Shown here in pieces: positions 1 through 64,000 of a DNA stretch of 64,000 bases. Location: positions 62,001 through 126,000 of the IMG/VR virus record IMGVR_UViG_3300027759_004177; one strand, given 5' to 3'. The translations under genes were made by a program, and so were the position numbers. Numbering within the stretch: the stretch's first letter is position 1; every line of letters begins with the position of its first letter. A model generated the notes under the pieces. That model was not told the origin of the DNA. It did not search any database and was given only the letters and a program-made list of their open reading frames with translations.

Positions 1-15
1 GATATTGTTGGCTAT

Positions 16-390
16 TTAGTTTGGGAGATCAAAATAGCGACGAGTTGTCAACAACCATCCAATTTGGTTAAAGTCCGACTCTACTTCTTCTGTCACATAG
101 CTTTCTTCAACAAAGCCGGTAAAGTCTGTGCCTTGAAATCCGGTGCCTGAGCAGTACCAATCTATGTAACTGTCGTCTTCTCGGATGTCAGCTACAATGC
201 TGGCCGCATAACGCCAGGTGCAGTCCCAATGTATATTTTTAAGTATACCCCAGACATCTTCAGGAACATATTCATTGTTGCAAAGTGCGGCATATAAATT
301 TTGGGCATAGATTTCTTGCTGTCGTACTTTGGATATGATCCAATCTGTACTACGGATATCACGCTCAAGATTAAAAACTCTGCGACCCAT
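16..390 (-). CDS. conserved phage hypothetical protein (paralog of 2407..2811)
   Basis: YAQNLYAALCN...WR.A..IVA...YIDWYCSG shared with 2407..2811; TAAATA 4 nt upstream of ATG. Confidence 0.8.
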   Translation of the reverse strand: MGRRVFNLERDIRSTDWIISKVRQQEIYAQNLYAALCNNEYVPEDVWGILKNIHWDCTWRYAASIVADIREDDSYIDWYCSGTGFQGTDFTGFVEESYVTEEVESDFNQIGWLLTTRRYFDLPN

Positions 391-410
391 AAAGTATTTA
401 ATTGGCTCAT

Positions 411-440
411 AAAAAAAGCACCGCGAACGGTGCTTTTTTT
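411..440. terminator. intrinsic terminator (bidirectional-looking)
   Basis: AAAAAAAGCACCG-cgaa-CGGTGCTTTTTTT. Confidence 0.85.
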
Positions 441-458
441 GACAGTTTTGTTACAGTA

Positions 459-725
459 TTACACTAAACCAGCTGCCAATGCTTTGTAACCAGCAGCAAC
501 CAAACGACGGCTTGGTTTGCCATGACGATATTCAGTTACAGCAACACCGTTGCCTGCCACACGCTTGTTGCCATAGATAGCAAAACCAGCATGACGAATG
601 TCGCTGATTGTAGCGGTTGGGTTCTTGATGGAGAAACGCTTGGCGATTTGGCTCGCTGTCAAAGTTTCACCCTTTAATACTAGTGCGTTAAACAACTTAC
701 CTTGTTTTGTTGAAAGATCAAACAT
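459..725 (-). CDS. small winged-HTH DNA-binding protein
   Basis: LTASQIAKRFSIKNPTATISDIR HTH-like; AGGA SD; promoter at 773-801. Confidence 0.65.
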   Translation of the reverse strand: MFDLSTKQGKLFNALVLKGETLTASQIAKRFSIKNPTATISDIRHAGFAIYGNKRVAGNGVAVTEYRHGKPSRRLVAAGYKALAAGLV

Positions 726-772
726 GTTAATTTCCTTTTAAGTTAAACGCTGTTAATCAACAGCATGAATGT

Positions 773-801
773 ATTATGCACTATTTTTTTGGATCTTGCA
801 A
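773..801 (-). promoter_or_regulatory. sigma70-type promoter
   Basis: TTGCAA-17bp-CATAAT. Confidence 0.6.
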
Positions 802-936
802 CAACTAATTTTACCAAACTGTCAATTTTACCATTGTTTGGCGTATTTGTAAACCAAGTGTACCGGGCCAGCGTTAAATACATTATCCAGGGTCATAACC
901 TTGGGTATTTCAATTAACCTTATGAGGAAATATAAA

Positions 937-1077
937 ATGAAATCATTAATCACTTTAATCGCAACCGCTTTTGCTGTAACCGCTTTTGCTCAGGCACCAG
1001 CCAAAAAAGAAGAGCCAAAGAAAGATGCCCCAAAAGCTGAAGCTAAGAAAGAAGAGAAAAAAGACGCTAAGAAGTAA
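937..1077 (+). CDS. 46-aa secreted Lys/Glu/Ala-rich peptide (not in ORF track)
   Basis: GAGG SD; MKSLITLIATAFAVTAFA signal peptide then QAPAKKEEPKKDAPKAEAKKEEKKDAKK; terminator follows. Confidence 0.8.
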   Translation: MKSLITLIATAFAVTAFAQAPAKKEEPKKDAPKAEAKKEEKKDAKK

Positions 1078-1090
1078 TTCTTGCTGTCTT

Positions 1091-1117
1091 AAAAAAACCG
1101 CCTTCGGGCGGTTTTTT
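1091..1117. terminator. bidirectional intrinsic terminator
   Basis: AAAAAAACCGCC-ttcg-GGCGGTTTTTT between convergent genes. Confidence 0.9.
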
Positions 1118-1129
1118 ATTGTCTGCTGT

Positions 1130-1930
1130 TTATTTGTAAAGTATTTCGTCTGGTACCGAATTAATAAAAGATACTTGAAAGTTGGTTCTGGTATCCGTCA
1201 TATGATCAATGCCATGAAGAATTCTAGTATTGACCAGGCACCAACAACGTTTGAGTTCTTCGTCTGTGCTACGGTAAGCATCAACCACAGTCAATTTGGA
1301 GTTATCAAAACGTCTAACTCCGCGGTCACGGATCAGCGGCTCTCCATGCTCTTGCCAGTAGTATAAAGTGGTATCGGGGCCACCTTTTCTAAAACAGTAA
1401 ATCAACACAAAATCTCTTGTTAGATCAGCATGTGCTCCAACTGTGGGCTGTTCCGGTGTTCCTTTGGCAAAAAACAAACCTGTGTTTAAAAAGTTATCGG
1501 TTAGATTTTCTTTGACCCAAACACTAAATTCATCCTCGGCTGGCAGATCTTCCTTGGCCATGCCAGGATTTACCAATTGGCTAAAACTCACTCGAGCTTG
1601 ATGTGCGGCTCTAAAAGTACGCCCGTCCCAACTTAGTTCGTCTGTGTCTTTGCCAATAACACGGCCATTTATACCGCTGAATAGCCCGCTCCATTCGGGA
1701 TTGGGTGCCGCCAATGCACGATCAATCATGTGTTGTGGGGGAATAGGCAAATGATCCAGCAGTTTGTAACCCCAAGTTGGTATTACAGCGTTGGGATCGG
1801 TAGTTGCACCATAAGCATACACGCCACGCTTGGTACTTTTTTTACTTTCTTCTACCTGGGTATCAAGGTACAGTATTTCCGTGTTTTTGTAGTCTTCTGC
1901 GGTGACAACTTCTGTGTCTTTGTATTCCAT
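1130..1930 (-). CDS. putative Fe(II)/2OG-oxygenase-like protein
   Basis: HAD...LHGI facial-triad pattern; AGGAG SD. Confidence 0.55.
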   Translation of the reverse strand: MEYKDTEVVTAEDYKNTEILYLDTQVEESKKSTKRGVYAYGATTDPNAVIPTWGYKLLDHLPIPPQHMIDRALAAPNPEWSGLFSGINGRVIGKDTDELSWDGRTFRAAHQARVSFSQLVNPGMAKEDLPAEDEFSVWVKENLTDNFLNTGLFFAKGTPEQPTVGAHADLTRDFVLIYCFRKGGPDTTLYYWQEHGEPLIRDRGVRRFDNSKLTVVDAYRSTDEELKRCWCLVNTRILHGIDHMTDTRTNFQVSFINSVPDEILYK

Positions 1931-2002
1931 GTTTTACTCCTGAAAATATATAGAACTATATATATTTACTTATGCAATCTGAAGTAAAATGCAAATACAA
2001 TC

Positions 2003-2164
2003 TCAATCTGAATTTTTGCTTCTAGTGGACCTGGTTTTGCCAATGTTTTCTTCGGCTTTGACATAACCACGGATAAAATCGCGGCGGCGAGCTGGATCAG
2101 TTATGGTTGCGGCCACTCGTTTTACTGATTTTGATACTTTTACTGCACGTGGATCGTATGACAT
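2003..2164 (-). CDS. 53-aa basic hypothetical protein
   Basis: MSYDPRAVKVSKSVKRVAA...; AGGA SD; abuts upstream gene. Confidence 0.6.
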   Translation of the reverse strand: MSYDPRAVKVSKSVKRVAATITDPARRRDFIRGYVKAEENIGKTRSTRSKNSD

Positions 2165-2165
2165 T

Positions 2166-2402
2166 TTAATTTCCTTTGAGGTTGTCTAATACCAATTGTT
2201 TACTGCGTTCTACATCATCCAGGGCCATAGCCAACAGCATTCTGGATCCTAAAATATTAACTGTTTCAAGTATAACACTATTGCCCACTGCTGTCAAATG
2301 GCAATAATCTGGACCCACAGTTGACTGATAAAAGTATTTTGGGTCTTGTAATACTTCCTTGATACTGCCAATCAACAGTTTTTCTATGTCTTGTGTTTTC
2401 AT
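2166..2402 (-). CDS. hypothetical protein
   Basis: ORF in tightly packed operon. Confidence 0.7.
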   Translation of the reverse strand: MKTQDIEKLLIGSIKEVLQDPKYFYQSTVGPDYCHLTAVGNSVILETVNILGSRMLLAMALDDVERSKQLVLDNLKGN

Positions 2403-2406
2403 TTGA

Positions 2407-2811
2407 TCAATCCTTGTCTTTGGGCCATTCGCTTGGATGCCAACCTAACGTCGCAAGATCTGCACGTATCTCATCTGTAACAGTTCCTTCGGGCACATAA
2501 CTTTTTGGTCGTTCAATCCAACGTCCGGTGTCGGGAGTCTCATCACCCATTCCCGAACAATACCAATCCATGTAATCACCACCACGTGCCTCCAGTGTGG
2601 CCACGATACCACCGGCACCACGCCAACTACATGACCAGTATTCGTCTTTGAGAATCGGAACAACATCAGCAGGTTGCCAACGCATGTTGCATAGTGCAGC
2701 ATATACGTTTTGGGCATAGACCTTGTCAGACCGGACCTTGTCTTTGAACCACTGTGAGTCCTGCATGTCTCGTTGTAAATCTCTATCCAAGGATTCGCAC
2801 CTCTCGGACAT
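2407..2811 (-). CDS. conserved phage hypothetical protein (paralog of 16..390)
   Basis: YAQNVYAALCN...YMDWYCSG; start moved to MSERC to avoid a long overlap. Confidence 0.75.
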   Translation of the reverse strand: MSERCESLDRDLQRDMQDSQWFKDKVRSDKVYAQNVYAALCNMRWQPADVVPILKDEYWSCSWRGAGGIVATLEARGGDYMDWYCSGMGDETPDTGRWIERPKSYVPEGTVTDEIRADLATLGWHPSEWPKDKD

Positions 2812-3085
2812 TGGCGGTTTTAAAAGCCCGCCACTCATTTTTATCCAAACACCAAACTGTAATGGTCTCGGGTTTATATAGTCGGGTTTCATGCAACTTG
2901 TCAGCATCACGTTTGGGCATGGACTCTTTACGCAAAGTACAGGGCATAGTACGGACAGTACCATCCTTCTTGACAAAGGTCACTTCGCAATCGTGTTCGT
3001 ACAGCAAGTGAGTGATCTCACGCTCACGATCTCTGATATCTAAATCTTCTACTACGACATTTTCGTACACAATATGATATGTCAT
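2783..3085 (-). CDS. WYL-like/SH3-fold phage protein (DUF2693-like)
   Basis: VTFVKKDGTVRTMPCTL...VWCLDKNEWRAFK pattern. Confidence 0.65.
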   Translation of the reverse strand: MTYHIVYENVVVEDLDIRDREREITHLLYEHDCEVTFVKKDGTVRTMPCTLRKESMPKRDADKLHETRLYKPETITVWCLDKNEWRAFKTANVREVRILG

Positions 3086-3255
3086 TTTGTTTCTTTTCTT
3101 TTTAGTGTCCAAGTGCCATCCTTGTTGTCAATCCACTCAATGGCATCACCTTCTGCCCAGCCCAGCTCTTTGCAAGCCTCGCCGATATCCAACAACATTT
3201 CACCTGGGTGATCAGGATCTTCTACTATGGTTGTAATCCAGCTGAGTCTTGTCAT
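3082..3255 (-). CDS. AbrB/SpoVT-like small DNA-binding protein
   Basis: LLDI...ELGWAEGDAIEW..DG...L pattern. Confidence 0.55.
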   Translation of the reverse strand: MTRLSWITTIVEDPDHPGEMLLDIGEACKELGWAEGDAIEWIDNKDGTWTLKRKETK

Positions 3256-3632
3256 TGGGTGTTTTCCTTTTCTATACCAGAGTTGATCCATTGTTGTAAC
3301 GGATCGTAGTCTAGGTTGGCCCAGTCCGTTGACCCAGGCATGATTTCCATTCGGGCACCTTGGCTGGGCATCTTGTCAATGAAACCTTGTAGCACACGGC
3401 CACCATACCCATTGGTGCCATAGGATCCCTTATGGCAACTGTACACAGATCCTGAGTAGCCTTTAAACTCCCAACGGTTGTCAACAAGTGTGGCTTGAGT
3501 GATACCCGAGTTCATCTGCCAACTGTCTGATCCAGTATAACCACCGTGCCAACAAGCAAACACTTTATACAAGTGTTCTTTGGCGGTGACTATCTTTACA
3601 ACAACCCAACGGTCTGGTATGTGCTCGCTCAT
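3252..3632 (-). CDS. conserved phage hypothetical protein
   Basis: PDRWVVVKI...W.GGY.GSDSW.MNSGI; 4-nt overlaps with neighbours. Confidence 0.75.
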   Translation of the reverse strand: MSEHIPDRWVVVKIVTAKEHLYKVFACWHGGYTGSDSWQMNSGITQATLVDNRWEFKGYSGSVYSCHKGSYGTNGYGGRVLQGFIDKMPSQGARMEIMPGSTDWANLDYDPLQQWINSGIEKENTQ

Positions 3633-4552
3633 TCAATCTCCAAGTACTGTAGTTTAAACCAGTCTGCACTGGCTTCATGTCCAATATAACCACGTGGGTT
3701 ACATACCACCCTAGTTTCGCCAATCCAGTAGTTGAAGTTATAATGCGTATGACCATGCAACCAATAACGAATCTGTGGGCGAGCTTCAATAAACGCATCC
3801 AGGCTACTACGGAATGCGGCATTCAACAGGTTACCTTTGTATTGTTCCGCCACACTCGACTCACTGGGACAATGATGTCCTACCACAACATAGCTACCCG
3901 GGTCACGAGTCGCATGATCAACATAATCTAACATTTTCCTGTGATCGATAACACTATCTTCCGGAGTCCAACGTGCTGGTTCTTCTTTGCTCTTGTAGCC
4001 TGTACGAATCATGGCACCTTTATTATCAAGTTGATACTGTCCACCATTTAGACCATCACCGGTCCATAGCGGATTCCGTTCGTAAATGGGAACTTGACGA
4101 ACTACCATCCTATTACTGTTTAACACTTCGCGGAAGTCGTTCATGGCACTTTGAGCATAGCTCATAGCCTCTCCATCTTCCTGGTTCATATCAGTCCACA
4201 GGGTGCCACCAACAAAGGTGTGCCCTTGATACCGCCATGTTTCTTTTTCAAGAATGTGTAAGTTGCCGTAGTCTAAATGTTCTCGAAGAATGTTTTCAGT
4301 ATAAGCCACATCACCTGAGTAGTGTTCATGATTGCCCATGATGTAAACTACCTCAGGAAATTCCCGACACACATGATCAAAAAACTGCCTGTACTCTCGG
4401 GCCAGGTGCTGAACGTAGGTGGGATTACGATCAGTAAAGTGTTTGGCCACACAGATGTCGCCGGCCAACACCAATACATCAGCACCTTCTGTGTTGTCTA
4501 ACACAATAGGTCCAAACTCTAAATGTATATCACTGCCTAGTGCTATTTTCAA
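3629..4552 (-). CDS. calcineurin-like metallophosphoesterase
   Basis: SDIH, AGD, GNHE, HH.P, HGHTH motifs. Confidence 0.9.
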   Translation of the reverse strand: MKIALGSDIHLEFGPIVLDNTEGADVLVLAGDICVAKHFTDRNPTYVQHLAREYRQFFDHVCREFPEVVYIMGNHEHYSGDVAYTENILREHLDYGNLHILEKETWRYQGHTFVGGTLWTDMNQEDGEAMSYAQSAMNDFREVLNSNRMVVRQVPIYERNPLWTGDGLNGGQYQLDNKGAMIRTGYKSKEEPARWTPEDSVIDHRKMLDYVDHATRDPGSYVVVGHHCPSESSVAEQYKGNLLNAAFRSSLDAFIEARPQIRYWLHGHTHYNFNYWIGETRVVCNPRGYIGHEASADWFKLQYLEIE

Positions 4553-4554
4553 TT

Positions 4555-5865
4555 TTATATTTTCTCTCCGGCTTCAAACCCTCTAAATCCCTTGAATCTA
4601 GGAAATCTCAACGAGTACGATCCATCTTGATTTTGCGTAACAGCGTCGGCACGTACTTCAACAATATTGCCAATGATACTGTCAGCGTTGTCCCAATAAG
4701 TAACACGATCAGCATCTGTAAGTCCGCTTCCAACATTGGTCCTAATAAGTTTACCATCATCTTCTCCTTCTACTATTATAGCACCTAACTTGCCTTGATT
4801 GCGACCAGTTCCTTCTTCAACTCCAATCACAGTCAAACTAACTTCAATATAGGGTTTTTGTTTTAACCAAGCGGTACTGCGTTTACATTCATATCCTGCG
4901 TTGGGGTCTTTGATCATAATACCTTCATATCCACCAGTGATAGCATCGGCGTTAATACGTCCAAATCTACGACGACCGCCCTGCGAATCTAAATCTACCA
5001 GTTCATGTCCCAAAATAGCCACGTTAGGCATATGGTCCGCAATAGGAGCATACCAAGCACGTAACGAATTGCTACGATCCACTTGTGGTACTGAACTGGA
5101 GCCAGCTTGGAAATCTTTTAATGTTAAAATATCAAACAGGTGTAACACCGCATCTGATGCGGCCACATCCGTTTTACGATGCACTTGACGCATTAGGTCT
5201 TGGAAACTGCTACTCATTACTTCGCCATCAAACACCATTGGCTCTCGCAATAGTCGGGCATGCTTGGCAAACTGACGCTTGATGTGCTCAAAGTTTACCA
5301 GTTCCTTGCCATTACGACTATACTGATCAACATGCCCACTTGGATAGACGATAGTAATAACACGCACTCCGTCCAGCTTAACTTCCACCAATTTTGAGCC
5401 TGACACTTTGCTTTCATGATTAGCACCATCGTGAGCAAGTTGGCAACTAAAAACAGGTACAATATATTTTCCATATTTCTTTCCTACTACAGAGTTGACG
5501 GTTTTTTCTGAGACACCACAGCGTAAATCCTTGATCAAGATTCTTCTATACCAATGATTCCATTCGGCTTCTGTTGCATTCAAACGCATGTGATTGACTG
5601 CGGTAATGGCTGCATTGCCAGTGAGCTCTCTGCGTGACAACTGTTCAGCTGTGGCCCAAAACGTTTCTGGTTTTAATCCCCGACCATCACCGGATTTTTC
5701 TTCTACCTTGCGTATTCCAAATGTGACCATTGAGTCCAACGCCCACCGAGCACCTTTAAAGAACTCGTCATTACCGGCCTCTGCTTCACGCTCAACTACA
5801 CCTTCCTTGAACAAGCGACTGTTATCGCTTTCAAGTTCTTGTACCACCTGCCAGGGTTTAAGCAT
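4555..5865 (-). CDS. ATP-dependent DNA ligase
   Basis: KLDGVR (motif I), FDGEV, EGIMIK, WLKQK, SLRFPRF. Confidence 0.95.
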   Translation of the reverse strand: MLKPWQVVQELESDNSRLFKEGVVEREAEAGNDEFFKGARWALDSMVTFGIRKVEEKSGDGRGLKPETFWATAEQLSRRELTGNAAITAVNHMRLNATEAEWNHWYRRILIKDLRCGVSEKTVNSVVGKKYGKYIVPVFSCQLAHDGANHESKVSGSKLVEVKLDGVRVITIVYPSGHVDQYSRNGKELVNFEHIKRQFAKHARLLREPMVFDGEVMSSSFQDLMRQVHRKTDVAASDAVLHLFDILTLKDFQAGSSSVPQVDRSNSLRAWYAPIADHMPNVAILGHELVDLDSQGGRRRFGRINADAITGGYEGIMIKDPNAGYECKRSTAWLKQKPYIEVSLTVIGVEEGTGRNQGKLGAIIVEGEDDGKLIRTNVGSGLTDADRVTYWDNADSIIGNIVEVRADAVTQNQDGSYSLRFPRFKGFRGFEAGEKI

Positions 5866-6496
5866 CTTTCTTTACCTCATGTGGGACAAGCCCGGTTTGT
5901 TCTACTCCATCCTTGTACCAAGTGGTAACTTCATCTTCGTTTTCAGCTTCGTATTCGGCCATGCTTTCACTGATACCAAACGCATCATCCAGTTCTGGTG
6001 GCAACTGCTGTTGTACATCGCCCGAATCCATCTCAGACAAATCATAGTAATCATCTGAGCCATCTTCAAAAATACCAGCAAAGGCGCATCCAGATTCGTA
6101 ATAGGTTGCGTAGACAGTAAAACCCAGGTCTAGCAACTTCTCGTAAGCCGCAATAGGTGGGCTCCAGGCCGAATCAAAGTAAACGATGAGTTCGTGATCG
6201 TCCCAGGTTTGGATACCTTGTCCGTCGCCCACGTCCCACTTGGTGCCCCATTCGTTTACACAGAAGTCGTACCAGTTACCATAACCATGTTTTTCTATAT
6301 TGGCCTGGGTCTGTGTTACCAAACGGTCCTGTTGTTCTGGATCGTTGTGACTACCGGCCACGGTTTCGTTGAGGTCCTGGGGCACAGGAATAAACTCACT
6401 CAAGAAACGACCTTCAGCAAAGGCTGCTTTGGCACGAACAATCATTTCGGGATCTTCGTGAGTGATAGTTAGGGTATTACCACACCAATTAGGCAT
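5858..6496 (-). CDS. DUF1281/YubB-like ferredoxin-fold protein
   Basis: MPNWC.N.L, NWYDF....WGTKWD, FDSAWSPP. Confidence 0.7.
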   Translation of the reverse strand: MPNWCGNTLTITHEDPEMIVRAKAAFAEGRFLSEFIPVPQDLNETVAGSHNDPEQQDRLVTQTQANIEKHGYGNWYDFCVNEWGTKWDVGDGQGIQTWDDHELIVYFDSAWSPPIAAYEKLLDLGFTVYATYYESGCAFAGIFEDGSDDYYDLSEMDSGDVQQQLPPELDDAFGISESMAEYEAENEDEVTTWYKDGVEQTGLVPHEVKKDA

Positions 6497-6656
6497 TTTG
6501 ACTCCTTTGATATTTGAATTCTCGTTTCAACCAATACTTGTACATTTGAAAATACTGTTCTTGTGTATAACGCATTTCGCCATACTCTGCACGTTCATCA
6601 CAATTACGCAACCACAACTCGTGCAACCATCTGCGGAAATCTGTAGTCTTAGACAT
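6489..6656 (-). CDS. 55-aa hypothetical protein
   Basis: MSKTTDFRRWLHELW...; fills gap with stop/start overlaps. Confidence 0.65.
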   Translation of the reverse strand: MSKTTDFRRWLHELWLRNCDERAEYGEMRYTQEQYFQMYKYWLKREFKYQRSQNA

Positions 6657-7093
6657 TATGCTGTCTCCGGGCTCAAAACTTCGTGCAAGGGTTTAAAATT
6701 GTTTCGATGATTCTGGCTCACATACCAAACACCGTGGTCATACAGATAATAGTATTCAGCACCACAACCGTCGTAGTATTCAAGAAAATCTGTTTCGGTG
6801 GCAAAAGATTTAAAATCTGTATTGTCCTCGCCGCGATCACGACCGTAAAAGGTACATTGAGTAGCGATCCACTCATCAATATATTCACAGCGATCATTGA
6901 ATGGGTGTTTTTCACCAATGTCAGCACCTATGCAACTCATATCTCCCTGGGCAATCAATCGATTAACCTTGGGCGAACTTTGATAGTAGGTGTGTAATGC
7001 ACGACCCAGGTGTTCGACGTAACCATCGTAGTGGCAATAGACAGCTTTGATTCTATCACCGTGTTTGATACCAATTGCTGAACGTGTAGCCAT
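6656..7093 (-). CDS. conserved phage hypothetical protein
   Basis: MATRSAIG...YCHYDGY...EYYYLY family pattern. Confidence 0.8.
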   Translation of the reverse strand: MATRSAIGIKHGDRIKAVYCHYDGYVEHLGRALHTYYQSSPKVNRLIAQGDMSCIGADIGEKHPFNDRCEYIDEWIATQCTFYGRDRGEDNTDFKSFATETDFLEYYDGCGAEYYYLYDHGVWYVSQNHRNNFKPLHEVLSPETA

Positions 7094-7443
7094 TACGCCT
7101 GCTCCTCTACTTGTTTGACATGTTTACAGTCGCCGCGATATGTATATCCAGGACATGTACATTTTAACATATTATCTATTTTCTGGACAACATATTCGTT
7201 GCCTTTACTGCCCATAAATTTCCAAGTTTCTGCTTTTACCGGGTCCAAATCAATTTCACCCAGCTCTTTGACTTCTACAAACTGACGACCACGAGTATCA
7301 AAACGATATGGCTTTTTAAATGTTTCAGCAACATCAGTACCACGTCGGATGTAACCGTACATCTTGCTTTTATCTGTGCTCAACAAATAAACATGGTTTG
7401 GGACGTTGCCATCCCAAACTGTAGTTTCACGATAAAATTTCAT
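7093..7443 (-). CDS. SWIM zinc-finger protein
   Basis: CTCPGYTYRGDCKH. Confidence 0.75.
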   Translation of the reverse strand: MKFYRETTVWDGNVPNHVYLLSTDKSKMYGYIRRGTDVAETFKKPYRFDTRGRQFVEVKELGEIDLDPVKAETWKFMGSKGNEYVVQKIDNMLKCTCPGYTYRGDCKHVKQVEEQA

Positions 7444-7790
7444 TAGTCTAATCGGCTACCTGCGTATGCACGGAAACCATACTTCTCAAAAACCTTTGCG
7501 GCCGCTTCGGCACCTGCTTCAAGGGTGTCGATATTTTGCACACCCATTTCCGACGGATTCCAGATCTGGTAACTGCCGGTATAGCTCTTGCGGATACCTG
7601 CGGCCTTGAATGCCTTGCCAAGACGGGTGTTGCCTTTGACACCGTAGATGTCAACCCAGGCAAAACCGCACGAGTATTGATCTTTGCCACCCAGCTTCTC
7701 CTGGAAGTATTTTTCGGCAGCTTCGCGGGCGGCCTGCTTGGCTTCGTTTACGATGGTGTTCACTTGGATGATGTTGTTGATTTCAGTCAT
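7443..7790 (-). CDS. conserved phage hypothetical protein
   Basis: CGFAWV...SRLD; AAGGAG SD; promoter directly upstream. Confidence 0.8.
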   Translation of the reverse strand: MTEINNIIQVNTIVNEAKQAAREAAEKYFQEKLGGKDQYSCGFAWVDIYGVKGNTRLGKAFKAAGIRKSYTGSYQIWNPSEMGVQNIDTLEAGAEAAAKVFEKYGFRAYAGSRLD

Positions 7791-7819
7791 TCTAGCTCCT
7801 TATTAGTTAATATACAAGT

Positions 7820-7848
7820 ATTATACATTTAATTGAATTTTGGGTCAA
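7820..7848 (-). promoter_or_regulatory. early sigma70 promoter
   Basis: TTGACC-17bp-TATAAT. Confidence 0.85.
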
Positions 7849-7866
7849 CCGGGCAGGTTAGTGCCC
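7835..7866. repeat. 32-bp dispersed repeat (-35 box plus GGGCA/TGCCC hairpin), copy 1
   Basis: GAATTTTGGGTCAACCGGGCAGGTTAGTGCCC identical to 30640..30671. Confidence 0.9.
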
Positions 7867-8067
7867 ACTGACATACTGCACTTTCATCTGTTTAAGATAA
7901 CTATCAGTGGCACAAAGACGGGTGATACTGCGACCAGCACTGGCAATGTCAATCCAAGGAATCACTTTTCCAGCGGCATTTAGGTTTAAAACAATGTTGA
8001 CTATTTCACCGTCGAGTTCACCAGCACGGCTAACCCAGGTAATTCTATTTCCGATTTCTAGTTTCAT
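7858..8067 (-). CDS. hypothetical protein
   Basis: AAGGAG SD, own promoter. Confidence 0.75.
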   Translation of the reverse strand: MKLEIGNRITWVSRAGELDGEIVNIVLNLNAAGKVIPWIDIASAGRSITRLCATDSYLKQMKVQYVSGH

Positions 8068-8096
8068 TTTGACTCCTTTTTATTGACTATACAAGT

Positions 8097-8125
8097 ATTA
8101 TACTATTTTGGTATTTTTGAGTCAA
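8097..8125 (-). promoter_or_regulatory. early sigma70 promoter
   Basis: TTGACT-17bp-TATAAT. Confidence 0.85.
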
Positions 8126-8127
8126 CC

Positions 8128-8158
8128 AAAAAAAAACCCTACAAACTGTAGGGTTTTT
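8128..8158 (-). terminator. intrinsic terminator
   Basis: AAAAACCCTACA-aac-TGTAGGGTTTTT. Confidence 0.7.
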
Positions 8159-8160
8159 GG

Positions 8161-8178
8161 TGTTGTTTTTAGGCAACA
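8161..8178. promoter_or_regulatory. palindromic operator-like site TGTTG-N8-CAACA
   Basis: same site at 19262 and 31058, each upstream of an early promoter. Confidence 0.55.
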
Positions 8179-8183
8179 TCACA

Positions 8184-8891
8184 CTATTTGTCAAATGAAT
8201 TATAATCAATTTCAAATGGTGTATCTGCGTCAATAAACTGCGTCAAACGATCTGTTTTGAATCCGCTCAATCGCAACAATGCTCTAGTCCAGTAACCAAA
8301 ATTCATGGTGGCGTGTATGCCAGATTCTTTGTAGTGTTCCCAATAGGCAACTTCTCCGGCTTTCCAACGAGCCCACCATTGGTCTTGGTTGGTTTTTTCA
8401 TCATAAAACCAGATCAACTGTCCAGGCTTCCAATCTTCCAGCATGATCAACACACGACCCACTGAATTTTGATTGTCGTAAAATCTTTGGATTTCTTCGT
8501 CGGTAAAATCGTTTTTGCTCAAGGCTTGATCGCCAGAAGTAATATAACCCAGTTCGAGATTATCATTGTGTATGGGAATCATACAACCAGGTTGCAATAC
8601 CTGCACACGCCCGCCGGGTTTATGAAACCCCAGTATGTCACCTATACGATGCATCACTGACAAATCGGTCACAGTCCATTTGGTAGGATCTGGTGGGTCA
8701 GAAATTGTAACATCAACCTTGGGGTATCCATATTTTTCTACTAGATAATCCACTGGCCATTGGCGTGCTGCGATCTTGGCTTTTCTTAAAAAATCTGGTG
8801 AATTGGCCAAGGTGTTGGCACCCACAGTTTCTTTGGTCCAGGTCGTGAAATCTGGTATGTTTTTGATATGACCGATTATTTTATAACTCAT
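8184..8891 (-). CDS. putative Fe(II)/2OG-oxygenase/cupin-like protein
   Basis: PIHND...LEDWKPG...IHATMN; similar to 35762..36268. Confidence 0.6.
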   Translation of the reverse strand: MSYKIIGHIKNIPDFTTWTKETVGANTLANSPDFLRKAKIAARQWPVDYLVEKYGYPKVDVTISDPPDPTKWTVTDLSVMHRIGDILGFHKPGGRVQVLQPGCMIPIHNDNLELGYITSGDQALSKNDFTDEEIQRFYDNQNSVGRVLIMLEDWKPGQLIWFYDEKTNQDQWWARWKAGEVAYWEHYKESGIHATMNFGYWTRALLRLSGFKTDRLTQFIDADTPFEIDYNSFDK

Positions 8892-8908
8892 ATAATTATT
8901 TATCTTGT

Positions 8909-9871
8909 TTATTTCTTCACAATAGATTGCATGGTGTTGAAAACTTTTTGTTGATTTTCCAACAGCATTTCTCTTGTGCCACCAAATGGTGCTGATGCCA
9001 ATGGTCCTAATCTTTTTTGGATTTCTGGATCGCTAAAACCTTTGGCCAACACCAGATATAAATCTCTGACTATGTGGTCAGGTGTTCCGGCTGGTGCCCA
9101 AACTCCAAAAATCGAAGATAACACAAAATTTGGATGATTTTTATTCAACCACACGGCCTTGGTTGCTGGAGGATTGAATTTATTGGCCATGTCTACCCCT
9201 GCTGGGTCAAATGCTCCAATGATTTTTAATTTTCCTGCTTTGACATGTGATTCCGGAACAGAAATGCTGTCAACTGCTATTTTGACATGGCCTCCCAGCA
9301 CATCGGTCAACACTGGACCAGATCCTTTGTAAACTATAAAATTGGGTTCTGGTAGTTTTTCTAGTTCTGCCCATTTTTTGTAGATTGGGGCCATGATGGC
9401 ACTGAATATGCCAATGTCAAACTTTTTGGGGTTTTGTTTTGCCCATGCAACAAATTCTGCATAGTTGTTGAAAGGTGCATCAGCACTGGCATATAAAACC
9501 TGGATACTTGGCACCACTGGAAAAACTGGTACGACACTTTTTGCGGTGTAAGTGGCAGTGGAATCATTTACTAGTCCTGTGTTAAAACTGGCAGTGGCCA
9601 CTACCATGAGATTGTGCCCGTCGGGTTCGGCTTTGGCAAAGTGGTTCATGCCAATCACACCACCAGCACCAGCCATGTTGGTCGTCACTGATTTCCAACC
9701 GTGTTTTTCAAGTATTTCGCTGGTCAGCCGTGCAATAACATCGTTGCTACCGCCCACGGGCCATGGAGTCATGACATCAATGGTTTTGGTAGGTTTGAAA
9801 TTTTGAGCAGATGCTAGGCCGACTGTTAAACCCAGTATCAGAGCGGCAAAGATTTTTGTGATTTTTTTCAT
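8909..9871 (-). CDS. Bug/TctC tripartite tricarboxylate transporter substrate-binding protein
   Basis: signal peptide; PWPVGGSNDVIAR, N.AGAGGVIG, PDGHNL, YKGSGP..TDVLGG, APAGTP. Confidence 0.9.
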   Translation of the reverse strand: MKKITKIFAALILGLTVGLASAQNFKPTKTIDVMTPWPVGGSNDVIARLTSEILEKHGWKSVTTNMAGAGGVIGMNHFAKAEPDGHNLMVVATASFNTGLVNDSTATYTAKSVVPVFPVVPSIQVLYASADAPFNNYAEFVAWAKQNPKKFDIGIFSAIMAPIYKKWAELEKLPEPNFIVYKGSGPVLTDVLGGHVKIAVDSISVPESHVKAGKLKIIGAFDPAGVDMANKFNPPATKAVWLNKNHPNFVLSSIFGVWAPAGTPDHIVRDLYLVLAKGFSDPEIQKRLGPLASAPFGGTREMLLENQQKVFNTMQSIVKK

Positions 9872-10012
9872 AGAAAGATCCTTTGATTTAGAAAATGTGT
9901 AACTAGATATAAGTTTACACTGAGCTAATAAAAAATGCAAGTGGAAAAGCAGAACTTTGGTGAAGTTTCAGCGGAACTTTGCTGTAACTAATTTTATTTA
10001 GCTTTTGGCAAT

Positions 10013-10033
10013 AAAAAAGCCCCCGGAGGGGCT
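10013..10033 (-). terminator. terminator ending tmRNA transcript
   Basis: AGCCCC-tccg-GGGGCTTTTTT on minus strand. Confidence 0.8.
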
Positions 10034-10034
10034 G

Positions 10035-10350
10035 GTGGTTTCTGTTACGAGGTATTTCCTACCCTAGGCGCTGTTAGGCGGCCAATGCGAACTGTTCGTC
10101 GTTTGCGTTTACGTTGTTTGCTTTTTACGAGTACTCCTCTCGTGTTGCCATCTCTTCTAGCTCACCATGTCGAAACTGTTTCATCCCCATCAAAAAGGCT
10201 CTTGACAATCCAGAATAGATAGTTGGCAACAACTGCTATGCCCCAGAGATAAATCCAATGCCAGTCGTTAAACATAAAAGTCCTTTTGGTGGAGATGCTG
10301 GGTTCTGCCCCCAGGTCCACAGCGCCTTCGATTTGAAGGAATTACAACAA
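10035..10350 (-). ncRNA. ssrA: two-piece (circularly permuted) tmRNA; tag (A)ANDEQFALAA
   Basis: acceptor piece ends CUGGG-GGCAGAA-CCCAG-CAUCUCC-ACCA at 10287; coding piece starts GGGGAUG at 10188 (G3:U70 pair); tag frame 10106..10074; outer ends approximate. Confidence 0.92.
10162..10275 (-). CDS. putative 37-aa membrane peptide in the tmRNA intervening segment
   Basis: AAGGA SD; MFNDWHWIYLWGIAVVANYLFWIVKSLFDGDETVSTW. Confidence 0.45.
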   Translation of the reverse strand: MFNDWHWIYLWGIAVVANYLFWIVKSLFDGDETVSTW

Positions 10351-10369
10351 TATCGTTATTATATACTTA

Positions 10370-11167
10370 TTAAGTTTCTGCGTCAACCTTGGGTTTGGTA
10401 CGCCATTTTGCCAATTCGGATTCAAACTTTTGTTCTAGATCTGCGGTGATAACGGCCTGATCAACCTGTTGTCTTAGTTCATTAGCAAACGTTTCCAATT
10501 GGCCAATGTCGCCCATGTACTTGAACGTGTCTGTGACACGTCTAGTATCGTACGCATCCATGATTATGTGATAGCGGTCCTGATTTGAATCATTGCGAAT
10601 TTGATGCCAGACATTTACCCAAACCATGTAGGCCGTACCAGGTTCCATATACAACGTTTCTCCTTCGGCTGTGAAGGTACATGCAGGATTTGTAATCAGG
10701 GGTATGTGGATACGTGCCATATATTGGTTTTCACCACAATCTCTATGCACCAGACTCTTGCTACCAGCCTTCAGACAAGTTACCCTGGCTCGACGTGGTG
10801 TCAACCCAAATGCCTCAATTTGATCGATGGTCCGAGCAATCTCACCGCAATAGCCCTGTGTGGGTTTCTTGTATTCTAACGAATGTGCAATGTTAAAATA
10901 TTTCAAGGTAGTGTAATTGTTGGCATTTTTAGGAAAGAATACTTCTTCGATAGTGGTGCCTTCTTCGTTTTGAAAAAATTCCCAACCGTCTTGCCAGGCA
11001 CCAGTTTGACTCTGCAAACTCCATCCGCCAAATCCTTTATAGGCATCGGTTTCATATTCTTCGCCTTGCACGACTTGATTGCCCAAAGTAAACACATGAT
11101 TTTTTACATCGGCTACTAACCGGTCATGATCGTATTTGATAAAATTTAATTTTTCATAGAATGACAT
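10370..11167 (-). CDS. aspartyl/asparaginyl beta-hydroxylase-like Fe/2OG oxygenase
   Basis: VHRD...RIHIPLITN...WHQIRNDS..DRYHII. Confidence 0.8.
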   Translation of the reverse strand: MSFYEKLNFIKYDHDRLVADVKNHVFTLGNQVVQGEEYETDAYKGFGGWSLQSQTGAWQDGWEFFQNEEGTTIEEVFFPKNANNYTTLKYFNIAHSLEYKKPTQGYCGEIARTIDQIEAFGLTPRRARVTCLKAGSKSLVHRDCGENQYMARIHIPLITNPACTFTAEGETLYMEPGTAYMVWVNVWHQIRNDSNQDRYHIIMDAYDTRRVTDTFKYMGDIGQLETFANELRQQVDQAVITADLEQKFESELAKWRTKPKVDAET

Positions 11168-11176
11168 CGTACATCC

Positions 11177-11776
11177 TTATAGTGTATTTTTAAATGCTTG
11201 AGCAGCACTTTTATCAAATGTGCCCATGTTACTGGTTACGGATATCCTGGCCTGGCTGGAACAATTGGGTTCTACCATGTGTAATACAAACCCTGGAAAG
11301 AATACCAGTTTACCTTCTGCAGGCTGAATGCGACTAAACTTTGTGCCGTTAACGCCATCATTTCCTGAATCCCAGTCGCATCCATTGCGAGGATCTATTA
11401 GCAATAAGTCACCACAGTTTTCAGGAGCCTTAACATAATAGGTCATTGCAATCTTGGGGCTACCATGTCCATGTATGGGCATACCTTGACCAGGTCGGTG
11501 ATAGTTTATCCAGCCACGAGCATGCCAGAATTCAAATTCCTTGACAGTTGGTGCTATGTAATCGTATGTCTGTGCTTTGACTATTTTGATAGTGTAGTTT
11601 TTTAGTTCTTGTACTCGGGGACTATCGCAGTTCCAAATATTAGAGTTGCCAGCGTCGGCTTCAGGATCACAATATTGGCCAATTTCGTCAAGTAGTTCGT
11701 TGTTGAATTGTTCGTCAAAGTCGGTTTGTATTTCCCACACAGGGGTCACCCACATGTCTGTTTTAGTTATTTTCAT
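11177..11776 (-). CDS. putative 2OG-Fe(II) oxygenase (TIGR02466-like)
   Basis: WINYH...HGH...YYV...DPR...EGKLVFFP..LHMV.PN...RISV. Confidence 0.85.
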   Translation of the reverse strand: MKITKTDMWVTPVWEIQTDFDEQFNNELLDEIGQYCDPEADAGNSNIWNCDSPRVQELKNYTIKIVKAQTYDYIAPTVKEFEFWHARGWINYHRPGQGMPIHGHGSPKIAMTYYVKAPENCGDLLLIDPRNGCDWDSGNDGVNGTKFSRIQPAEGKLVFFPGFVLHMVEPNCSSQARISVTSNMGTFDKSAAQAFKNTL

Positions 11777-12471
11777 TTGAATTGAACCAAGTTGAGTCGA
11801 TTTAAAATCTGCAGATAGTAGAATCCCAAATCAAATTCATTTTTATTTACAGCCATGTTACACAGCCTGCTGTCTCTATGGTGATTGTTGTGTAGTTCTT
11901 CACCAACACACAGTATGCCTACAGGAACAACATTACGAGTATAGTCGCCTAGGTCAAAATTTTTGTAACCGATGCTATGACCAAATACTGTTATTGTTGC
12001 GATTGTTAAAAAATTTACCACAAACAAATGTACAATCCATACGAGAATTCCCAACCAACCAAACAACAGCATGTTGATTAACAATAACAATACAACTCCC
12101 AGTCTTGGATGCCGATCAATAACGGTGTCGGTAGATGCTTCCGCACAGTATCTATGATATTCTTGATCAGAAACTGTTATTTTATACGATCGAAAGAAAC
12201 TTGGAACTAGACAGCACCGCAACAAAGACCAAAAACCAAATCTAGGAGTATGAGGATCATTGTATGAATCCGAGAACTCGTGATGCTTTCTATGTTGTAC
12301 CACAAACTCTCGAGTAACCACATCAAACAAGATCCAATACATGATCTTCATTGCGGTTTCTACTCGCGGAGTCAGGTTGTATTGTCTGTGTATCATATAT
12401 CGATGCATGTACAGGGAAGCCAGCACACAGCCCAGGTGTATGGTCACAATGGTATAGATCAACATCAACAT
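11773..12471 (-). CDS. membrane fatty acid desaturase (delta-9 type)
   Basis: His boxes HRYMIH, HRKHH, HNNHH; TM segments. Confidence 0.85.
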   Translation of the reverse strand: MLMLIYTIVTIHLGCVLASLYMHRYMIHRQYNLTPRVETAMKIMYWILFDVVTREFVVQHRKHHEFSDSYNDPHTPRFGFWSLLRCCLVPSFFRSYKITVSDQEYHRYCAEASTDTVIDRHPRLGVVLLLLINMLLFGWLGILVWIVHLFVVNFLTIATITVFGHSIGYKNFDLGDYTRNVVPVGILCVGEELHNNHHRDSRLCNMAVNKNEFDLGFYYLQILNRLNLVQFK

Positions 12472-12992
12472 AGATTCAATATTTCTAAAACTTGATCATA
12501 CCCTAAATCGTTGGCAGAAACTTGTAAAAACTTTCTTGGCAAACAATTTGTAGAATCAACTCCATGGATGACCTTGCCGTTTAAAATGTACACATCTCCT
12601 GGATAGGCAACAAAACTATCTATTGGTTCTAATTCTTCTATGCGATATGCATGTCCATCACCGTGATCTGCGTAGGTAAACTTTGAAGCATTTTCCGTGC
12701 TTTTGTAAAATGTGGTTCGGTAGTCACCTGTTTCTATGTAGAAATTAATATTGACTTGGTCAACAATATCTGTATGTGGCGGCACTGAGGTTTCTATGTT
12801 AACAAAACTTGTGTAAAAATGTCGACTGTATTCACCAAGTGAAGCGATAAAACGGTCTACGTAATTGGAAGTGACATTAAAGTACTGTATTTTGTTGCCA
12901 TGCGTATCTAATTCAAATTCTATCCGTTTATCTAGAATTTCAAAATCAATGTCGGCAGACGCAGAAAGTTTTTTAAATCGAGAATGAACCAT
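12465..12992 (-). CDS. putative Fe/2OG-oxygenase-like protein
   Basis: PPHTD...INFY...IHGV; start uncertain (12992 or 13022). Confidence 0.6.
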   Translation of the reverse strand: MVHSRFKKLSASADIDFEILDKRIEFELDTHGNKIQYFNVTSNYVDRFIASLGEYSRHFYTSFVNIETSVPPHTDIVDQVNINFYIETGDYRTTFYKSTENASKFTYADHGDGHAYRIEELEPIDSFVAYPGDVYILNGKVIHGVDSTNCLPRKFLQVSANDLGYDQVLEILNLC

Positions 12993-13539
12993 ATTGTCGT
13001 AAAGATTCGTATACTGTTTCATAAGAAAGATCTGTAGTAAACGACAGGGCTTCTCTGTAGTTGGTTTTACTGAGTCCTTCTACGCTGTGTATCTTGCGAA
13101 TATTTAAAAGATATATGTCATGCTTGCGGGCCACAAATTGATCTTCTAACGCCAGATTATCGAGTTTGTAACTGCACTGACATTCTCCAGCACAAAACTT
13201 CTCTACTGTACACTCTGCACATGAAACTGGTTTGGGCTTGGTAAACTCTTCAGACTTTACAGAGAAGAACCGAGTCGGGCAGTTGTTTTCGCTCAGGTAT
13301 ATGTTTATTCTACAACCTATGTCTAGATCCACATGTGGATGTGCATTGTCACCAATGAATGTCATGTAGCTGAGATTAAAATTCTGCTTCAAGTGATCTG
13401 GCAACAGGATATTTCTGCTCAGGTTGGTACGGTAGTATCTGGTCCATCCGCCACCGCAAACGTGTTGTTCGCCCAGGTTTTCAAAGTTGTTGTACAGGCT
13501 TGGACTAATACTATCTAACTTAGTATAGTACCGATTCAT
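12973..13539 (-). CDS. putative Fe/2OG-oxygenase-like protein with Cys-rich insert
   Basis: HPHVD...INIY...IHSV...R; CAEC...CAGECQC insert. Confidence 0.6.
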   Translation of the reverse strand: MNRYYTKLDSISPSLYNNFENLGEQHVCGGGWTRYYRTNLSRNILLPDHLKQNFNLSYMTFIGDNAHPHVDLDIGCRINIYLSENNCPTRFFSVKSEEFTKPKPVSCAECTVEKFCAGECQCSYKLDNLALEDQFVARKHDIYLLNIRKIHSVEGLSKTNYREALSFTTDLSYETVYESLRQYGSFSI

Positions 13540-13934
13540 AGACGTGATTGGAACTCCACCATGGGTGTGGTATCTATGCCTTCTGCCACTACCTGGTCCA
13601 CAGGCTCGGGTATGTTGCGTGCCTGGGCCCACTCTCGGTATTGTGCCACGATAGGACTGGGAGTGTAGTCTATTCCGTCATGCGGATTCTTTAGTGCGTC
13701 ATAAAATTCGTTGCCATACACGATGTAGTTTATCAAAGGATCGCCGGGTAGCAAAAACACTTTGTCTAATATGACCGGGTATTGGTGACACATCTCAAAG
13801 AAACTGTTTCGTTCATCCTCAGTGAGATTGAACACAATGGCGCCAACTTCGGTGTCTAAAAAATACTTGACATACCGGTTGTAATCTTCAGCATCAAAGT
13901 TAACTGGTTGTTTGCCTACAATAATATCGCTCAT
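13536..13934 (-). CDS. hypothetical protein
   Basis: ATGA overlaps on both sides in operon. Confidence 0.75.
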   Translation of the reverse strand: MSDIIVGKQPVNFDAEDYNRYVKYFLDTEVGAIVFNLTEDERNSFFEMCHQYPVILDKVFLLPGDPLINYIVYGNEFYDALKNPHDGIDYTPSPIVAQYREWAQARNIPEPVDQVVAEGIDTTPMVEFQSRL

Positions 13935-14569
13935 AAGTCCTTAATCCTTAACATACTGTTTATAAAACTTTTCAACACCAACCGATCTTTGCTGTCCTTG
14001 GTAAGGTCATGTTTAAAATCTGTAGTCAGGTTTACTCTACATCTCCCCAGGTTCATCTTGACTCCGTGTAGTACATATGATGGCAAAAATATCATGTCGC
14101 CATTTTTAGGGGTTATTGTTTTAATTTCAGTTCGGTGTTCACCGACTCGGCCGGTATCAACATAATAAAATTCACCACCAACATCTGGGCCCTGTATGTA
14201 GTAGCTACAGGCAATAGACGAATCAGGGTGTGCATGGAGTTCTATACGTTCTCCAGCTGTGTTTACATTAAGCCAGGCTCCCGACACAACAAATTCAGCT
14301 CGTTGTGTTGTTGGCATGTATTGATTGACAACCTCAGTGATTACCTCGGTCTTAAAATCAATCAATTCTTGTATACAGGGACTATCATAATCTAATAGAG
14401 ATTCTTTCCCTGAGGCTTCGTCAAACGTGCTGGCAATTTCGTAAAGTTCTCGTAACAACTCTTGATTAAATGATTCTGTAAACGGAGTCTTTTGGTGCCA
14501 CACCGGGCACTCCCACAACGAAGATTTCACACTACTGGCGAAAATACTTTCGTCAATGACCGTGGTCAT
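13931..14569 (-). CDS. putative 2OG-Fe(II) oxygenase (TIGR02466-like)
   Basis: WLNV...HAHP...YY...GDMIFLPSYVLHGV..N...R. Confidence 0.85.
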   Translation of the reverse strand: MTTVIDESIFASSVKSSLWECPVWHQKTPFTESFNQELLRELYEIASTFDEASGKESLLDYDSPCIQELIDFKTEVITEVVNQYMPTTQRAEFVVSGAWLNVNTAGERIELHAHPDSSIACSYYIQGPDVGGEFYYVDTGRVGEHRTEIKTITPKNGDMIFLPSYVLHGVKMNLGRCRVNLTTDFKHDLTKDSKDRLVLKSFINSMLRIKDL

Positions 14570-15474
14570 TTTGCAGCCCTTTGTCCCACACGTTTAAAAC
14601 CAAAGCCTTTAAAGAACGAATAGATTCCAGCACCCGCCAAGGAGGTGTAATAGCTTAGATAAAACAACGCCCACATGGTGTACAAGGTTGGCAAACGATG
14701 GCGGCGTGACTTTTTGCCAACACGTGGCAAGCTGTCAACAAATCGACAAATAGGTTTACCAATCTCCATCAAGATACGACCTTGAACATTGTCTTCGGGC
14801 AATGCACCCATCAAGTAGGCCATGTGTTCTGACCATGGCGTACCAATCTTGATGGCCATGTCCGTGATACGATCTTTTTGTCGTGCCGCACGTTTTTCTG
14901 GGTCAGTGATCCAGGGCATGTACACCGGTCCTTTGCCGTCCATCCAGGCAGTTACAATTCTTGCCCAACGCACATAGCCGCGATACACTCGGCGATCTTT
15001 TTTGCGTAGCCATTGCCCGTACATTTGATCCGCGGCCCAGATGTTTTGATTCATTAGACCAAAGTCGTATAACTTGGCACAAATAATCTTGGAGCAGTTG
15101 CAGGCACAGTTACAGGCATAAGATGTGGTTGTACTGGTACAGTTATATGTGCAGGCACAGTTACAGTTGTTCTGTAACCAACTCTGTGTGTCACAGTTGC
15201 CACAATTGATTTGACCAGTTATGAGACAATTTGTGCAATTTATGTTACCGCAGTTGCAATTTGCAGTACAGTTACCATTGGCACAGTTGGCGCCATCGGC
15301 AGTATTTTGGAAATAGGCTTTGTTATAAAATGCCGTCATACTGGGATTGGCCGGACGCTGGTCGCTACGAATTAATCCATTGAGGAAATTTAAATCTGTA
15401 GAGAAAGTGGCAGCCTGCCCAATTTCGGTGCTGACGTCGCCAACTGCAATTTGTCCGGATGCTGGTAGTGTCAT
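14566..15474 (-). CDS. Asn-Cys repeat protein: tail-tip-type N-terminus, NC-rich core, KIIC domain, C-terminal TM
   Basis: MTLPASGQIAVGDVSTEIG...SMTAFYNK; 16 Cys in aa 64-127, 13 as NC; hydrophobic then basic C-terminus. Confidence 0.8.
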   Translation of the reverse strand: MTLPASGQIAVGDVSTEIGQAATFSTDLNFLNGLIRSDQRPANPSMTAFYNKAYFQNTADGANCANGNCTANCNCGNINCTNCLITGQINCGNCDTQSWLQNNCNCACTYNCTSTTTSYACNCACNCSKIICAKLYDFGLMNQNIWAADQMYGQWLRKKDRRVYRGYVRWARIVTAWMDGKGPVYMPWITDPEKRAARQKDRITDMAIKIGTPWSEHMAYLMGALPEDNVQGRILMEIGKPICRFVDSLPRVGKKSRRHRLPTLYTMWALFYLSYYTSLAGAGIYSFFKGFGFKRVGQRAAK

Positions 15475-15486
15475 GGTAAATTCTCT

Positions 15487-16941
15487 TTATTGAGTATTTA
15501 TGACTGATTCCACCCGACTTTGACCATACACTTCAATTCCTTCGATCTCGCCAACTACTTCACTGACAATTTTGATAGGTATGACTCGTTTCTTTTCAGT
15601 TTCTGTGTGTTCATATATGGTACCAAACACGTCTTGCCGTTCCAAGGGCAACTCGTCCTGTTTGATCAGGGTGGGAATATAACCCGTTATTTTCTCTACA
15701 GCCAGGGCAAACAAGGCCACATTGTCCGAATAGCTGTTGGCACAGCTGACATCCCAGAATTCTTTGTCCAAGAACATGCAGGCACCTTTGCAAAGGTGTA
15801 GTACCGGGCACTTGGGACATTCAGCACGATTTGACCAGTGTGTTGATGTTTTGATAGCCACGTTGTCATAATCGTCTAAATTACCGCCCAAATGGCTTTC
15901 TCCGTTTTTGCCGGTTTCTAGACTGCTGACGTTTTGACAAGTCATCACATTACCACGCAGGTCGATTGCCAACACATGCTCGTCGTCCATGCCGCACTTT
16001 TGTCCTAAGAATTTGGATTCGTCGTGCGCCAGCACGTTTCTAATGAATCCATCGATCTTGTCCAACTGCATCTTGAATCCAATTTGTCCTTGTGTACTAA
16101 AAATATCAGCAAAGGCTGTGCGACGAAATTCAAAATGTTGCTGTTTGGTTTGCAGGCTGTTTTGCATGCCATCAGCATCGTAACTGTCTACAATGCCGCC
16201 TTCGCCCAGAGACACATTGGGGTCTCCTGTGAATTCCACAAACCAGTCATAAATCCGTTTTCTGCTGATGTTTTGTGCATTGAGCATGGGATTAAAGCTA
16301 AAGCCTTTTTTGAGTCTGCTCATCTGACGATAAAATCCCAGGATCTGTTTTTTCTTTTCGGGATCCGCAAACGGATCAGGTCCACGCACATGTTGTCCAG
16401 GACCATCGTGGCTGATTGATACTGTAAAGTTCAATTTCATTAGCCAATCAATTATTTCCTCATTGAGTATGCTGCCATTGGTAATCACACTGAACTGTGG
16501 TTTATGTTTCCAGCCACTAAATTTTTCCAAGATAGCTTCAGCCAAAGGTTTGAGTGTTTTCCAGTAAACAAATGGTTCTCCACCCCAGAACTCAATCTTG
16601 AGGCCTTGGGTTTCATCAAACTCTAGCACTTTGAATTTTTCTAAAAAAACGTCAATGTCTTTCTTTGAAGTTTCTGGAGCACGTTCCACGAACTTCTGTG
16701 AGCAGTAATCGCAAGAGTAATTACAGCTGAGTCCCAACTGTATCTTTAATAGCTGTATCGCACGGCTTTTCTTCAATGGACGATCGCGATCAAAAGCAAC
16801 ATATGGCTTCAAATTGTGTTTGTGTATCTGTGGATATTCAAATACCGTACCATCCTCACTTTTTAAAGTGTTGGTTTCGTTATCGTAATAAAAGATTTTT
16901 TTGTCTGCGGCTGAACGCTCAGCATGAATTTCAAATAGCAT
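15487..16941 (-). CDS. radical SAM/SPASM-domain maturase
   Basis: CNYSCDYC, FWGGEP, ITNG, SISHDG, CG...G.V..C and CPKCPVLHLCKGAC...C SPASM cysteines. Confidence 0.92.
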   Translation of the reverse strand: MLFEIHAERSAADKKIFYYDNETNTLKSEDGTVFEYPQIHKHNLKPYVAFDRDRPLKKSRAIQLLKIQLGLSCNYSCDYCSQKFVERAPETSKKDIDVFLEKFKVLEFDETQGLKIEFWGGEPFVYWKTLKPLAEAILEKFSGWKHKPQFSVITNGSILNEEIIDWLMKLNFTVSISHDGPGQHVRGPDPFADPEKKKQILGFYRQMSRLKKGFSFNPMLNAQNISRKRIYDWFVEFTGDPNVSLGEGGIVDSYDADGMQNSLQTKQQHFEFRRTAFADIFSTQGQIGFKMQLDKIDGFIRNVLAHDESKFLGQKCGMDDEHVLAIDLRGNVMTCQNVSSLETGKNGESHLGGNLDDYDNVAIKTSTHWSNRAECPKCPVLHLCKGACMFLDKEFWDVSCANSYSDNVALFALAVEKITGYIPTLIKQDELPLERQDVFGTIYEHTETEKKRVIPIKIVSEVVGEIEGIEVYGQSRVESVINTQ

Positions 16942-17075
16942 AAACTTCCTTGAATGTACTAGTACTTATCGCTTGCTGTACGGCAAAGATGTTTTATTGA
17001 TCAATCCAGTCGTCGACCGAGATTAAGAGATAAATTATAATGGCTACAAAGATACCAAATGCTATCATACCCATC

Positions 17076-17246
17076 TTAATTGTACCCTTTCACTACTTTG
17101 CCATCAGTTTTGGGATTTCCTCGTGACATAACATCTTCTAATTTTTTGGCACGATCACGTTCGGGCGGTAATGGACCACAACCCAAACGATCCCACTCGT
17201 CTTTGGAGTAGTAATATTGTTCGACTGGTTTTTTAGATTGTTCCAT
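17076..17246 (-). CDS. 56-aa hypothetical protein
   Basis: MEQSKKPVEQYYYSKDEWDRLGCGPLPPE; TAAATA 5 nt upstream. Confidence 0.6.
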   Translation of the reverse strand: MEQSKKPVEQYYYSKDEWDRLGCGPLPPERDRAKKLEDVMSRGNPKTDGKVVKGYN

Positions 17247-17257
17247 AATGGTATTTA

Positions 17258-17445
17258 GTAATGCTCTGCGAACCCCGGTGGTAATTATACCGTATTGCTA
17301 CGGCCTCCACCCACTCCACGACGGGTTCCGTTAACGCATTGCCAGCGGCCTTTTGGTTTAAAGACTACCACCCACGGGGCACGACCACCGTTTCTCCTTC
17401 GTGCGGGTCACACTAGCCCAGCGTTACCCGGGCGGGTCCTTTAAA
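17258..17445 (-). ncRNA. candidate structured ncRNA (unassigned)
   Basis: GC-rich intergenic segment with nested helices GCCCGG/CUGGGC, GCACGA/UCGUGC, GAACCC/GGGUUC, GGUGG/CCACC and CCGUA-GCAA-UACGG. Confidence 0.55.
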
Positions 17446-17562
17446 ACTATATTTTAGCACACTTACCGGCTTTCGCCTTGCTACCAGAATAATCGGTTCG
17501 GGTAAATGCACTAAAGTATAGTAAGGGGCTAACACGTCTCCCGACGATGCCCTTACGGATTA

Positions 17563-17880
17563 TTACTCAGCTACAGCTTCTGCACGAGCCTTGATTGCTT
17601 CAAGACTTGGCTTGACTTTGGTTGCCTTGGCACTCACAGAGCCATTGTACTTGGCATCAGCTGCATCGATAGCGGCACGATAGTCAGCATTGGCATACAA
17701 ATCCGTGGTCTTCAAGAAAGTGACCAATGCTGGCTTAGACATTGCCTTAGGCAATTCCATAAGATTGATATCGCTATCAGTCTTGGCCAAGATCTTGATA
17801 CGGGTCATGTCGCCGGCAAAACGCACCTTGTACTGACCTTTAGTCTTGCTAACACCACCAACTTTGAACAATTTATCCAT
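17563..17880 (-). CDS. conserved phage hypothetical protein
   Basis: GGAG SD, promoter at 17949-17977. Confidence 0.8.
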   Translation of the reverse strand: MDKLFKVGGVSKTKGQYKVRFAGDMTRIKILAKTDSDINLMELPKAMSKPALVTFLKTTDLYANADYRAAIDAADAKYNGSVSAKATKVKPSLEAIKARAEAVAE

Positions 17881-17948
17881 TTGTAAAACTCCATTTTTAA
17901 GTTAAAAAATACTACAATTTATGCTGGACACACTCCAACATATTTCAT

Positions 17949-17977
17949 ATTATAGATTATTTCGAAACGAAAGTCAA
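17949..17977 (-). promoter_or_regulatory. sigma70 promoter
   Basis: TTGACT-17bp-TATAAT. Confidence 0.8.
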
Positions 17978-18004
17978 CCATAATATGAAATTCCTTTTAC
18001 CAAA

Positions 18005-18145
18005 TTACTTGGTAGAATCCGATTTGGTACTAGACATCTTGTCTCGGGTCCATTCTGCGGACTTTTGGATGTCGCTACCAATACCAGCCACAGTACCGCA
18101 AGCGGTCAGCATACTGACCAAAATAACGATAGCAACGGTTTTCAT
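18005..18145 (-). CDS. entericidin A/B-like lipoprotein
   Basis: lipobox LTAC then GTVAGIGSDI; 46 aa. Confidence 0.7.
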   Translation of the reverse strand: MKTVAIVILVSMLTACGTVAGIGSDIQKSAEWTRDKMSSTKSDSTK

Positions 18146-18270
18146 TTGGCCAACTCCTGGCTTTGAGTCTTAACGGTCTGCACACCTTTGTCTAAAATGT
18201 TAGCAATACCACTAAAACCCACAGTAGCCAAAATCAAACCAAAAATGGTACCTAAAATAAATGATTTCAT
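18142..18270 (-). CDS. 42-aa membrane peptide
   Basis: MKSFILGTIFGLILATVGFSG...; GAGGAG SD. Confidence 0.65.
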   Translation of the reverse strand: MKSFILGTIFGLILATVGFSGIANILDKGVQTVKTQSQELAK

Positions 18271-18503
18271 GATGCATACTCCTCGGGGTTAATTAAATCT
18301 GCTTCTAGCACCGCATCTTGGTAAGTGTTGCCACTCAACAGGATGTTTTGCCCATTAGCATAGCAGGCCATGTAAGATCCGCTAACAGGATCGTAATCTA
18401 CTTCAATTAAAAAATTATCCACGTAAGTTCCACCATATCAAAAGACTTGCAATTAGACCAAAACCACCCACAGCCATCAGGACCAGGCCAATGTCAATGA
18501 TTA

Positions 18504-18668
18504 TCATACCGCCTCCACTTGATCAATGCCAAAATTATCACCGTCTACTGGATCACCGAGATCTACTGCACCACTGGCTACTAACTCTTCGGCCTGTTCG
18601 GCAGACTCAGCTTCAACCTCAACCATATAGGTTACAGTTTCGCTACAGTACACACGGAATTTAGACAT
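18504..18668 (-). CDS. 54-aa hypothetical protein
   Basis: VEVEAESAEQAEE motif typical of small phage proteins. Confidence 0.65.
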   Translation of the reverse strand: MSKFRVYCSETVTYMVEVEAESAEQAEELVASGAVDLGDPVDGDNFGIDQVEAV

Positions 18669-18943
18669 TACACACTCTCCAACATATTGGCCGGAACACG
18701 ATATAGACCCACAGCGGTACGAACTGTGATGTTCTTGATACCTACTTTTTCCACGGTACCAACATAAAACTGTCCATTTCGGTTGCTGGTAAACTTGACC
18801 ATGGCACCTCGGTTAAACGAACGAATCTTGGTTTTGGCAAGTTGACTACGAGCAAAAGTCATGGCCGTTTGTATAGTATCCAATTCAGCATTGGTAAAAC
18901 GACCTGAAACAATAGCGGTACGAATGTCTACAATGTCAATCAT
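18668..18943 (-). CDS. hypothetical protein (SH3-like C-terminus)
   Basis: GTVEKVGIKNITV...YRVPANML. Confidence 0.7.
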   Translation of the reverse strand: MIDIVDIRTAIVSGRFTNAELDTIQTAMTFARSQLAKTKIRSFNRGAMVKFTSNRNGQFYVGTVEKVGIKNITVRTAVGLYRVPANMLESV

Positions 18944-18944
18944 A

Positions 18945-19100
18945 TTAAACTCCACAGGCTTCTAAGAAACGGGCTTGGTCAAATCTTGGGTTGGCCGTTT
19001 GTGCAACCCGACAAAATGCAATCGCTGTGGCTAGTGCTTCTGCCTTGTTAGGCATCAAACTGATCTCTTTAGCCATTGCTACAAAGTGTTTTTTGCTCAT
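18945..19100 (-). CDS. 51-aa hypothetical protein
   Basis: MSKKHF...NPRFDQARFLEACG; AAGGAG SD. Confidence 0.7.
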   Translation of the reverse strand: MSKKHFVAMAKEISLMPNKAEALATAIAFCRVAQTANPRFDQARFLEACGV

Positions 19101-19130
19101 TTTGAACTCCTTTTAATTAACTATACAACT

Positions 19131-19159
19131 ATTATACATTAAATGGGTTTTTGGGTCAA
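19131..19159 (-). promoter_or_regulatory. early sigma70 promoter
   Basis: TTGACC-17bp-TATAAT. Confidence 0.85.
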
Positions 19160-19224
19160 CCATTTTAAACAAAACACGGCTTTCTAAACCCATTTTCCAC
19201 TCCTTGCGTATCACTATAAATACT

Positions 19225-19253
19225 ATTATAGATTAAATGGATTTTTTGGGCAA
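19225..19253 (-). promoter_or_regulatory. early sigma70 promoter
   Basis: TTGCCC-17bp-TATAAT; near-identical to 30982..31010. Confidence 0.75.
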
Positions 19254-19261
19254 CCGAAAAG

Positions 19262-19279
19262 TGTTGCTTTTTCACAACA
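19262..19279. promoter_or_regulatory. palindromic site TGTTG-N8-CAACA
   Basis: second of three copies. Confidence 0.55.
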
Positions 19280-19331
19280 GATCAACTGTTAGCGTTTGAC
19301 GCATAAATACAGTATCACAAGGAATTTAGAC

Positions 19332-19943
19332 ATGGCAATCGTAGAAACAAAAATTATTAGTAGACCCGATCCCAGCATCCCGTTTTTTAATCATATCAAT
19401 GCTCCGATTGTGTTGGCATTCAAAGCAGAACTGGGTCTAGTCAAAACAATATCTGATACAGACACATATTATAAAAACATCAATGATTCAGAATCAATTG
19501 TTCTAGAACGTACTTATTCCATCAATTCATTGACACAAACAAGCAGAATGACCTTTGATTCGTTGGCCACTTGGTCTACTGTTGATTCAGCGACTAGCAT
19601 TGCAATTGACAAGGCGTACATTGATTATGCTGAAGCCAATGAACTAACTCACCCCACTGGTCAATATAGCTTGGCAGGTATTGACGCTCCGTTTACTTGC
19701 ACCACAACTTATAATTATAATTCCAATACTACAACTGGCTATCCATTGTTTGAAAGTTTCATTGACGTAATTGAATCATCTGATAAATTAACAAGTTTTA
19801 CCAACACAGGCACACAATTAATCGCTGTTCACACATACACTAATGCTACTGATTTCACTGAAAATCATTGGAAAGATTATAATTTTATAACGTCACTGCA
19901 TAACGGTGGAGTCACAAGAACTATTGCATACGCAATGGTCTAA
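19332..19943 (+). CDS. hypothetical protein
   Basis: TAAATA upstream, AAGGA SD, terminator downstream. Confidence 0.75.
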   Translation: MAIVETKIISRPDPSIPFFNHINAPIVLAFKAELGLVKTISDTDTYYKNINDSESIVLERTYSINSLTQTSRMTFDSLATWSTVDSATSIAIDKAYIDYAEANELTHPTGQYSLAGIDAPFTCTTTYNYNSNTTTGYPLFESFIDVIESSDKLTSFTNTGTQLIAVHTYTNATDFTENHWKDYNFITSLHNGGVTRTIAYAMV

Positions 19944-19981
19944 TCAAATTCAATGTAAATAAAAACAATAATATATCAATT

Positions 19982-20005
19982 AAAAACCCGCCTAGTGCGG
20001 GTTTT
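19982..20005. terminator. bidirectional terminator
   Basis: AAAAACCCGC-ctagt-GCGGGTTTT between convergent genes. Confidence 0.8.
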
Positions 20006-20010
20006 GTGTT

Positions 20011-20412
20011 TTATGCAGGCGTCCAGGCTTTTATCTTATCACGTCCCAGCAATTCTGCTGCGGCCCAGGCTCTGTGATTGCCATCTAAAATATAGCCACG
20101 AGCATCTATCACAATGGGATTTGTGTCTACATGGTGTTGACTGTGTTCACCAGCATGTGCAGGGTCTACAAACATGGCACGATTGTAAGGATCATCAGTT
20201 TTGTTATCTTGTTGTTCGTCGTCATATTCTTGATCAGGTATGCGTAAGGTACTCAATGGTACAGTACGCAATTGGTACCGTGGATATTGTTTGATTAGTT
20301 TTTCTAAAAAGCCGCCACCCTGTTGATCCTCTGGGTGTATGCCTTTGACATATTGCCAAACCTGTTCGCTGGACACGGTCGGAGACTCAGTGACAAATTC
20401 CCGGGCTCTCAT
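20011..20412 (-). CDS. ParB/sulfiredoxin-like domain protein
   Basis: PIVI...ILDGNHRAWAA; N-terminal MRAREFVTE. Confidence 0.7.
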   Translation of the reverse strand: MRAREFVTESPTVSSEQVWQYVKGIHPEDQQGGGFLEKLIKQYPRYQLRTVPLSTLRIPDQEYDDEQQDNKTDDPYNRAMFVDPAHAGEHSQHHVDTNPIVIDARGYILDGNHRAWAAAELLGRDKIKAWTPA

Positions 20413-21707
20413 CGGGCACTGGCTACAAAACGTAGATCTCTACTGATTGTGGCCAACTCTTTTTTGCCTTGTGGTCCAGCTTTATGAACTGTGTCTTGAT
20501 CCACATAGGTATCAGGCTCATCAGCTGATGTTGGTTTTACATTCACTGGCTTGTCTGTGCGGGTGTCAAATCCGTGTATGTTTATGCTACGACCATAGCG
20601 ACGCTGTAGTTCTTGCCAAACACGTTGGCCACCTTCACTTTGTTTTTTGTCACTGACCAGGGTGATACCAAGTTGTAAAATTAAAAACGCATACAAGTCA
20701 GCGGCACGGTAGGTGTTCTTGGGTCCGGAGTATGTGCCCATTACCACAAAGCTATCTCGATTTTCAGAATATGAACGACCAGTGGTGGCCAACTGACTAA
20801 TGCGTGTTTCAGGATTGTACACATAGTATGTTGTTGTCCCGCGATCTTTCCAACTCCATAGCTCATATCCGCCGGGCATTTTGCTGACAAAGTCTGTTAA
20901 ATAGTCGGCTTCTTGACCGCGTGGAATAGGTCGACCATCATTGGGCATGACATCCAAGTGTTGGCGCTTGCTTTTGGCCACAGTGGGTACAGCAGTGATC
21001 TCATTGAGATTGTTGGTTAATTCGTACACAGTGGAACCTGCATAATCAGAAACGTCAACACTATATCCCCAGGTGGCGGCGTAACGCCGAACTAGTCGAT
21101 CATACAATTTAGCTCGGCTTTGATTGTTGTCGTCGTCGTCTTTGGTAGCACTGAAACGAATATGCTCTGGATGTTGCTTTTTAATAAACTGTTGTATTGC
21201 ACCTAATACGGTGGCAAACACTCGCTGTGCATCACCTTCGCCAGTTACGTCTTGGCTATTGTTTCTGTGGAACTCAATTTGATATTCGCCATCTTCTTCG
21301 CGGTTAAACATGATACTGAGATACGTGCCATCTGCTAAGGTAGCTAAAGCATCGTAGTCACCAAACTCACCCTTTTCCCATTTGACCGGGTAAGGTTGAT
21401 CAAACGCTTCCATTATGCCAGTGGCTCTGCGTAGTTGTAGATCAAAGTCCACATCGGACTCGTAACGGTTAATAAACCGTTCATAGTACTGTCGTGCTAG
21501 TGCAGGAGTATCAGCTTCAAAGCGATCTACTATCTGTGCGGATCCAGCAGGACGATCTGCGTGATAGATTTCATAACCTTTGTTGAGACGATCACGCACA
21601 CGAGCCATGTGATCCATACGGCGATCAACATGCTTGCCGGCGCCTTGTAGATAGCGTTGTAATGCTTCATCACTAATTTCGTCTAGGAATAATTCTGTAA
21701 TAAACAT
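20409..21707 (-). CDS. multidomain hypothetical protein, possible internal head protein
   Basis: start MFITELFLDE; modules separated by (I/L)xE sites (IMEAF, LNEIT). Confidence 0.7.
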   Translation of the reverse strand: MFITELFLDEISDEALQRYLQGAGKHVDRRMDHMARVRDRLNKGYEIYHADRPAGSAQIVDRFEADTPALARQYYERFINRYESDVDFDLQLRRATGIMEAFDQPYPVKWEKGEFGDYDALATLADGTYLSIMFNREEDGEYQIEFHRNNSQDVTGEGDAQRVFATVLGAIQQFIKKQHPEHIRFSATKDDDDNNQSRAKLYDRLVRRYAATWGYSVDVSDYAGSTVYELTNNLNEITAVPTVAKSKRQHLDVMPNDGRPIPRGQEADYLTDFVSKMPGGYELWSWKDRGTTTYYVYNPETRISQLATTGRSYSENRDSFVVMGTYSGPKNTYRAADLYAFLILQLGITLVSDKKQSEGGQRVWQELQRRYGRSINIHGFDTRTDKPVNVKPTSADEPDTYVDQDTVHKAGPQGKKELATISRDLRFVASAR

Positions 21708-24541
21708 TATGTACTCATCTTGGGTCTGCAACTGAATGCACTTGGATCTTCTGCGCCAATGTTGCGTAACCAACCTTGAGCCTGTGTCCAAGCACTGGTT
21801 TGGTCATGGTCAGCAAATTCGTGGACCACATGTCCTGAATCACGTTCATATATTTGCCACATAGGAACACCATTTGGTGCAGTTACCTGTACAGGATCGC
21901 CTGCACGGTATACCAAAGTAGCATCATCTCGACCAGTCAATTGTTCTATGTAGCGTTTTACTTCAATGGCAATACTTCTGTTATTGTCAGAGGCCGCCGC
22001 TGTTGATACATATCCGTAGATCCTATCGCCGGATTTAACTTCATAATAGTCGCCGGTTGCAGGACGTTGTGTTGAGAATCCTGCAGGGGGCTGATCACCT
22101 GTCTGTGGATTGATGTGGTTTGCCAACTGATCTCGCCAAGGAGGCGTATCTGTAAAGTTCTGAGCAACGTCAGGTTCGGCATCCTTGTCTGCCTGTTGTG
22201 CTCGTATTTCTAAATTGTCAGCATTTTCAAAATCGTGTAGTGTGGCCACTTGCTTTAATAGTTTTTCGGCTTGTTCTCGATCAACTCGTTTAATAGTATC
22301 AATCACACGACCTGTTGGTGTGTAAACAACGTCCCAGTCTTGTTTTTGCTTGTTGGGATCCTTAGGTATCTCTTCAATAGCAAGACGACCTTGTGGTAGT
22401 TTTTGCTCACGTTCAAATTTACGCATAGCTTGTACTAAACCACTCTTACGACCTTCTTGTTCGTAGTGTACTTCGCCAGTCTTGGTATCGTATACTTTCC
22501 AGTTTTTAATTTCTTCGGCTGGGGCTGCTTTGATATTTTTAGCAAGACGCTCACGCTTGGTCAACTCTGGTTCTGGTGCTTCTGGATCTGCTGGACGTAA
22601 GTTAAACCCAATACCTTGATCAGCATATTTGTCGTATACACTATCAGCGGCTGCACCTTTGGTTTCAAACCCATTCAAGATTTCCAATGTTTCTCCGGTG
22701 TTAACATTGTATACTTCCCAGTCACCTGACTCAGAATTTGATGGCAAGAATTTATACTCCTGTTGGAAACCTTCCATACTGCCGCCAGGACTTATCTTTT
22801 GCTTGGCTCGTTCCCATGCTTCTGTTTTGGTATAGCCATTATAGGTCTGTCCCGGTACACGTTTGCCGTAGCTGTCGTACAAGACCCAGTCACCTTTGGG
22901 TTCTTTTTCCAACTGTTTTTCTGCCCAACTCTTTTTAAGATCCGTACTTGAAATTTCGCCGGCAGCAAAACGACTGAACAAATCCAACGCAGGATCACCT
23001 TCAGGTGGGCTGATCAATTTGTATAACTTCTTGTAGTATTCTTTGCGTTCAGCAGCAGGATTGGCTGCCACTGTCATGGCCTTGGCATAACGCATCAAGG
23101 TATTCTTCAGTCGGTTGATATCTTCAAAATAGTTTGAACCGCCAGCTGAGCGAAACTCAATGTACTTGGCGCCGCGTTCCAAGTGTGGCTTGGTACTGTC
23201 GTTGCCACCTTGTGGGTTGATACTGGTGTACTTGCCAAAGCCGTGATTGTTGATCTCTAAAGCCTTTTGTGCCAGCTCCAGTAAATTGTGACGCATTAAC
23301 TCTAATGCACCACCAATGGCTTCTTTGTTACCTCGCACACGTTGACGTATTTTTTTAATAGCAGCTTCGCAGAAGTGATTACCACTGCGACCAAAATCTT
23401 TTAGTACGTGTTCGTCACCCAAGAACAGGGCCAGCTTGACATAATCAACTTGCCCACCTGTGACCGGTAAACTGACACCCATATGGAATCCGGTTGAACT
23501 ATTACTGTAAGCACCGTTTGATTCAGCCCACTCAAAGAAGTTTTCCATTTGACGCAAACATTCTTCCAATGGCATAGGCGGACTCACAATCTCCACTGGC
23601 ATGTTGTCTGAATCGTCGGCATCTAAACTCATGTCTGGTTCAAAGATCCAAGTTTCATCATCACGACGAGCAGAGTGATATCCGCCCGACACCTTGGTCT
23701 TGACACCCAGTTCCTCACTCAAACTCTTTGCCAACTCTCTAGCATTGTCTTCGCTGAAGCCGCCTTCACTGCTTTGACCAGTGTAAGTTATTACCGGCCA
23801 CATCAATTGGAATTCACTGGCGATGTCACTCATCCAACGCAGGCCAACATCACTAAAGAAACCTGAGTCATCGTCCACATAAAAATCATCGCGGAACTCA
23901 TCTAGTGCTTGATCGTAGTACCCGTCTTGATCCTTGATACTTTGTTCAACATCTTCTTCAAGTATTTCTTCCGCCCCTTCTACTGCTTCAACGTAAAGTT
24001 TGTAGTCAGGATTTGATTTAATATAAGCATCAGCTTCGGCACTGGTATCAAACTTTGGTGCTGCCTCGCCAACTGCTTGTATGCGGTCGGCTTCTCTATC
24101 GTCCATGTCCATGCCTTCGACCAAATAGTCGTGTATACGTTCGGTCATTGGGCGTTCGTCTACCCAAATTTTACGTACAAGATCTTCAGCTTCGTCACGG
24201 AATGCACGGTACATTTGATCATCGTGCCATTCCATGTACTTTTCATCTAGGCCATCTTGCAAGCTGTCTAGGTCACGACCGTATGTAGCATAGCCATATT
24301 CATCGTTACTGAAAAAGTCTATGACTTGTTGTACGCTGTTGGCACGTTCGTCGGCATCGTAGTCGGGTTCTGGATCTTCGTCGTACTCGGCTTCACCGCC
24401 TAAGCCTGTAAACACCAGTTCGGCTTCAAAGCCAGCACGTATGCCTTCGGCTTCGGGACTGGCGGCAAAAGCACGAAGACTGCCCGGGCTCATGCGTAGT
24501 TCGTCTAGTTGTTGTTCAGAAAGTAGCTCTTTGTATCGCAT
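21707..24541 (-). CDS. putative amidoligase (COOH-NH2 ligase type 2) with C-terminal repeats
   Basis: GFEAE, EPDMSL, EIVSPP, STGFHMGVS, KYTSIN, IEFRS motifs. Confidence 0.8.
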   Translation of the reverse strand: MRYKELLSEQQLDELRMSPGSLRAFAASPEAEGIRAGFEAELVFTGLGGEAEYDEDPEPDYDADERANSVQQVIDFFSNDEYGYATYGRDLDSLQDGLDEKYMEWHDDQMYRAFRDEAEDLVRKIWVDERPMTERIHDYLVEGMDMDDREADRIQAVGEAAPKFDTSAEADAYIKSNPDYKLYVEAVEGAEEILEEDVEQSIKDQDGYYDQALDEFRDDFYVDDDSGFFSDVGLRWMSDIASEFQLMWPVITYTGQSSEGGFSEDNARELAKSLSEELGVKTKVSGGYHSARRDDETWIFEPDMSLDADDSDNMPVEIVSPPMPLEECLRQMENFFEWAESNGAYSNSSTGFHMGVSLPVTGGQVDYVKLALFLGDEHVLKDFGRSGNHFCEAAIKKIRQRVRGNKEAIGGALELMRHNLLELAQKALEINNHGFGKYTSINPQGGNDSTKPHLERGAKYIEFRSAGGSNYFEDINRLKNTLMRYAKAMTVAANPAAERKEYYKKLYKLISPPEGDPALDLFSRFAAGEISSTDLKKSWAEKQLEKEPKGDWVLYDSYGKRVPGQTYNGYTKTEAWERAKQKISPGGSMEGFQQEYKFLPSNSESGDWEVYNVNTGETLEILNGFETKGAAADSVYDKYADQGIGFNLRPADPEAPEPELTKRERLAKNIKAAPAEEIKNWKVYDTKTGEVHYEQEGRKSGLVQAMRKFEREQKLPQGRLAIEEIPKDPNKQKQDWDVVYTPTGRVIDTIKRVDREQAEKLLKQVATLHDFENADNLEIRAQQADKDAEPDVAQNFTDTPPWRDQLANHINPQTGDQPPAGFSTQRPATGDYYEVKSGDRIYGYVSTAAASDNNRSIAIEVKRYIEQLTGRDDATLVYRAGDPVQVTAPNGVPMWQIYERDSGHVVHEFADHDQTSAWTQAQGWLRNIGAEDPSAFSCRPKMST

Positions 24542-24607
24542 AATCAGTCATAAAAATAGGGTAATTTTTAGTTACCCTAGTATTTATCAATGGTTGAGTT
24601 TGACTGG

Positions 24608-25426
24608 CTAGTCTGCTGATTTGCACTTGGCACGTTTAGCATTGGTTAGGGCACCGTAGTCTACACGCCATTCTTCGCCAGGTACCAGTTCTACAGCATT
24701 TGCTGGAAATTTAAACTGCACACCCGACTGCGTGGCTATCTGTGAAACAGGCACACGGAATTTGCTGAGATCATTGCCTAGATTGACATAAGGTTTTGTG
24801 TGAGGGAAAACCCAGCCGGCCACTTGCCCACTGCGTTGATTGATTACTATTTTGTAAAATCCGTGCGGCACAACCACCCCAGAACCAATACGAGGATTTT
24901 TTTGATCATATATGGCTCCCACATAGATTGTAAACGGTTGATTCAGCTGTACAGTCCATCCACGTATGCTGGTTTCTAGCAATTTCCAAATGCCGCGATT
25001 TAGGCTACCGTGTTGTGGGTACATGTTGGTCATCAAGAAACTTTCGTATTCTACGATTTCACTCCAACTCAAATCGCCGTCGGGAGCGGCATGTCCTTTG
25101 TCGTAGCCGGTACCGGCATAGTCATCGGGCCTGGCTCCACCCTGTATGCTTTGATCAGCAACAAACGCATTGGTGCGTGGCCAGCATCCTAGAGCATTTT
25201 GTGGTAATAAGGTGTAAGCCACATAGCGTGGAATCATGGCTGGCGCATCATAGGCCACCAAATAAGCTTCTCTGCAGATGGCCTGTGGTTTGACCGCTCC
25301 GCCAACTGTGGCCCAGCCATATGGACTATGGACTTTACAAGCGTCTACTGGTAATGGGGCACGTTGTTCCCAAGCAAAAGTCGACGTGGATAGTGTGAAG
25401 GCTAAAACAGCCAATAACTTCTTCAT
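24608..25426 (-). CDS. secreted DNA/RNA non-specific endonuclease (NucA/EndoG family)
   Basis: signal peptide; GYDKGH, TNMYPQ...NRGIW..LE, VPHGFYK. Confidence 0.9.
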   Translation of the reverse strand: MKKLLAVLAFTLSTSTFAWEQRAPLPVDACKVHSPYGWATVGGAVKPQAICREAYLVAYDAPAMIPRYVAYTLLPQNALGCWPRTNAFVADQSIQGGARPDDYAGTGYDKGHAAPDGDLSWSEIVEYESFLMTNMYPQHGSLNRGIWKLLETSIRGWTVQLNQPFTIYVGAIYDQKNPRIGSGVVVPHGFYKIVINQRSGQVAGWVFPHTKPYVNLGNDLSKFRVPVSQIATQSGVQFKFPANAVELVPGEEWRVDYGALTNAKRAKCKSAD

Positions 25427-25450
25427 TGAAAATCTCCTATTATGGAGTAT

Positions 25451-26008
25451 TTAGCCGTAGATCTCTTGAAACAGGAATTGGCTGTCTTGTAAAAAAGTAT
25501 GCCAAAGATTTCGATTTTTGTAGTTTATTTCTTTTTGTACTGTGATCCAAGTGGGCGGATTCAGATGAATCTGAACTTCAGAATCTGTATCTATGGTACG
25601 CACCTTTAAACCGTGTTTGACACACAAATGTTTGACAGCCAAATTCCAAGTCAAGCAATGCATGTACAACTCAGTGTATCCACGATTACGTGCCCAGGTG
25701 ATACCTTCTTCAATCAGTTGACTGCCTATACCTTCTCCACGCAGTTCTTTTTTGACTATGATACCAAATTCAATTGATTTGTCACTGAGTTCAGCGATGT
25801 GCAATGTTCCTAACCAGCCATCACAGTTTTTAATTATTAAAAAGTGATGTTTGTTGGGTTCTTGCTCTATGCGATCTATCAGATTTTCTATCAAACCCAG
25901 TCCGCCAGATGTACCAAAGTACATTTGACGTGTTTCATCATCCTGCTGTACTAACCAATCACCATAGCGATAATATTCCTTGGCGTTTAGAAATTCAGTT
26001 ATCAGCAT
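25451..26008 (-). CDS. GNAT acetyltransferase
   Basis: EFGIIV...RGEGIG..LI...ARNRG...N. Confidence 0.85.
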   Translation of the reverse strand: MLITEFLNAKEYYRYGDWLVQQDDETRQMYFGTSGGLGLIENLIDRIEQEPNKHHFLIIKNCDGWLGTLHIAELSDKSIEFGIIVKKELRGEGIGSQLIEEGITWARNRGYTELYMHCLTWNLAVKHLCVKHGLKVRTIDTDSEVQIHLNPPTWITVQKEINYKNRNLWHTFLQDSQFLFQEIYG

Positions 26009-26010
26009 TT

Positions 26011-26127
26011 TTATTTTCTGTACAAGTCCTGTGCTTCCGTATACTTGTGATTGCGAGCCAGTTCGGCTGCATATTTGGCTTGACCGATGGCGCACATGAT
26101 GCACCAGAATTTTTTAAGAAATTTCAT
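26011..26127 (-). CDS. 38-aa hypothetical protein
   Basis: MKFLKKFWCIMCAIGQAKYAAELARN...; GGAG SD. Confidence 0.6.
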   Translation of the reverse strand: MKFLKKFWCIMCAIGQAKYAAELARNHKYTEAQDLYRK

Positions 26128-26171
26128 TGTTGTTCTCCAGTTATATCAGTGTTTCTACTGATATAATTATT

Positions 26172-26187
26172 TATTGCAGAGCAACAA
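26172..26187. promoter_or_regulatory. PhaR-box-like site
   Basis: TATTGCAGAGCAACAA matches TATTGCAACGCAACAA upstream of the phasin gene. Confidence 0.45.
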
Positions 26188-26203
26188 TGATTAACATATT
26201 CTA

Positions 26204-26794
26204 TTATCTTTTTGTGATGATCTGGTCAATCAATCCGTATGCCAGTGCTTCTTCTGCACTCATGAAAAAATCTCGTTCCATGTCCACACTGAACTCTTCA
26301 AAAGTTTTGCCCGCAGAGTTGTGTTTGACATAAATCTCGGTGAGATACCGTTTCATTTTGAGAATTTCTTGTGCTTGGATTTGGATATCTGTGGCCTGAC
26401 CACGTGCTCCGCCCGATGGTTGGTGAATCATGTGTCGAGCATATGGTAACATCATGCGTTTGCCTGGGGCTCCTGCGGTTGATAACAAGCTACCCATGGA
26501 GCAAGCCTGCCCCAATACAATAGTGCTAACGTCGGGTTTGATAAACTGCATTGTATCGTAGATGGCCATACCTGCTGTAACGCTACCGCCGGGGCTATTA
26601 ATGTAGAATAATATGTCTGCATTTGGATCTTCGCTTTCTAAAAACAACATTTGTGCTACAATTAAACTGGCACTATGCTCGTTGACATCTGTGTCTAACA
26701 TCACAATACGATCCCGGAGCAAGCGACTGTAAATGTCGTAAGCACGTTCACCGTTGCTTGTTTTTTCTAATACTGTTGGCACAAAATTTGGCAT
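26204..26794 (-). CDS. clpP: ATP-dependent Clp protease proteolytic subunit
   Basis: [29 protein letters not shown]. Confidence 0.97.
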
Positions 26795-26802
26795 AATATT
26801 CC

Positions 26803-27651
26803 TTATGTAAATAACACTGACTTGACTGATTGCCTTGCTTCTATTTCTTCAAATGGCACTGACCCCACGATGTCAGCTAGTGGTACACTACCGCTGACAA
26901 AACAACTTTGCCAAGGTCCAAATATCAATTGATTCTTGTCATAGTATTCTTGTATTATAGCACGTTTTTCCTCGGCTTGCAACTGTGATTGTTCGTAGAA
27001 TCTTACCACAAAGTCGGCTGAGTAGTGTCTAAACGGCTGGAATGCGTTGTTACTGATATATAGATCATTGTCCCAAGCCAAGTGTTCTATGGTTTTGCCA
27101 ATTTCTGAATAGTTTAAAAATATTGTACCTGGCGCCCATACATCTGTGAAATGGGTGTAGTCGGACTCTTCTAATACTGTGTCTTTGGGCAGTCCGTACC
27201 AGGTGACCACATGCCTGGGTTCTGCACCACGGGCGACACTTTCGCATCTGTGTACACAAATGTTTAAATCAGCCAATACCGGTCTAAGTGCGGTGTTGCT
27301 AGCCTGTTGTTTGTCGAGCAGTCCGTGATATGTTTCAAATATAAAATGCCAATAATTAAGCAGATCTTGATCTGCTACGTCTGCCACATACTGCCCTGTC
27401 ACTTCGGGGTAGTATAATTTAATTGTAGTTATACAGCGATTGATTTTTTCTAGAGCATTGTGCTGTTGATCCTTGATGCTACCAAACCCGTAAAATCTTG
27501 CCGGGTCATCTATTTCGTATTGTTGCTGGGCCAGCATGACCTTTTTGACCCAACGGGCAACCACAGGATTATCTCGCAGATGATATTGCACCATGATGGA
27601 GTCATGCAGGTCAGCAGGGTTAGCATATTCAATATGCAACTTGGTAAACAT
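26803..27651 (-). CDS. hypothetical protein
   Basis: 282-aa ORF; TAGACT-17bp-TATAAT at 27658-27686. Confidence 0.75.
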
Positions 27652-27683
27652 AGGATTATTATAACAGAAAACTACAGATTAGT

Positions 27684-28172
27684 CTAGCACTTAGTGAAGT
27701 CTTGATGTCGGAACCAACGTTTTTGACCGTGGGCCGTTTTTAAATTCAAACCATAATGGCCAAAGCGTTCACGCCACATAAAAAAGTCTGGACCGTGGGC
27801 TCCGCCTCTTTTTTCCATTTTACCGTTGTAGTGTTCCCAACGATGTATGTCCCATTGATACTGATGTACCATTTCATGTGCTAGGGTCTGTATGAACCAC
27901 TGTGGACAAAACCATTTATCTACAATATTAATACTACAATAGCTACCATTGTAATATTCCTCATCTTCCCATTGGCAAAAACCCCAGACTCCCTTGAGCT
28001 GACGTTGCACTATTTCGGGCTTGCGTAATTGATTATCAAAACAGTATCTGTTGATTATATTATATGCGTAGTTAATGTCTGCATATCCGGGGCGAAATAA
28101 CTTACGACGTTGGTAAGTGATGCTGGGAAGCTCAGCCTCCATAATTGCTCTGATGGGATTGGGTCTAGCCAT
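27684..28172 (-). CDS. SprT-like zinc metalloprotease
   Basis: TLAHEMVHQ...AHGPDF. Confidence 0.8.
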   Translation of the reverse strand: MARPNPIRAIMEAELPSITYQRRKLFRPGYADINYAYNIINRYCFDNQLRKPEIVQRQLKGVWGFCQWEDEEYYNGSYCSINIVDKWFCPQWFIQTLAHEMVHQYQWDIHRWEHYNGKMEKRGGAHGPDFFMWRERFGHYGLNLKTAHGQKRWFRHQDFTKC

Positions 28173-28248
28173 GAAAATGCCCTCGCTAAGGTATTTATAA
28201 CGTACCCCACGAGAGCATTAACTACCACTTTATTACATCATTAACGGC

Positions 28249-28965
28249 TTAGTTAATGGTAACTTGTCCCACCACAGCACCAGGTTTTTTGATAGCTTCT
28301 GCACGACGAGCTTTATACTCTTCGTTTTCTACCTGCAACAAGTTCAGTGTACCGGTGCTACCATCGGGCCGGACTACACTGATTTCTTGGCCTTTTGGCG
28401 TTGTTGCGGGCTCGGCTTTGGAATTACCAGTGATTTCGTCCAGTTCTTGAAAAGCTTCTTTGCTATTGCGAACCGCTTCTTTGGCTGTTTTCATGGTATT
28501 GGCTGAGCCAATCGGTAAAGCTACCAGCACATAGGTACGGATACGATTACCGTCGGCCACGTGTTTCATTTCCACAGTTTCTACACCGGTGATGTCAACG
28601 TCTGGGCAAATACTACGGATAGCCATTTCACTCATTTCTGTGGTAGTGGTACCATTGTCTTGTGTGAACACTTTGACCTGGCTACGAACCTTGCCTCCAG
28701 CGGCTGTGCAAATCTTGGCATAGGCAATGGCTTTGGCTTTCATATCTGCCATGGCAAAGTCACCCGACGTTGCAGTAGCACTTTCGTACACAGCATTGGC
28801 ACTCTTGGGCAATTTGGTCATCCACTCGGGTGCCTGGCTGATTGCATTGGATTGTTGACCCGGGGTTGGGCCTGTTGGATACAAGTCTGCACGAGTCTGG
28901 TGCTTGGTGGATCCACAGGCACTAAGCAAACCTGCTACTGCTACAACAATTAAAAGCTTCTTCAT
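28249..28965 (-). CDS. lipoprotein (LPP20-like)
   Basis: lipobox LSAC; APEW motif; TTGACA-17bp-TATAAT at 28998-29026. Confidence 0.7.
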   Translation of the reverse strand: MKKLLIVVAVAGLLSACGSTKHQTRADLYPTGPTPGQQSNAISQAPEWMTKLPKSANAVYESATATSGDFAMADMKAKAIAYAKICTAAGGKVRSQVKVFTQDNGTTTTEMSEMAIRSICPDVDITGVETVEMKHVADGNRIRTYVLVALPIGSANTMKTAKEAVRNSKEAFQELDEITGNSKAEPATTPKGQEISVVRPDGSTGTLNLLQVENEEYKARRAEAIKKPGAVVGQVTIN

Positions 28966-29012
28966 TTTATACCTTTCGGTTTGGTTACTATAACAACATT
29001 ATACAATTACGG

Positions 29013-29582
29013 TTAATATTTGTCAAGCACCAACCACTTTGAATTTGCAGTTGTGGTCGATTGGCACATGACACCTTGATAAATGATTAGATTTTGGTCC
29101 TGGCTGGTGCGTTCAATAAATTTACGACACCGGGCCTGTTTCCAAAAGAAATACGGCTGTTTTCTTTCTAAAGCATGGCTATGCAAGTCTGCTTCACTTT
29201 CCCAGATCAATTCGCCCTTGCGTACTGGACGCACACGAATGTCCGGTAAATCCGAACATACCATTTGGGTATCAGCACGTACACGATTGGGTTCAACTTC
29301 TTCTAAAATTGATCCACGGGTGAGTTGTAATGCCTGGGCACATGCTTCAGTTTCGGTTCTCCCGATTCCTGTGCCTTCTACCGTTTTCCATTCGTTGCCC
29401 ACGTGCAAGCGATATCTCAATACACATTTTTGGCCTTTGTCATCCGGTACCACCAGGCGTTGTATGTCTGTGGGTTCGGCATTTATGGGTTGTTTCCACA
29501 AGGTAATGTTTGATCTCATATAGCAATCTGCCACCGCGGTTGATGTGGCCACGCATAACGTCAGTGCTATTGCCAGTTTCAT
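29013..29582 (-). CDS. secreted hypothetical protein
   Basis: signal peptide MKLAIALTLCVATSTAVA. Confidence 0.7.
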   Translation of the reverse strand: MKLAIALTLCVATSTAVADCYMRSNITLWKQPINAEPTDIQRLVVPDDKGQKCVLRYRLHVGNEWKTVEGTGIGRTETEACAQALQLTRGSILEEVEPNRVRADTQMVCSDLPDIRVRPVRKGELIWESEADLHSHALERKQPYFFWKQARCRKFIERTSQDQNLIIYQGVMCQSTTTANSKWLVLDKY

Positions 29583-29878
29583 TTGTTGCCGAACCTGGTG
29601 GGGTTGGTACAACCAATACGCAAATTCCATATCAGTATGCGAGCTGTGGCATTATATACCCGATCCGGTTCATCTAGCGTGGTTGGATCCACGTTGAGCA
29701 GGCCCTTAAGGCGTAATTGTGTTTCGATAAATTTTATGTGGCGATCCAACTGCGGGCAGTCTGCATTGGTATATCGCAAGGCATCCAATTGGTCATAAGT
29801 GAGTGCTTGACCGGACCTGTGGTTTGTAGCACAACCAACCAACGATAGTGCAACCAACAGGACAGCCGTCAGTTTCAC
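29579..29878 (-). CDS. lipoprotein
   Basis: lipobox LVGC. Confidence 0.7.
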   Translation of the reverse strand: MKLTAVLLVALSLVGCATNHRSGQALTYDQLDALRYTNADCPQLDRHIKFIETQLRLKGLLNVDPTTLDEPDRVYNATARILIWNLRIGCTNPTRFGNK

Positions 29879-30108
29879 GCCCGTGCCTGTTTTATTAATC
29901 CGGCAATATGATGCTTTACAATCTTGTGTTTGATCAAATCAGTCACAGTCAAGTACGGCCATTCGATCACAAAAGGACATCCATTTTTCCAACGGCTGTT
30001 TAATAAAAAGTCCTGGTACACACGCAGGTCCTCGGCGCTGGCAGGGTCAAATGCTCGTTTGTGCCATACATGATGGCTGAGTTTAAAATTGTTTCGATCT
30101 AGTTTCAT
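29875..30108 (-). CDS. hypothetical protein
   Basis: TTGACC-17bp-TATAAT at 30115-30143 just upstream. Confidence 0.7.
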   Translation of the reverse strand: MKLDRNNFKLSHHVWHKRAFDPASAEDLRVYQDFLLNSRWKNGCPFVIEWPYLTVTDLIKHKIVKHHIAGLIKQARA

Positions 30109-30132
30109 AATAGTATTATATGACAGTTTGAA

Positions 30133-30291
30133 TTATTGGTCAACTGGATCCGAATCATATTCTTGATTGGCCATGGCCAGCACCTGTTCCATGGTCACAT
30201 AGTCTTTGAAGTAGATATAAGTTTCTTCTACTGAACGGCCTCGGGCCAACCATTCAATGATTTCGATATGGATATCTTTGAAAAATCCCAT
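30133..30291 (-). CDS. 52-aa hypothetical protein
   Basis: MGFFKDIHIEIIE...; stop/start overlap with upstream gene. Confidence 0.6.
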   Translation of the reverse strand: MGFFKDIHIEIIEWLARGRSVEETYIYFKDYVTMEQVLAMANQEYDSDPVDQ

Positions 30292-30596
30292 TATAGCTTC
30301 TCCCCATAAGATTCAGAATCGGCATCAGCAGACTGTTCGGCCTGCTCCAACACATCAAAATCTGACTCTTCCACTACCCAACCCTGACGGCGCAATTCGG
30401 CACGACCAGATGGGGTCTCTTTCATTTTGTCTAAGGTGTTGTGGATAGCATTGATAGCAGCCTCTAACCACTCACGGCTACGCCATTGCTCAGGAGTGGC
30501 ATAACGTGGACGAAAACCAAAAAAATCCTTGTGGAAATCGCTAAAATAACTCTGCAATTCTTCTACATCGTACTGGGCTAAATGGTTCTGTGTCAT
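30291..30596 (-). CDS. conserved phage hypothetical protein
   Basis: SDFHKDFFGFRPR motif; AAGGAG SD. Confidence 0.75.
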   Translation of the reverse strand: MTQNHLAQYDVEELQSYFSDFHKDFFGFRPRYATPEQWRSREWLEAAINAIHNTLDKMKETPSGRAELRRQGWVVEESDFDVLEQAEQSADADSESYGEKL

Positions 30597-30624
30597 ATCT
30601 GCTCCTTATTAACTTAATATAACT

Positions 30625-30653
30625 ATTATACTATTTTGGGAATTTTGGGTCAA
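30625..30653 (-). promoter_or_regulatory. early sigma70 promoter
   Basis: TTGACC-17bp-TATAAT. Confidence 0.85.
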
Positions 30654-30671
30654 CCGGGCAGGTTAGTGCCC
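30640..30671. repeat. 32-bp dispersed repeat, copy 2
   Basis: identical to 7835..7866. Confidence 0.9.
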
Positions 30672-30677
30672 GCTAAC

Positions 30678-30950
30678 TTACATGCTCCAGTATGATTCTG
30701 AAGCAGGACTGCAATAATGCGGAGTATCATACCGCTCAGTGAACTCTTTGCCACCCATGAGGTTTTTCTTGGTCACAAAGGTTTCGTGAACTTCTGCAAT
30801 AAAGCCGCGAGCTTTAAATCCTCCAACCACGCTGTTGATATAATCTTGGGTTACTGGATCAAAGTCACGTTTTTCAACCAATCTGCGACCCGCTTTGATA
30901 CGACGATCAGCTTTGTAAATTTCTACTGTGTATGCTGTAAGTTTGCTCAT
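30678..30950 (-). CDS. conserved phage hypothetical protein
   Basis: NLMGG.EF.E..DTP.YCSPASESYWSM C-terminus; AAGGAG SD. Confidence 0.75.
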   Translation of the reverse strand: MSKLTAYTVEIYKADRRIKAGRRLVEKRDFDPVTQDYINSVVGGFKARGFIAEVHETFVTKKNLMGGKEFTERYDTPHYCSPASESYWSM

Positions 30951-30981
30951 TTTTCGCTCCTTGTTTATCACTATAACTACT

Positions 30982-31010
30982 ATTATAGATTAAATGGATT
31001 TTTGGGTCTA
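30982..31010 (-). promoter_or_regulatory. early sigma70 promoter
   Basis: TAGACC-17bp-TATAAT. Confidence 0.7.
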
Positions 31011-31057
31011 CCAAAATTTGAGCCGTAAAAAAACCCCATTTTTCAGGGGTTTTAGGG

Positions 31058-31075
31058 TGTTGTATTTCTACAACA
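31058..31075. promoter_or_regulatory. palindromic site TGTTG-N8-CAACA
   Basis: third copy. Confidence 0.55.
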
Positions 31076-31077
31076 GA

Positions 31078-31308
31078 TCACTTGGTGGCTGTAAACTTTT
31101 CAAAAGCCTTGGTAAAATCAACAGATTTTGTGCTTTCTACTACTTGTTTTGCCAACTCTAAATTGGTGTCGTAAACAGTTTTGGTAAAACCGGCATAAGA
31201 ATCCACTAGAGTTTCTAGGTTTGCACGGATTGCCTTGTCTTCAACAAATGTCAAAGGTTGCTTGCTTGCTGTTGCTACTTGGTCTACTACTGATTTGAAA
31301 TTAAACAT
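31078..31308 (-). CDS. phasin-like amphipathic helical protein
   Basis: short amphipathic helical sequence; PhaR-box-like site upstream. Confidence 0.5.
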   Translation of the reverse strand: MFNFKSVVDQVATASKQPLTFVEDKAIRANLETLVDSYAGFTKTVYDTNLELAKQVVESTKSVDFTKAFEKFTATK

Positions 31309-31372
31309 TTTATTTTCCTTTTAAGCGAAATGTTATGAACAAGACCCAAACCATTCGGCATCTTGTGTACCA
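31309..31372 (-). promoter_or_regulatory. ROSE-like RNA thermometer candidate
   Basis: AGAUGCC..GGGUCU hairpin plus UUCGCUUAAAAGGA masking the SD; same layout as the hsp20 leader. Confidence 0.45.
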
Positions 31373-31393
31373 CTACTTTATTTAGCAATTATA

Positions 31394-31409
31394 TATTGCA
31401 ACGCAACAA
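31394..31409. promoter_or_regulatory. PhaR-box-like site
   Basis: TGCAACGCA fits TGCRNYGCA on both strands. Confidence 0.5.
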
Positions 31410-31491
31410 AATGCAACCTTTTTGGGCAAAAATATTAATATCATAAAACACCTACTAAATAATACTATCCATCAATTAAGGAGATCTAAAA

Positions 31492-31734
31492 ATGGAATTA
31501 GTCATCATTCTAGTAGGAGTAGTAATAGTTGCATATTTTGGTTATCAAGCATTTGCTAAAAAAGCCGATTCCAACAAAGACGGACATGTTAGCCAAGCTG
31601 AAGCAAAGGCTGTGGTTGAAGAAGCCAAAGTTGAAGTTAAAAAGGTTGCAACCAAGGCCAAAGCCGCAGCTAAAACCACAGCAACCCGAGCCAAGACTGC
31701 CGTTAAAAAAGCAACCACAACTGCTAAAAAATAA
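31492..31734 (+). CDS. membrane-anchored protein with EF-hand-like loop and Ala/Lys-rich tail
   Basis: N-terminal TM; DSNKDGHVSQAE; KAKAAAKTTATRAK. Confidence 0.75.
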   Translation: MELVIILVGVVIVAYFGYQAFAKKADSNKDGHVSQAEAKAVVEEAKVEVKKVATKAKAAAKTTATRAKTAVKKATTTAKK

Positions 31735-32847
31735 TTGGTAACAAATCAGGATGTTGGGATTTATTTCCCAGAGCGTTCCAATCCTATTTTTAGGTTTCAT
31801 TTTAAAGAACTAGGCGGCCGCCCTGCCGATGACTGGAGTTATTACAACGATGTAGATCGTTTTGTTAATTCTGATCACAGCCGGCGAGTCGCTTGTTTTC
31901 AAGTACCGTACCCCTACGGTGATCCAAATTTTCCAAAAAACAATCAAATTGATCAAGAGATAGCCGACATCTACGAACACGTAGACATTATAATTCTTCT
32001 CTGCAGTGAGTTACACGCATCCACAGTGGAATTTGTACGGCGTCATGACCTGCCCAAGATGCGTTGGTTCCTTTGTGGAAGATTAACTCCTCCTTTAAAC
32101 AATGGCCGAACATACACATTCTTGGATTGGTTTACGACTACCATACATTTTTATAAAAATGTGCGTCCCACAACTCTATACCAATTGAATCCCTACGCAC
32201 CTAAACCGTTAATGTTTGATGCTTTACTTGGACGTAGGAAACGTCATCGCAGTCGTGCATACGATTTTATACACGAACAGGGACTGGCAGATAAGGGTAT
32301 AGTAACTTATATAAACACTTTTGATATTGATTTTCAAACTGCAACTGATAGTCAATGGTTATGGGAAGAAGAAGGTTTAACTGAACGTGAAAATGTACAA
32401 TGGACAGTAGAGCCTGTCAAGTATTACGGACACACTATGAGCCTAAGTCAAGTCATGCCGCTGAATATCTATAATCAAACAGCCTACAGTCTTGTGTGTG
32501 AAACCAACTGCGATAATGACTGTGTGTTCTTTACAGAAAAAATAGTTAAACCAATCCTGGCACGTAGATTATTTGTTATGGTTGCTAATAGATACAGTCT
32601 GGCCATGTTACGTGACTTGGGATTTCGAACATTCAACAGCATAATTGACGAAAGCTATGACGAAATAGAACACTACCCTATACGTCAGTATGCTGCATTA
32701 GAGCAACTAAAATGGCTGTGTAAACAACCACAAGAACGGATCTTGGCCGAATGCAGAGATATTGTAGATCATAATTACAATGTGATGATGGGTCGCGACT
32801 GGTATCGGGAATTTAGTGGCACATTAGGCCACGTGTTGTTTGATTAA
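31735..32847 (+). CDS. glycosyltransferase-like protein (ET...TEKxxKP family)
   Basis: VCET...FTEKIVKPI...LRDLGFRTF..IIDESYD shared with 37492 and 57867. Confidence 0.6.
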   Translation: MVTNQDVGIYFPERSNPIFRFHFKELGGRPADDWSYYNDVDRFVNSDHSRRVACFQVPYPYGDPNFPKNNQIDQEIADIYEHVDIIILLCSELHASTVEFVRRHDLPKMRWFLCGRLTPPLNNGRTYTFLDWFTTTIHFYKNVRPTTLYQLNPYAPKPLMFDALLGRRKRHRSRAYDFIHEQGLADKGIVTYINTFDIDFQTATDSQWLWEEEGLTERENVQWTVEPVKYYGHTMSLSQVMPLNIYNQTAYSLVCETNCDNDCVFFTEKIVKPILARRLFVMVANRYSLAMLRDLGFRTFNSIIDESYDEIEHYPIRQYAALEQLKWLCKQPQERILAECRDIVDHNYNVMMGRDWYREFSGTLGHVLFD

Positions 32848-34109
32848 TCAATAAAACCAAAGTTGGCCCAACGGGCACCACCCAAACTTACCCAACCCAA
32901 TGGCCCACCAATTGTGGGACTTGAATTAAACACAACAGCACCGTGTGGTGCATCATAGTTTGGAGGTATACTGGCACTGGACAATGTTGTGGTTCCAATG
33001 GTAATTTTATCTACAACCACTCCGCCCTCGGGCATTAATACCAAATTGTTTTTACCATTGGTGCCGATAACTAATCGTTGGTTACGAGGTGTTTCAAACA
33101 CAGCCACATTGGTTTCACGTTTGCTAAATCCAAATTCAATTTCTTGATCCCATATACTCAAAGCATGTGCTGGCTCAATGGTGTTAATTCCCACACGCTT
33201 GTTGGTGGTATACAGGGTTTGACTTAACAAACTTTCGCCACCAACACGTAGTTCTGCCAAAGTACCCACACGTTGTAGATTACTAAATGTGATATTGTTA
33301 CTTAGGTTTCCGCCACTGACAACTTCAGTACCGTTTAAAGTAATTTTGTTAAGGTCCAGGCCGTTTTCACGAATCTGTTTAAATACCAAGTCTGAAAATC
33401 CGCTGAACACATCGTGGTTTAATCCGCCTTTGACTTCTAGAGCTACCGAATCTACTAGACTAACAAACATGGCAGAATCCCGTGGTACTGTGCCAGTTAC
33501 AACTAAATCGCCTTCGATTGTGGCTGAACCTTTGACTGTGAGGTCTCTAGTTAATAAATTATTTTCTACCACTGTGGTTTCGTCAAAGATGCTCAGTTGA
33601 CAAGCTGTGGCCTTGTCATCGATGCCGGTACTACCAAAATTTTTAACTATACCGCCTGTGATATTTTCGCCGGATAATCGTAAGGTGCTGACATCAACTG
33701 CAACACCTGGTACACTGGCTTCAGGAAAAGAAAACCTGTTGGATTGTATAGCAGATATCAGTGCAGATTGGCAAAGCTCTTGAAAGTTAATGGCATTGAC
33801 TTGCTGTTGAATTGTGTCGTTGGCTATTTGTATAGATTTACTTTGAACTTGGGTAGCTAAATCTGTAACCAAATCATTGACTCTATTGGTCAACTCTGAT
33901 TCAATTGTTTTAGAATCAATTGGTAACTTTGCTAACCGCTCATCAATTTTTTGTCCGAGTCGTTCGCCAAGCATGGTGCCGGTGTCAATAGCCGCAAGCA
34001 CTTCAGAAATTTTAGCCTCAACAGCCGCCGCAGCTTGTTGTTGGACTTTTGTTGTTATTTCTGCTACTAGGTTTTGTACTATTTGATTTACGTGTTGGTC
34101 AATATCCAT
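32844..34109 (-). CDS. probable virion protein (coiled coil plus beta-rich C-terminus)
   Basis: LQRVGTL.EL.V, RVGINT..P fibre-type motifs. Confidence 0.55.
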   Translation of the reverse strand: MDIDQHVNQIVQNLVAEITTKVQQQAAAAVEAKISEVLAAIDTGTMLGERLGQKIDERLAKLPIDSKTIESELTNRVNDLVTDLATQVQSKSIQIANDTIQQQVNAINFQELCQSALISAIQSNRFSFPEASVPGVAVDVSTLRLSGENITGGIVKNFGSTGIDDKATACQLSIFDETTVVENNLLTRDLTVKGSATIEGDLVVTGTVPRDSAMFVSLVDSVALEVKGGLNHDVFSGFSDLVFKQIRENGLDLNKITLNGTEVVSGGNLSNNITFSNLQRVGTLAELRVGGESLLSQTLYTTNKRVGINTIEPAHALSIWDQEIEFGFSKRETNVAVFETPRNQRLVIGTNGKNNLVLMPEGGVVVDKITIGTTTLSSASIPPNYDAPHGAVVFNSSPTIGGPLGWVSLGGARWANFGFID

Positions 34110-34111
34110 TT

Positions 34112-34840
34112 TTACTCGAATTGTATGCTAACTACATGCTCGTAGTTCTTTTTGATTAGACTCTTGTACATCAGGTTTTTATGCACGAGGAAATTCACGG
34201 CTCCAGCGTCCATACTAAACTTTGCTAACTGTTTAAAAAACATAGTACGACGATCAAACGTGCCGTATGTCTTTAAACTGCTTCCTTCAATTTCGTAAAT
34301 CATGGTATCCCATAGTGTACGATCTTTTAAATCCCAGTCGTGATTTTCTAAAAAAATTCTAGTGTCTTTGCCATTTCTAACTGACACTGGCTGACTAAAT
34401 TCACGATCTTTGTAATCCTGATTTTTATAATCACGTATAGTACTTACCACAAATGCTGTGGCCAAATTACAAATTTTAGCTATTTTGTCTTGCTGTGCTT
34501 GATCGCTATCAGCAAAGGTAAAATACTCGTCCATTGCTACCACACATTGAAATTGCTTTTGATGCTTTGGTAAATCCACAGGATTGATATAGGTAAACTT
34601 TACATTCTTGGATTTAACAAATGCCTGTGCAGAGTCGCTGATTTCTGTCACTGCAATAGTCTTGGCTTGACAACTTAGTATTGCTGGATTGAATCCAACA
34701 AATAAAATCGTGGTTGGCTCAAGATTTTCGGTGCGATAAACACCGTCAAGGATTTCCTGCTTGCGAGCAACCACATCGTCAAAGCGGGGATTAAAAGTCA
34801 AAGCGGATAGGACCGCATCTGTATAGTCTGCAAAAGTCAT
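34112..34840 (-). CDS. hypothetical protein, possible methyltransferase-like fold
   Basis: ILFVG...TEIS...FQCVVAM; weak. Confidence 0.5.
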   Translation of the reverse strand: MTFADYTDAVLSALTFNPRFDDVVARKQEILDGVYRTENLEPTTILFVGFNPAILSCQAKTIAVTEISDSAQAFVKSKNVKFTYINPVDLPKHQKQFQCVVAMDEYFTFADSDQAQQDKIAKICNLATAFVVSTIRDYKNQDYKDREFSQPVSVRNGKDTRIFLENHDWDLKDRTLWDTMIYEIEGSSLKTYGTFDRRTMFFKQLAKFSMDAGAVNFLVHKNLMYKSLIKKNYEHVVSIQFE

Positions 34841-34844
34841 ACTA

Positions 34845-35765
34845 CTATTTATTGCTGGAACGCAATAAATCTAGTGTCACACAATGAAATCCACCACCCA
34901 AAGTGCGACTATGACGCAATTCTAAGGGTATAACTGTGAATCGATAACTTTCTAGGGTCTTTATCAGTTCAACTTGATGTCGATCTACTATGACTGTCGT
35001 GGGATCAATGACTAGCATATTCATCGCGATCCATTTGCTGGCATAAGGATACTCATAGAATCCTTGTGCTACTACATCGTGTACCCAAATTTTTTCCCAA
35101 CTTTGCAAACATTTGGGAACTGTTGCGTCTGACACACGACTGGCATTTAACATAACAAGTCCTTCACGTAAGGGAACAATAGTACTGTCAATGTGTACGC
35201 CCGAGTAAAAGTTAACAAGTTCTATAGTGACATCTGGAAATTGATCACACAACCATTCGTATGCTTTCTTATTTCCGCTGTCACTTTCAAGATATAGCCA
35301 AGTATCATTTAGTCTACAAACATTGGCAGCATCAAACACCATGCCCGCATCTCTGGGCATTACTCTGATGTCGTGTGATTTATGTGTTACTTCGTCTAAT
35401 GTAATGATTTCTTGATCTCTGCACGGATACATCATTGCAGGATCTACAATGGTATTACCGTAGATTAACAATCTATCTCTAGGACAATAGTTGTACATAC
35501 CGCCAGTGACCGGATAGTTACGTGGAGCAGGGCGTATTACATGTATGCCAAGATTGTATAAGGTGCAGGCCAATTCGTTTAAATCTTCATTGGCCTCATT
35601 GACAATATGATCTGGCACTGGCCCGCTGGGAACTGGTGTTTCTTTCCAGGTTGTTTTTTCCGACTCGCGAGCAAATACAGGATCCGTACTGGGCCAGTTT
35701 GCGTATTTTGCACTACCTACTACCACTGAACGTAATGGATCCCATTCATTGTAGCTGGATATCAT
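34845..35765 (-). CDS. amidinotransferase (glycine/inosamine-phosphate type)
   Basis: NEWDPL, CPRD, FDAAN, HIDST, SKWIAMN, LGGGFHCVT. Confidence 0.9.
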   Translation of the reverse strand: MISSYNEWDPLRSVVVGSAKYANWPSTDPVFARESEKTTWKETPVPSGPVPDHIVNEANEDLNELACTLYNLGIHVIRPAPRNYPVTGGMYNYCPRDRLLIYGNTIVDPAMMYPCRDQEIITLDEVTHKSHDIRVMPRDAGMVFDAANVCRLNDTWLYLESDSGNKKAYEWLCDQFPDVTIELVNFYSGVHIDSTIVPLREGLVMLNASRVSDATVPKCLQSWEKIWVHDVVAQGFYEYPYASKWIAMNMLVIDPTTVIVDRHQVELIKTLESYRFTVIPLELRHSRTLGGGFHCVTLDLLRSSNK

Positions 35766-36268
35766 TTATGCCCTGTTATTTGTAAAGTGTATCTTGGTGT
35801 TGGACCAATATTAGCAGCCATGTGTGGTACGTCGTAACACCATTCGGCCACAAAACCTGCTCGCCAGCCAGTGATTGGACTACCGGGTCCTTCAAAATAA
35901 TGTCCACTGGCCCAGTCTTCCATAAACACAATAGCTCTATGAATAGTATGTTCCTTGCCTTCTAAGTTAAAAACACTTACATATTTTTTATAATGATCTT
36001 GGTGTGTGGGCATTACTGTGCCACAATCCATGCGATAGTAGGCTGTACCAATATTTTTCCAGCCCATGCTTTCATACAGTTCAATAAACTTGTGATTCCA
36101 CGAAGGTTGGGGTTGACGCATATCGCATAGATGTCCAGCGATCCTGGACTCATATCCCATTGCCTGCCACCGAGTCACGCTGTCTGCATCGTTATACGGT
36201 TCATCAATATAATTCAGATGCTTGTATTCATCGTCCCAAAACTTGTCTATGTGATATGTTATTATCAT
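35762..36268 (-). CDS. putative Fe/2OG-oxygenase-like protein
   Basis: PTHQD...EDWASGH...PHMAAN.G..PR. Confidence 0.6.
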   Translation of the reverse strand: MIITYHIDKFWDDEYKHLNYIDEPYNDADSVTRWQAMGYESRIAGHLCDMRQPQPSWNHKFIELYESMGWKNIGTAYYRMDCGTVMPTHQDHYKKYVSVFNLEGKEHTIHRAIVFMEDWASGHYFEGPGSPITGWRAGFVAEWCYDVPHMAANIGPTPRYTLQITGHK

Positions 36269-37488
36269 TGTGGTCGTGTGTTTCCGTAATGTATAACACA
36301 AATTTCTTTGCTGTCTGTGGTATACTTGCGCCACGGATCAATGACAATGCTACCACTGAGTATTTCACAATACAGTGGTTGCTTGTCAGTAACACCAGCA
36401 TAACCGTAGGTTACTTGTTGGTTGTGTGCCAACAATACGCAACCTACAACACTGGCTGGTACTGTGTCTGGATCTGTTAAGGGATCAATATAATAAGGAT
36501 CAATACCCATTTGTTTTAAATAGCTACCCACTAGCAAACTATAACTGCCTTCTAGGTAAGCCACACCAGGTTTGTATGCTTTGCCGTGTATGTAAACAGG
36601 AAGTCCTGTACGGTTGTCATAAATGTAACGTGCCATGTTCTTGGCCTGGACCTCACGTGCTTTCATGATGGTATCAAAGATATCGTATCCAAGATCCAAG
36701 TTTTCTGCAAGATAACGCAAGGCTATGTTATCTCTAGGATGACATGGCCCTGCATCTCCCATTCCTGCCGTCATGTACTTGGGTCCCATGATCCGCATGG
36801 TTGAATTGGCCAGGGCATCAGTGACCACGTCCACATTGATGTTGCCTTGCTTGACAGCTACGTCTTGGATCATGTTTACCAGGCCAATCTTTGCTGAGAT
36901 GAATGTGTTGTAAAATACCTTGATACATTCAGCCTCGTCCCACGTGCCCACTACGTAACGTGGATTGTTCTCCATTAATGTATTATAGAAGTCAGTCAAT
37001 AAGCGAGCATCGCCTGTCTCGCTACCGTCTTCAGTACCAATGATAACCATCTCTGGGTTAACCATGTCCCATTCAACTGATCCCATTGCGATCAAGTATG
37101 GGTTATAAATGAAACGTGCCTTGGTAATGTGTGTCTTCAGTTCTCTACGTGTAGTGCCGGGAAGAACTGTGGAGATAAGAACTACTAACTGCTCGGGTGT
37201 TGCAAATTCATTGACTTGCCGTAATACATCATTGACAATGGTATAGTCAAAGTCTTTGTTCTTCAAATGAGTGATAGGTTGATCGCCACCGTAGATAGGA
37301 TCATGCGGAGTTTGCACAGCAATAAACACCAGTTCCTTGCCTTCTACCGCTTGTTGCAAAGTGGATGCAATAATTATTTTATCACTTTTCACTGGATAAA
37401 TATCATAACCAGTTACATTATGTTGGCTTGCCATGGTTTCAGCACAAGCCATTCCTAATTTTCCACAACCTATAAAGCCTACGTTCAT
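36265..37488 (-). CDS. UDP-glucose/GDP-mannose dehydrogenase family protein
   Basis: GCGKLG, AVQTP, STVLPGTT, AECIK..YN, GPCHPRD. Confidence 0.9.
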   Translation of the reverse strand: MNVGFIGCGKLGMACAETMASQHNVTGYDIYPVKSDKIIIASTLQQAVEGKELVFIAVQTPHDPIYGGDQPITHLKNKDFDYTIVNDVLRQVNEFATPEQLVVLISTVLPGTTRRELKTHITKARFIYNPYLIAMGSVEWDMVNPEMVIIGTEDGSETGDARLLTDFYNTLMENNPRYVVGTWDEAECIKVFYNTFISAKIGLVNMIQDVAVKQGNINVDVVTDALANSTMRIMGPKYMTAGMGDAGPCHPRDNIALRYLAENLDLGYDIFDTIMKAREVQAKNMARYIYDNRTGLPVYIHGKAYKPGVAYLEGSYSLLVGSYLKQMGIDPYYIDPLTDPDTVPASVVGCVLLAHNQQVTYGYAGVTDKQPLYCEILSGSIVIDPWRKYTTDSKEICVIHYGNTRPQ

Positions 37489-37491
37489 TTA

Positions 37492-38709
37492 ATGTTTTCC
37501 TTAGACAGATTTTACAATATTCTTCATGATAACTTAATATCAAAATTTACCAACGGTAAAAGTGTTTACTTCTACCCCTTTGGCACGTATCAGCAACAAA
37601 ATTTCCTAAATACTAAAATTGATTCAGTTGACCCGGGATTCGGTACCTACAGTCAACAATGGCATATTCAAAACTCCTGGATACATTGTTACTTTTTTGA
37701 TCAAGAGCCTTACTACGATTATACACTACCAATTATACGAAAATCTCAATTGCAACCAGGACATTTTACAGGACCATCACGCATCAATCTTTTGGCTAAC
37801 AGCGAACATTCAAAATTAAAAAATAATTTTGTTAAATCCAATGGATACTACGACTGGTATTATTTTTATCACGGCTTTGCTGCATTGGATTGGTACAGAG
37901 ATTTTCAGTATATTGAACCTGGATCATTTAATCGATTTGATAAAGTATTTATATGTTACAATCATTTGACGTCAAAATATCGTTCCTATCGATTACATCT
38001 TGTTAGTAGTTTGTTAGAACAAGATTTGGTCAAATCGGGGTCAGTCAGTCTATTCCATGAGGGTTGGAAAAAGACAATTGAAGATCCCAACAATCCGTTA
38101 GACAATCGTGCTCGAGTAAAGATATATAAACAATTACGGAATATTAGCGATCCATTGATCATTGACACAGCGACGCCCGATGGTACGTTAAGTGCCAGTG
38201 TCAATTTTGATAGTCTAACCAGCGCCTTGTTTCATGTAGTTACAGAAACTGTATATTTTCAAGACAAGTTACACTTGACAGAAAAAGTGTTTAAGCCCAT
38301 TGTGGCTCAACGACCTTTCTTTTTGGTTAGTACTCCTGGCAGTCTTGCCTACTTAAAACGCTACGGGTTTCGTACATTTGATCGTTGGATAGATGAAAGT
38401 TACGACCAAGAGCAGGATCATTATGTACGCATAGAAAAAATCACATTTGAGCTTGCCAAACTGTGTGCTATGTCTCCGGCAGTACTTAGACAAATGTACT
38501 TGGAAATGCAAGAGGTACTAGAATATAACTTCACGCATTTTTATACCGGATTTAAGGATCTTATTGTTGACGAATTAGTGGATAACTTTGAACACGTACT
38601 ATGTCAAATCAACAACGGAAGACAACCTGGTAATCACAGTCGTTATCATCAACGGTTTGAATTGACCCCAGAGTATCTACTAGAAGTAAAAACCCGCCTC
38701 AAACAATAA
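37492..38709 (+). CDS. glycosyltransferase-like protein (TEKxxKP family)
   Basis: VVTET...LTEKVFKPI...LKRYGFRTF..WIDESYD. Confidence 0.6.
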   Translation: MFSLDRFYNILHDNLISKFTNGKSVYFYPFGTYQQQNFLNTKIDSVDPGFGTYSQQWHIQNSWIHCYFFDQEPYYDYTLPIIRKSQLQPGHFTGPSRINLLANSEHSKLKNNFVKSNGYYDWYYFYHGFAALDWYRDFQYIEPGSFNRFDKVFICYNHLTSKYRSYRLHLVSSLLEQDLVKSGSVSLFHEGWKKTIEDPNNPLDNRARVKIYKQLRNISDPLIIDTATPDGTLSASVNFDSLTSALFHVVTETVYFQDKLHLTEKVFKPIVAQRPFFLVSTPGSLAYLKRYGFRTFDRWIDESYDQEQDHYVRIEKITFELAKLCAMSPAVLRQMYLEMQEVLEYNFTHFYTGFKDLIVDELVDNFEHVLCQINNGRQPGNHSRYHQRFELTPEYLLEVKTRLKQ

Positions 38710-38759
38710 ATACTTGTACATTAAGAACAGCTAAAGCTGTCGTGTATCAAGGAGCTAGT

Positions 38760-39041
38760 ATGAATGAAGCATTTAAGATCATCGGAGATCTAGGTTTTCC
38801 GATTGCTGCCGCACTCGCTGGTGGTTACTTTGTATATCTCACAATCAAACTGTTATTAGCTGGAGTATTGTCCGCTATCAAAGGCATGGCCGGCATTATC
38901 ACAGCCTTAGACAATCGTGTAAAAACTATGAATCACGATGTTATCCGCATTGATACCATTGTTAGTAATGCACTAGGTCTCAAACCTGATACTGATCGTA
39001 TTGCCCGTGCAGACGGCAAGAACGATGCAAGGAGAGACTAA
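38760..39041 (+). CDS. small membrane protein (GFPI family, holin-like)
   Basis: GFPIAAA TM then coiled coil; paralog of 39341. Confidence 0.7.
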   Translation: MNEAFKIIGDLGFPIAAALAGGYFVYLTIKLLLAGVLSAIKGMAGIITALDNRVKTMNHDVIRIDTIVSNALGLKPDTDRIARADGKNDARRD

Positions 39042-39235
39042 TGAGATACTACGACTACGAATGGGACCTGGAGCCCAATAGAATCCTGTTAGACGCTGAA
39101 CTCAATGTAGATGCATTAGGCTGGCGCGGCGGCGACTATTTTAAAGTTATTAATCATAATGGTCGTGTTATGTTGGTCAAAGTTGACCCGCTGGAAAAAT
39201 TTCTAAGAGACGGAGTTGGCGATGAAAAAATATGA
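39041..39235 (+). CDS. hypothetical protein
   Basis: stop/start overlap in operon. Confidence 0.65.
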   Translation: MRYYDYEWDLEPNRILLDAELNVDALGWRGGDYFKVINHNGRVMLVKVDPLEKFLRDGVGDEKI

Positions 39236-39338
39236 TCCTTATGCATTACCACTTAAACAGATTTGGACCGATGGTGATCTAGCCAAGTTTGCACTTATCG
39301 CATTTATAGCAGGTGTAATTACAGGGATATTATTTTAA
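39222..39338 (+). CDS. 38-aa membrane peptide
   Basis: GGAG SD; C-terminal hydrophobic helix. Confidence 0.55.
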   Translation: MKKYDPYALPLKQIWTDGDLAKFALIAFIAGVITGILF

Positions 39339-39340
39339 TC

Positions 39341-39661
39341 ATGGACATTGTAAATTTAATAAACAAATATGGCTTTCCCATTGTGATGGCAGTGGGCATG
39401 GGCTACATCATCAAGTATGTGTGGGAATGGGCCACAAAAGAAGTCAAGCCTGTTATTTCGGATGCCAATACAGTTCTTATTGCTCTTATCGATCGCATCC
39501 GTATGCTAGACAATGACTTGATTCGTTTGAATCAAAAAGTCAATACTGTGTTACATCTACGCGGTAAGACCATTGAGTATGAACGTGTAGAAGCAGAAAA
39601 AGCCATCAATAAAATAGAAAAAACAGTCAACGACAAAGAAGCCACCGGCGGTAACGGATAA
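39341..39661 (+). CDS. small membrane protein (GFPI family, holin-like)
   Basis: YGFPIVMA; LIDRIRMLDNDLIR resembles LDNRVKTMNHDVIR of 38760. Confidence 0.7.
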   Translation: MDIVNLINKYGFPIVMAVGMGYIIKYVWEWATKEVKPVISDANTVLIALIDRIRMLDNDLIRLNQKVNTVLHLRGKTIEYERVEAEKAINKIEKTVNDKEATGGNG

Positions 39662-39678
39662 TCCAATGGCTTATCAAT

Positions 39679-39703
39679 AAAAGCCCCATAAGGGGCTTTT
39701 TTT
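39679..39703. terminator. bidirectional terminator
   Basis: AAAAGCCCC-ataa-GGGGCTTTTTTT. Confidence 0.85.
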
Positions 39704-40391
39704 ATGACTTGAACAAATATCGTTTATGTAAATGTAATCTTGCCTTGTTGTATTGAATGGCAGTAATAACTAGTGCTACTGCCCACGGTACAATGGCGGC
39801 GGCCCATGGAACAAGTCCTGCCCACCAACTAGCCATCAATGGTTCTTTCATTAACATCAACATGGCAACAGCAAACAATACAAATGATCCTACAAATACT
39901 GTATCTGGCCAACGCGATAGAATCTTACTGACCATAGTAGCACCAAACAGAATGATTGGTACACTAATTAACAAGCCAGCAATAACTAGAACAAAACTTC
40001 CGTTAGCGGCTGCGGCAATACCTAATGCGTTGTCTATGCCCATAACAGCATCGGCAACTACAATAGTACCAATTGCACCCCAGAATGTATCCTTAGCGTC
40101 AATGTTGTGTTCGCCGTGATCAAATACTAACTTCCACCCAATCCATATCAATGCCGCGGCACATATGGCACGCAGGCCTGGAATCATTAGTAGGTAGGTT
40201 AATGCTGCTACTGATACAAAGCGTATAGCAATAGCACCAAAGGTTCCCCAAAAGATTGCTTTTTTGCGTAAGTGGTCTGGTAATTTGTTAGCCGCCATTC
40301 CAATAACAAGAGCGTTATCACCGGCTAATACAATGTCTATCAAAATGATAGCGAGAAATGCCCAAAGGGCTTGAAGTGTAAAGAGTTCCAT
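39702..40391 (-). CDS. TerC family membrane protein (YjbE-type)
   Basis: IDIVLAGDNALVI, IVVADAVMGIDNALGI. Confidence 0.92.
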   Translation of the reverse strand: MELFTLQALWAFLAIILIDIVLAGDNALVIGMAANKLPDHLRKKAIFWGTFGAIAIRFVSVAALTYLLMIPGLRAICAAALIWIGWKLVFDHGEHNIDAKDTFWGAIGTIVVADAVMGIDNALGIAAAANGSFVLVIAGLLISVPIILFGATMVSKILSRWPDTVFVGSFVLFAVAMLMLMKEPLMASWWAGLVPWAAAIVPWAVALVITAIQYNKARLHLHKRYLFKS

Positions 40392-40406
40392 AATCTTCCT
40401 TAAAAG

Positions 40407-40499
40407 TTATGGTCTCACCTCTTTGTCTATGCGCCGGATATTGTATATCGTGTTGACGACACTTAGAACCAGCACCTGCTGGTTGGTTACTCCCCACAT
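40407..40499 (-). ncRNA. yybP-ykoY (Mn2+) riboswitch
   Basis: GGGGAGUA...CGUCAAC...CGGCG...GGUGAGACCAU directly 5' of the terC-family gene. Confidence 0.85.
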
Positions 40500-40537
40500 G
40501 TATTTATATACAAATTTTCATTTACAATAAATATTAG

Positions 40538-41272
40538 ATGGGCTTATTAATATACATTCTGGTGATGACTCACATCACCATTGCTTGCGTTACTCTATAT
40601 CTACATAGAAGTCAAGCACACCGCGGCGTTAAATTTGATTCACGTGTTGAACACTTTATGCGTTTTTGGCTGTGGCTAACCACAGGCATGGTCACAAAAC
40701 AATGGGTAGCAACACATCGCAAGCATCACAGATTCACTGATGCCGACGGTGATCCACACAGCCCACATGTGTTTGGAATCTGGCAAGTATTCCTGTGTGG
40801 TGCATTTTACTATGCTGACGCTGCCAAAGACAAACAAATGGTTGAACAATACGGAGTAGGTACACCCGACGATTGGGTTGAAAAGAATATCTACACACCA
40901 TTTAACTTTGTGGGCATAGTGTTAATGTTTTTTATCAACTGTGCTATATTTGGTTGGGCATGGGGATGGTTACCTTGGTTATGGCAAATGATTTGGATTC
41001 CCTTATGGGCCGCAGGTGTCATCAACGGTTTTGGGCACTGGTGGGGATATCGCAACACACAGACCAAAGATTACTCAACCAACATTGTGCCGTGGGCATT
41101 CTTCATTGGCGGAGAAGAACTGCACAACAATCATCACGCAGATCCTGCTAGTGCTAAACTTAGTATGAAGCGGTGGGAATGGGATCTAGGCTGGACCTAT
41201 ATTAAACTTCTAAATCGATTTGGTCTTGCCACTGTCAAAAACCCTCAAATCGACAACGTGCCGGCCAATTAA
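40538..41272 (+). CDS. delta-9 fatty acid desaturase
   Basis: HRSQAH, HRKHH, GEELHNNHH. Confidence 0.92.
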   Translation: MGLLIYILVMTHITIACVTLYLHRSQAHRGVKFDSRVEHFMRFWLWLTTGMVTKQWVATHRKHHRFTDADGDPHSPHVFGIWQVFLCGAFYYADAAKDKQMVEQYGVGTPDDWVEKNIYTPFNFVGIVLMFFINCAIFGWAWGWLPWLWQMIWIPLWAAGVINGFGHWWGYRNTQTKDYSTNIVPWAFFIGGEELHNNHHADPASAKLSMKRWEWDLGWTYIKLLNRFGLATVKNPQIDNVPAN

Positions 41273-42328
41273 GTTTAAAAACTCCAGTTGTGATTCTGCC
41301 TTAGGCGCACAATATCCACAAGCACAAGTATCTTTAACACAACGTATTACAGGCATGCCTGTGGTAAACTGTTGTCGAACTGTGTCAATAATTGCTCGAT
41401 AGTTGTTGATGGTGCCAAGAGGCTCAACTCGTCCTGTGGTACTTGTTTTACAATCCTTGTTGGTGTACACCAGTCCAGTCAGTTGTTCTACAAATAAAAA
41501 ATACCAGTTGACACCGCACGACCAATCACGAAATCCTTGCCTTGGAACAAACGTAATAGCTTCTCGTAAGTTACCATTGGTACTTAACTTACGTCCACCA
41601 CAGCAGGCACGACCTTGTTCAATCATGTTTTTACTAGCATCAAAATCTGACTTACTCACCCAAAACATTTTCATGTAATCAACTTGTTGATCGTTGTACT
41701 TCCACTCTTTGCCCGCAGGGGTGTCTACTACTTTTGCCAAATAGTTGATATTGTGTTCTTTACAAAACTCAATTGCCTGTTCACTGTCTGACCATTTGGT
41801 GTTGTGCATCATAATGATTGCTTTACAAGGCTTGTTGGCCGACTTTAAGATCAACAAGTTATTGAAATATAGTTGTTGTTGCTTGGGCAAGCCTTCAGCA
41901 TGATAGCTCATTGAAAAATAATCCACTAACGGAACTATTTTACCAAACTGATTTTCGCCTACTACTCCGTTGGTTGTGCATGTAACAGTCAAGTGCCATT
42001 GATCCTCATAGGGTCGGTATTTGATTCTGACCTGCTCGAGTATTTCTACAATATCAGGATGGAACAGACTTTCGCCACCATACACATTTAAGATAACTTT
42101 ACGTTGACTGGGTTTGATATGTCGCATGTATTCGCTTACATACGCAAACATAAAATCTATACTTTGCAAACATTCTGCAAGTGGAGGGTGTTCTGTTGTG
42201 TTGTCGTGTTCAGTTGGACCACAATACGTGCAATCAAGATTACAGCGTTTGGTAACTTCCCAATCTAATAGAAAACTAGGGGTGTTGGTGGGATCCAAGG
42301 CAAAGGATATAGAACATACGTCAGACAT
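41210..42328 (-). CDS. radical SAM protein
   Basis: CNLDCTYC, YGGE, TTNG; extra C-terminal Cys cluster. Confidence 0.85.
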   Translation of the reverse strand: MSDVCSISFALDPTNTPSFLLDWEVTKRCNLDCTYCGPTEHDNTTEHPPLAECLQSIDFMFAYVSEYMRHIKPSQRKVILNVYGGESLFHPDIVEILEQVRIKYRPYEDQWHLTVTCTTNGVVGENQFGKIVPLVDYFSMSYHAEGLPKQQQLYFNNLLILKSANKPCKAIIMMHNTKWSDSEQAIEFCKEHNINYLAKVVDTPAGKEWKYNDQQVDYMKMFWVSKSDFDASKNMIEQGRACCGGRKLSTNGNLREAITFVPRQGFRDWSCGVNWYFLFVEQLTGLVYTNKDCKTSTTGRVEPLGTINNYRAIIDTVRQQFTTGMPVIRCVKDTCACGYCAPKAESQLEFLNLIGRHVVDLRVFDSGKTKSI

Positions 42329-42513
42329 AAGTTAAGTATAACAGAAAAAGGTTAAGGAATCAACCGGGGCGACACAAATTGGATTTGGCACCGTTTAAAC
42401 TATACATACTGATCCACTTGTCGACTTCGCTGCCATATTCGGGCATACGGTACGGCAAGAAATACAACTGTAAAAACCACCATACATAATTATCAATATA
42501 AAAATCAATTAGG

Positions 42514-44565
42514 TTATTTCTCATGAGCTATGAATTCCCCATTCCAGTTTGCTGGTAGGTCTTGTTGCTTCATAAAGTCGCAACGTTCAATCCATATCTT
42601 ATAGTACTTGTCCATTTGTCCACCAAAGTTGCCTGTTAACTTTTTGCACATGGCGGCCGCTTCATTGAATTTTTTCTGACGGTACAGGTCATGCATTACA
42701 TCGTGTGCTTCCTTGTCTTTGCTGTAATCTTCACCTCGAGTACGTAATACTGTATAGATTAAGTCTGCTACTGTCTTGCCTTTTGGTTGTAAGTTATCCA
42801 ACAGCAAGTAGAAGAAATCATCTTTAGTTCTGTTGTATGTTTCAGCACCGATAATGGCCAACACACCGTAAGCCTTACAACGTGCTTCTAGTCGGGCGGC
42901 TGTACTAACCATGTCACCCAAGATATCATAACTGTGTCGGTCGGTTGAACCCATCTCACCAATGAACCCAACACCTGTGTTACAGCCCCAGCCCATTGCA
43001 GCTGGCGGCAAGCCTTGTGCTTCCATTTCTTTGGTATAAGCATCTACAGCGTCTAACATTTCTAAACCTACTTTGACAATAGTTCTAGCATGATCAGGAT
43101 CGTCTATAGGCGCACCATGAATGTGCATACTTGCATCACCCACATACTTGATAACCATACCCCGGTTGTCCATGATAGGTTTTGAAATAGCATCCATGTA
43201 ACCGTTCATGTATTTGCCTAATCCGCCTACATCATCGCCATAGTGTTCGCCAATTGGTGTAAAGCCACGTAAGTCACTAAACATAACACTTACGTCTTTA
43301 CGCACACCACGTTTGATCAAGTCAGGATCTTTCTGTAACATCTCCACAACTTCTTTTGAACAGTAACCAGCAAACTGTTTCTTTATGGCTTGCTTTTGTA
43401 AGAACTCGCTTACAAACTTAACACCGTAAGCATGAAGGAGAATAACAGTGAGGCCGCCAGCAAGGGCAGTAATGTCAAATAGCCAAGCATTAGCCGTGTA
43501 AACGTACTGAGATACAGGATACAAAATACCAAGAGCGATAACACCAGTAGCAAGTCCAACATATACATACCTCGTTAAAAATAATAATACGATACCTAAA
43601 ACCACAATAGCAATGATCTCAGCACCATCGGCCCAGTCGGGTCTTGATATTGCTGGACGATCTTTGTTGGCAATAACTGTGCCTAATACTGCGGCCTGTA
43701 AATCTTGTGGTAACATTTCGCCCAGGCTTGTGGCTACAGGGTTTGCTAGACCTTGCGCCGACACACCAACAATAACGATTTCACCATCAAAGTCTCGGGG
43801 CAAGTTGGTTAGGCTATAACGCTCTGGTGTCAAGCTCCAGTCAATCCATATACGACTCAAGCTGTCTGTGGTCACAGGACCAAATGCTGGAATTCGCATT
43901 TTCTCAACACCCTGCTCATTGATTTTAACTTGGAAGGTTGAGTCGCCTGCAGCCACACGCATGACTTCCATGGCCAGGCTTGGATACAATCGACCGTTGT
44001 AAGCAACTACCAGTGGCATACGACGCACAACACCGTCAACTTCCGGAAACGTGTTAACAACACCAACTCCGGCAGCGGCCGTTTCTACACTGGGAATGTT
44101 AGCGATAAGCCCCGGATAGGTCACAAACGCATCTAAACCAAATGGTCCAATTACTGCTGATCCTGGAGCTCGTGGTTGATTTCTTGTCGTTGTTGATCCA
44201 ATGCTAGGAAGTACCGTTGGGTATTGTTTTAACGCTTGCACATACGCAGTATCTTGCCCCATACGGTCTTTATCTGGAGTAAGAATATTAAACACAACAA
44301 GACCAGCATTACGTCTGTAAAGGTCTCGAATAATGGCACCGTATGTATCACGGGAAAAAGGAAATTGCCCATATCGTTCTAATGCTTTCTCATCTATGTT
44401 TACTACACTGACCCCGATCGTTTCGGCAGGTCGGCTAGTAACAAGTGTATCGAAATAGCGTAGCCTTACGCTTTCAACAAACATAGGATCTGCAACACGC
44501 AAGCCCACAATGATTGCTAGTGTTAATAGAGCAGTCCAAGGACTGATTAAGATTTTTTTGAACAT
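42514..44565 (-). CDS. CHASE2-domain class III adenylate/guanylate cyclase
   Basis: DGVVRRMPL (CHASE2), 3 TM, FSDLRGFT, KYVGD, GDMVSTAARLE. Confidence 0.93.
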   Translation of the reverse strand: MFKKILISPWTALLTLAIIVGLRVADPMFVESVRLRYFDTLVTSRPAETIGVSVVNIDEKALERYGQFPFSRDTYGAIIRDLYRRNAGLVVFNILTPDKDRMGQDTAYVQALKQYPTVLPSIGSTTTRNQPRAPGSAVIGPFGLDAFVTYPGLIANIPSVETAAAGVGVVNTFPEVDGVVRRMPLVVAYNGRLYPSLAMEVMRVAAGDSTFQVKINEQGVEKMRIPAFGPVTTDSLSRIWIDWSLTPERYSLTNLPRDFDGEIVIVGVSAQGLANPVATSLGEMLPQDLQAAVLGTVIANKDRPAISRPDWADGAEIIAIVVLGIVLLFLTRYVYVGLATGVIALGILYPVSQYVYTANAWLFDITALAGGLTVILLHAYGVKFVSEFLQKQAIKKQFAGYCSKEVVEMLQKDPDLIKRGVRKDVSVMFSDLRGFTPIGEHYGDDVGGLGKYMNGYMDAISKPIMDNRGMVIKYVGDASMHIHGAPIDDPDHARTIVKVGLEMLDAVDAYTKEMEAQGLPPAAMGWGCNTGVGFIGEMGSTDRHSYDILGDMVSTAARLEARCKAYGVLAIIGAETYNRTKDDFFYLLLDNLQPKGKTVADLIYTVLRTRGEDYSKDKEAHDVMHDLYRQKKFNEAAAMCKKLTGNFGGQMDKYYKIWIERCDFMKQQDLPANWNGEFIAHEK

Positions 44566-44575
44566 CAAGTATTTA

Positions 44576-45571
44576 TTACTTGATCACTGCTAGATTGTCT
44601 TTGAAAATACGCCAGCATTCATCCCAGGTCCAACGTTGACTGGACTGTTTAACCACGCGACCGCTTAGTTTTAAACACTTTTCAACTGCTACCGCTAGGT
44701 CGTTGTCCATATAGCCGTTTATGCCATTTTCAATGATGTCTACGGGACCTTGTACAGGAAAGGCTGCTACAGGAGTACCTTGTGCCATGGCTTCAATCAT
44801 CACTAGACCAAAGGTGTCTGCTCGGCTGGGAAACACAAACACATCAGCTTGATTGTAATAATCAACCAGCTCCTGTCCTTGTTTGTAGCCCACAAACTTA
44901 GCAGAAGGTAGCAACCGACGTGCTTCAGACATGTACGGTCCGTCGCCTACTATAACTAGTGTGTACGCATCTTGTAAAGGAATTAAATCTATCAGACCTT
45001 TTTCAGCACTGACCCGACCCACATTGAGAACCATTGGCTTAGAACGATCATCACACCATTCCGCTGTGGGCTTGATATCTCTGCGTACACCCCGAGTCCA
45101 GATAACCATGCGTCCAAATCCGTGTGATTTTAAATCCGCTTCTATGGTCTTTGTTGTGACCAGCACACGATGACTGTTTTTGTGGAACCAACGCAAATAC
45201 CAGTAAGTTAAACTTTTAGGCACATGATACATTGTTTTTAAGAACTTGGGAAAGTCTGTGTGATAGCTGGTATTGTAAGGAATACTGTTACGTTCACACC
45301 ACCAACGAGCAAAAAAGCCTACAGGCCCTTCTGTAGCGATGTGTATATAATCTGGCTGTATCGCTTTAATTTTCTTACTGATACCGTGCGGCCAGCACAA
45401 GCGAACTTCAGGATAACCAGGGCAAGCAAAATTAGGGAACTGCCCGGGATCAAGATAAACAACACTATACCCGTCACGCCTAGCATGATCTTCCAAGTTT
45501 TTGAAAGTTGTGACCACGCCGTTGATTTGATCTGGGACATTGTCTGTTATGATCAAGATTGTTTTTGACAT
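44576..45571 (-). CDS. GT4 glycosyltransferase (Agt-like DAG glycosyltransferase)
   Basis: QINGVV, HIATEGP.G, SYHT.FP, VGRVSAEK, DTFGLVMIEAMA.GTPV. Confidence 0.85.
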   Translation of the reverse strand: MSKTILIITDNVPDQINGVVTTFKNLEDHARRDGYSVVYLDPGQFPNFACPGYPEVRLCWPHGISKKIKAIQPDYIHIATEGPVGFFARWWCERNSIPYNTSYHTDFPKFLKTMYHVPKSLTYWYLRWFHKNSHRVLVTTKTIEADLKSHGFGRMVIWTRGVRRDIKPTAEWCDDRSKPMVLNVGRVSAEKGLIDLIPLQDAYTLVIVGDGPYMSEARRLLPSAKFVGYKQGQELVDYYNQADVFVFPSRADTFGLVMIEAMAQGTPVAAFPVQGPVDIIENGINGYMDNDLAVAVEKCLKLSGRVVKQSSQRWTWDECWRIFKDNLAVIK

Positions 45572-45726
45572 CGTGTACTTATTTTAAAATTATCAAATTT
45601 AAGCCAATATTGTACGGTGCTTTGAGCTCGCAAACATTCGGATTCGGTAGCAAATTCGATCGTTATTCGTCCTGGTATGTCTTGCGGATTATTCGTGTGA
45701 ACTGCCAGTAGTATCAGTATCCACAT
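45553..45726 (-). CDS. 57-aa secreted hypothetical protein
   Basis: MWILILLAV...EF....EC...C pattern. Confidence 0.5.
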   Translation of the reverse strand: MWILILLAVHTNNPQDIPGRITIEFATESECLRAQSTVQYWLKFDNFKISTRCQKQS

Positions 45727-46480
45727 TGTCATGTGCCTTTGTCCAAGTTACTATTTCCCACCTACCCGAGTGATGCTCAACCAGAGCAGTCATTGATTCG
45801 ACCCAGTCGCCATCATTCATATACACAATGCCATCTATCATCTTTATTTCTGCGTGATGTATGTGTCCACAGATCACACCATCAAAGCCACGTTTCTTAC
45901 AATATGTAGCTAGATTGGTTTCAAACTGAAACATAAAGTCTGCGGCTTTTTTGACACGGTGTTTGAGATACTTGCTTAAACTCCAGTAGCCAAATCCCAA
46001 CTTGTGTCTGATCCAATTAAATCTGCTGTTCCAATCTAATACCAGGTCGTACAGTTTATCGCCCAGGAAACTCAGCCAAGGGGCCAAACGTGTGATTCCA
46101 TCAAACAGGTCTCCGTGGGTGACCAAATATGTTTTGCCATCCGCCCCAATGTGTTCTGTTTGATTTGTTATTTCAACACGTCCAAATCCCATGCCATAAG
46201 GTATGAGTGGTCTCAGAAACTCGTCGTGGTTGCCGGCCACATAGATCACACGTGTGCCACGTTTGGCGTGTCCTAGGATTCTTCTGATTGCATTGGTGTG
46301 GCTTTGTTTCCATCGCCACTTGTTTTGTTGAATCTTCCAGGCGTCAATGATGTCGCCCACTAGATAAAGTGTTTCACAGGTGTTGTGTTTGAGAAAGTTG
46401 TTGAGTTGTTCGGCTTTGCAATCTCTGGTGCCAAAGTGTATGTCACTAATAAAAATTGAGCGATAAGTTTTGGCTGTCAT
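45689..46480 (-). CDS. LpxH-like metallophosphoesterase (UDP-2,3-diacylglucosamine hydrolase family; PlcP-like)
   Basis: YRSIFISDIH.G, LVGDIID, GNHDEFLR, HGDLFD, CGHIH, N.GDWVES. Confidence 0.88.
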   Translation of the reverse strand: MTAKTYRSIFISDIHFGTRDCKAEQLNNFLKHNTCETLYLVGDIIDAWKIQQNKWRWKQSHTNAIRRILGHAKRGTRVIYVAGNHDEFLRPLIPYGMGFGRVEITNQTEHIGADGKTYLVTHGDLFDGITRLAPWLSFLGDKLYDLVLDWNSRFNWIRHKLGFGYWSLSKYLKHRVKKAADFMFQFETNLATYCKKRGFDGVICGHIHHAEIKMIDGIVYMNDGDWVESMTALVEHHSGRWEIVTWTKAHDNVDTDTTGSSHE

Positions 46481-46502
46481 AACCATATTTATCGCTCAAT
46501 GT

Positions 46503-46531
46503 GTTGCAAAGATATTACAGAATTATTACTG
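46503..46531 (-). promoter_or_regulatory. Pho-box-like direct repeats
   Basis: CAGTAAT-aatt-CTGTAAT-atct-TTGCAAC at 11-bp period. Confidence 0.45.
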
Positions 46532-46603
46532 GTTACGGGTTCCAGTGACACCCCATCTTTGTGTCCGCTAAGATTATTTAAGTCTTAGAATATTACGGTT
46601 GTG

Positions 46604-48637
46604 TTAAAAACTAAAACGAGCCTCTATCATAGCACTTTGTACTATGTAATCATATTGTTTGCCATAACCATAACGTAGGCGCACAACACTCTTTGGATCA
46701 ATTGCATATCCAACACTGGCGTAGGCTGTGTTAAAGTTTTGACTGTTGTAAGCATACTCACCTGTTACACGCCAGTCTGTAGCAACCGTGGCGTCATAAC
46801 GTACACCAATGTCTGTGCTGGTCTTGTTTGTGTTGACTGCGTCATATGTCATAGCAGTTAAACTACTACCAGATTCTGCGACCCCGTTGCGACGATTGGT
46901 TTCGTTACGCACACCAACAAAGGGACGTATGTCATTCCACTCTGGTGTGTAAACACGAGCAGTTGCCCACAAGTCTTGACCTTTGGTTGAACTTGTATTT
47001 GCCATGCCCAGTTCAGGTAAACTGTGATTGGTATCAAATGTGTTGGCAGCATAACCAATGTCGTTTTTAAAGATCCAGTCATTGACTGTGTAAGCACTAT
47101 AAATGCCTACGTGGTCTTTGTTTAAACTACCACCTGCATTTGTGCCTGCGGCACCATTTAGGTTAGCCTGACCACGATTGTATTGACCGCCAATGATCCA
47201 GTTTGGAGCAACTTGCCAGTCGTAACCCAGGCCGTATGTCATGCTCTTGTACGAGTAACCACCCACAGAGTTTGATTGGCCGGCGCTGCCTGTCACATAA
47301 AAGGTGTTGCGTTCTGATACATTGAAGTCACCACCCAGCACACGATTGCGATCTAACACATTGCTGTCTAACATGTAGTTCATTGCCTGATTGACATTGC
47401 TCAACTGACTGTATTGATCCACGCGAGTTGAATAGTCATTGGTTTGAATTGCCTGACTGATTTCATTGCCCGATGCACTATTAGAACTGACTGAGTCGGT
47501 TGTGCTCACGGTAACTACAGGAGTTCCATTTGTCACTGTTTGAGTGCCATCGCTGTAAGTTGTGGTAGTCACAGGAGTTGTGGTTGTTGTGACAGTCACA
47601 GGAGTTGTGGTTGTTTGTGTAACTGTAAATGGTGTTGTTACAGTGGTTGTTTTTGTTTGTGTAACTGTCAATGTCTTGGCAGTTTGAGCACCTCTTGCGT
47701 TGTCAATGGCCAAGGCCGCTGCCGCTGTACCGTAAGCAATACTGTTGGTAACTGCGGCGGTCCCGGTTGTGGTTGTTGTGGTAACCGAGTCGACTGTTGT
47801 TGTGCCGGTCACTGTTGGGGCCGAAGGTGGAGGAGTTGGATCTACTGAGGGTGCAACACTACCTGGGTTAGGTGCCACAGCACCAAATGTCTCGCCATTT
47901 TTTGTTACTGTGCCGATTGCATCATTGACCTGTAGCACCGGACTCAGTGCAGTATCACCCTGATTGAATACACCAAAGCCCACTTTGTATGTGCCTGCTG
48001 TTAAAATGTCAAACTGTGCCAACTGCCAACCTGTTGAGCCATAACTGCCAGTTGAGTAGTTGCCTGTGTTGGGGTTGGTAGCACCCAGTAGGGCGTACTG
48101 TCCCAGTACGTTATTGACCTTACCGAATGTGTCGGCTGATCCTGTGTTGACCAAAGTGGCAATACTGCCATCGTTAAACGGCACATAGTCTGTGCTGGTA
48201 TATACCCAGGCCATTTTAAATGTGGCTGGTGCTGTGAATGTGAAATCTTTACTGATCCAAGCAGAACTGGTGATGCCGCCGCCCTGTGACGCTACCAAAG
48301 AATTTAAACTACTAATACTTGAACTGCTCAAACCCAATGCGGTAGTCATTGCAGAATAGTTTTGTTGGCCGCCCGGTTGCATGCCAACCATGTAACTGCC
48401 TGTGTATGGATTGATATTCCATGTGTTAGGACCACAGCAACTAATAGTTTGTGTTCCACTGGTAGTGCTCACACCAATACCGCTTTGCATGTATGGGCCT
48501 GTTTGTGTGCCTGTTCCGCCACCTGCGGTCCAACCGTTGAGGTTGCCGGTGCCAAAACTGTAATCTTGTGTTTGTGCCTGTGCTGAAAAAGCCAGGCATG
48601 CTGCAAAAGCCGCTAGGGCTGTTGTGAAAAACTTCAT
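46604..48637 (-). CDS. autotransporter-like outer membrane protein
   Basis: signal peptide, beta-rich passenger, Pro/Thr-rich stalk, C-terminal barrel ending ARFSF. Confidence 0.75.
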   Translation of the reverse strand: MKFFTTALAAFAACLAFSAQAQTQDYSFGTGNLNGWTAGGGTGTQTGPYMQSGIGVSTTSGTQTISCCGPNTWNINPYTGSYMVGMQPGGQQNYSAMTTALGLSSSSISSLNSLVASQGGGITSSAWISKDFTFTAPATFKMAWVYTSTDYVPFNDGSIATLVNTGSADTFGKVNNVLGQYALLGATNPNTGNYSTGSYGSTGWQLAQFDILTAGTYKVGFGVFNQGDTALSPVLQVNDAIGTVTKNGETFGAVAPNPGSVAPSVDPTPPPSAPTVTGTTTVDSVTTTTTTGTAAVTNSIAYGTAAAALAIDNARGAQTAKTLTVTQTKTTTVTTPFTVTQTTTTPVTVTTTTTPVTTTTYSDGTQTVTNGTPVVTVSTTDSVSSNSASGNEISQAIQTNDYSTRVDQYSQLSNVNQAMNYMLDSNVLDRNRVLGGDFNVSERNTFYVTGSAGQSNSVGGYSYKSMTYGLGYDWQVAPNWIIGGQYNRGQANLNGAAGTNAGGSLNKDHVGIYSAYTVNDWIFKNDIGYAANTFDTNHSLPELGMANTSSTKGQDLWATARVYTPEWNDIRPFVGVRNETNRRNGVAESGSSLTAMTYDAVNTNKTSTDIGVRYDATVATDWRVTGEYAYNSQNFNTAYASVGYAIDPKSVVRLRYGYGKQYDYIVQSAMIEARFSF

Positions 48638-48729
48638 TTTCGAGATCCTTTTTATTATTTTTCTTGATCTCGATACTCATACATCATTGATCCCGTACTG
48701 GGTGTTCAGCAAATCTCAAATTTACAAAA

Positions 48730-48888
48730 TTATTTATTGGGTTTTTGTTCTCGGTTTTGTGGTATTAGATCGGCCCAGTGTCGATAACAGGTCTTGAGAT
48801 ATTGAGTGTTATCGCCTACCTTGCTGTAGACTTGTGCGCCGTGTTCACAACCTGGTACCTGGCATACTGGTGGGATTCCTGTGATCAT
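48730..48888 (-). CDS. 52-aa possible zinc-binding protein
   Basis: CQVPGC...CYRH; GGAGG SD. Confidence 0.5.
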   Translation of the reverse strand: MITGIPPVCQVPGCEHGAQVYSKVGDNTQYLKTCYRHWADLIPQNREQKPNK

Positions 48889-49076
48889 ATGTAGACTACC
48901 TCCCGTAAAAATGGATATTTCATAACAACAAAATCTCTGTATTCTTCGGGTACAAAAAATTCAACCACGTAACCGCGATGCGTTTCAAAATATCCGCCTG
49001 CCTGTTGAACGTACAGGCTCACATCATCCAACACGTTTCTACCGTGATGAAAATATCTTGCTGTAAATGATATCAT
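48885..49076 (-). CDS. hypothetical protein
   Basis: GGAG SD, operon position. Confidence 0.65.
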   Translation of the reverse strand: MISFTARYFHHGRNVLDDVSLYVQQAGGYFETHRGYVVEFFVPEEYRDFVVMKYPFLREVVYI

Positions 49077-49088
49077 TGATTGTCTCCA

Positions 49089-50531
49089 TTATTGTCTTAC
49101 GGTTATTACCCCGCATCCGCCGGCTGTCACACAGGTTGTTGTTATGTTATATACTGCTCCACCCGATTGTATCAGATCTACTGACCCCGGACCGCCTGAG
49201 TTGTTGATTGTGATTGAAGCACGATTAGCCGTGGCTCCTTCTTGTACTGCTGTTATGGTATTGCCATTGCCAGTTAGAGTACTTTCCAGATAGTGTTGTC
49301 CGCCATCTTTTTGTACAACCGACACAGTATTGTTGTTGCCTGTGACTGTGTTGAACAAGGTTTTGTTGGCATTATTGGTCTGCGTGGCATTTACTGTGTT
49401 GGTATTACCGTTGATAGTGGTTTCCATATAGTGTCCACCCACACCGCCAGTGTTGTTTTGTTGCGTGGTCACAGAATTGTAATAACCAGTAACATCCACA
49501 CGCTGATAGTGATTGTTAGAACTGTTGGTTGATGTTCCTGTGGCAGTTACACTTTGATTCAAATTTAAAACGTTGTTGCCGCCTACCACACGCATTTCTA
49601 TTGTGTTTTTACCTGCGGTATCTAGGTCGCCTTGGCGTACAGTAATGCTATTACTACTGCCTTGTATCTGTACAGCCTGTTGCCCTATGCCCTTGAGTTC
49701 GTTGGCACGACCTGATTGCGTGACATTAACGGTATTGTTATCACCCACTTGATCTATGTATATGGTGTTGTTGACCACGCTTTTGGTTTGAAACGCTGTA
49801 ACTCTGGACTGTTGTTCGGTTGTAATATTGGCTGTGTATGTGGGTGCTGGAGGTGGCGCACTATATCCTCCAGCGGATCCACTGGTAGAACCGCCTGTGA
49901 CCGAGTAGTTACCGCCATTGACTGGTGCTCCGTTGTTTATAACGCAGGTTTGTGTTCCGCTGTATAGGGCACAACTTTGCCAGCCATTGCTACTGGTCCA
50001 GCCTTGAGCATAGCCGTTGGTTCCGTACACACCAAATCCTGGGTTATATAAAATGTTAGGGCCGCCGTTAAAACTCAAACTTGGGTCGATAATATACGGT
50101 CCATAGTTGCCGGCCCAGTAGCCGCCGTCTTTGCCATAGAACTCTACCTTAACATACGCAACTGAGGCACAGCTTCCACCACAGTTGGTAGTTGTTAGTG
50201 TATATGTTGTGGGGGCGGTAGCTCCGTAGACCAAGGTGTTGGCCTGCTGTACTGTGTTAACGATTTGGTTGCTGCTATTATAAAAAACCAGTCTTATGGT
50301 AAACGGATCGCCCGGAGCACGACCACCACCATCCATTGCCTGCACAGAAAGAGTTAGTGTTCCGCCGGTCTGCATGGCACTATCGAAAACCACAGTCTGA
50401 CTGACTGTTGCAAAGTTGTAGCCCATCTTAAGGGCATTAGACGTTGTTTGTGCTTTTACCAAACCCAAACAGGACAGCTCTAACAAGGCCACAGCAAAAA
50501 TTATCAACAGGTATGTAAACAATCTTTTCAT
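49089..50531 (-). CDS. secreted FBA-like lectin plus curlin-repeat protein (CsgB-like)
   Basis: FYGKDGGYWAGNYGP; NTIYIDQVGDNN and repeated QxGxxN. Confidence 0.7.
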   Translation of the reverse strand: MKRLFTYLLIIFAVALLELSCLGLVKAQTTSNALKMGYNFATVSQTVVFDSAMQTGGTLTLSVQAMDGGGRAPGDPFTIRLVFYNSSNQIVNTVQQANTLVYGATAPTTYTLTTTNCGGSCASVAYVKVEFYGKDGGYWAGNYGPYIIDPSLSFNGGPNILYNPGFGVYGTNGYAQGWTSSNGWQSCALYSGTQTCVINNGAPVNGGNYSVTGGSTSGSAGGYSAPPPAPTYTANITTEQQSRVTAFQTKSVVNNTIYIDQVGDNNTVNVTQSGRANELKGIGQQAVQIQGSSNSITVRQGDLDTAGKNTIEMRVVGGNNVLNLNQSVTATGTSTNSSNNHYQRVDVTGYYNSVTTQQNNTGGVGGHYMETTINGNTNTVNATQTNNANKTLFNTVTGNNNTVSVVQKDGGQHYLESTLTGNGNTITAVQEGATANRASITINNSGGPGSVDLIQSGGAVYNITTTCVTAGGCGVITVRQ

Positions 50532-51649
50532 TAGTTCTGCCTTAGTGTTATTGTAGTTCCACCGCCTGAGTTTACACGATTTTTAATTTCTATACTGCCT
50601 TGTATCTGATAAATTGTGGTGTTTTGATTTTTAGGCACAGTCACACTTTGTACATTGCTTCCATCGTCTCTGGTCAAGTTCACTGAGTAGTCATCCACTG
50701 ATGCTACAACACCCGTGGTGGCCACATAGTCCGGTAACAATCCACTTTTAGCTGTGTTTAAAAAATCCAATTGAGCAGCCATCTGTGCGTTGATGATATC
50801 TAAGATATTGGCTAAGAGATTCTGATCTAGCAAACTGGTACTAAGAAAATCTTTAAAATGTGTTTCTTGGGCTGTCAACATGTTGACCAAGCCATTTTCA
50901 CGTAAAAAATCTACATCCAAGGCTCCTTTAGCAACGGCTCGTTGTGTAGTTTGAACTTCATTGAGTTCTTTGGGCGGTGCCACAATCAACATGTTGTTGA
51001 TGGCATCAGGGGAGAGATTGACTATGACCGGACGTGTGGGGAAACTTGAGCGTGTTTCTATCTTGGTGGCTTGAAATGGTTTATTTAATATTACACTACC
51101 AGCATCGTTGCTGACTGATATTTCTCCAGTTTTACAATCACGTTCCACATTGACCCAACCACGTGGACAACTGGGCAACAAGATTATAGTTGATGCACCC
51201 AGCTCGTCTACTGTAGCAGTAAAGTCTGTACCGCGTACACCAACAGTAGCGGTAGGAGTATTAAGGGCAACATTTTGAGGACTGTTTTTAGCGATCTGTC
51301 CTGACGCATATCTCACTGTTCCTGCGGCCACATTGACTGCTAACTTGCCGCCTTTGGTTGACTTGGGATCGTATACAAAATCGTCAATGACCAACCTGCT
51401 GTTTTCATTGACCTGTACTTTGGTATCATCGGCAAAAGTTATGCCAACTTTACCCGCTGTGGTTTTTACCGCGTCCTGCATCTCCACTCGAGTTCCCTTG
51501 GTCCCAGTGAGCGTCGTCTTCTGTCGTTGTATCGAAGGCGGGCTGTTCACTTGCTCCGTTATGGTACCAATCGCGGCTTCTAAGTTCATGGATGTACTCA
51601 GCAAGAGTACGCATAGTGTCAGGTTGCATAATTTGTTCCCCTTATACAT
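50531..51649 (-). CDS. FecR-domain secreted protein
   Basis: F.DDT...ENS.L.ID.FVYDP, TPTATVGVRGTDF. Confidence 0.85.
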   Translation of the reverse strand: MYKGNKLCNLTLCVLLLSTSMNLEAAIGTITEQVNSPPSIQRQKTTLTGTKGTRVEMQDAVKTTAGKVGITFADDTKVQVNENSRLVIDDFVYDPKSTKGGKLAVNVAAGTVRYASGQIAKNSPQNVALNTPTATVGVRGTDFTATVDELGASTIILLPSCPRGWVNVERDCKTGEISVSNDAGSVILNKPFQATKIETRSSFPTRPVIVNLSPDAINNMLIVAPPKELNEVQTTQRAVAKGALDVDFLRENGLVNMLTAQETHFKDFLSTSLLDQNLLANILDIINAQMAAQLDFLNTAKSGLLPDYVATTGVVASVDDYSVNLTRDDGSNVQSVTVPKNQNTTIYQIQGSIEIKNRVNSGGGTTITLRQN

Positions 51650-51659
51650 TTATAATCGC

Positions 51660-52451
51660 TTATCTAGCAGTTTGGTTTATAGTTACGCTATTTCCATTTC
51701 CACTGCTACTGGTAAAATTAAACACATTAGCCGCAACACCACCAGACTGTGTCACAGTAAAAGTATTACTACTACCAGTCTGTGTTATACTTGCGGTATG
51801 TCCGCCATCAGCTTGACTTACAGTAAATGAGTTACTGGCCCCCACGGCTGTGATTGTGGCGCTGTTACTGTTACCAGTTTGTGTAACTGTAGCATTATTG
51901 CCACCGCCACCAGTTAGGCTGATGTTTTGTGTATTGGTGTTGCCTTCAACAACGCCAGTAAATGTATTGTTGGCACCACCTGCGGTATTTACAGTTACAC
52001 TATTATCATCGCCCTTGATGTTAAGATTGGCAGTGGCATTATTACCTGACTGTGTGATATTCACAGTATTTCCCGATGCTGTACTGTCATTGGCATTATT
52101 TAAATTAATAATACCTGCGGCGTTGTTACCCGTGACACTATAATTTACCGTGTTACCAGTGGTTCCTGTGCCTGTGCCACGATTGATTCCTAAACTCAAG
52201 GTATTACTACTACCAACCTGATTCACCGTCACTTCGTTACCGTCACCATAGATGCCGGATGGGGTAGTGTTGCTGGTTCCTGTGCCTTGTATGCCGCGTA
52301 CCACGTTGCCTGTTCCGTCTTGTGTAATAGAAATGGTGGCGTTGTCACCTGTTTGATCAATGTAGATACTGTTATCCACAGCATGCACACTCACACTCAT
52401 CACAATACCTAGCAGGATTGTTGTTACTTTTGTCGCTAGTTTGTGTTTCAT
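51660..52451 (-). CDS. curlin-repeat protein (CsgA/CsgB-like)
   Basis: signal peptide; many ~22-aa (I/V)xQxGxxNxA repeats, rich in Gly/Asn/Thr. Confidence 0.8.
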   Translation of the reverse strand: MKHKLATKVTTILLGIVMSVSVHAVDNSIYIDQTGDNATISITQDGTGNVVRGIQGTGTSNTTPSGIYGDGNEVTVNQVGSSNTLSLGINRGTGTGTTGNTVNYSVTGNNAAGIINLNNANDSTASGNTVNITQSGNNATANLNIKGDDNSVTVNTAGGANNTFTGVVEGNTNTQNISLTGGGGNNATVTQTGNSNSATITAVGASNSFTVSQADGGHTASITQTGSSNTFTVTQSGGVAANVFNFTSSSGNGNSVTINQTAR

Positions 52452-52472
52452 AATACTTCTTCCTTTTTGACC

Positions 52473-53807
52473 TTATTTGGTCTCTACTTTACCACTCTTG
52501 ACCTTTTGTTCGTTGACCCCAACAACCAACGGTGTTGCTGATACTACTTTTTGTAAAACATAACCACCCCTACCTTGATGATCCTTAACCCGTAGCCACT
52601 CACCTTCGATAGCAACTACTGTTAATTCTGTACCACGAAGAAATTGCCAAGTTCTTTGGCTGGTTTCTCGTGTTTCTTTATAAATGTATTCTGTTTCTCG
52701 TAACCAAACTCGATTGGCCACTGGTTCTTTTGTTTTTACTTCGGACTGTACTCGTTTCACGCTGTCAGCTAGATTTTCCCCAGGACGGCGTTCCAGACTG
52801 GTAGGAGCTGGTGCTGGTTTTGCTTCCGGTTGTGACGTTACAGGGGCTTGGACTGGTGCTTTGGTTTCTGTGACTGCGACTGGCCCTGGCTCTGGTTTTT
52901 TGGCTGGTTGTTCTGCGACTGGCGTAGGCGGTGTAACTGTTGTAACAGGTTTGACATCATTTCGTGTTTCCTCTCGCTTAAAGCTCCAAACGCCTTTGCG
53001 TTCACCTTCTTTGATCAATTCAACCACGGCAGCTTCCACTGTGGCTTTGACTGCCAAAGTGCCAGGCTCGTTAATTGTTAATCCAGTTTCAAATTCAAAC
53101 ATACTGGCAGTCGGGCTAAGTGCGTTGCTGGCACTACCAAAAACTTGACTAGCAATATTTTTATTTTCAATAAACTTTAGCACAGCCACACTATCTGATG
53201 TGCTGTAAACTATCTTGGTCACACTCACGGCGGCCAAGACCTTGCCGGTGTTCACACTCACGGCTCGTAGACTAATAGTTACAGTATCTTTGCTATACTG
53301 TGTCTGTGGGCCAATGCCCAAAAATCTATAAGCGGCACCACCAGACTCTGAGCTGGAGTCATAGCCAATGATACCACCTTCCATGATGATGCCGGCAAAT
53401 TGTAGGGGCATCAAGGGCTTGGCACCAGGTCCCTCGTAAGCTTCACGCATTTGTCGTATGATGGTACGTTCTTTGGTCAAGCTATCTATGCCCACACGTT
53501 CTACTACATCAAACCACTCACCACGACCCACGTCTTGTAAGGCCTTGATCAGGAACACTTCGGCACCTTGGGTCACTGCCGAGCTCAAGCTGGCTATGCC
53601 CGGGGTAGGTTTACGCTGACCAGTTTTATCAGCAAAACTGTAAACTGCCGCTGTGACTTTCTTGCCATTGGGTGGTGGTAATGTATCAAACTCTTTCTGC
53701 ATTTTGTTGGGCGTGGGTTCAGGACGATATTCAGTGATGCTAGTTTTTTGCGTGGCAGCACAACCAGTTAAGATAGCGACAAAGAGTAAGGTGAATAATG
53801 TACGCAT
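52473..53807 (-). CDS. csgG: curli secretion channel CsgG with C-terminal SH3-like domain
   Basis: lipobox LTGC; AVYSF.DKTGQRKP, S.AVTQGA, FDVVER, EGGIIGYD. Confidence 0.9.
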   Translation of the reverse strand: MRTLFTLLFVAILTGCAATQKTSITEYRPEPTPNKMQKEFDTLPPPNGKKVTAAVYSFADKTGQRKPTPGIASLSSAVTQGAEVFLIKALQDVGRGEWFDVVERVGIDSLTKERTIIRQMREAYEGPGAKPLMPLQFAGIIMEGGIIGYDSSSESGGAAYRFLGIGPQTQYSKDTVTISLRAVSVNTGKVLAAVSVTKIVYSTSDSVAVLKFIENKNIASQVFGSASNALSPTASMFEFETGLTINEPGTLAVKATVEAAVVELIKEGERKGVWSFKREETRNDVKPVTTVTPPTPVAEQPAKKPEPGPVAVTETKAPVQAPVTSQPEAKPAPAPTSLERRPGENLADSVKRVQSEVKTKEPVANRVWLRETEYIYKETRETSQRTWQFLRGTELTVVAIEGEWLRVKDHQGRGGYVLQKVVSATPLVVGVNEQKVKSGKVETK

Positions 53808-54287
53808 TTAACTTCCAAACTGAAATGTACCCAGCGGTACTGTAATTGTGGTTTGGTTGCCCACTGTGTCTGTGACCTGCAGATAAATGTTGCTACTGTC
53901 TTTGCTCCAGAAAATAGTATTGCCCTCAAAGTTCAAAGTACCTGAACAACCCACGCTGTTGCTGCCACTACAGTTGTTGTTGGCAAACATGGCAGTGGCC
54001 AAGTTTTGACTGATCTGAGCGTAGATACGCGACTCTAAGTTGTTTAAAAACTTTTGTATGTTGGTATTTTGTTTATCGGCTTTGGCCTTGTCAATGGCTG
54101 CTTGGATGTCTTTGGCCACCTGTGCTCTGCGTGAAAACTCTTGATTTTCGATAGTAAGGACGTGACTACTGTAACCTGAACCATTGAAACTTGGGCTTTT
54201 AAAACTGTAATCATTGAAAGGGGCGCCGTAGATAGTGGTCGACCACACAGCGATTAAGGTTAGAATAACCTGGTTAAACATACGCAT
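53808..54287 (-). CDS. csgF: curli assembly protein CsgF
   Basis: FKSPSFNG..Y, F..NLESRIYAQIS, QTTITVP; directly upstream of csgG. Confidence 0.75.
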   Translation of the reverse strand: MRMFNQVILTLIAVWSTTIYGAPFNDYSFKSPSFNGSGYSSHVLTIENQEFSRRAQVAKDIQAAIDKAKADKQNTNIQKFLNNLESRIYAQISQNLATAMFANNNCSGSNSVGCSGTLNFEGNTIFWSKDSSNIYLQVTDTVGNQTTITVPLGTFQFGS

Positions 54288-54391
54288 ACTGCTACCTCTT
54301 TTTATTATTATTATCGGTAGTAGAATCGTCAAGACTCTAGCTCCTATTAGTATTTAACAGGATCTAGCACAAATTAAGTGGTGGTTTTAAT

Positions 54392-55558
54392 TTACTCTAA
54401 AGAATACAAACAAGAATGCATTATTTCTGCGCCAACAATGACATTGTCTTTGATTTTTAAATATTTTTGATCAATGTTGTTTATCCATTGGTTTGTGCCC
54501 CAGACCCAAGAGTCGTACAGTTGAGGATTATGTTTTTTTACCCAATATTCACTTTTGACAACCATTGGACCCAGCACTTTACCTGCCTGAAATGTGTTAT
54601 CGTCCCAATACGGATAGCAAGCGTCTCTATAAAATTCTCTATATTTTATATTCGTTGGCAACCTAATATCTAAAATGCGTTGTTTTAACATTCTCTGCAA
54701 TATTTTATAGTGTTTTGTTTTTTTATCGGGATTATTTTTAAAATTATCTATTACTTTAAACAAATTCATCACATGATGTGCCTGGGCTACAGGCAACAGT
54801 GGAAATTTTTTAGTCCAGTAAAACCATTCATTGTGTCTGCCGGGTATTGTTTCTTCGGCTGCACGATCTACAAAATGAGCATGATATTTTTCATCAACTT
54901 TTATAACCTGTATTTTGTCGTGTCCTTGCACAAACGCAATCCGTTTATTTAAACGCATTTGTTGTTCTATGGAGTCTGTGGTTCTATTCCACGTGGTATA
55001 AGTTCTAATGGCCTGATAATGATTGGCTGTGTCTGCTTGAAATCTACTTTCAGGTATGATTGATTGTTCATAACTGTCCGACGAATCATCAAAACTAATT
55101 TTTATATCAGGGTGGTGTTTTTCAACATACTCCAACATGGGCCTGGCAGCAAATTCCCATTCACTATCAACATTCTGTTCATCAAGATCTTGTGTGTTGG
55201 CTTCTACCCATTTTCTCTCTGCACGTAACGGAAATTTAGTATAAATTTCGTCTAACTTTATGTTGTTTTTTAAAAATGTTTGTAGTATATTATGGCTGTC
55301 GGCGCCGCCACTGAAACTGAGAACAATATAGTCGTATTCGTCTCTGATTTGCTGTGCCCGCTGGCAATACAATTCCAGCAAAGATTCTTTCGGAGGTTTA
55401 GTCCAATCTATTTTTTTATAAGTGTCATCGTTGAAGTGCCATGATACATCTTGTTTAGTTTGTGTAGCATCATATAGTGCTTGCATTTTGTTTGCATACA
55501 GTTTATTACCAACTTGGTAATAACCATTTTCGTAAGAATCCGTATGCAACTGTGTCAT
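54392..55558 (-). CDS. PP-loop (adenine nucleotide alpha-hydrolase-like) protein
   Basis: LSFSGGADSHNIL. Confidence 0.6.
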   Translation of the reverse strand: MTQLHTDSYENGYYQVGNKLYANKMQALYDATQTKQDVSWHFNDDTYKKIDWTKPPKESLLELYCQRAQQIRDEYDYIVLSFSGGADSHNILQTFLKNNIKLDEIYTKFPLRAERKWVEANTQDLDEQNVDSEWEFAARPMLEYVEKHHPDIKISFDDSSDSYEQSIIPESRFQADTANHYQAIRTYTTWNRTTDSIEQQMRLNKRIAFVQGHDKIQVIKVDEKYHAHFVDRAAEETIPGRHNEWFYWTKKFPLLPVAQAHHVMNLFKVIDNFKNNPDKKTKHYKILQRMLKQRILDIRLPTNIKYREFYRDACYPYWDDNTFQAGKVLGPMVVKSEYWVKKHNPQLYDSWVWGTNQWINNIDQKYLKIKDNVIVGAEIMHSCLYSLE

Positions 55559-55578
55559 TTTTGTTTTAAGTAGAAAAA

Positions 55579-55884
55579 TTACAGGGATGAAATTTTATCT
55601 AGTATGGCTTGATAAAAGCTATCCAGTTCGCCAGCAAAAGCGCCAACAAGATTTGGTGCCAGGTCCTGACATAGTTGATAATTTTTGTTGTTGAATGCTG
55701 TTATAAATGCCTGGTGTAATTCTTTAAGATTTTCTAGACGTGCGATATCGGGAAATACTCGTTCAGCTGGCACCACACAATATGCTGTGATGGTTTGATC
55801 TCCAACTGGAAATGTTTCTAATTCTAGCACAGTTTGATTGGTGCGTAAACTTTCTGCTGCCGCTCGATTCCAAATGATTTGCAT
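55579..55884 (-). CDS. hypothetical protein resembling the cyclase C-terminal helical domain
   Basis: YQLCQDLAPNLVGAFAGELDSFYQ vs FNEAAAMCKKLTGNFGGQMDKYYK. Confidence 0.65.
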   Translation of the reverse strand: MQIIWNRAAAESLRTNQTVLELETFPVGDQTITAYCVVPAERVFPDIARLENLKELHQAFITAFNNKNYQLCQDLAPNLVGAFAGELDSFYQAILDKISSL

Positions 55885-56441
55885 TATGCTTGTTCCATTG
55901 CTCGTGCGTAGGTACGCTTTTCTAGTTTCAATGAGTGGTATATTGCTTGCACACCCTGTGCTTGGCTGACGCAATCTTCTAAGGCATTGTGTAGGCCTGT
56001 TTTGCCTTTTTCTCTAGGATCACCGTGTACTTGAAACAAGGTACGGCTATCACGTATTTGCCAGAACTGCCAAGGAGTGGGCCAACCCATCTGACGGTAA
56101 ATGTTTTCTAGGATAACAATGTCAAACGCAGGGCCTTGACACCAGATGGCATCAACACCAACTGTAAATTTATTTAATTGTCGATACATTGATTCCAGGC
56201 TAACACGGTTGCCTTCGCCCAAGGCTTCCTCGCGGACGTCTTCTGCTTGATTTGACCACCAGGCCAGTGTATCTTGTTGCACTTCTCGACCCAGGGCAAG
56301 CTGTTCATCCACGTCTATGCGTAAGTATAGGCTGTCGCTAAAACTATCGGGAGTGTAAGGATCGAACTTGACAGCACCCAGGGTGAGAATAGCACAGTCT
56401 GGGCGTGTTCCTAGTGATTCCAAATCTAACATTATGTCCAT
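55884..56441 (-). CDS. DEDDh 3'-5' exonuclease (exo VIII/DexA-like)
   Basis: MLDLESLG, W.QGPAFD, RDSRT, HNALED. Confidence 0.88.
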   Translation of the reverse strand: MDIMLDLESLGTRPDCAILTLGAVKFDPYTPDSFSDSLYLRIDVDEQLALGREVQQDTLAWWSNQAEDVREEALGEGNRVSLESMYRQLNKFTVGVDAIWCQGPAFDIVILENIYRQMGWPTPWQFWQIRDSRTLFQVHGDPREKGKTGLHNALEDCVSQAQGVQAIYHSLKLEKRTYARAMEQA

Positions 56442-56447
56442 GTTAGT

Positions 56448-56476
56448 ATTATACTACATTAAGATTTTTTTGTCAA
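56448..56476 (-). promoter_or_regulatory. sigma70 promoter (leaderless)
   Basis: TTGACA-17bp-TATAAT, 6 nt before ATG. Confidence 0.75.
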
Positions 56477-56938
56477 TAATTTCATGCTTTCGGCTTCCAC
56501 CACACGACTGCGTAGTCCCGAACTGGAAAATGAATGGTCACGACCGTTAAATATTGGCTGAATGTCACGGCGTTGACCCTCGTACTTACCGGTATACTCT
56601 TTGTCTTGGTATTCAACACCAAGTACTCGGATATCCAATGGAAGGATTAACAACAGGTCTACTAGATCCTGTTCTGTTTGATAAACCACCACTTCATCCA
56701 CATAACGGCAAGCAGCCAATTGAATTTGTCGTTCTACAATACTTTGTACAGGTTTATTCTTGGTGTCAGGTCGATCAATGGTGGGATCGGTTTGCAGGCC
56801 AGCGATCAAGTAGTCGCAATGATTCTTTGCTTCTGCCAACATGGCAATGTGTCCAGCGTGTAACATGTCGAAGGTGCTGAAGGTAATACCAATCTTCTTG
56901 CCATCGTCTTTGAGTTTACGAATGTGATTGAATATCAT
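56459..56938 (-). CDS. cytidylyltransferase (TagD-like)
   Basis: FSTFDMLHAGHI, YVDEV, HSFSSS. Confidence 0.88.
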   Translation of the reverse strand: MIFNHIRKLKDDGKKIGITFSTFDMLHAGHIAMLAEAKNHCDYLIAGLQTDPTIDRPDTKNKPVQSIVERQIQLAACRYVDEVVVYQTEQDLVDLLLILPLDIRVLGVEYQDKEYTGKYEGQRRDIQPIFNGRDHSFSSSGLRSRVVEAESMKLLTKKS

Positions 56939-57264
56939 CTGTCTTGTTCGATTTTGACTTGTAAAGGAAACCCGTTGTTGCGAGCCAGTAAGGTAACCTC
57001 AATGCCTTTTTGTTCGGCCATTTCGTAGGGTAATACTGCTACCACTGCTGAACCTTCTTCGTGTACCTTCATGGTCAATGACACAGCGGCGCCTTCATCA
57101 TAGTTGAATATGACCTTGAGTGTTTCTACTACAAATTCCTGCGTGGTCTGTTCATCGTTGATATAGATCACACGGAACTGTGGTGGCTCACCGATATTGA
57201 GCTTGGGTTCAATACGGGTACGCACTACCGACTGGGTTTTGGTTTTTGACATTGTTTCGCTCAT
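56935..57264 (-). CDS. clpS: Clp protease adaptor ClpS
   Basis: P.FRVIYINDEQTTQEFVV, VHEEGSAV, E.AEQK, FPL. Confidence 0.92.
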   Translation of the reverse strand: MSETMSKTKTQSVVRTRIEPKLNIGEPPQFRVIYINDEQTTQEFVVETLKVIFNYDEGAAVSLTMKVHEEGSAVVAVLPYEMAEQKGIEVTLLARNNGFPLQVKIEQDR

Positions 57265-57318
57265 GATATTTTAATAAGGGGAATAAGTTGCCTTCCCCTT
57301 ATTATACACACCTATTAC

Positions 57319-57771
57319 TTATTTTGCAAACGTAATGGCAATTTTTTTAGGTTTTTGTTCTTCAGGAACAATGTGCTCTAAAGCAATGGCCAAGATACCG
57401 TTTTTGATTGTGGCACCTTTGACTTCGGTGTTGTCGGCCAAACGGAATGTGCGTTCAAAGTTACGAGTTGAAAGACCTTTGTGTAGGTATTCAATCTCTT
57501 CGTTTTTGGCAGCCTGTTCGCCACGAACAGTCAATACGCTGTCCTTTAGTTCAACATCAATTTCGCTTTCGGCAAAACCAGCAACTGCGATTTCAATCAC
57601 ATGGTGTTGGTCGTCCAAGCGAATAACATTGTGTGGGGGATAGTTATCACTTTTGCTGTTGGCAAATCCGCGATTTAGTTCATTGAACAAACTGTCAAAG
57701 CCAACGGTATGGCGATGAATTTGGTTAACGAATGTGGGTAAATCGAGTGTGTGAAGTGTAATGTTTGTCAT
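57319..57771 (-). CDS. small heat shock protein (IbpA/Hsp20)
   Basis: NYPPHN, AVAGF, YLHKGLS.R.F.R.F.L, NGIL, PKKI.I. Confidence 0.95.
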   Translation of the reverse strand: MTNITLHTLDLPTFVNQIHRHTVGFDSLFNELNRGFANSKSDNYPPHNVIRLDDQHHVIEIAVAGFAESEIDVELKDSVLTVRGEQAAKNEEIEYLHKGLSTRNFERTFRLADNTEVKGATIKNGILAIALEHIVPEEQKPKKIAITFAK

Positions 57772-57833
57772 TTGTTTTCTCCTTAATTAAGCAAGTATGA
57801 CTTTAATGTAGACCCCACCCGGGCATCTACATA
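57772..57833 (-). promoter_or_regulatory. ROSE-type RNA thermometer
   Basis: CUUGCUU-aauu-AAGGAG with bulged G opposite the SD, preceded by a hairpin. Confidence 0.6.
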
Positions 57834-57866
57834 AGTATTTATACAGGATTTTTCACCGATTGTCAA

Positions 57867-58847
57867 ATGTATCCTTATAATTTATTCAACCCAAAAAAAC
57901 AAATATTACCCATAGTTGTCAATGGCTACGGGTTACCCGGTGATGACCAACGACCGGAAATCCTAGAACAAATTGCCACGAATCCCAGTGCTGAATTAAT
58001 CATATTTGATAAAAGTCTTGGGCCAGAAGATAACGAATTAGAATACCTGGATTGGATAGCAGGATTAAATTTACAACAGGAGTTTATTGTTGCAACATCA
58101 AACTATCGCTATCATTTCGATAAACATGCTAAAATTGTACATTTGCCCAGATACTATGCTAGTATGTTGCGAGATCCAAACAATCAACGGCCTGACATTA
58201 CAACTATTAGACCATATCCGATAAGTTGTTTGACCAAAAATCCTTGGACTCACAAAACATTAAATTTTGTGGCCATGAGCAAACAGCCATGGTTTGATCA
58301 GGTACAAAAAAGTTTTGGGTGGATCTATCCAGAAATATCTGAACAGTATGATTATCTCAGCACAGACGTTTTGAATATGATCACTGCACAAGACGCCGAC
58401 TATTTGCGTTCAATTTATCCGCTTAGACTAAATGCAGAAGACGACATGGACAAATTTGAAAGCAATGCCTGTCCTACATATCAAACCTGTTACATAGATT
58501 ACTTGCCCGAAAGTCGTACTGAAAATACATTCATCAGTGAAAAAACTTGGAAACCCATATTCTCTGGGCAGTTGTTTTTGATATTGGGATCAGTAGGAAC
58601 TATCGAGTATCTTAGAGCAATTGGTGTAGATGTGTTTGATGACATCGTCGATCATGCGTACGATCAAGAACCCAATTTAGAAACGAAGATTGCCATGCTA
58701 ATGACGGCAATTACCAATTTGTTAGCACAGGATTTAGATCAGATTTGGGCAGATACATACCACCGCCGTCAAAAAAATCTGGATCTTGTGTATAGTCCAG
58801 CGTTTCAACAATGTATGTTTGCTGATATTGCTAGTAGAGTTTCTTAG
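57867..58847 (+). CDS. glycosyltransferase-like protein (SEKxxKP family)
   Basis: ES...FISEKTWKPI...LRAIGVDVFDDIVDH.YD. Confidence 0.55.
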   Translation: MYPYNLFNPKKQILPIVVNGYGLPGDDQRPEILEQIATNPSAELIIFDKSLGPEDNELEYLDWIAGLNLQQEFIVATSNYRYHFDKHAKIVHLPRYYASMLRDPNNQRPDITTIRPYPISCLTKNPWTHKTLNFVAMSKQPWFDQVQKSFGWIYPEISEQYDYLSTDVLNMITAQDADYLRSIYPLRLNAEDDMDKFESNACPTYQTCYIDYLPESRTENTFISEKTWKPIFSGQLFLILGSVGTIEYLRAIGVDVFDDIVDHAYDQEPNLETKIAMLMTAITNLLAQDLDQIWADTYHRRQKNLDLVYSPAFQQCMFADIASRVS

Positions 58848-59082
58848 GAAGCGATTCGCTAGCTAGTTTTTTGCGCCAACGATTCTTGGCTGCTGCTTTG
58901 GCTTTCTTGCGACGTGTGGTAGGTTTTTCGTAAGTTTCACGCTCTTTGAGTTCACGAAGCAGGCCGGATTCCAGCACTTTCTTCTTGAATTTACGTAGAG
59001 CTTTTTCTACAGGTTCACCTTCACGCAATGTGACTGTGTTACCTCTACAAACGATTGGACCGCCTTTTGGTGTGTATGCCAT
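58831..59082 (-). CDS. rpsU: 30S ribosomal protein bS21
   Basis: E.VEKALRKFKKKV...G.L.E...RE.YEKPT..RK. Confidence 0.92.
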   Translation of the reverse strand: MAYTPKGGPIVCRGNTVTLREGEPVEKALRKFKKKVLESGLLRELKERETYEKPTTRRKKAKAAAKNRWRKKLASESLPKKLY

Positions 59083-59088
59083 AGTTGT

Positions 59089-59379
59089 TTATTTATTGAA
59101 GTAGTCTTCAGGTTGAGTTAATTCTTGATCTGTGCCGAACTTGATGGTAGGACACAGTACAGGTACTTCTGCATCAGCCGCTTGTAAAATGGTTTCTGCA
59201 CGTTGGACTGCTTGGCCTAACCAATACACGTCTCGCATGTCTGTATGATAAAAGTAAACATTATAGGCACGACTGCTGTTTCTGCAAGCATCGGCACAGG
59301 ATTTGATTTGTTCTTCAGTGGCGTTGACCACTAGTACTGTTTCGATTAGGTCGGGCGGGGTAATAAAGTTACTATGCAT
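59089..59379 (-). CDS. hypothetical protein
   Basis: operon ORF with AAGGA SD. Confidence 0.7.
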   Translation of the reverse strand: MHSNFITPPDLIETVLVVNATEEQIKSCADACRNSSRAYNVYFYHTDMRDVYWLGQAVQRAETILQAADAEVPVLCPTIKFGTDQELTQPEDYFNK

Positions 59380-60997
59380 TTTTCCTTAGGTATTCAGCAA
59401 TCTGTTCACGTTCTACATCTGTCAAGGTATCGGCGTCATATCTATTGGCTTCGATTTCTTCGATCAAATGACGAATATACGCTTCTTCATAAGCATACAC
59501 GTCTGTAGAGCTTTTGTCAACCTCGATCCACTTCTTTTCGTTGAACTTGTATAACCGATTTGGCAAATAATCAGTTCTCAAATAAACATCACCTTTTTGT
59601 GGGTTGGCAGGGAACTCATTGCCAAATCCGGTGTTGGCGGCCTTGCCCAATTGTGGTGCGTTGTCTGCCTGTATGGGTGCTGAATACATGGCACCACGGC
59701 CTGCGCCGGGTACGGCTTCAGCGGCTCTGGGGTTTGGTGTGTCAACAACCACTACCGGTTCTGTTTTAGGTTCTTCTTTGGCCATGACCAGGTCTTCCAT
59801 AAATGGATCTGTTTTTTCATCTAAATCGTAATATTCATCTTTGAGAAACGCTTTTGCTTGTTTCTCGCCTTCGTCGTCGACTTCAGCCTGTATATAAGGA
59901 GTACTTACCAACCCGGTAGGTGAAACACCGGTACCTTTAAATGGTTTGTGATCTTCATCAATCGGTGTGTCTTCTACAACCAGACTGCCTTCGGTATAGT
60001 CTGCTCGACTATCCTCAGCGGCTTCGGCCAACATGGCATTTACATCATTGATGTCGGTATATTCTTCTGGGGGTTCAGCAGTATTGAATGCTGGACCAGT
60101 TTGCACCCAGGTGCCGTCGGGCAACTTGACACCTTCAAAGTCCGGGGCATCATCTTTGATAAAGCGGCGTCGAATCTTTTCTGTGAATTGTGTAAATCGA
60201 TTTGGCTTTGCGTCTGTGGCAACAGGTTCATCTGCATCCTCTCCACGTGCCCAACGAATACTTTGTTGTGCAGCCAAGATCAGCACCAGGGCTAGTGGAT
60301 CAAACACAGCAACAATCATGATGATGACCCAGACCACTGCTTGTTCCAGCAGGTTGGCATCAGGATTGTCACCATAGATCAGTTTGGCAATATATTTGAT
60401 AGGACCCACTTCGGCTTCGACCTTGCGTACTTCAGCGGCAATCGGAGCACGTTGATCATTCAGTCGGACAATTTCCGTTTGTGCTCGAGCTATTTCATTT
60501 TGTAAGTTTGTGCGTTCACGTGCTTGACTGCGACGTATGGCAGTGGCTTTATCGGCACCAGATTCTGTGGTACTACGACTCATGGTTTGATCAACTGCGG
60601 CATCCATTTGTTGTAGAGCACGACGAGCCGAATCAATGTTGTCTCGCTGGATTTTTATTTTTTCATCGTAAATGGCAATCTTGCCCAGTACATCACCTGA
60701 AATCAAATTTTGATCGTTGTGTGCTTTGCTTAGGAAACCAAAGATACCCATTGAGGTAATAAACATTAGTAGTATAACAGCAGGCAGCAGATACAGTTTA
60801 AATGTAAGGCTGGCTCGTTCCCAGTTGTTCTTTAACCATACCGCGGCAACTACTTTGCCTAGTTCTAGGCTGCCGCCCATGATCAAGATGGGAATCACTG
60901 CTCCGGAGAATATGGCCGCCAGGCCGACTATGCTGTAGTATGCACCTACAACTTCAATCAGTAATGCAACAAATAGGGTGAAGTAACCAAATATCAT
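59372..60997 (-). CDS. membrane protein with coiled coil and acidic C-terminus
   Basis: 3 TM, coiled coil, EVGPIKYIA, FDPLA. Confidence 0.75.
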   Translation of the reverse strand: MIFGYFTLFVALLIEVVGAYYSIVGLAAIFSGAVIPILIMGGSLELGKVVAAVWLKNNWERASLTFKLYLLPAVILLMFITSMGIFGFLSKAHNDQNLISGDVLGKIAIYDEKIKIQRDNIDSARRALQQMDAAVDQTMSRSTTESGADKATAIRRSQARERTNLQNEIARAQTEIVRLNDQRAPIAAEVRKVEAEVGPIKYIAKLIYGDNPDANLLEQAVVWVIIMIVAVFDPLALVLILAAQQSIRWARGEDADEPVATDAKPNRFTQFTEKIRRRFIKDDAPDFEGVKLPDGTWVQTGPAFNTAEPPEEYTDINDVNAMLAEAAEDSRADYTEGSLVVEDTPIDEDHKPFKGTGVSPTGLVSTPYIQAEVDDEGEKQAKAFLKDEYYDLDEKTDPFMEDLVMAKEEPKTEPVVVVDTPNPRAAEAVPGAGRGAMYSAPIQADNAPQLGKAANTGFGNEFPANPQKGDVYLRTDYLPNRLYKFNEKKWIEVDKSSTDVYAYEEAYIRHLIEEIEANRYDADTLTDVEREQIAEYLRKNA

Positions 60998-61065
60998 AGT
61001 CAAATATTTAAGAGTTTTAGCTCAGTAATAATACTACAATAAATGGTGTTTGTCAATGAAAATGG

Positions 61066-62793
61066 TTAAGTAATCTCTTGCCAACCAATTTGTGCCAAGA
61101 CATCTGCGTTGTTTGATGTTGCTGCCATGGCCAGTGTGATTATATCGCTAACTCCTGCCAGTGTTCTACCTAATTGAAAGGCAAACGCATCTGCCCCCAG
61201 TTCGGAAAGTTCTCTACTGCTGACATAGCCGGCCTGTAGTTCCGTGCCGCCTGATAAGGCAGTTGCGGCTGTGTCATATTCTACTGTTCCCGAACTACTG
61301 GTTCCTGCCCAGTTGGCATTAGTTAGGGTAGGATTTAATACCAATTTCCAACGATAGTAGTTTACAGTAGGACTTAGTACATCCACTTGTCTGGGCAACA
61401 CAATAGCATCTAATCTTGTGCTGTCCAATCTGATACTAACTACGGGATAGTATGTTCCTGCCGAAGATAGTCTCAATACCGAAGTACCACGCCCGGCTGT
61501 TTCACTGTAAGTAAAAGCATTGTATCCACCTTCACTGATAACTGTGGAACAAATTTGTCGCATCATACTGTCACCACTGGTACCTGCTGTGTTTGTTATT
61601 TCATAACGCACTGGCAATATTGCAGTGGTCATATATGTAGTGGTATTGCCTGCTACGTTGGCATGATGGAACGTATGGCACAGCACATAGGCACCGTTGA
61701 CGACAAAACCACAACGAACAGAGCCCACGCCTAACCATTCTATATCTGTCCAAAATATCTGTGTTCTATCTACATTTAATGCGGCAAATGGATTGTCCCA
61801 AGCATCTTGTCTTATCCTATCCTCAACCAACGCACCACTACTGTAACTTCTTATTACCAAATAGTTATAGGCACCATCGTTTTCAAAGTAGATACCATTG
61901 TTGGTAGTAAAATACCCCACACGTTGACGTAGATTGGTCTTGGGTGTGTTCATACAGAAAGTTGTTAGCACCAACAGACTTTTACCTGGTTGATAAGGAA
62001 ATACTCTTTTTGTTTCTCTTATGACACTAGATCCACTGATGGCAGTTACGTTCAATAGGTATGTGGAACTATCAGCATCATATACTACTGTTCCACCAGT
62101 GGCATTGACATTACTAAAATCACTGTGATCGTAGTATCTTGCTTTGCTGTCGAACAATGTGTATGGTTCGCTGACACGCAGTCTACCAAACGCATCAGTT
62201 GATCCTGAGCCTAGGGTAAATGTACTGGTTCCTGTTAATGTAGCAGTTACATTGCCATCTACTGTAATACTGCCACCGCCATCAGCAATGTTTACATTAC
62301 CGGTAACACCGGGCATTTGTGTAATGCTCACATTGCCAGTGATACCTGGCAGTTGACCAATGTTTACATTACCACTCACTCCTACGGTGCCTGTGATGGC
62401 TGGTAGTGTTGTTATAGCAACTATGTTGCCCAAGATTGCAACGTTACCTGTGACGCTAACATTGCCTGTGATTGAGGGCAAGGTTGTTATACCAGTGATG
62501 TTGCCCGTAACAGTAACATTAGCGTTGCCGGTTGTTACCCAAGGTGTTGTACCTTGATTGACAACCAACACATTGCCAACAAGATACACCGGTATACGTT
62601 GTGCTTCGGTGTTGTTGACTCTAACAGCATCAAGTACATTGACATTACCACTTACTGTGATGTTGTCAGACCCAAGGGTCACACGTAGGTGTGGTTCACC
62701 TGATGTATCATAGGTTAATGCTTTGTGAACATTTAATAGGTTAGGTTCATTGGGATGAACGTAGTTGGTGCTGTTAGGATTCTGTACGCCCAT
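61066..62793 (-). CDS. probable virion structural/fibre protein
   Basis: TGNV..T..P repeats, DAFGRLRVS, lectin-like beta C-terminus. Confidence 0.6.
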   Translation of the reverse strand: MGVQNPNSTNYVHPNEPNLLNVHKALTYDTSGEPHLRVTLGSDNITVSGNVNVLDAVRVNNTEAQRIPVYLVGNVLVVNQGTTPWVTTGNANVTVTGNITGITTLPSITGNVSVTGNVAILGNIVAITTLPAITGTVGVSGNVNIGQLPGITGNVSITQMPGVTGNVNIADGGGSITVDGNVTATLTGTSTFTLGSGSTDAFGRLRVSEPYTLFDSKARYYDHSDFSNVNATGGTVVYDADSSTYLLNVTAISGSSVIRETKRVFPYQPGKSLLVLTTFCMNTPKTNLRQRVGYFTTNNGIYFENDGAYNYLVIRSYSSGALVEDRIRQDAWDNPFAALNVDRTQIFWTDIEWLGVGSVRCGFVVNGAYVLCHTFHHANVAGNTTTYMTTAILPVRYEITNTAGTSGDSMMRQICSTVISEGGYNAFTYSETAGRGTSVLRLSSAGTYYPVVSIRLDSTRLDAIVLPRQVDVLSPTVNYYRWKLVLNPTLTNANWAGTSSSGTVEYDTAATALSGGTELQAGYVSSRELSELGADAFAFQLGRTLAGVSDIITLAMAATSNNADVLAQIGWQEIT

Positions 62794-63674
62794 TACACTT
62801 TGATACCAATAAAGATTTGACTTTGTCTACCTGCCGCCCAGGTGTTGCTGTTAGTGGATCCGTATCCAGTGTTGATTGCTGAACGTGTACCAGCATCTAG
62901 GGCTGATGCATCGTATGTTACCAATACCACAATGCGGCCACTGGCCACACTGGTCAGTGCCGATGACAATGCTGTTAAATTGGCAGGACTAATGTATGTA
63001 TCATATTGAGTGGCTGCTGTGACAACATCACCATATGAATCTAACACTACCAAGTTGTGGCCACGGCCATATGGGTTTGGTGCATCACCTTGACGTAGTA
63101 CTTCAATGTCGTTGACCACTACTCTAGCAGGTTGAAAACTGGGAACATCATAGGTTGATGATTCTGCATAAATCTTGTTGCCACTCACATACTGTGTGGT
63201 TGATATTGCTGTGGTTGTGCCAAATGCTTCGTAGAATGTAAAAGCACTGACAGTAGAAATCCATGGACGACCCACGGTTAATCCGCTGGTGTTGGGATTG
63301 TTAACTATGGCATTGTTGTTGTATTGTGTTGGCAACGCAGAAAGATCATAAGTTGCTCTTGCTTCACCACTGGCAACTCGGTCCAGGGCGGCCAAATCCA
63401 GTTTGGCTTTTTGTTTGAGTTCTTTGGTGGCAAGACGACCAATTTTATTGTTTGTACGCAGTCTAGTTCCAGAGACGATACCAAGACTGGACAATGTTGC
63501 TGATCCACTGGCCACGGATCCATTTAATACTATATCATACCAGGTGCTGTCAAAACCACGTGCTGAATTAACGGCTGTTTTTAATTGGTTGATAGTTTGA
63601 GCATTGTCGATAGTGTAACTGTCGTACAAAGCTGTGTTTAATAAACTTTGAACTGTGATGGTGATGTTGGCCAT
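62793..63674 (-). CDS. ubiquitin-like domain plus ILEI/GG-type domain protein
   Basis: TINQLK...TLSSLGIVSGTRL; RGHNLVVLD...YDTY...IVVLVTYDAS...R.S.IFIG. Confidence 0.55.
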   Translation of the reverse strand: MANITITVQSLLNTALYDSYTIDNAQTINQLKTAVNSARGFDSTWYDIVLNGSVASGSATLSSLGIVSGTRLRTNNKIGRLATKELKQKAKLDLAALDRVASGEARATYDLSALPTQYNNNAIVNNPNTSGLTVGRPWISTVSAFTFYEAFGTTTAISTTQYVSGNKIYAESSTYDVPSFQPARVVVNDIEVLRQGDAPNPYGRGHNLVVLDSYGDVVTAATQYDTYISPANLTALSSALTSVASGRIVVLVTYDASALDAGTRSAINTGYGSTNSNTWAAGRQSQIFIGIKV

Positions 63675-64000
63675 TAGCGGGCTCCTGCTTGGAATCCTGG
63701 ATACATGCTGGGAGCATTGGTACGAATGTCTGCGGGATTTTTACGACTGTGCATGTCATCACCACCTGGGAAAGCAGCACCAACGGGAGCGGTTACTTCG
63801 TTAGGCTCATTGGCATACTGTGTTTGTACACCGCAATCAGCTTCTGGCGCCTCTAATCCAGCCAACTGTTGGATCACTGCCAACAAGTCTGGTTCTGGTG
63901 ATTCTGGTTCCACGGCGATCTGCATCACAGGCTCATCTGGTGCAACAGCCAAGGCGGCAATGGCATCAGGAGCAGGTTGTGCAGGTGTATCTGTAGCATC
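63674..64000 (-). CDS. hypothetical protein, 5'-truncated by window edge
   Basis: frame open to position 64000; YANEP.E, GGDDMH. Confidence 0.7.
   Translation of the reverse strand, partial: DATDTPAQPAPDAIAALAVAPDEPVMQIAVEPESPEPDLLAVIQQLAGLEAPEADCGVQTQYANEPNEVTAPVGAAFPGGDDMHSRKNPADIRTNAPSMYPGFQAGAR

What the first reader, a model, noticed from the sequence alone, without database searches (positions are those of the whole stretch)
49089..54287. Curli-type secretion locus including amyloid subunit genes
Seen: csgF, csgG, a curlin-repeat protein, a FecR protein and a second curlin-repeat protein in one operon, all with export signals. No CsgE, CsgC or CsgD was recognised. Known: csgF/csgG have been reported in some aquatic phages. 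Inference: with the subunit genes present, the infected cell could display phage-encoded amyloid fibres for aggregation, shielding or superinfection exclusion.
Basis: partly seen in the sequence, partly recalled or inferred. Interest (0 to 1): 0.72.

Follow-up and report, generated by a model that had tools for sequence, protein, structure and literature searches.

The report
Phage curli secretion module, freshwater jumbo
A 357-kb freshwater phage carries a curli (type VIII) secretion operon with its own fibre-subunit genes, an extra sensor protein and a signalling enzyme; the same module is already published for marine phages, so this is a new, somewhat elaborated member of a known kind.

Summary
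On the minus strand, 49089-54287 holds a tightly packed operon: csgF, csgG, a curlin-repeat protein (cur1), a secreted FecR-domain protein and a second curlin-repeat protein (cur2). All begin with Sec or lipoprotein signals. CsgE and CsgC are absent from the whole 357-kb phage genome.

The same gene order, followed by a CHASE2 nucleotide cyclase (here at 42514-44568), is annotated in Pelagibacter phage HTVC008M and Methylophilales phage Melnitz. A 2022 paper (PMC9599517) described it, curlin subunits, FecR and cyclase included. That paper also proposed aggregation, superinfection exclusion and import as roles.

What this window adds:
- The module also sits in freshwater T4-like phages, some of them very large. 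It is conserved and under purifying selection.
- This CsgG carries a proline-rich linker and an SH3b-like domain.
- cur2 combines a swappable lectin-like head (PA14, discoidin or an unassigned beta-sandwich) with a conserved curlin anchor. Its allele has been exchanged by recombination.
- FecR plus CHASE2 is a stand-alone bacterial sensor pair, not an iron regulator.
- Two small membrane proteins always travel with the module.

Fibre formation itself remains untested. Verdict: new member of a known kind, moderate to low interest.

The parts
53808..54287 (-). csgF: exported CsgF-family protein. The likely start is the ATG at 54287, preceded by an AGAGGA Shine-Dalgarno-like motif; the ORF stays open up to a TTG at 54332.
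   Evidence: Pfam PF10614, E 4.8e-10; phrog_35372, E 1e-63. The mature N-terminal motif F-x-F-K-S-P-S-F-N-G-x-G-Y is conserved across 19 relatives (F30, P33, F35, G37 and G39 invariant; K31 and Y40 nearly so). It aligns with the E. coli CsgF N-terminus F-Q-F-R-N-P-N-F-G-G, which is the segment that inserts into the CsgG barrel (E 0.03).
52473..53807 (-). csgG: outer-membrane lipoprotein pore (residues 1-285), followed by a Pro/Ala/Lys-rich linker (about residues 286-370) and an SH3b-like domain (about residues 371-430, nt 52518-52697).
   Evidence: PF03783, E 8.7e-42, with weak SH3_4 (4.5e-5) and SH3_3 (1.6e-3) hits; NCBIfam CsgG, 2.5e-44; PDB 6lqh and 3x2r, E 7e-42. The lipobox LTGC is at residues 13-16. 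The constriction-loop residues aligned to E. coli Y51, N55 and F56 are T, S and L, with a one-residue insertion; the loop is conserved across the viral family with L or F at the last position. The linker plus SH3b extension occurs in a subset of relatives.
51660..52451 (-). cur1: exported curlin-repeat protein of 263 aa, the candidate major fibre subunit.
   Evidence: PF07012, E 1e-16, three stretches. NCBIfam CsgB (1.9e-10) and CsgA (6.3e-10) both match, but far below their equivalog cut-offs. The sequence has a 22-23 residue periodicity and is 50% N+G+T with no Cys. It is conserved in the same position in nearly all of the 33 viral loci.
50531..51649 (-). Secreted FecR-domain protein of 372 aa: signal peptide, FecR domain (about residues 25-225, with an invariant Cys161/Cys172 pair), a variable helical linker, and a conserved C-terminal strand region ending in ...ITLRQN.
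   Evidence: PF04773, E 1.8e-9; phrog_37870, E 1.7e-145. The model is confident for residues 26-220 and matches anti-sigma periplasmic domains 4m0h and 6ovk. It falls in a 100/99-supported viral clade together with HTVC008M and Melnitz.
49089..50531 (-). cur2: exported two-part protein of 480 aa. It has a beta-sandwich lectin-like head (about residues 43-154), a low-complexity linker, and a C-terminal curlin-repeat region (about residues 250-480) with an invariant terminal Cys pair.
   Evidence: PF07012, E 2.7e-4. The AlphaFold model shows a regular strand-turn-strand stack over residues 255-480, with most 10-residue blocks at pLDDT 70-90. The head matches sugar-binding domains (Fbs1 SBD, CBM4/16, BC2L-C) at E about 3e-4 and TM about 0.45-0.5. 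Orthologues carry PA14 heads (L030, L032, HTVC008M) or an F5/8 type C head (L020) on the same curlin region. Against L005, dS is 0.41, compared with 0.10 or less in neighbouring genes, and dN/dS is 0.14.
48730..49076 (-). Two small ORFs (63 and 52 aa) directly downstream of cur2; function unknown.
   Evidence: They are conserved at 40-100% identity in close relatives L005, L007, L009, L010 and L013. No credible Pfam match.
46604..48637 (-). Type Va autotransporter (677 aa) with an N-terminal beta-rich passenger, a Thr-rich linker and a C-terminal barrel. It occupies the variable slot of the module.
   Evidence: PF03797, E 2e-14. A weak match to a PEP-CTERM-associated N-terminal family. Relatives L038 and L039 carry a 938-aa autotransporter at the same place. 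No sequence similarity to the cur2 head.
44576..46486 (-). An LpxH-like metallophosphoesterase (45689-46486) and a GT4 glycosyltransferase (44576-45571), which are inserted cargo in the variable slot.
   Evidence: Pfam Metallophos and Glycos_transf_1. The LpxH equivalog match is only 43.6 bits against a cut-off of 134. The pair is also found together in alphaproteobacterial MAG locus L123; L052 shows the GT4 next to a fragment of the phosphoesterase at the locus edge.
42514..44568 (-). CHASE2 / class III nucleotide cyclase (684 aa): an N-terminal TM helix, a periplasmic CHASE2 domain, three TM helices and a cytoplasmic cyclase domain. It is a conserved end of the module.
   Evidence: PF05226, E 2.7e-38, and PF00211, E 3e-14; phrog_35576, E 7.7e-184. 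PDB cyclases match from 1e-20. The metal-binding Asp residues, the Lys and the Arg are present, and the transition-state Asn is aligned with Ser. Present in 20 or more of the viral loci.
38742..39661 (+). Two paralogous small single-pass membrane proteins (99 aa at 38742-39041; 106 aa at 39341-39661). They accompany the module in every relative examined.
   Evidence: Orthologues lie directly upstream of csgF in Melnitz, HTVC008M and L046-L049, and next to the cyclase or GT4 in L020, L024, L030, L038, L050 and L052. The alignment shows a shared G-F-P-I...G-Y TM motif and an A-L-D-N-R...D coiled region. No Pfam match at E up to 1.

Best explanation
This is a phage-borne, CsgE-less type VIII (curli) secretion and assembly module. 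It belongs to the same viral lineage as the module described in marine pelagiphages.

Shown here:
- The phage encodes a CsgG-family lipoprotein pore.
- It encodes a CsgF with the pore-inserting N-terminal motif.
- It encodes two Sec-exported curlin-repeat proteins.
- It encodes a secreted FecR-domain protein.
- It encodes a membrane CHASE2 nucleotide cyclase.
- These genes are co-linear, co-inherited and under purifying selection.

Inferred mechanism:
1. During infection the proteins cross the inner membrane through the host Sec system.
2. CsgG forms an outer-membrane channel. In this phage it is tied to peptidoglycan through its linker and SH3b domain. CsgF caps it on the outside.
3. Unfolded cur1 passes through the channel and polymerises as a beta-solenoid amyloid fibre.
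4. cur2 joins the fibre through its curlin region and displays an exchangeable sugar-binding head. The infected cell thereby gains an adhesive or shielding coat.
5. The FecR-domain protein works in the periplasm with the CHASE2 domain of the cyclase, as such pairs appear to do in bacteria. It converts an envelope or external cue into a cyclic nucleotide signal that acts on host receptors, since the phage has no cNMP-binding protein.

The biological payoff is not resolved. Candidates are aggregation with neighbouring host cells, blocking other phages, and attachment to particles.

My confidence by step: about 0.95 that this is a member of the published viral T8SS module; about 0.55 that extracellular fibres are really made; about 0.4 that cur2 is a fibre-borne lectin; about 0.5 that FecR and CHASE2 act as a pair.
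For: - Family assignments.
- The same order csgF-csgG-curlin-FecR-curlin-cyclase is annotated in Melnitz and HTVC008M. It recurs in 33 IMG/VR loci, several on contigs of 104-328 kb.
- The FecR tree puts all viral copies in one clade at 100/99 support, with alphaproteobacterial sisters.
- dN/dS is 0.04-0.46 for every gene against L005.
- The CsgF pore-binding motif is conserved across relatives, with five invariant positions. The CsgG lipobox and constriction loop are conserved.
- The cur2 model shows a regular strand-turn-strand stack and a lectin-like head. Heads are swapped among orthologues: PA14, F5/8 type C.
- FecR homologues sit beside CHASE2 proteins, with no csg genes, in 28 bacterial loci from several phyla. 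A LysM-FecR plus CHASE2-kinase operon in Burkholderia is linked to biofilm (PMC5192318).
- Short contigs with 100% identity to fecR and csgF occur in a freshwater metatranscriptome run.
- Published precedent: PMC9599517.
Against: - No experiment shows fibres for any phage curli module. The Melnitz authors saw no clumping of infected cells (PMC9004378).
- CsgE and CsgC are absent, and no distinct CsgB-type nucleator can be named.
- cur2 and FecR carry conserved Cys pairs. If these are oxidised in the periplasm, they could hinder passage through a roughly 1-nm CsgG constriction.
- The constriction residues differ from those of E. coli.
- The cyclase has Ser in place of the transition-state Asn, so its activity is uncertain.
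- The RNA evidence is a handful of contigs and could be carried-over DNA.
- The host is unknown, so I cannot say whether it lacks curli genes of its own.
Confidence: 0.6

Rival explanations
1. The CsgG-CsgF pair has been repurposed as an outer-membrane channel rather than a fibre exporter. It might time lysis, depolarise or permeabilise the envelope, or import large nutrients. In this view the repeat proteins are accessory or periplasmic.
For: - There is no CsgE gate, so the pore would be ungated.
- The constriction loop is altered and one residue longer.
- This reading is proposed for Melnitz and the pelagimyophages (PMC9004378; PMC7029224).
- No clumping of infected cells was seen.
Against: - Curlin-repeat genes are retained next to csgG in nearly every locus, under purifying selection. 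A channel alone does not explain that.
- CsgF keeps the motif that positions it on the pore for fibre nucleation.
- The lectin-headed cur2 makes most sense outside the cell.
Confidence: 0.15
2. The core of the module is the FecR / CHASE2-cyclase sensor, which reprogrammes host cyclic-nucleotide signalling. The curli parts serve it, for example by exporting or presenting the FecR-domain protein or a ligand, rather than building a functional coat.
For: - FecR and CHASE2 are linked in many bacteria without curli genes. They are the best-conserved pair at the two ends of the viral module.
- The FecR C-terminus weakly resembles the last curlin strand of cur2 (P 0.013).
- The two small membrane proteins stay linked to the module.
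Against: - The cyclase has a substituted catalytic Asn.
- No phage cNMP receptor exists.
- Podovirus versions often lack the cyclase (PMC9599517).
- The complex prediction gave no verdict and so adds nothing.
- The C-terminal resemblance is too weak to carry weight.
Confidence: 0.15
3. The locus is bacterial DNA wrongly joined to a phage contig, or a decaying relic without function.
For: Related contigs turn up in MAG bins assigned to five phyla.
Against: - Those MAG contigs carry other genes of this phage type and cluster inside the viral clade, so they are mis-binned phage.
- The locus is flanked by phage genes on a 357-kb record rated complete.
- All reading frames are intact, with dN/dS well below 1.
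- The region assembles independently in freshwater runs from at least nine studies.
Confidence: 0.02

Closest known systems
Viral T8SS (curli) module of marine pelagiphages: HTVC008M-type myoviruses, HTVC023P-type podoviruses, and Methylophilales phage Melnitz (PMC7029224, PMC9004378, PMC9599517)
   Same: - The gene order csgF-csgG-curlin-FecR-curlin-cyclase is the same.
- CsgE, CsgC and CsgD are lacking in both.
- The FecR copies fall in one viral clade.
- The two small membrane genes are shared.
- HTVC008M's second curlin also has a PA14 head.
   Different: - The habitat is freshwater, the genome is 357 kb at 43% GC, and the host is unknown.
- CsgG carries a linker plus an SH3b-like domain.
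- The head of cur2 is a different beta-sandwich.
- An autotransporter, a phosphoesterase and a glycosyltransferase are inserted between cur2 and the cyclase.
- The small membrane genes are displaced about 3 kb beyond the cyclase, on the other strand.
- Protein identity to the marine versions is only 29-47%.
E. coli / Salmonella curli system (csgBAC-csgDEFG)
   Same: - A CsgG lipoprotein pore; the match to the solved E. coli CsgG has E 7e-42.
- A CsgF with the F-x-F-x-x-P-x-F-x-G N-terminal motif.
- Exported subunits built of roughly 22-residue N/Q/G-laddered repeats.
   Different: - There is no CsgE, CsgC or CsgD.
- Subunits are longer, at about 10 repeats, and one has a globular head.
- The constriction residues are T/S/L instead of Y/N/F.
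- A FecR-domain protein and a cyclase are embedded in the operon.
- It is encoded by a virus.
Bacterial FecR-domain periplasmic protein plus CHASE2 sensor pairs (for example the Burkholderia LysM-FecR / CHASE2 histidine kinase 'BiofilmReg' operon, PMC5192318)
   Same: A secreted FecR-domain protein is encoded beside a membrane protein with a periplasmic CHASE2 domain.
   Different: - In the phage the pair is split by the variable slot and welded to a curli operon.
- The output is a class III cyclase rather than a kinase.
- There is no LysM domain.
FecR anti-sigma factors of FecIRA-type cell-surface signalling
   Same: They share the PF04773 domain and its fold.
   Different: - There is no cytoplasmic anti-sigma domain and no membrane anchor, only a cleavable signal peptide.
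- No ECF sigma factor or TonB-dependent receptor lies nearby.
- Calling it an iron regulator is therefore not justified.

Membership tests
Curli / type VIII secretion system | A CsgG-family outer-membrane lipoprotein channel | tested here: met
   PF03783, E 8.7e-42. PDB E. coli CsgG, E 7e-42 over residues 1-285. Lipobox LTGC.
Curli / type VIII secretion system | A CsgF with an N-terminal peptide that inserts into the CsgG barrel | tested here: met
   PF10614, 40.1 bits against a cut-off of 25.8. The N-terminal motif is conserved across 19 relatives and aligns to the E. coli CsgF N-terminus at E 0.03. Binding itself was not tested.
Curli / type VIII secretion system | Sec-exported subunit(s) made of tandem curlin repeats that fold as a beta-solenoid | tested here: met
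   cur1: PF07012, 61 bits against 20.7. cur2: 21.2 bits. Period of 22-23 residues. The cur2 model shows a strand-turn-strand stack over 255-480. cur1 itself was not modelled.
Curli / type VIII secretion system | A separate nucleator subunit (CsgB) | tested here: inconclusive
   cur1 scores about equally, and far below cut-off, against the CsgB and CsgA equivalog models. cur2 or the FecR protein could nucleate, but nothing shows it.
Curli / type VIII secretion system | The periplasmic gate and specificity factor CsgE | tested here: not met
   No PF10627 match at E up to 1 in the whole 356,865-bp genome. The same lack is reported for alphaproteobacterial and pelagiphage systems.
Curli / type VIII secretion system | The periplasmic anti-amyloid chaperone CsgC or CsgH | tested here: not met
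   For PF10610 there is only a 13.5-bit match containing an internal stop. No CsgH-specific model was run.
Curli / type VIII secretion system | Extracellular amyloid fibres (Congo red or ThT binding, visible by EM) | not testable with these tools
   This needs expression and microscopy.
Viral T8SS-FecR-cyclase module of pelagiphages (PMC9599517) | The gene order csgF, csgG, curlin, FecR, optional second curlin, adenylate cyclase | tested here: met
   compared with Melnitz and HTVC008M.
Viral T8SS-FecR-cyclase module of pelagiphages (PMC9599517) | Common descent of the viral copies | tested here: met
   The FecR-domain tree places the window inside a clade of 32 viral or mis-binned rows that includes HTVC008M and Melnitz, at support 100/99. 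Only FecR was treed.
Viral T8SS-FecR-cyclase module of pelagiphages (PMC9599517) | One or two small 'histidine kinase' genes preceding csgF | tested here: inconclusive
   Orthologues of the two small genes that precede csgF in Melnitz and HTVC008M exist at 38742-39661, but they are displaced. They have no kinase domain and no invariant His. I could not confirm that they are what the paper calls HK.
FecR-type anti-sigma regulator | An N-terminal cytoplasmic anti-sigma domain and a transmembrane helix, with a partner ECF sigma factor and TonB-dependent transducer | tested here: not met
   The protein has only a signal peptide followed by PF04773. Its neighbours are csg genes and a cyclase.
CHASE2-linked class III nucleotide cyclase | A periplasmic CHASE2 domain between TM helices, plus a catalytically complete cyclase domain | tested here: inconclusive
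   Both domains are present, and the topology was read from the sequence. The metal-binding Asp pair, the Lys and the Arg are present, but the transition-state Asn aligns with Ser.

The most novel reading that the evidence does not exclude
The module may be a phage-encoded adhesin display system. In this reading a conserved curlin 'anchor' lets interchangeable lectin heads (PA14, discoidin, other beta-sandwiches) be mounted on an amyloid fibre. Alleles are shuffled between co-circulating phages much like tail-fibre tips. The secreted FecR-domain protein, whose C-terminal strand resembles the last curlin strand, would dock on the fibre or pore and report its state to the CHASE2 cyclase. The phage would then sense what its infected cell is stuck to, or how much fibre has been made, and retune the host through a cyclic nucleotide.
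Probability: 0.15. Interest if true: 0.65.

Novelty: new member of a known kind. Interest (0 to 1): 0.33.

Why it matters
Phage-encoded curli would give a virus a way to change how its host cell sticks, clumps or is seen by other phages. In open water that could alter infection dynamics and particle formation.

This has already been argued for marine SAR11 and OM43 phages. This window shows that the same module is widespread in freshwater and in much larger T4-like phages, so it is not a peculiarity of streamlined marine hosts.

It also points to testable details that the published descriptions do not cover:
- a peptidoglycan-tethered CsgG;
- a lectin-headed curlin whose head is swapped and whose allele recombines;
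- FecR/CHASE2 as an imported bacterial sensor pair rather than an iron regulator.

None of this changes the category of the finding.

Tried and rejected
- **Megablast against GenBank phages.** A search with the 7.9-kb region found nothing. Only protein-level searches reach the relatives.
- **Complex prediction.** I tested the CHASE2 periplasmic domain against the FecR domain. Score 0.00, no verdict, so it is not used as evidence either way.
- **FecR C-terminus against cur2 repeats.** A profile-profile comparison gave only a 13-column match at P 0.013. I keep it as a weak lead only.
- **Foldseek on the cur2 model.** Hits were dominated by the head domain. No CsgA-like solenoid appeared in the top lists, so the solenoid claim rests on the model's secondary-structure pattern and on Pfam.
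- **cur2 head against the autotransporter passenger.** No similarity.
- **Promoter and terminator scans.** There were 44 promoter-like sites against 30.3 +/- 6.3 in shuffles, and 17 terminator-like sites against 14.6. This is too close to background to define transcription units. A 10-of-12 match at 54332-54304 just upstream of csgF is noted only as a consensus hit.
- **CsgC.** The only match (13.5 bits, with an internal stop) is rejected as noise.
- **Other whole-genome searches.** No psbA and no cNMP-binding domain.
- **RNA evidence.** Six short contigs of one metatranscriptome run were laid on the operon; three of them, in fecR and csgF, are identical to the window. DNA carry-over cannot be excluded, so I do not claim transcription.
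- **Host identification.** This failed. The two-piece betaproteobacterial-type tmRNA is only a hint.

Full report
**What is there**

The window is bases 62001-126000 of a 356,865-bp IMG/VR virus record rated complete, at 42.7% GC. Its genes include a DNA ligase, radical-SAM enzymes and virion proteins closest (about 45% identity) to T4-like cyanophages. It has no psbA.

On the minus strand, 49089-54287 holds five abutting genes:
- csgF: PF10614, E 4.8e-10.
- csgG: PF03783, E 8.7e-42.
- A 263-aa curlin-repeat protein, cur1: PF07012, E 1e-16.
- A 372-aa FecR-domain protein: PF04773, E 1.8e-9.
- A 480-aa second curlin-repeat protein, cur2: PF07012, E 2.7e-4 (all).

The gaps between them are 0, 21 and 10 nt, and cur2's start overlaps the FecR stop by one base. 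Read by eye, each product starts with an export signal; CsgG has a lipobox. CsgE and CsgC are absent from the whole genome, and cur1 and cur2 are its only curlin genes.

The same strand continues with two small ORFs, a type Va autotransporter, an LpxH-like phosphoesterase, a GT4 glycosyltransferase and a CHASE2 / class III cyclase at 42514-44568.

Comparison shows which of these belong to the module. Phage Melnitz and Pelagibacter phage HTVC008M carry csgF-csgG-curlin-FecR-curlin-cyclase in that order, and their records annotate most of these genes as such. A scan of IMG/VR returned 33 loci with the same core at 40-100% identity, several on contigs of 104-328 kb. The stretch between FecR and the cyclase is a variable slot. 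It holds cur2 in many loci, and the autotransporter, phosphoesterase and glycosyltransferase in some.

Two paralogous small membrane proteins (window 38742-39041 and 39341-39661, plus strand) also accompany the module everywhere. They lie directly upstream of csgF in the marine phages and next to the cyclase in the freshwater ones. They have no Pfam match.

**How common, and where**

The best 120 are 59-99% identical to the window's FecR, and some lie on contigs of 240-352 kb. The DNA of the operon is held by freshwater and lake metagenomes from at least nine studies.

A relative on a 340-kb contig has the same module beside heme oxygenase, a bilin reductase, HSP70, Hsp20 and ClpS.

In a FecR-domain tree all viral copies, freshwater and marine alike, form one clade at 100/99 support on a long stem. 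Its sisters are alphaproteobacterial. Contigs in that clade that are filed under MAGs of five phyla carry other genes of this phage type, so they are mis-binned phage.

**Selection**

Against the near-identical relative L005, every gene has dN/dS of 0.04-0.46. cur2 has dS 0.41 while its neighbours have 0.10 or less. Its allele has therefore been replaced by recombination while staying under purifying selection (dN/dS 0.14). Metagenome contigs show the same diverged patches confined to cur2.

**The parts in detail**

*CsgG.* It aligns to solved E. coli CsgG over residues 1-285. The residues aligned with the E. coli constriction (Y51, N55, F56; that numbering is from my memory of the 2014 structure paper) are T, S and L, with one extra residue. 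The loop is conserved in the viral family, with L or F at the last position. After residue 285 come a Pro/Ala/Lys-rich linker and a roughly 65-residue segment with an SH3b-type pattern and weak SH3_4, SH3_3 and TIGR04211 matches. Only a subset of relatives has this tail. The CsgG C-terminus is periplasmic in the solved structure (established knowledge), so a peptidoglycan tether is the natural inference.

*CsgF.* It keeps an F-x-F-K-S-P-S-F-N-G-x-G-Y motif at its mature N-terminus, conserved across relatives with five invariant positions. The motif aligns with the E. coli segment that sits inside the CsgG barrel.

*cur1.* It is 50% Asn+Gly+Thr, has no Cys, and has a 22-23 residue period. It matches the CsgA and CsgB equivalog models equally weakly.

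*cur2.* The model has a regular strand-turn-strand stack over residues 255-480 and an N-terminal beta-sandwich. That sandwich resembles sugar-binding domains at E about 3e-4 and TM about 0.45-0.5. Orthologues have PA14 or F5/8 type C heads on the same curlin region; HTVC008M gp018, annotated as hypothetical, is one of them.

*The FecR protein.* It consists of a signal peptide, a FecR-fold domain with an invariant Cys pair, a variable helical linker and a conserved C-terminal strand region. It has no anti-sigma domain and no sigma factor or TonB partner nearby.

*The cyclase.* It has the expected topology and most catalytic residues, but Ser aligns where the transition-state Asn is expected.

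**FecR and CHASE2 belong together**

Among 80 bacterial loci fetched with the FecR profile, 28 carry a CHASE2 protein within a few kb and no csg gene. They come from Myxococcota, Planctomycetota, Omnitrophota, Elusimicrobiota and many Alphaproteobacteria, including Pelagibacteraceae single-cell genomes. A Burkholderia operon pairing a periplasmic LysM-FecR protein with a CHASE2 histidine kinase has been tied to biofilm formation (PMC5192318).

The phage module thus looks like a curli operon welded to an imported bacterial envelope-sensor pair. The label 'iron-dependent regulator' used in the literature is not supported by the architecture. A complex prediction for the two periplasmic domains returned no verdict. 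The phage encodes no cNMP-binding protein, so any signal would act on host receptors.

**What is already known**

- PMC7029224 (2020) reported csgF and csgG, with co-occurring genes, in pelagimyophages. It floated 'sibling capture' and noted that the freshwater SAR11 myophages lack the operon.
- PMC9004378 (2022) found the operon in Melnitz, stated that csgA and csgB are lacking, and proposed a lysis-timing pore.
- PMC9599517 (2022) explicitly identified the curlin-repeat proteins, FecR, the cyclase and small 'HK' genes in both podo- and myoviruses. It showed an alphaproteobacterial origin and global marine abundance. It proposed superinfection defence, aggregation, import and recombination as roles.

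I found no paper that places the module in freshwater or jumbo phages, describes the CsgG-SH3 fusion, or describes the modular lectin heads. That literature search covers open-access text only.

**Most likely mechanism and rivals**

The best-supported reading is a working, CsgE-less curli system. It would coat the infected cell with cur1 fibres bearing cur2 lectin heads, and it would be monitored or regulated through FecR/CHASE2 and a cyclic nucleotide.

What is shown: gene content, homology, synteny, common descent and purifying selection. What is inferred: export through CsgG, polymerisation, the location of cur2 and FecR, the FecR-CHASE2 contact, and the benefit to the phage.

The main rivals are a repurposed channel and a signalling-centred module. 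Each explains some genes but not the persistent retention of exported curlin proteins. Contamination or a decaying relic is excluded for practical purposes.

**Verdict**

The locus is real, correctly recognised and biologically attractive, but it is a new member of a published kind of phage module. Its added value lies in the extension to freshwater phages of up to 357 kb and in several architectural details that make the published hypotheses easier to test.

Noticed in passing
window 10012-10400 (-): The phage encodes a two-piece (permuted) tmRNA. It matches the betaproteobacterial model RF01850 at 144.5 bits, and ARAGORN reads the tag peptide as ANDEQFALAA. Melnitz also encodes a two-piece tmRNA. 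This may hint at a betaproteobacterial host.
   Followed up: partly
window 44576-46486 (-): An LpxH-like metallophosphoesterase sits beside a GT4 glycosyltransferase. The phosphoesterase scores far below the LpxH equivalog cut-off. The same pair occurs together in alphaproteobacterial MAG locus L123 (54% and 40% identity); L052 has the GT4 next to a fragment of the phosphoesterase. From memory it resembles the PlcP/Agt phospholipid-to-glycolipid renovation pair of SAR11 and roseobacters. If so, it would be a phosphate-sparing phage gene pair.
   Followed up: partly
window 46604-48637 (-): A phage-encoded type Va autotransporter. It has a beta-rich passenger, a long Thr-rich linker and a C-terminal barrel, and it sits in the variable slot of the curli module. 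Relatives carry a 938-aa version at the same place. It is a second surface-display device next to the curli genes.
   Followed up: partly
window 38742-39041 and 39341-39661 (+): Two paralogous small single-pass membrane proteins stay linked to the curli module in all relatives, although their position changes. They are probably the genes called 'histidine kinase' in PMC9599517, but they have no kinase domain and no invariant His.
   Followed up: partly
window 39702-42328: A TerC-family membrane protein, a fatty-acid desaturase and a radical-SAM enzyme lie between the cyclase and the small membrane-protein pair. These are further envelope- or lipid-related cargo.
   Followed up: no
window 55884-57771 (-): Upstream of the module lie an Rv2179c-like 3'-5' exoribonuclease, a cytidylyltransferase, ClpS and an Hsp20. 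ClpS, Hsp20 and the exoribonuclease recur next to the module in the 340-kb relative L038. That relative also has HSP70, heme oxygenase and a ferredoxin-dependent bilin reductase there, although the window's genome has no psbA.
   Followed up: no
window 53808-54332 (csgF product, residues 56-135): The middle of CsgF gives a weak sequence match to flagellar P-ring protein FlgI chains in the PDB (E 2.8e-4, 80 residues). Unexplained; possibly chance.
   Followed up: no
window 50531-51649 (FecR model): Part of the FecR model matches the 76-residue 'cell surface anchoring domain' 5ix9 (TM 0.77 by target, 27% identity, E 0.02). That entry is, as I recall, the retention module of an RTX ice-binding adhesin. 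This could hint that the FecR-domain protein acts as a plug or anchor. Not pursued.
   Followed up: no
window 49487-49580, 49715-49787, 50513-50586: Metagenome contigs from two freshwater runs are near-identical across csgG, cur1 and fecR. Within cur2 and at its start they carry short patches of the same length but diverged sequence. This indicates allele mosaicism confined to cur2.
   Followed up: partly
L045-L050 (genome contigs): Phage contigs carrying this module are filed in public MAGs labelled actinobacterium, Flavobacteriaceae, Luteolibacter, Rhodobacteraceae and Pirellulales. These are binning contaminants that could mislead host or gene-origin inferences.
   Followed up: partly
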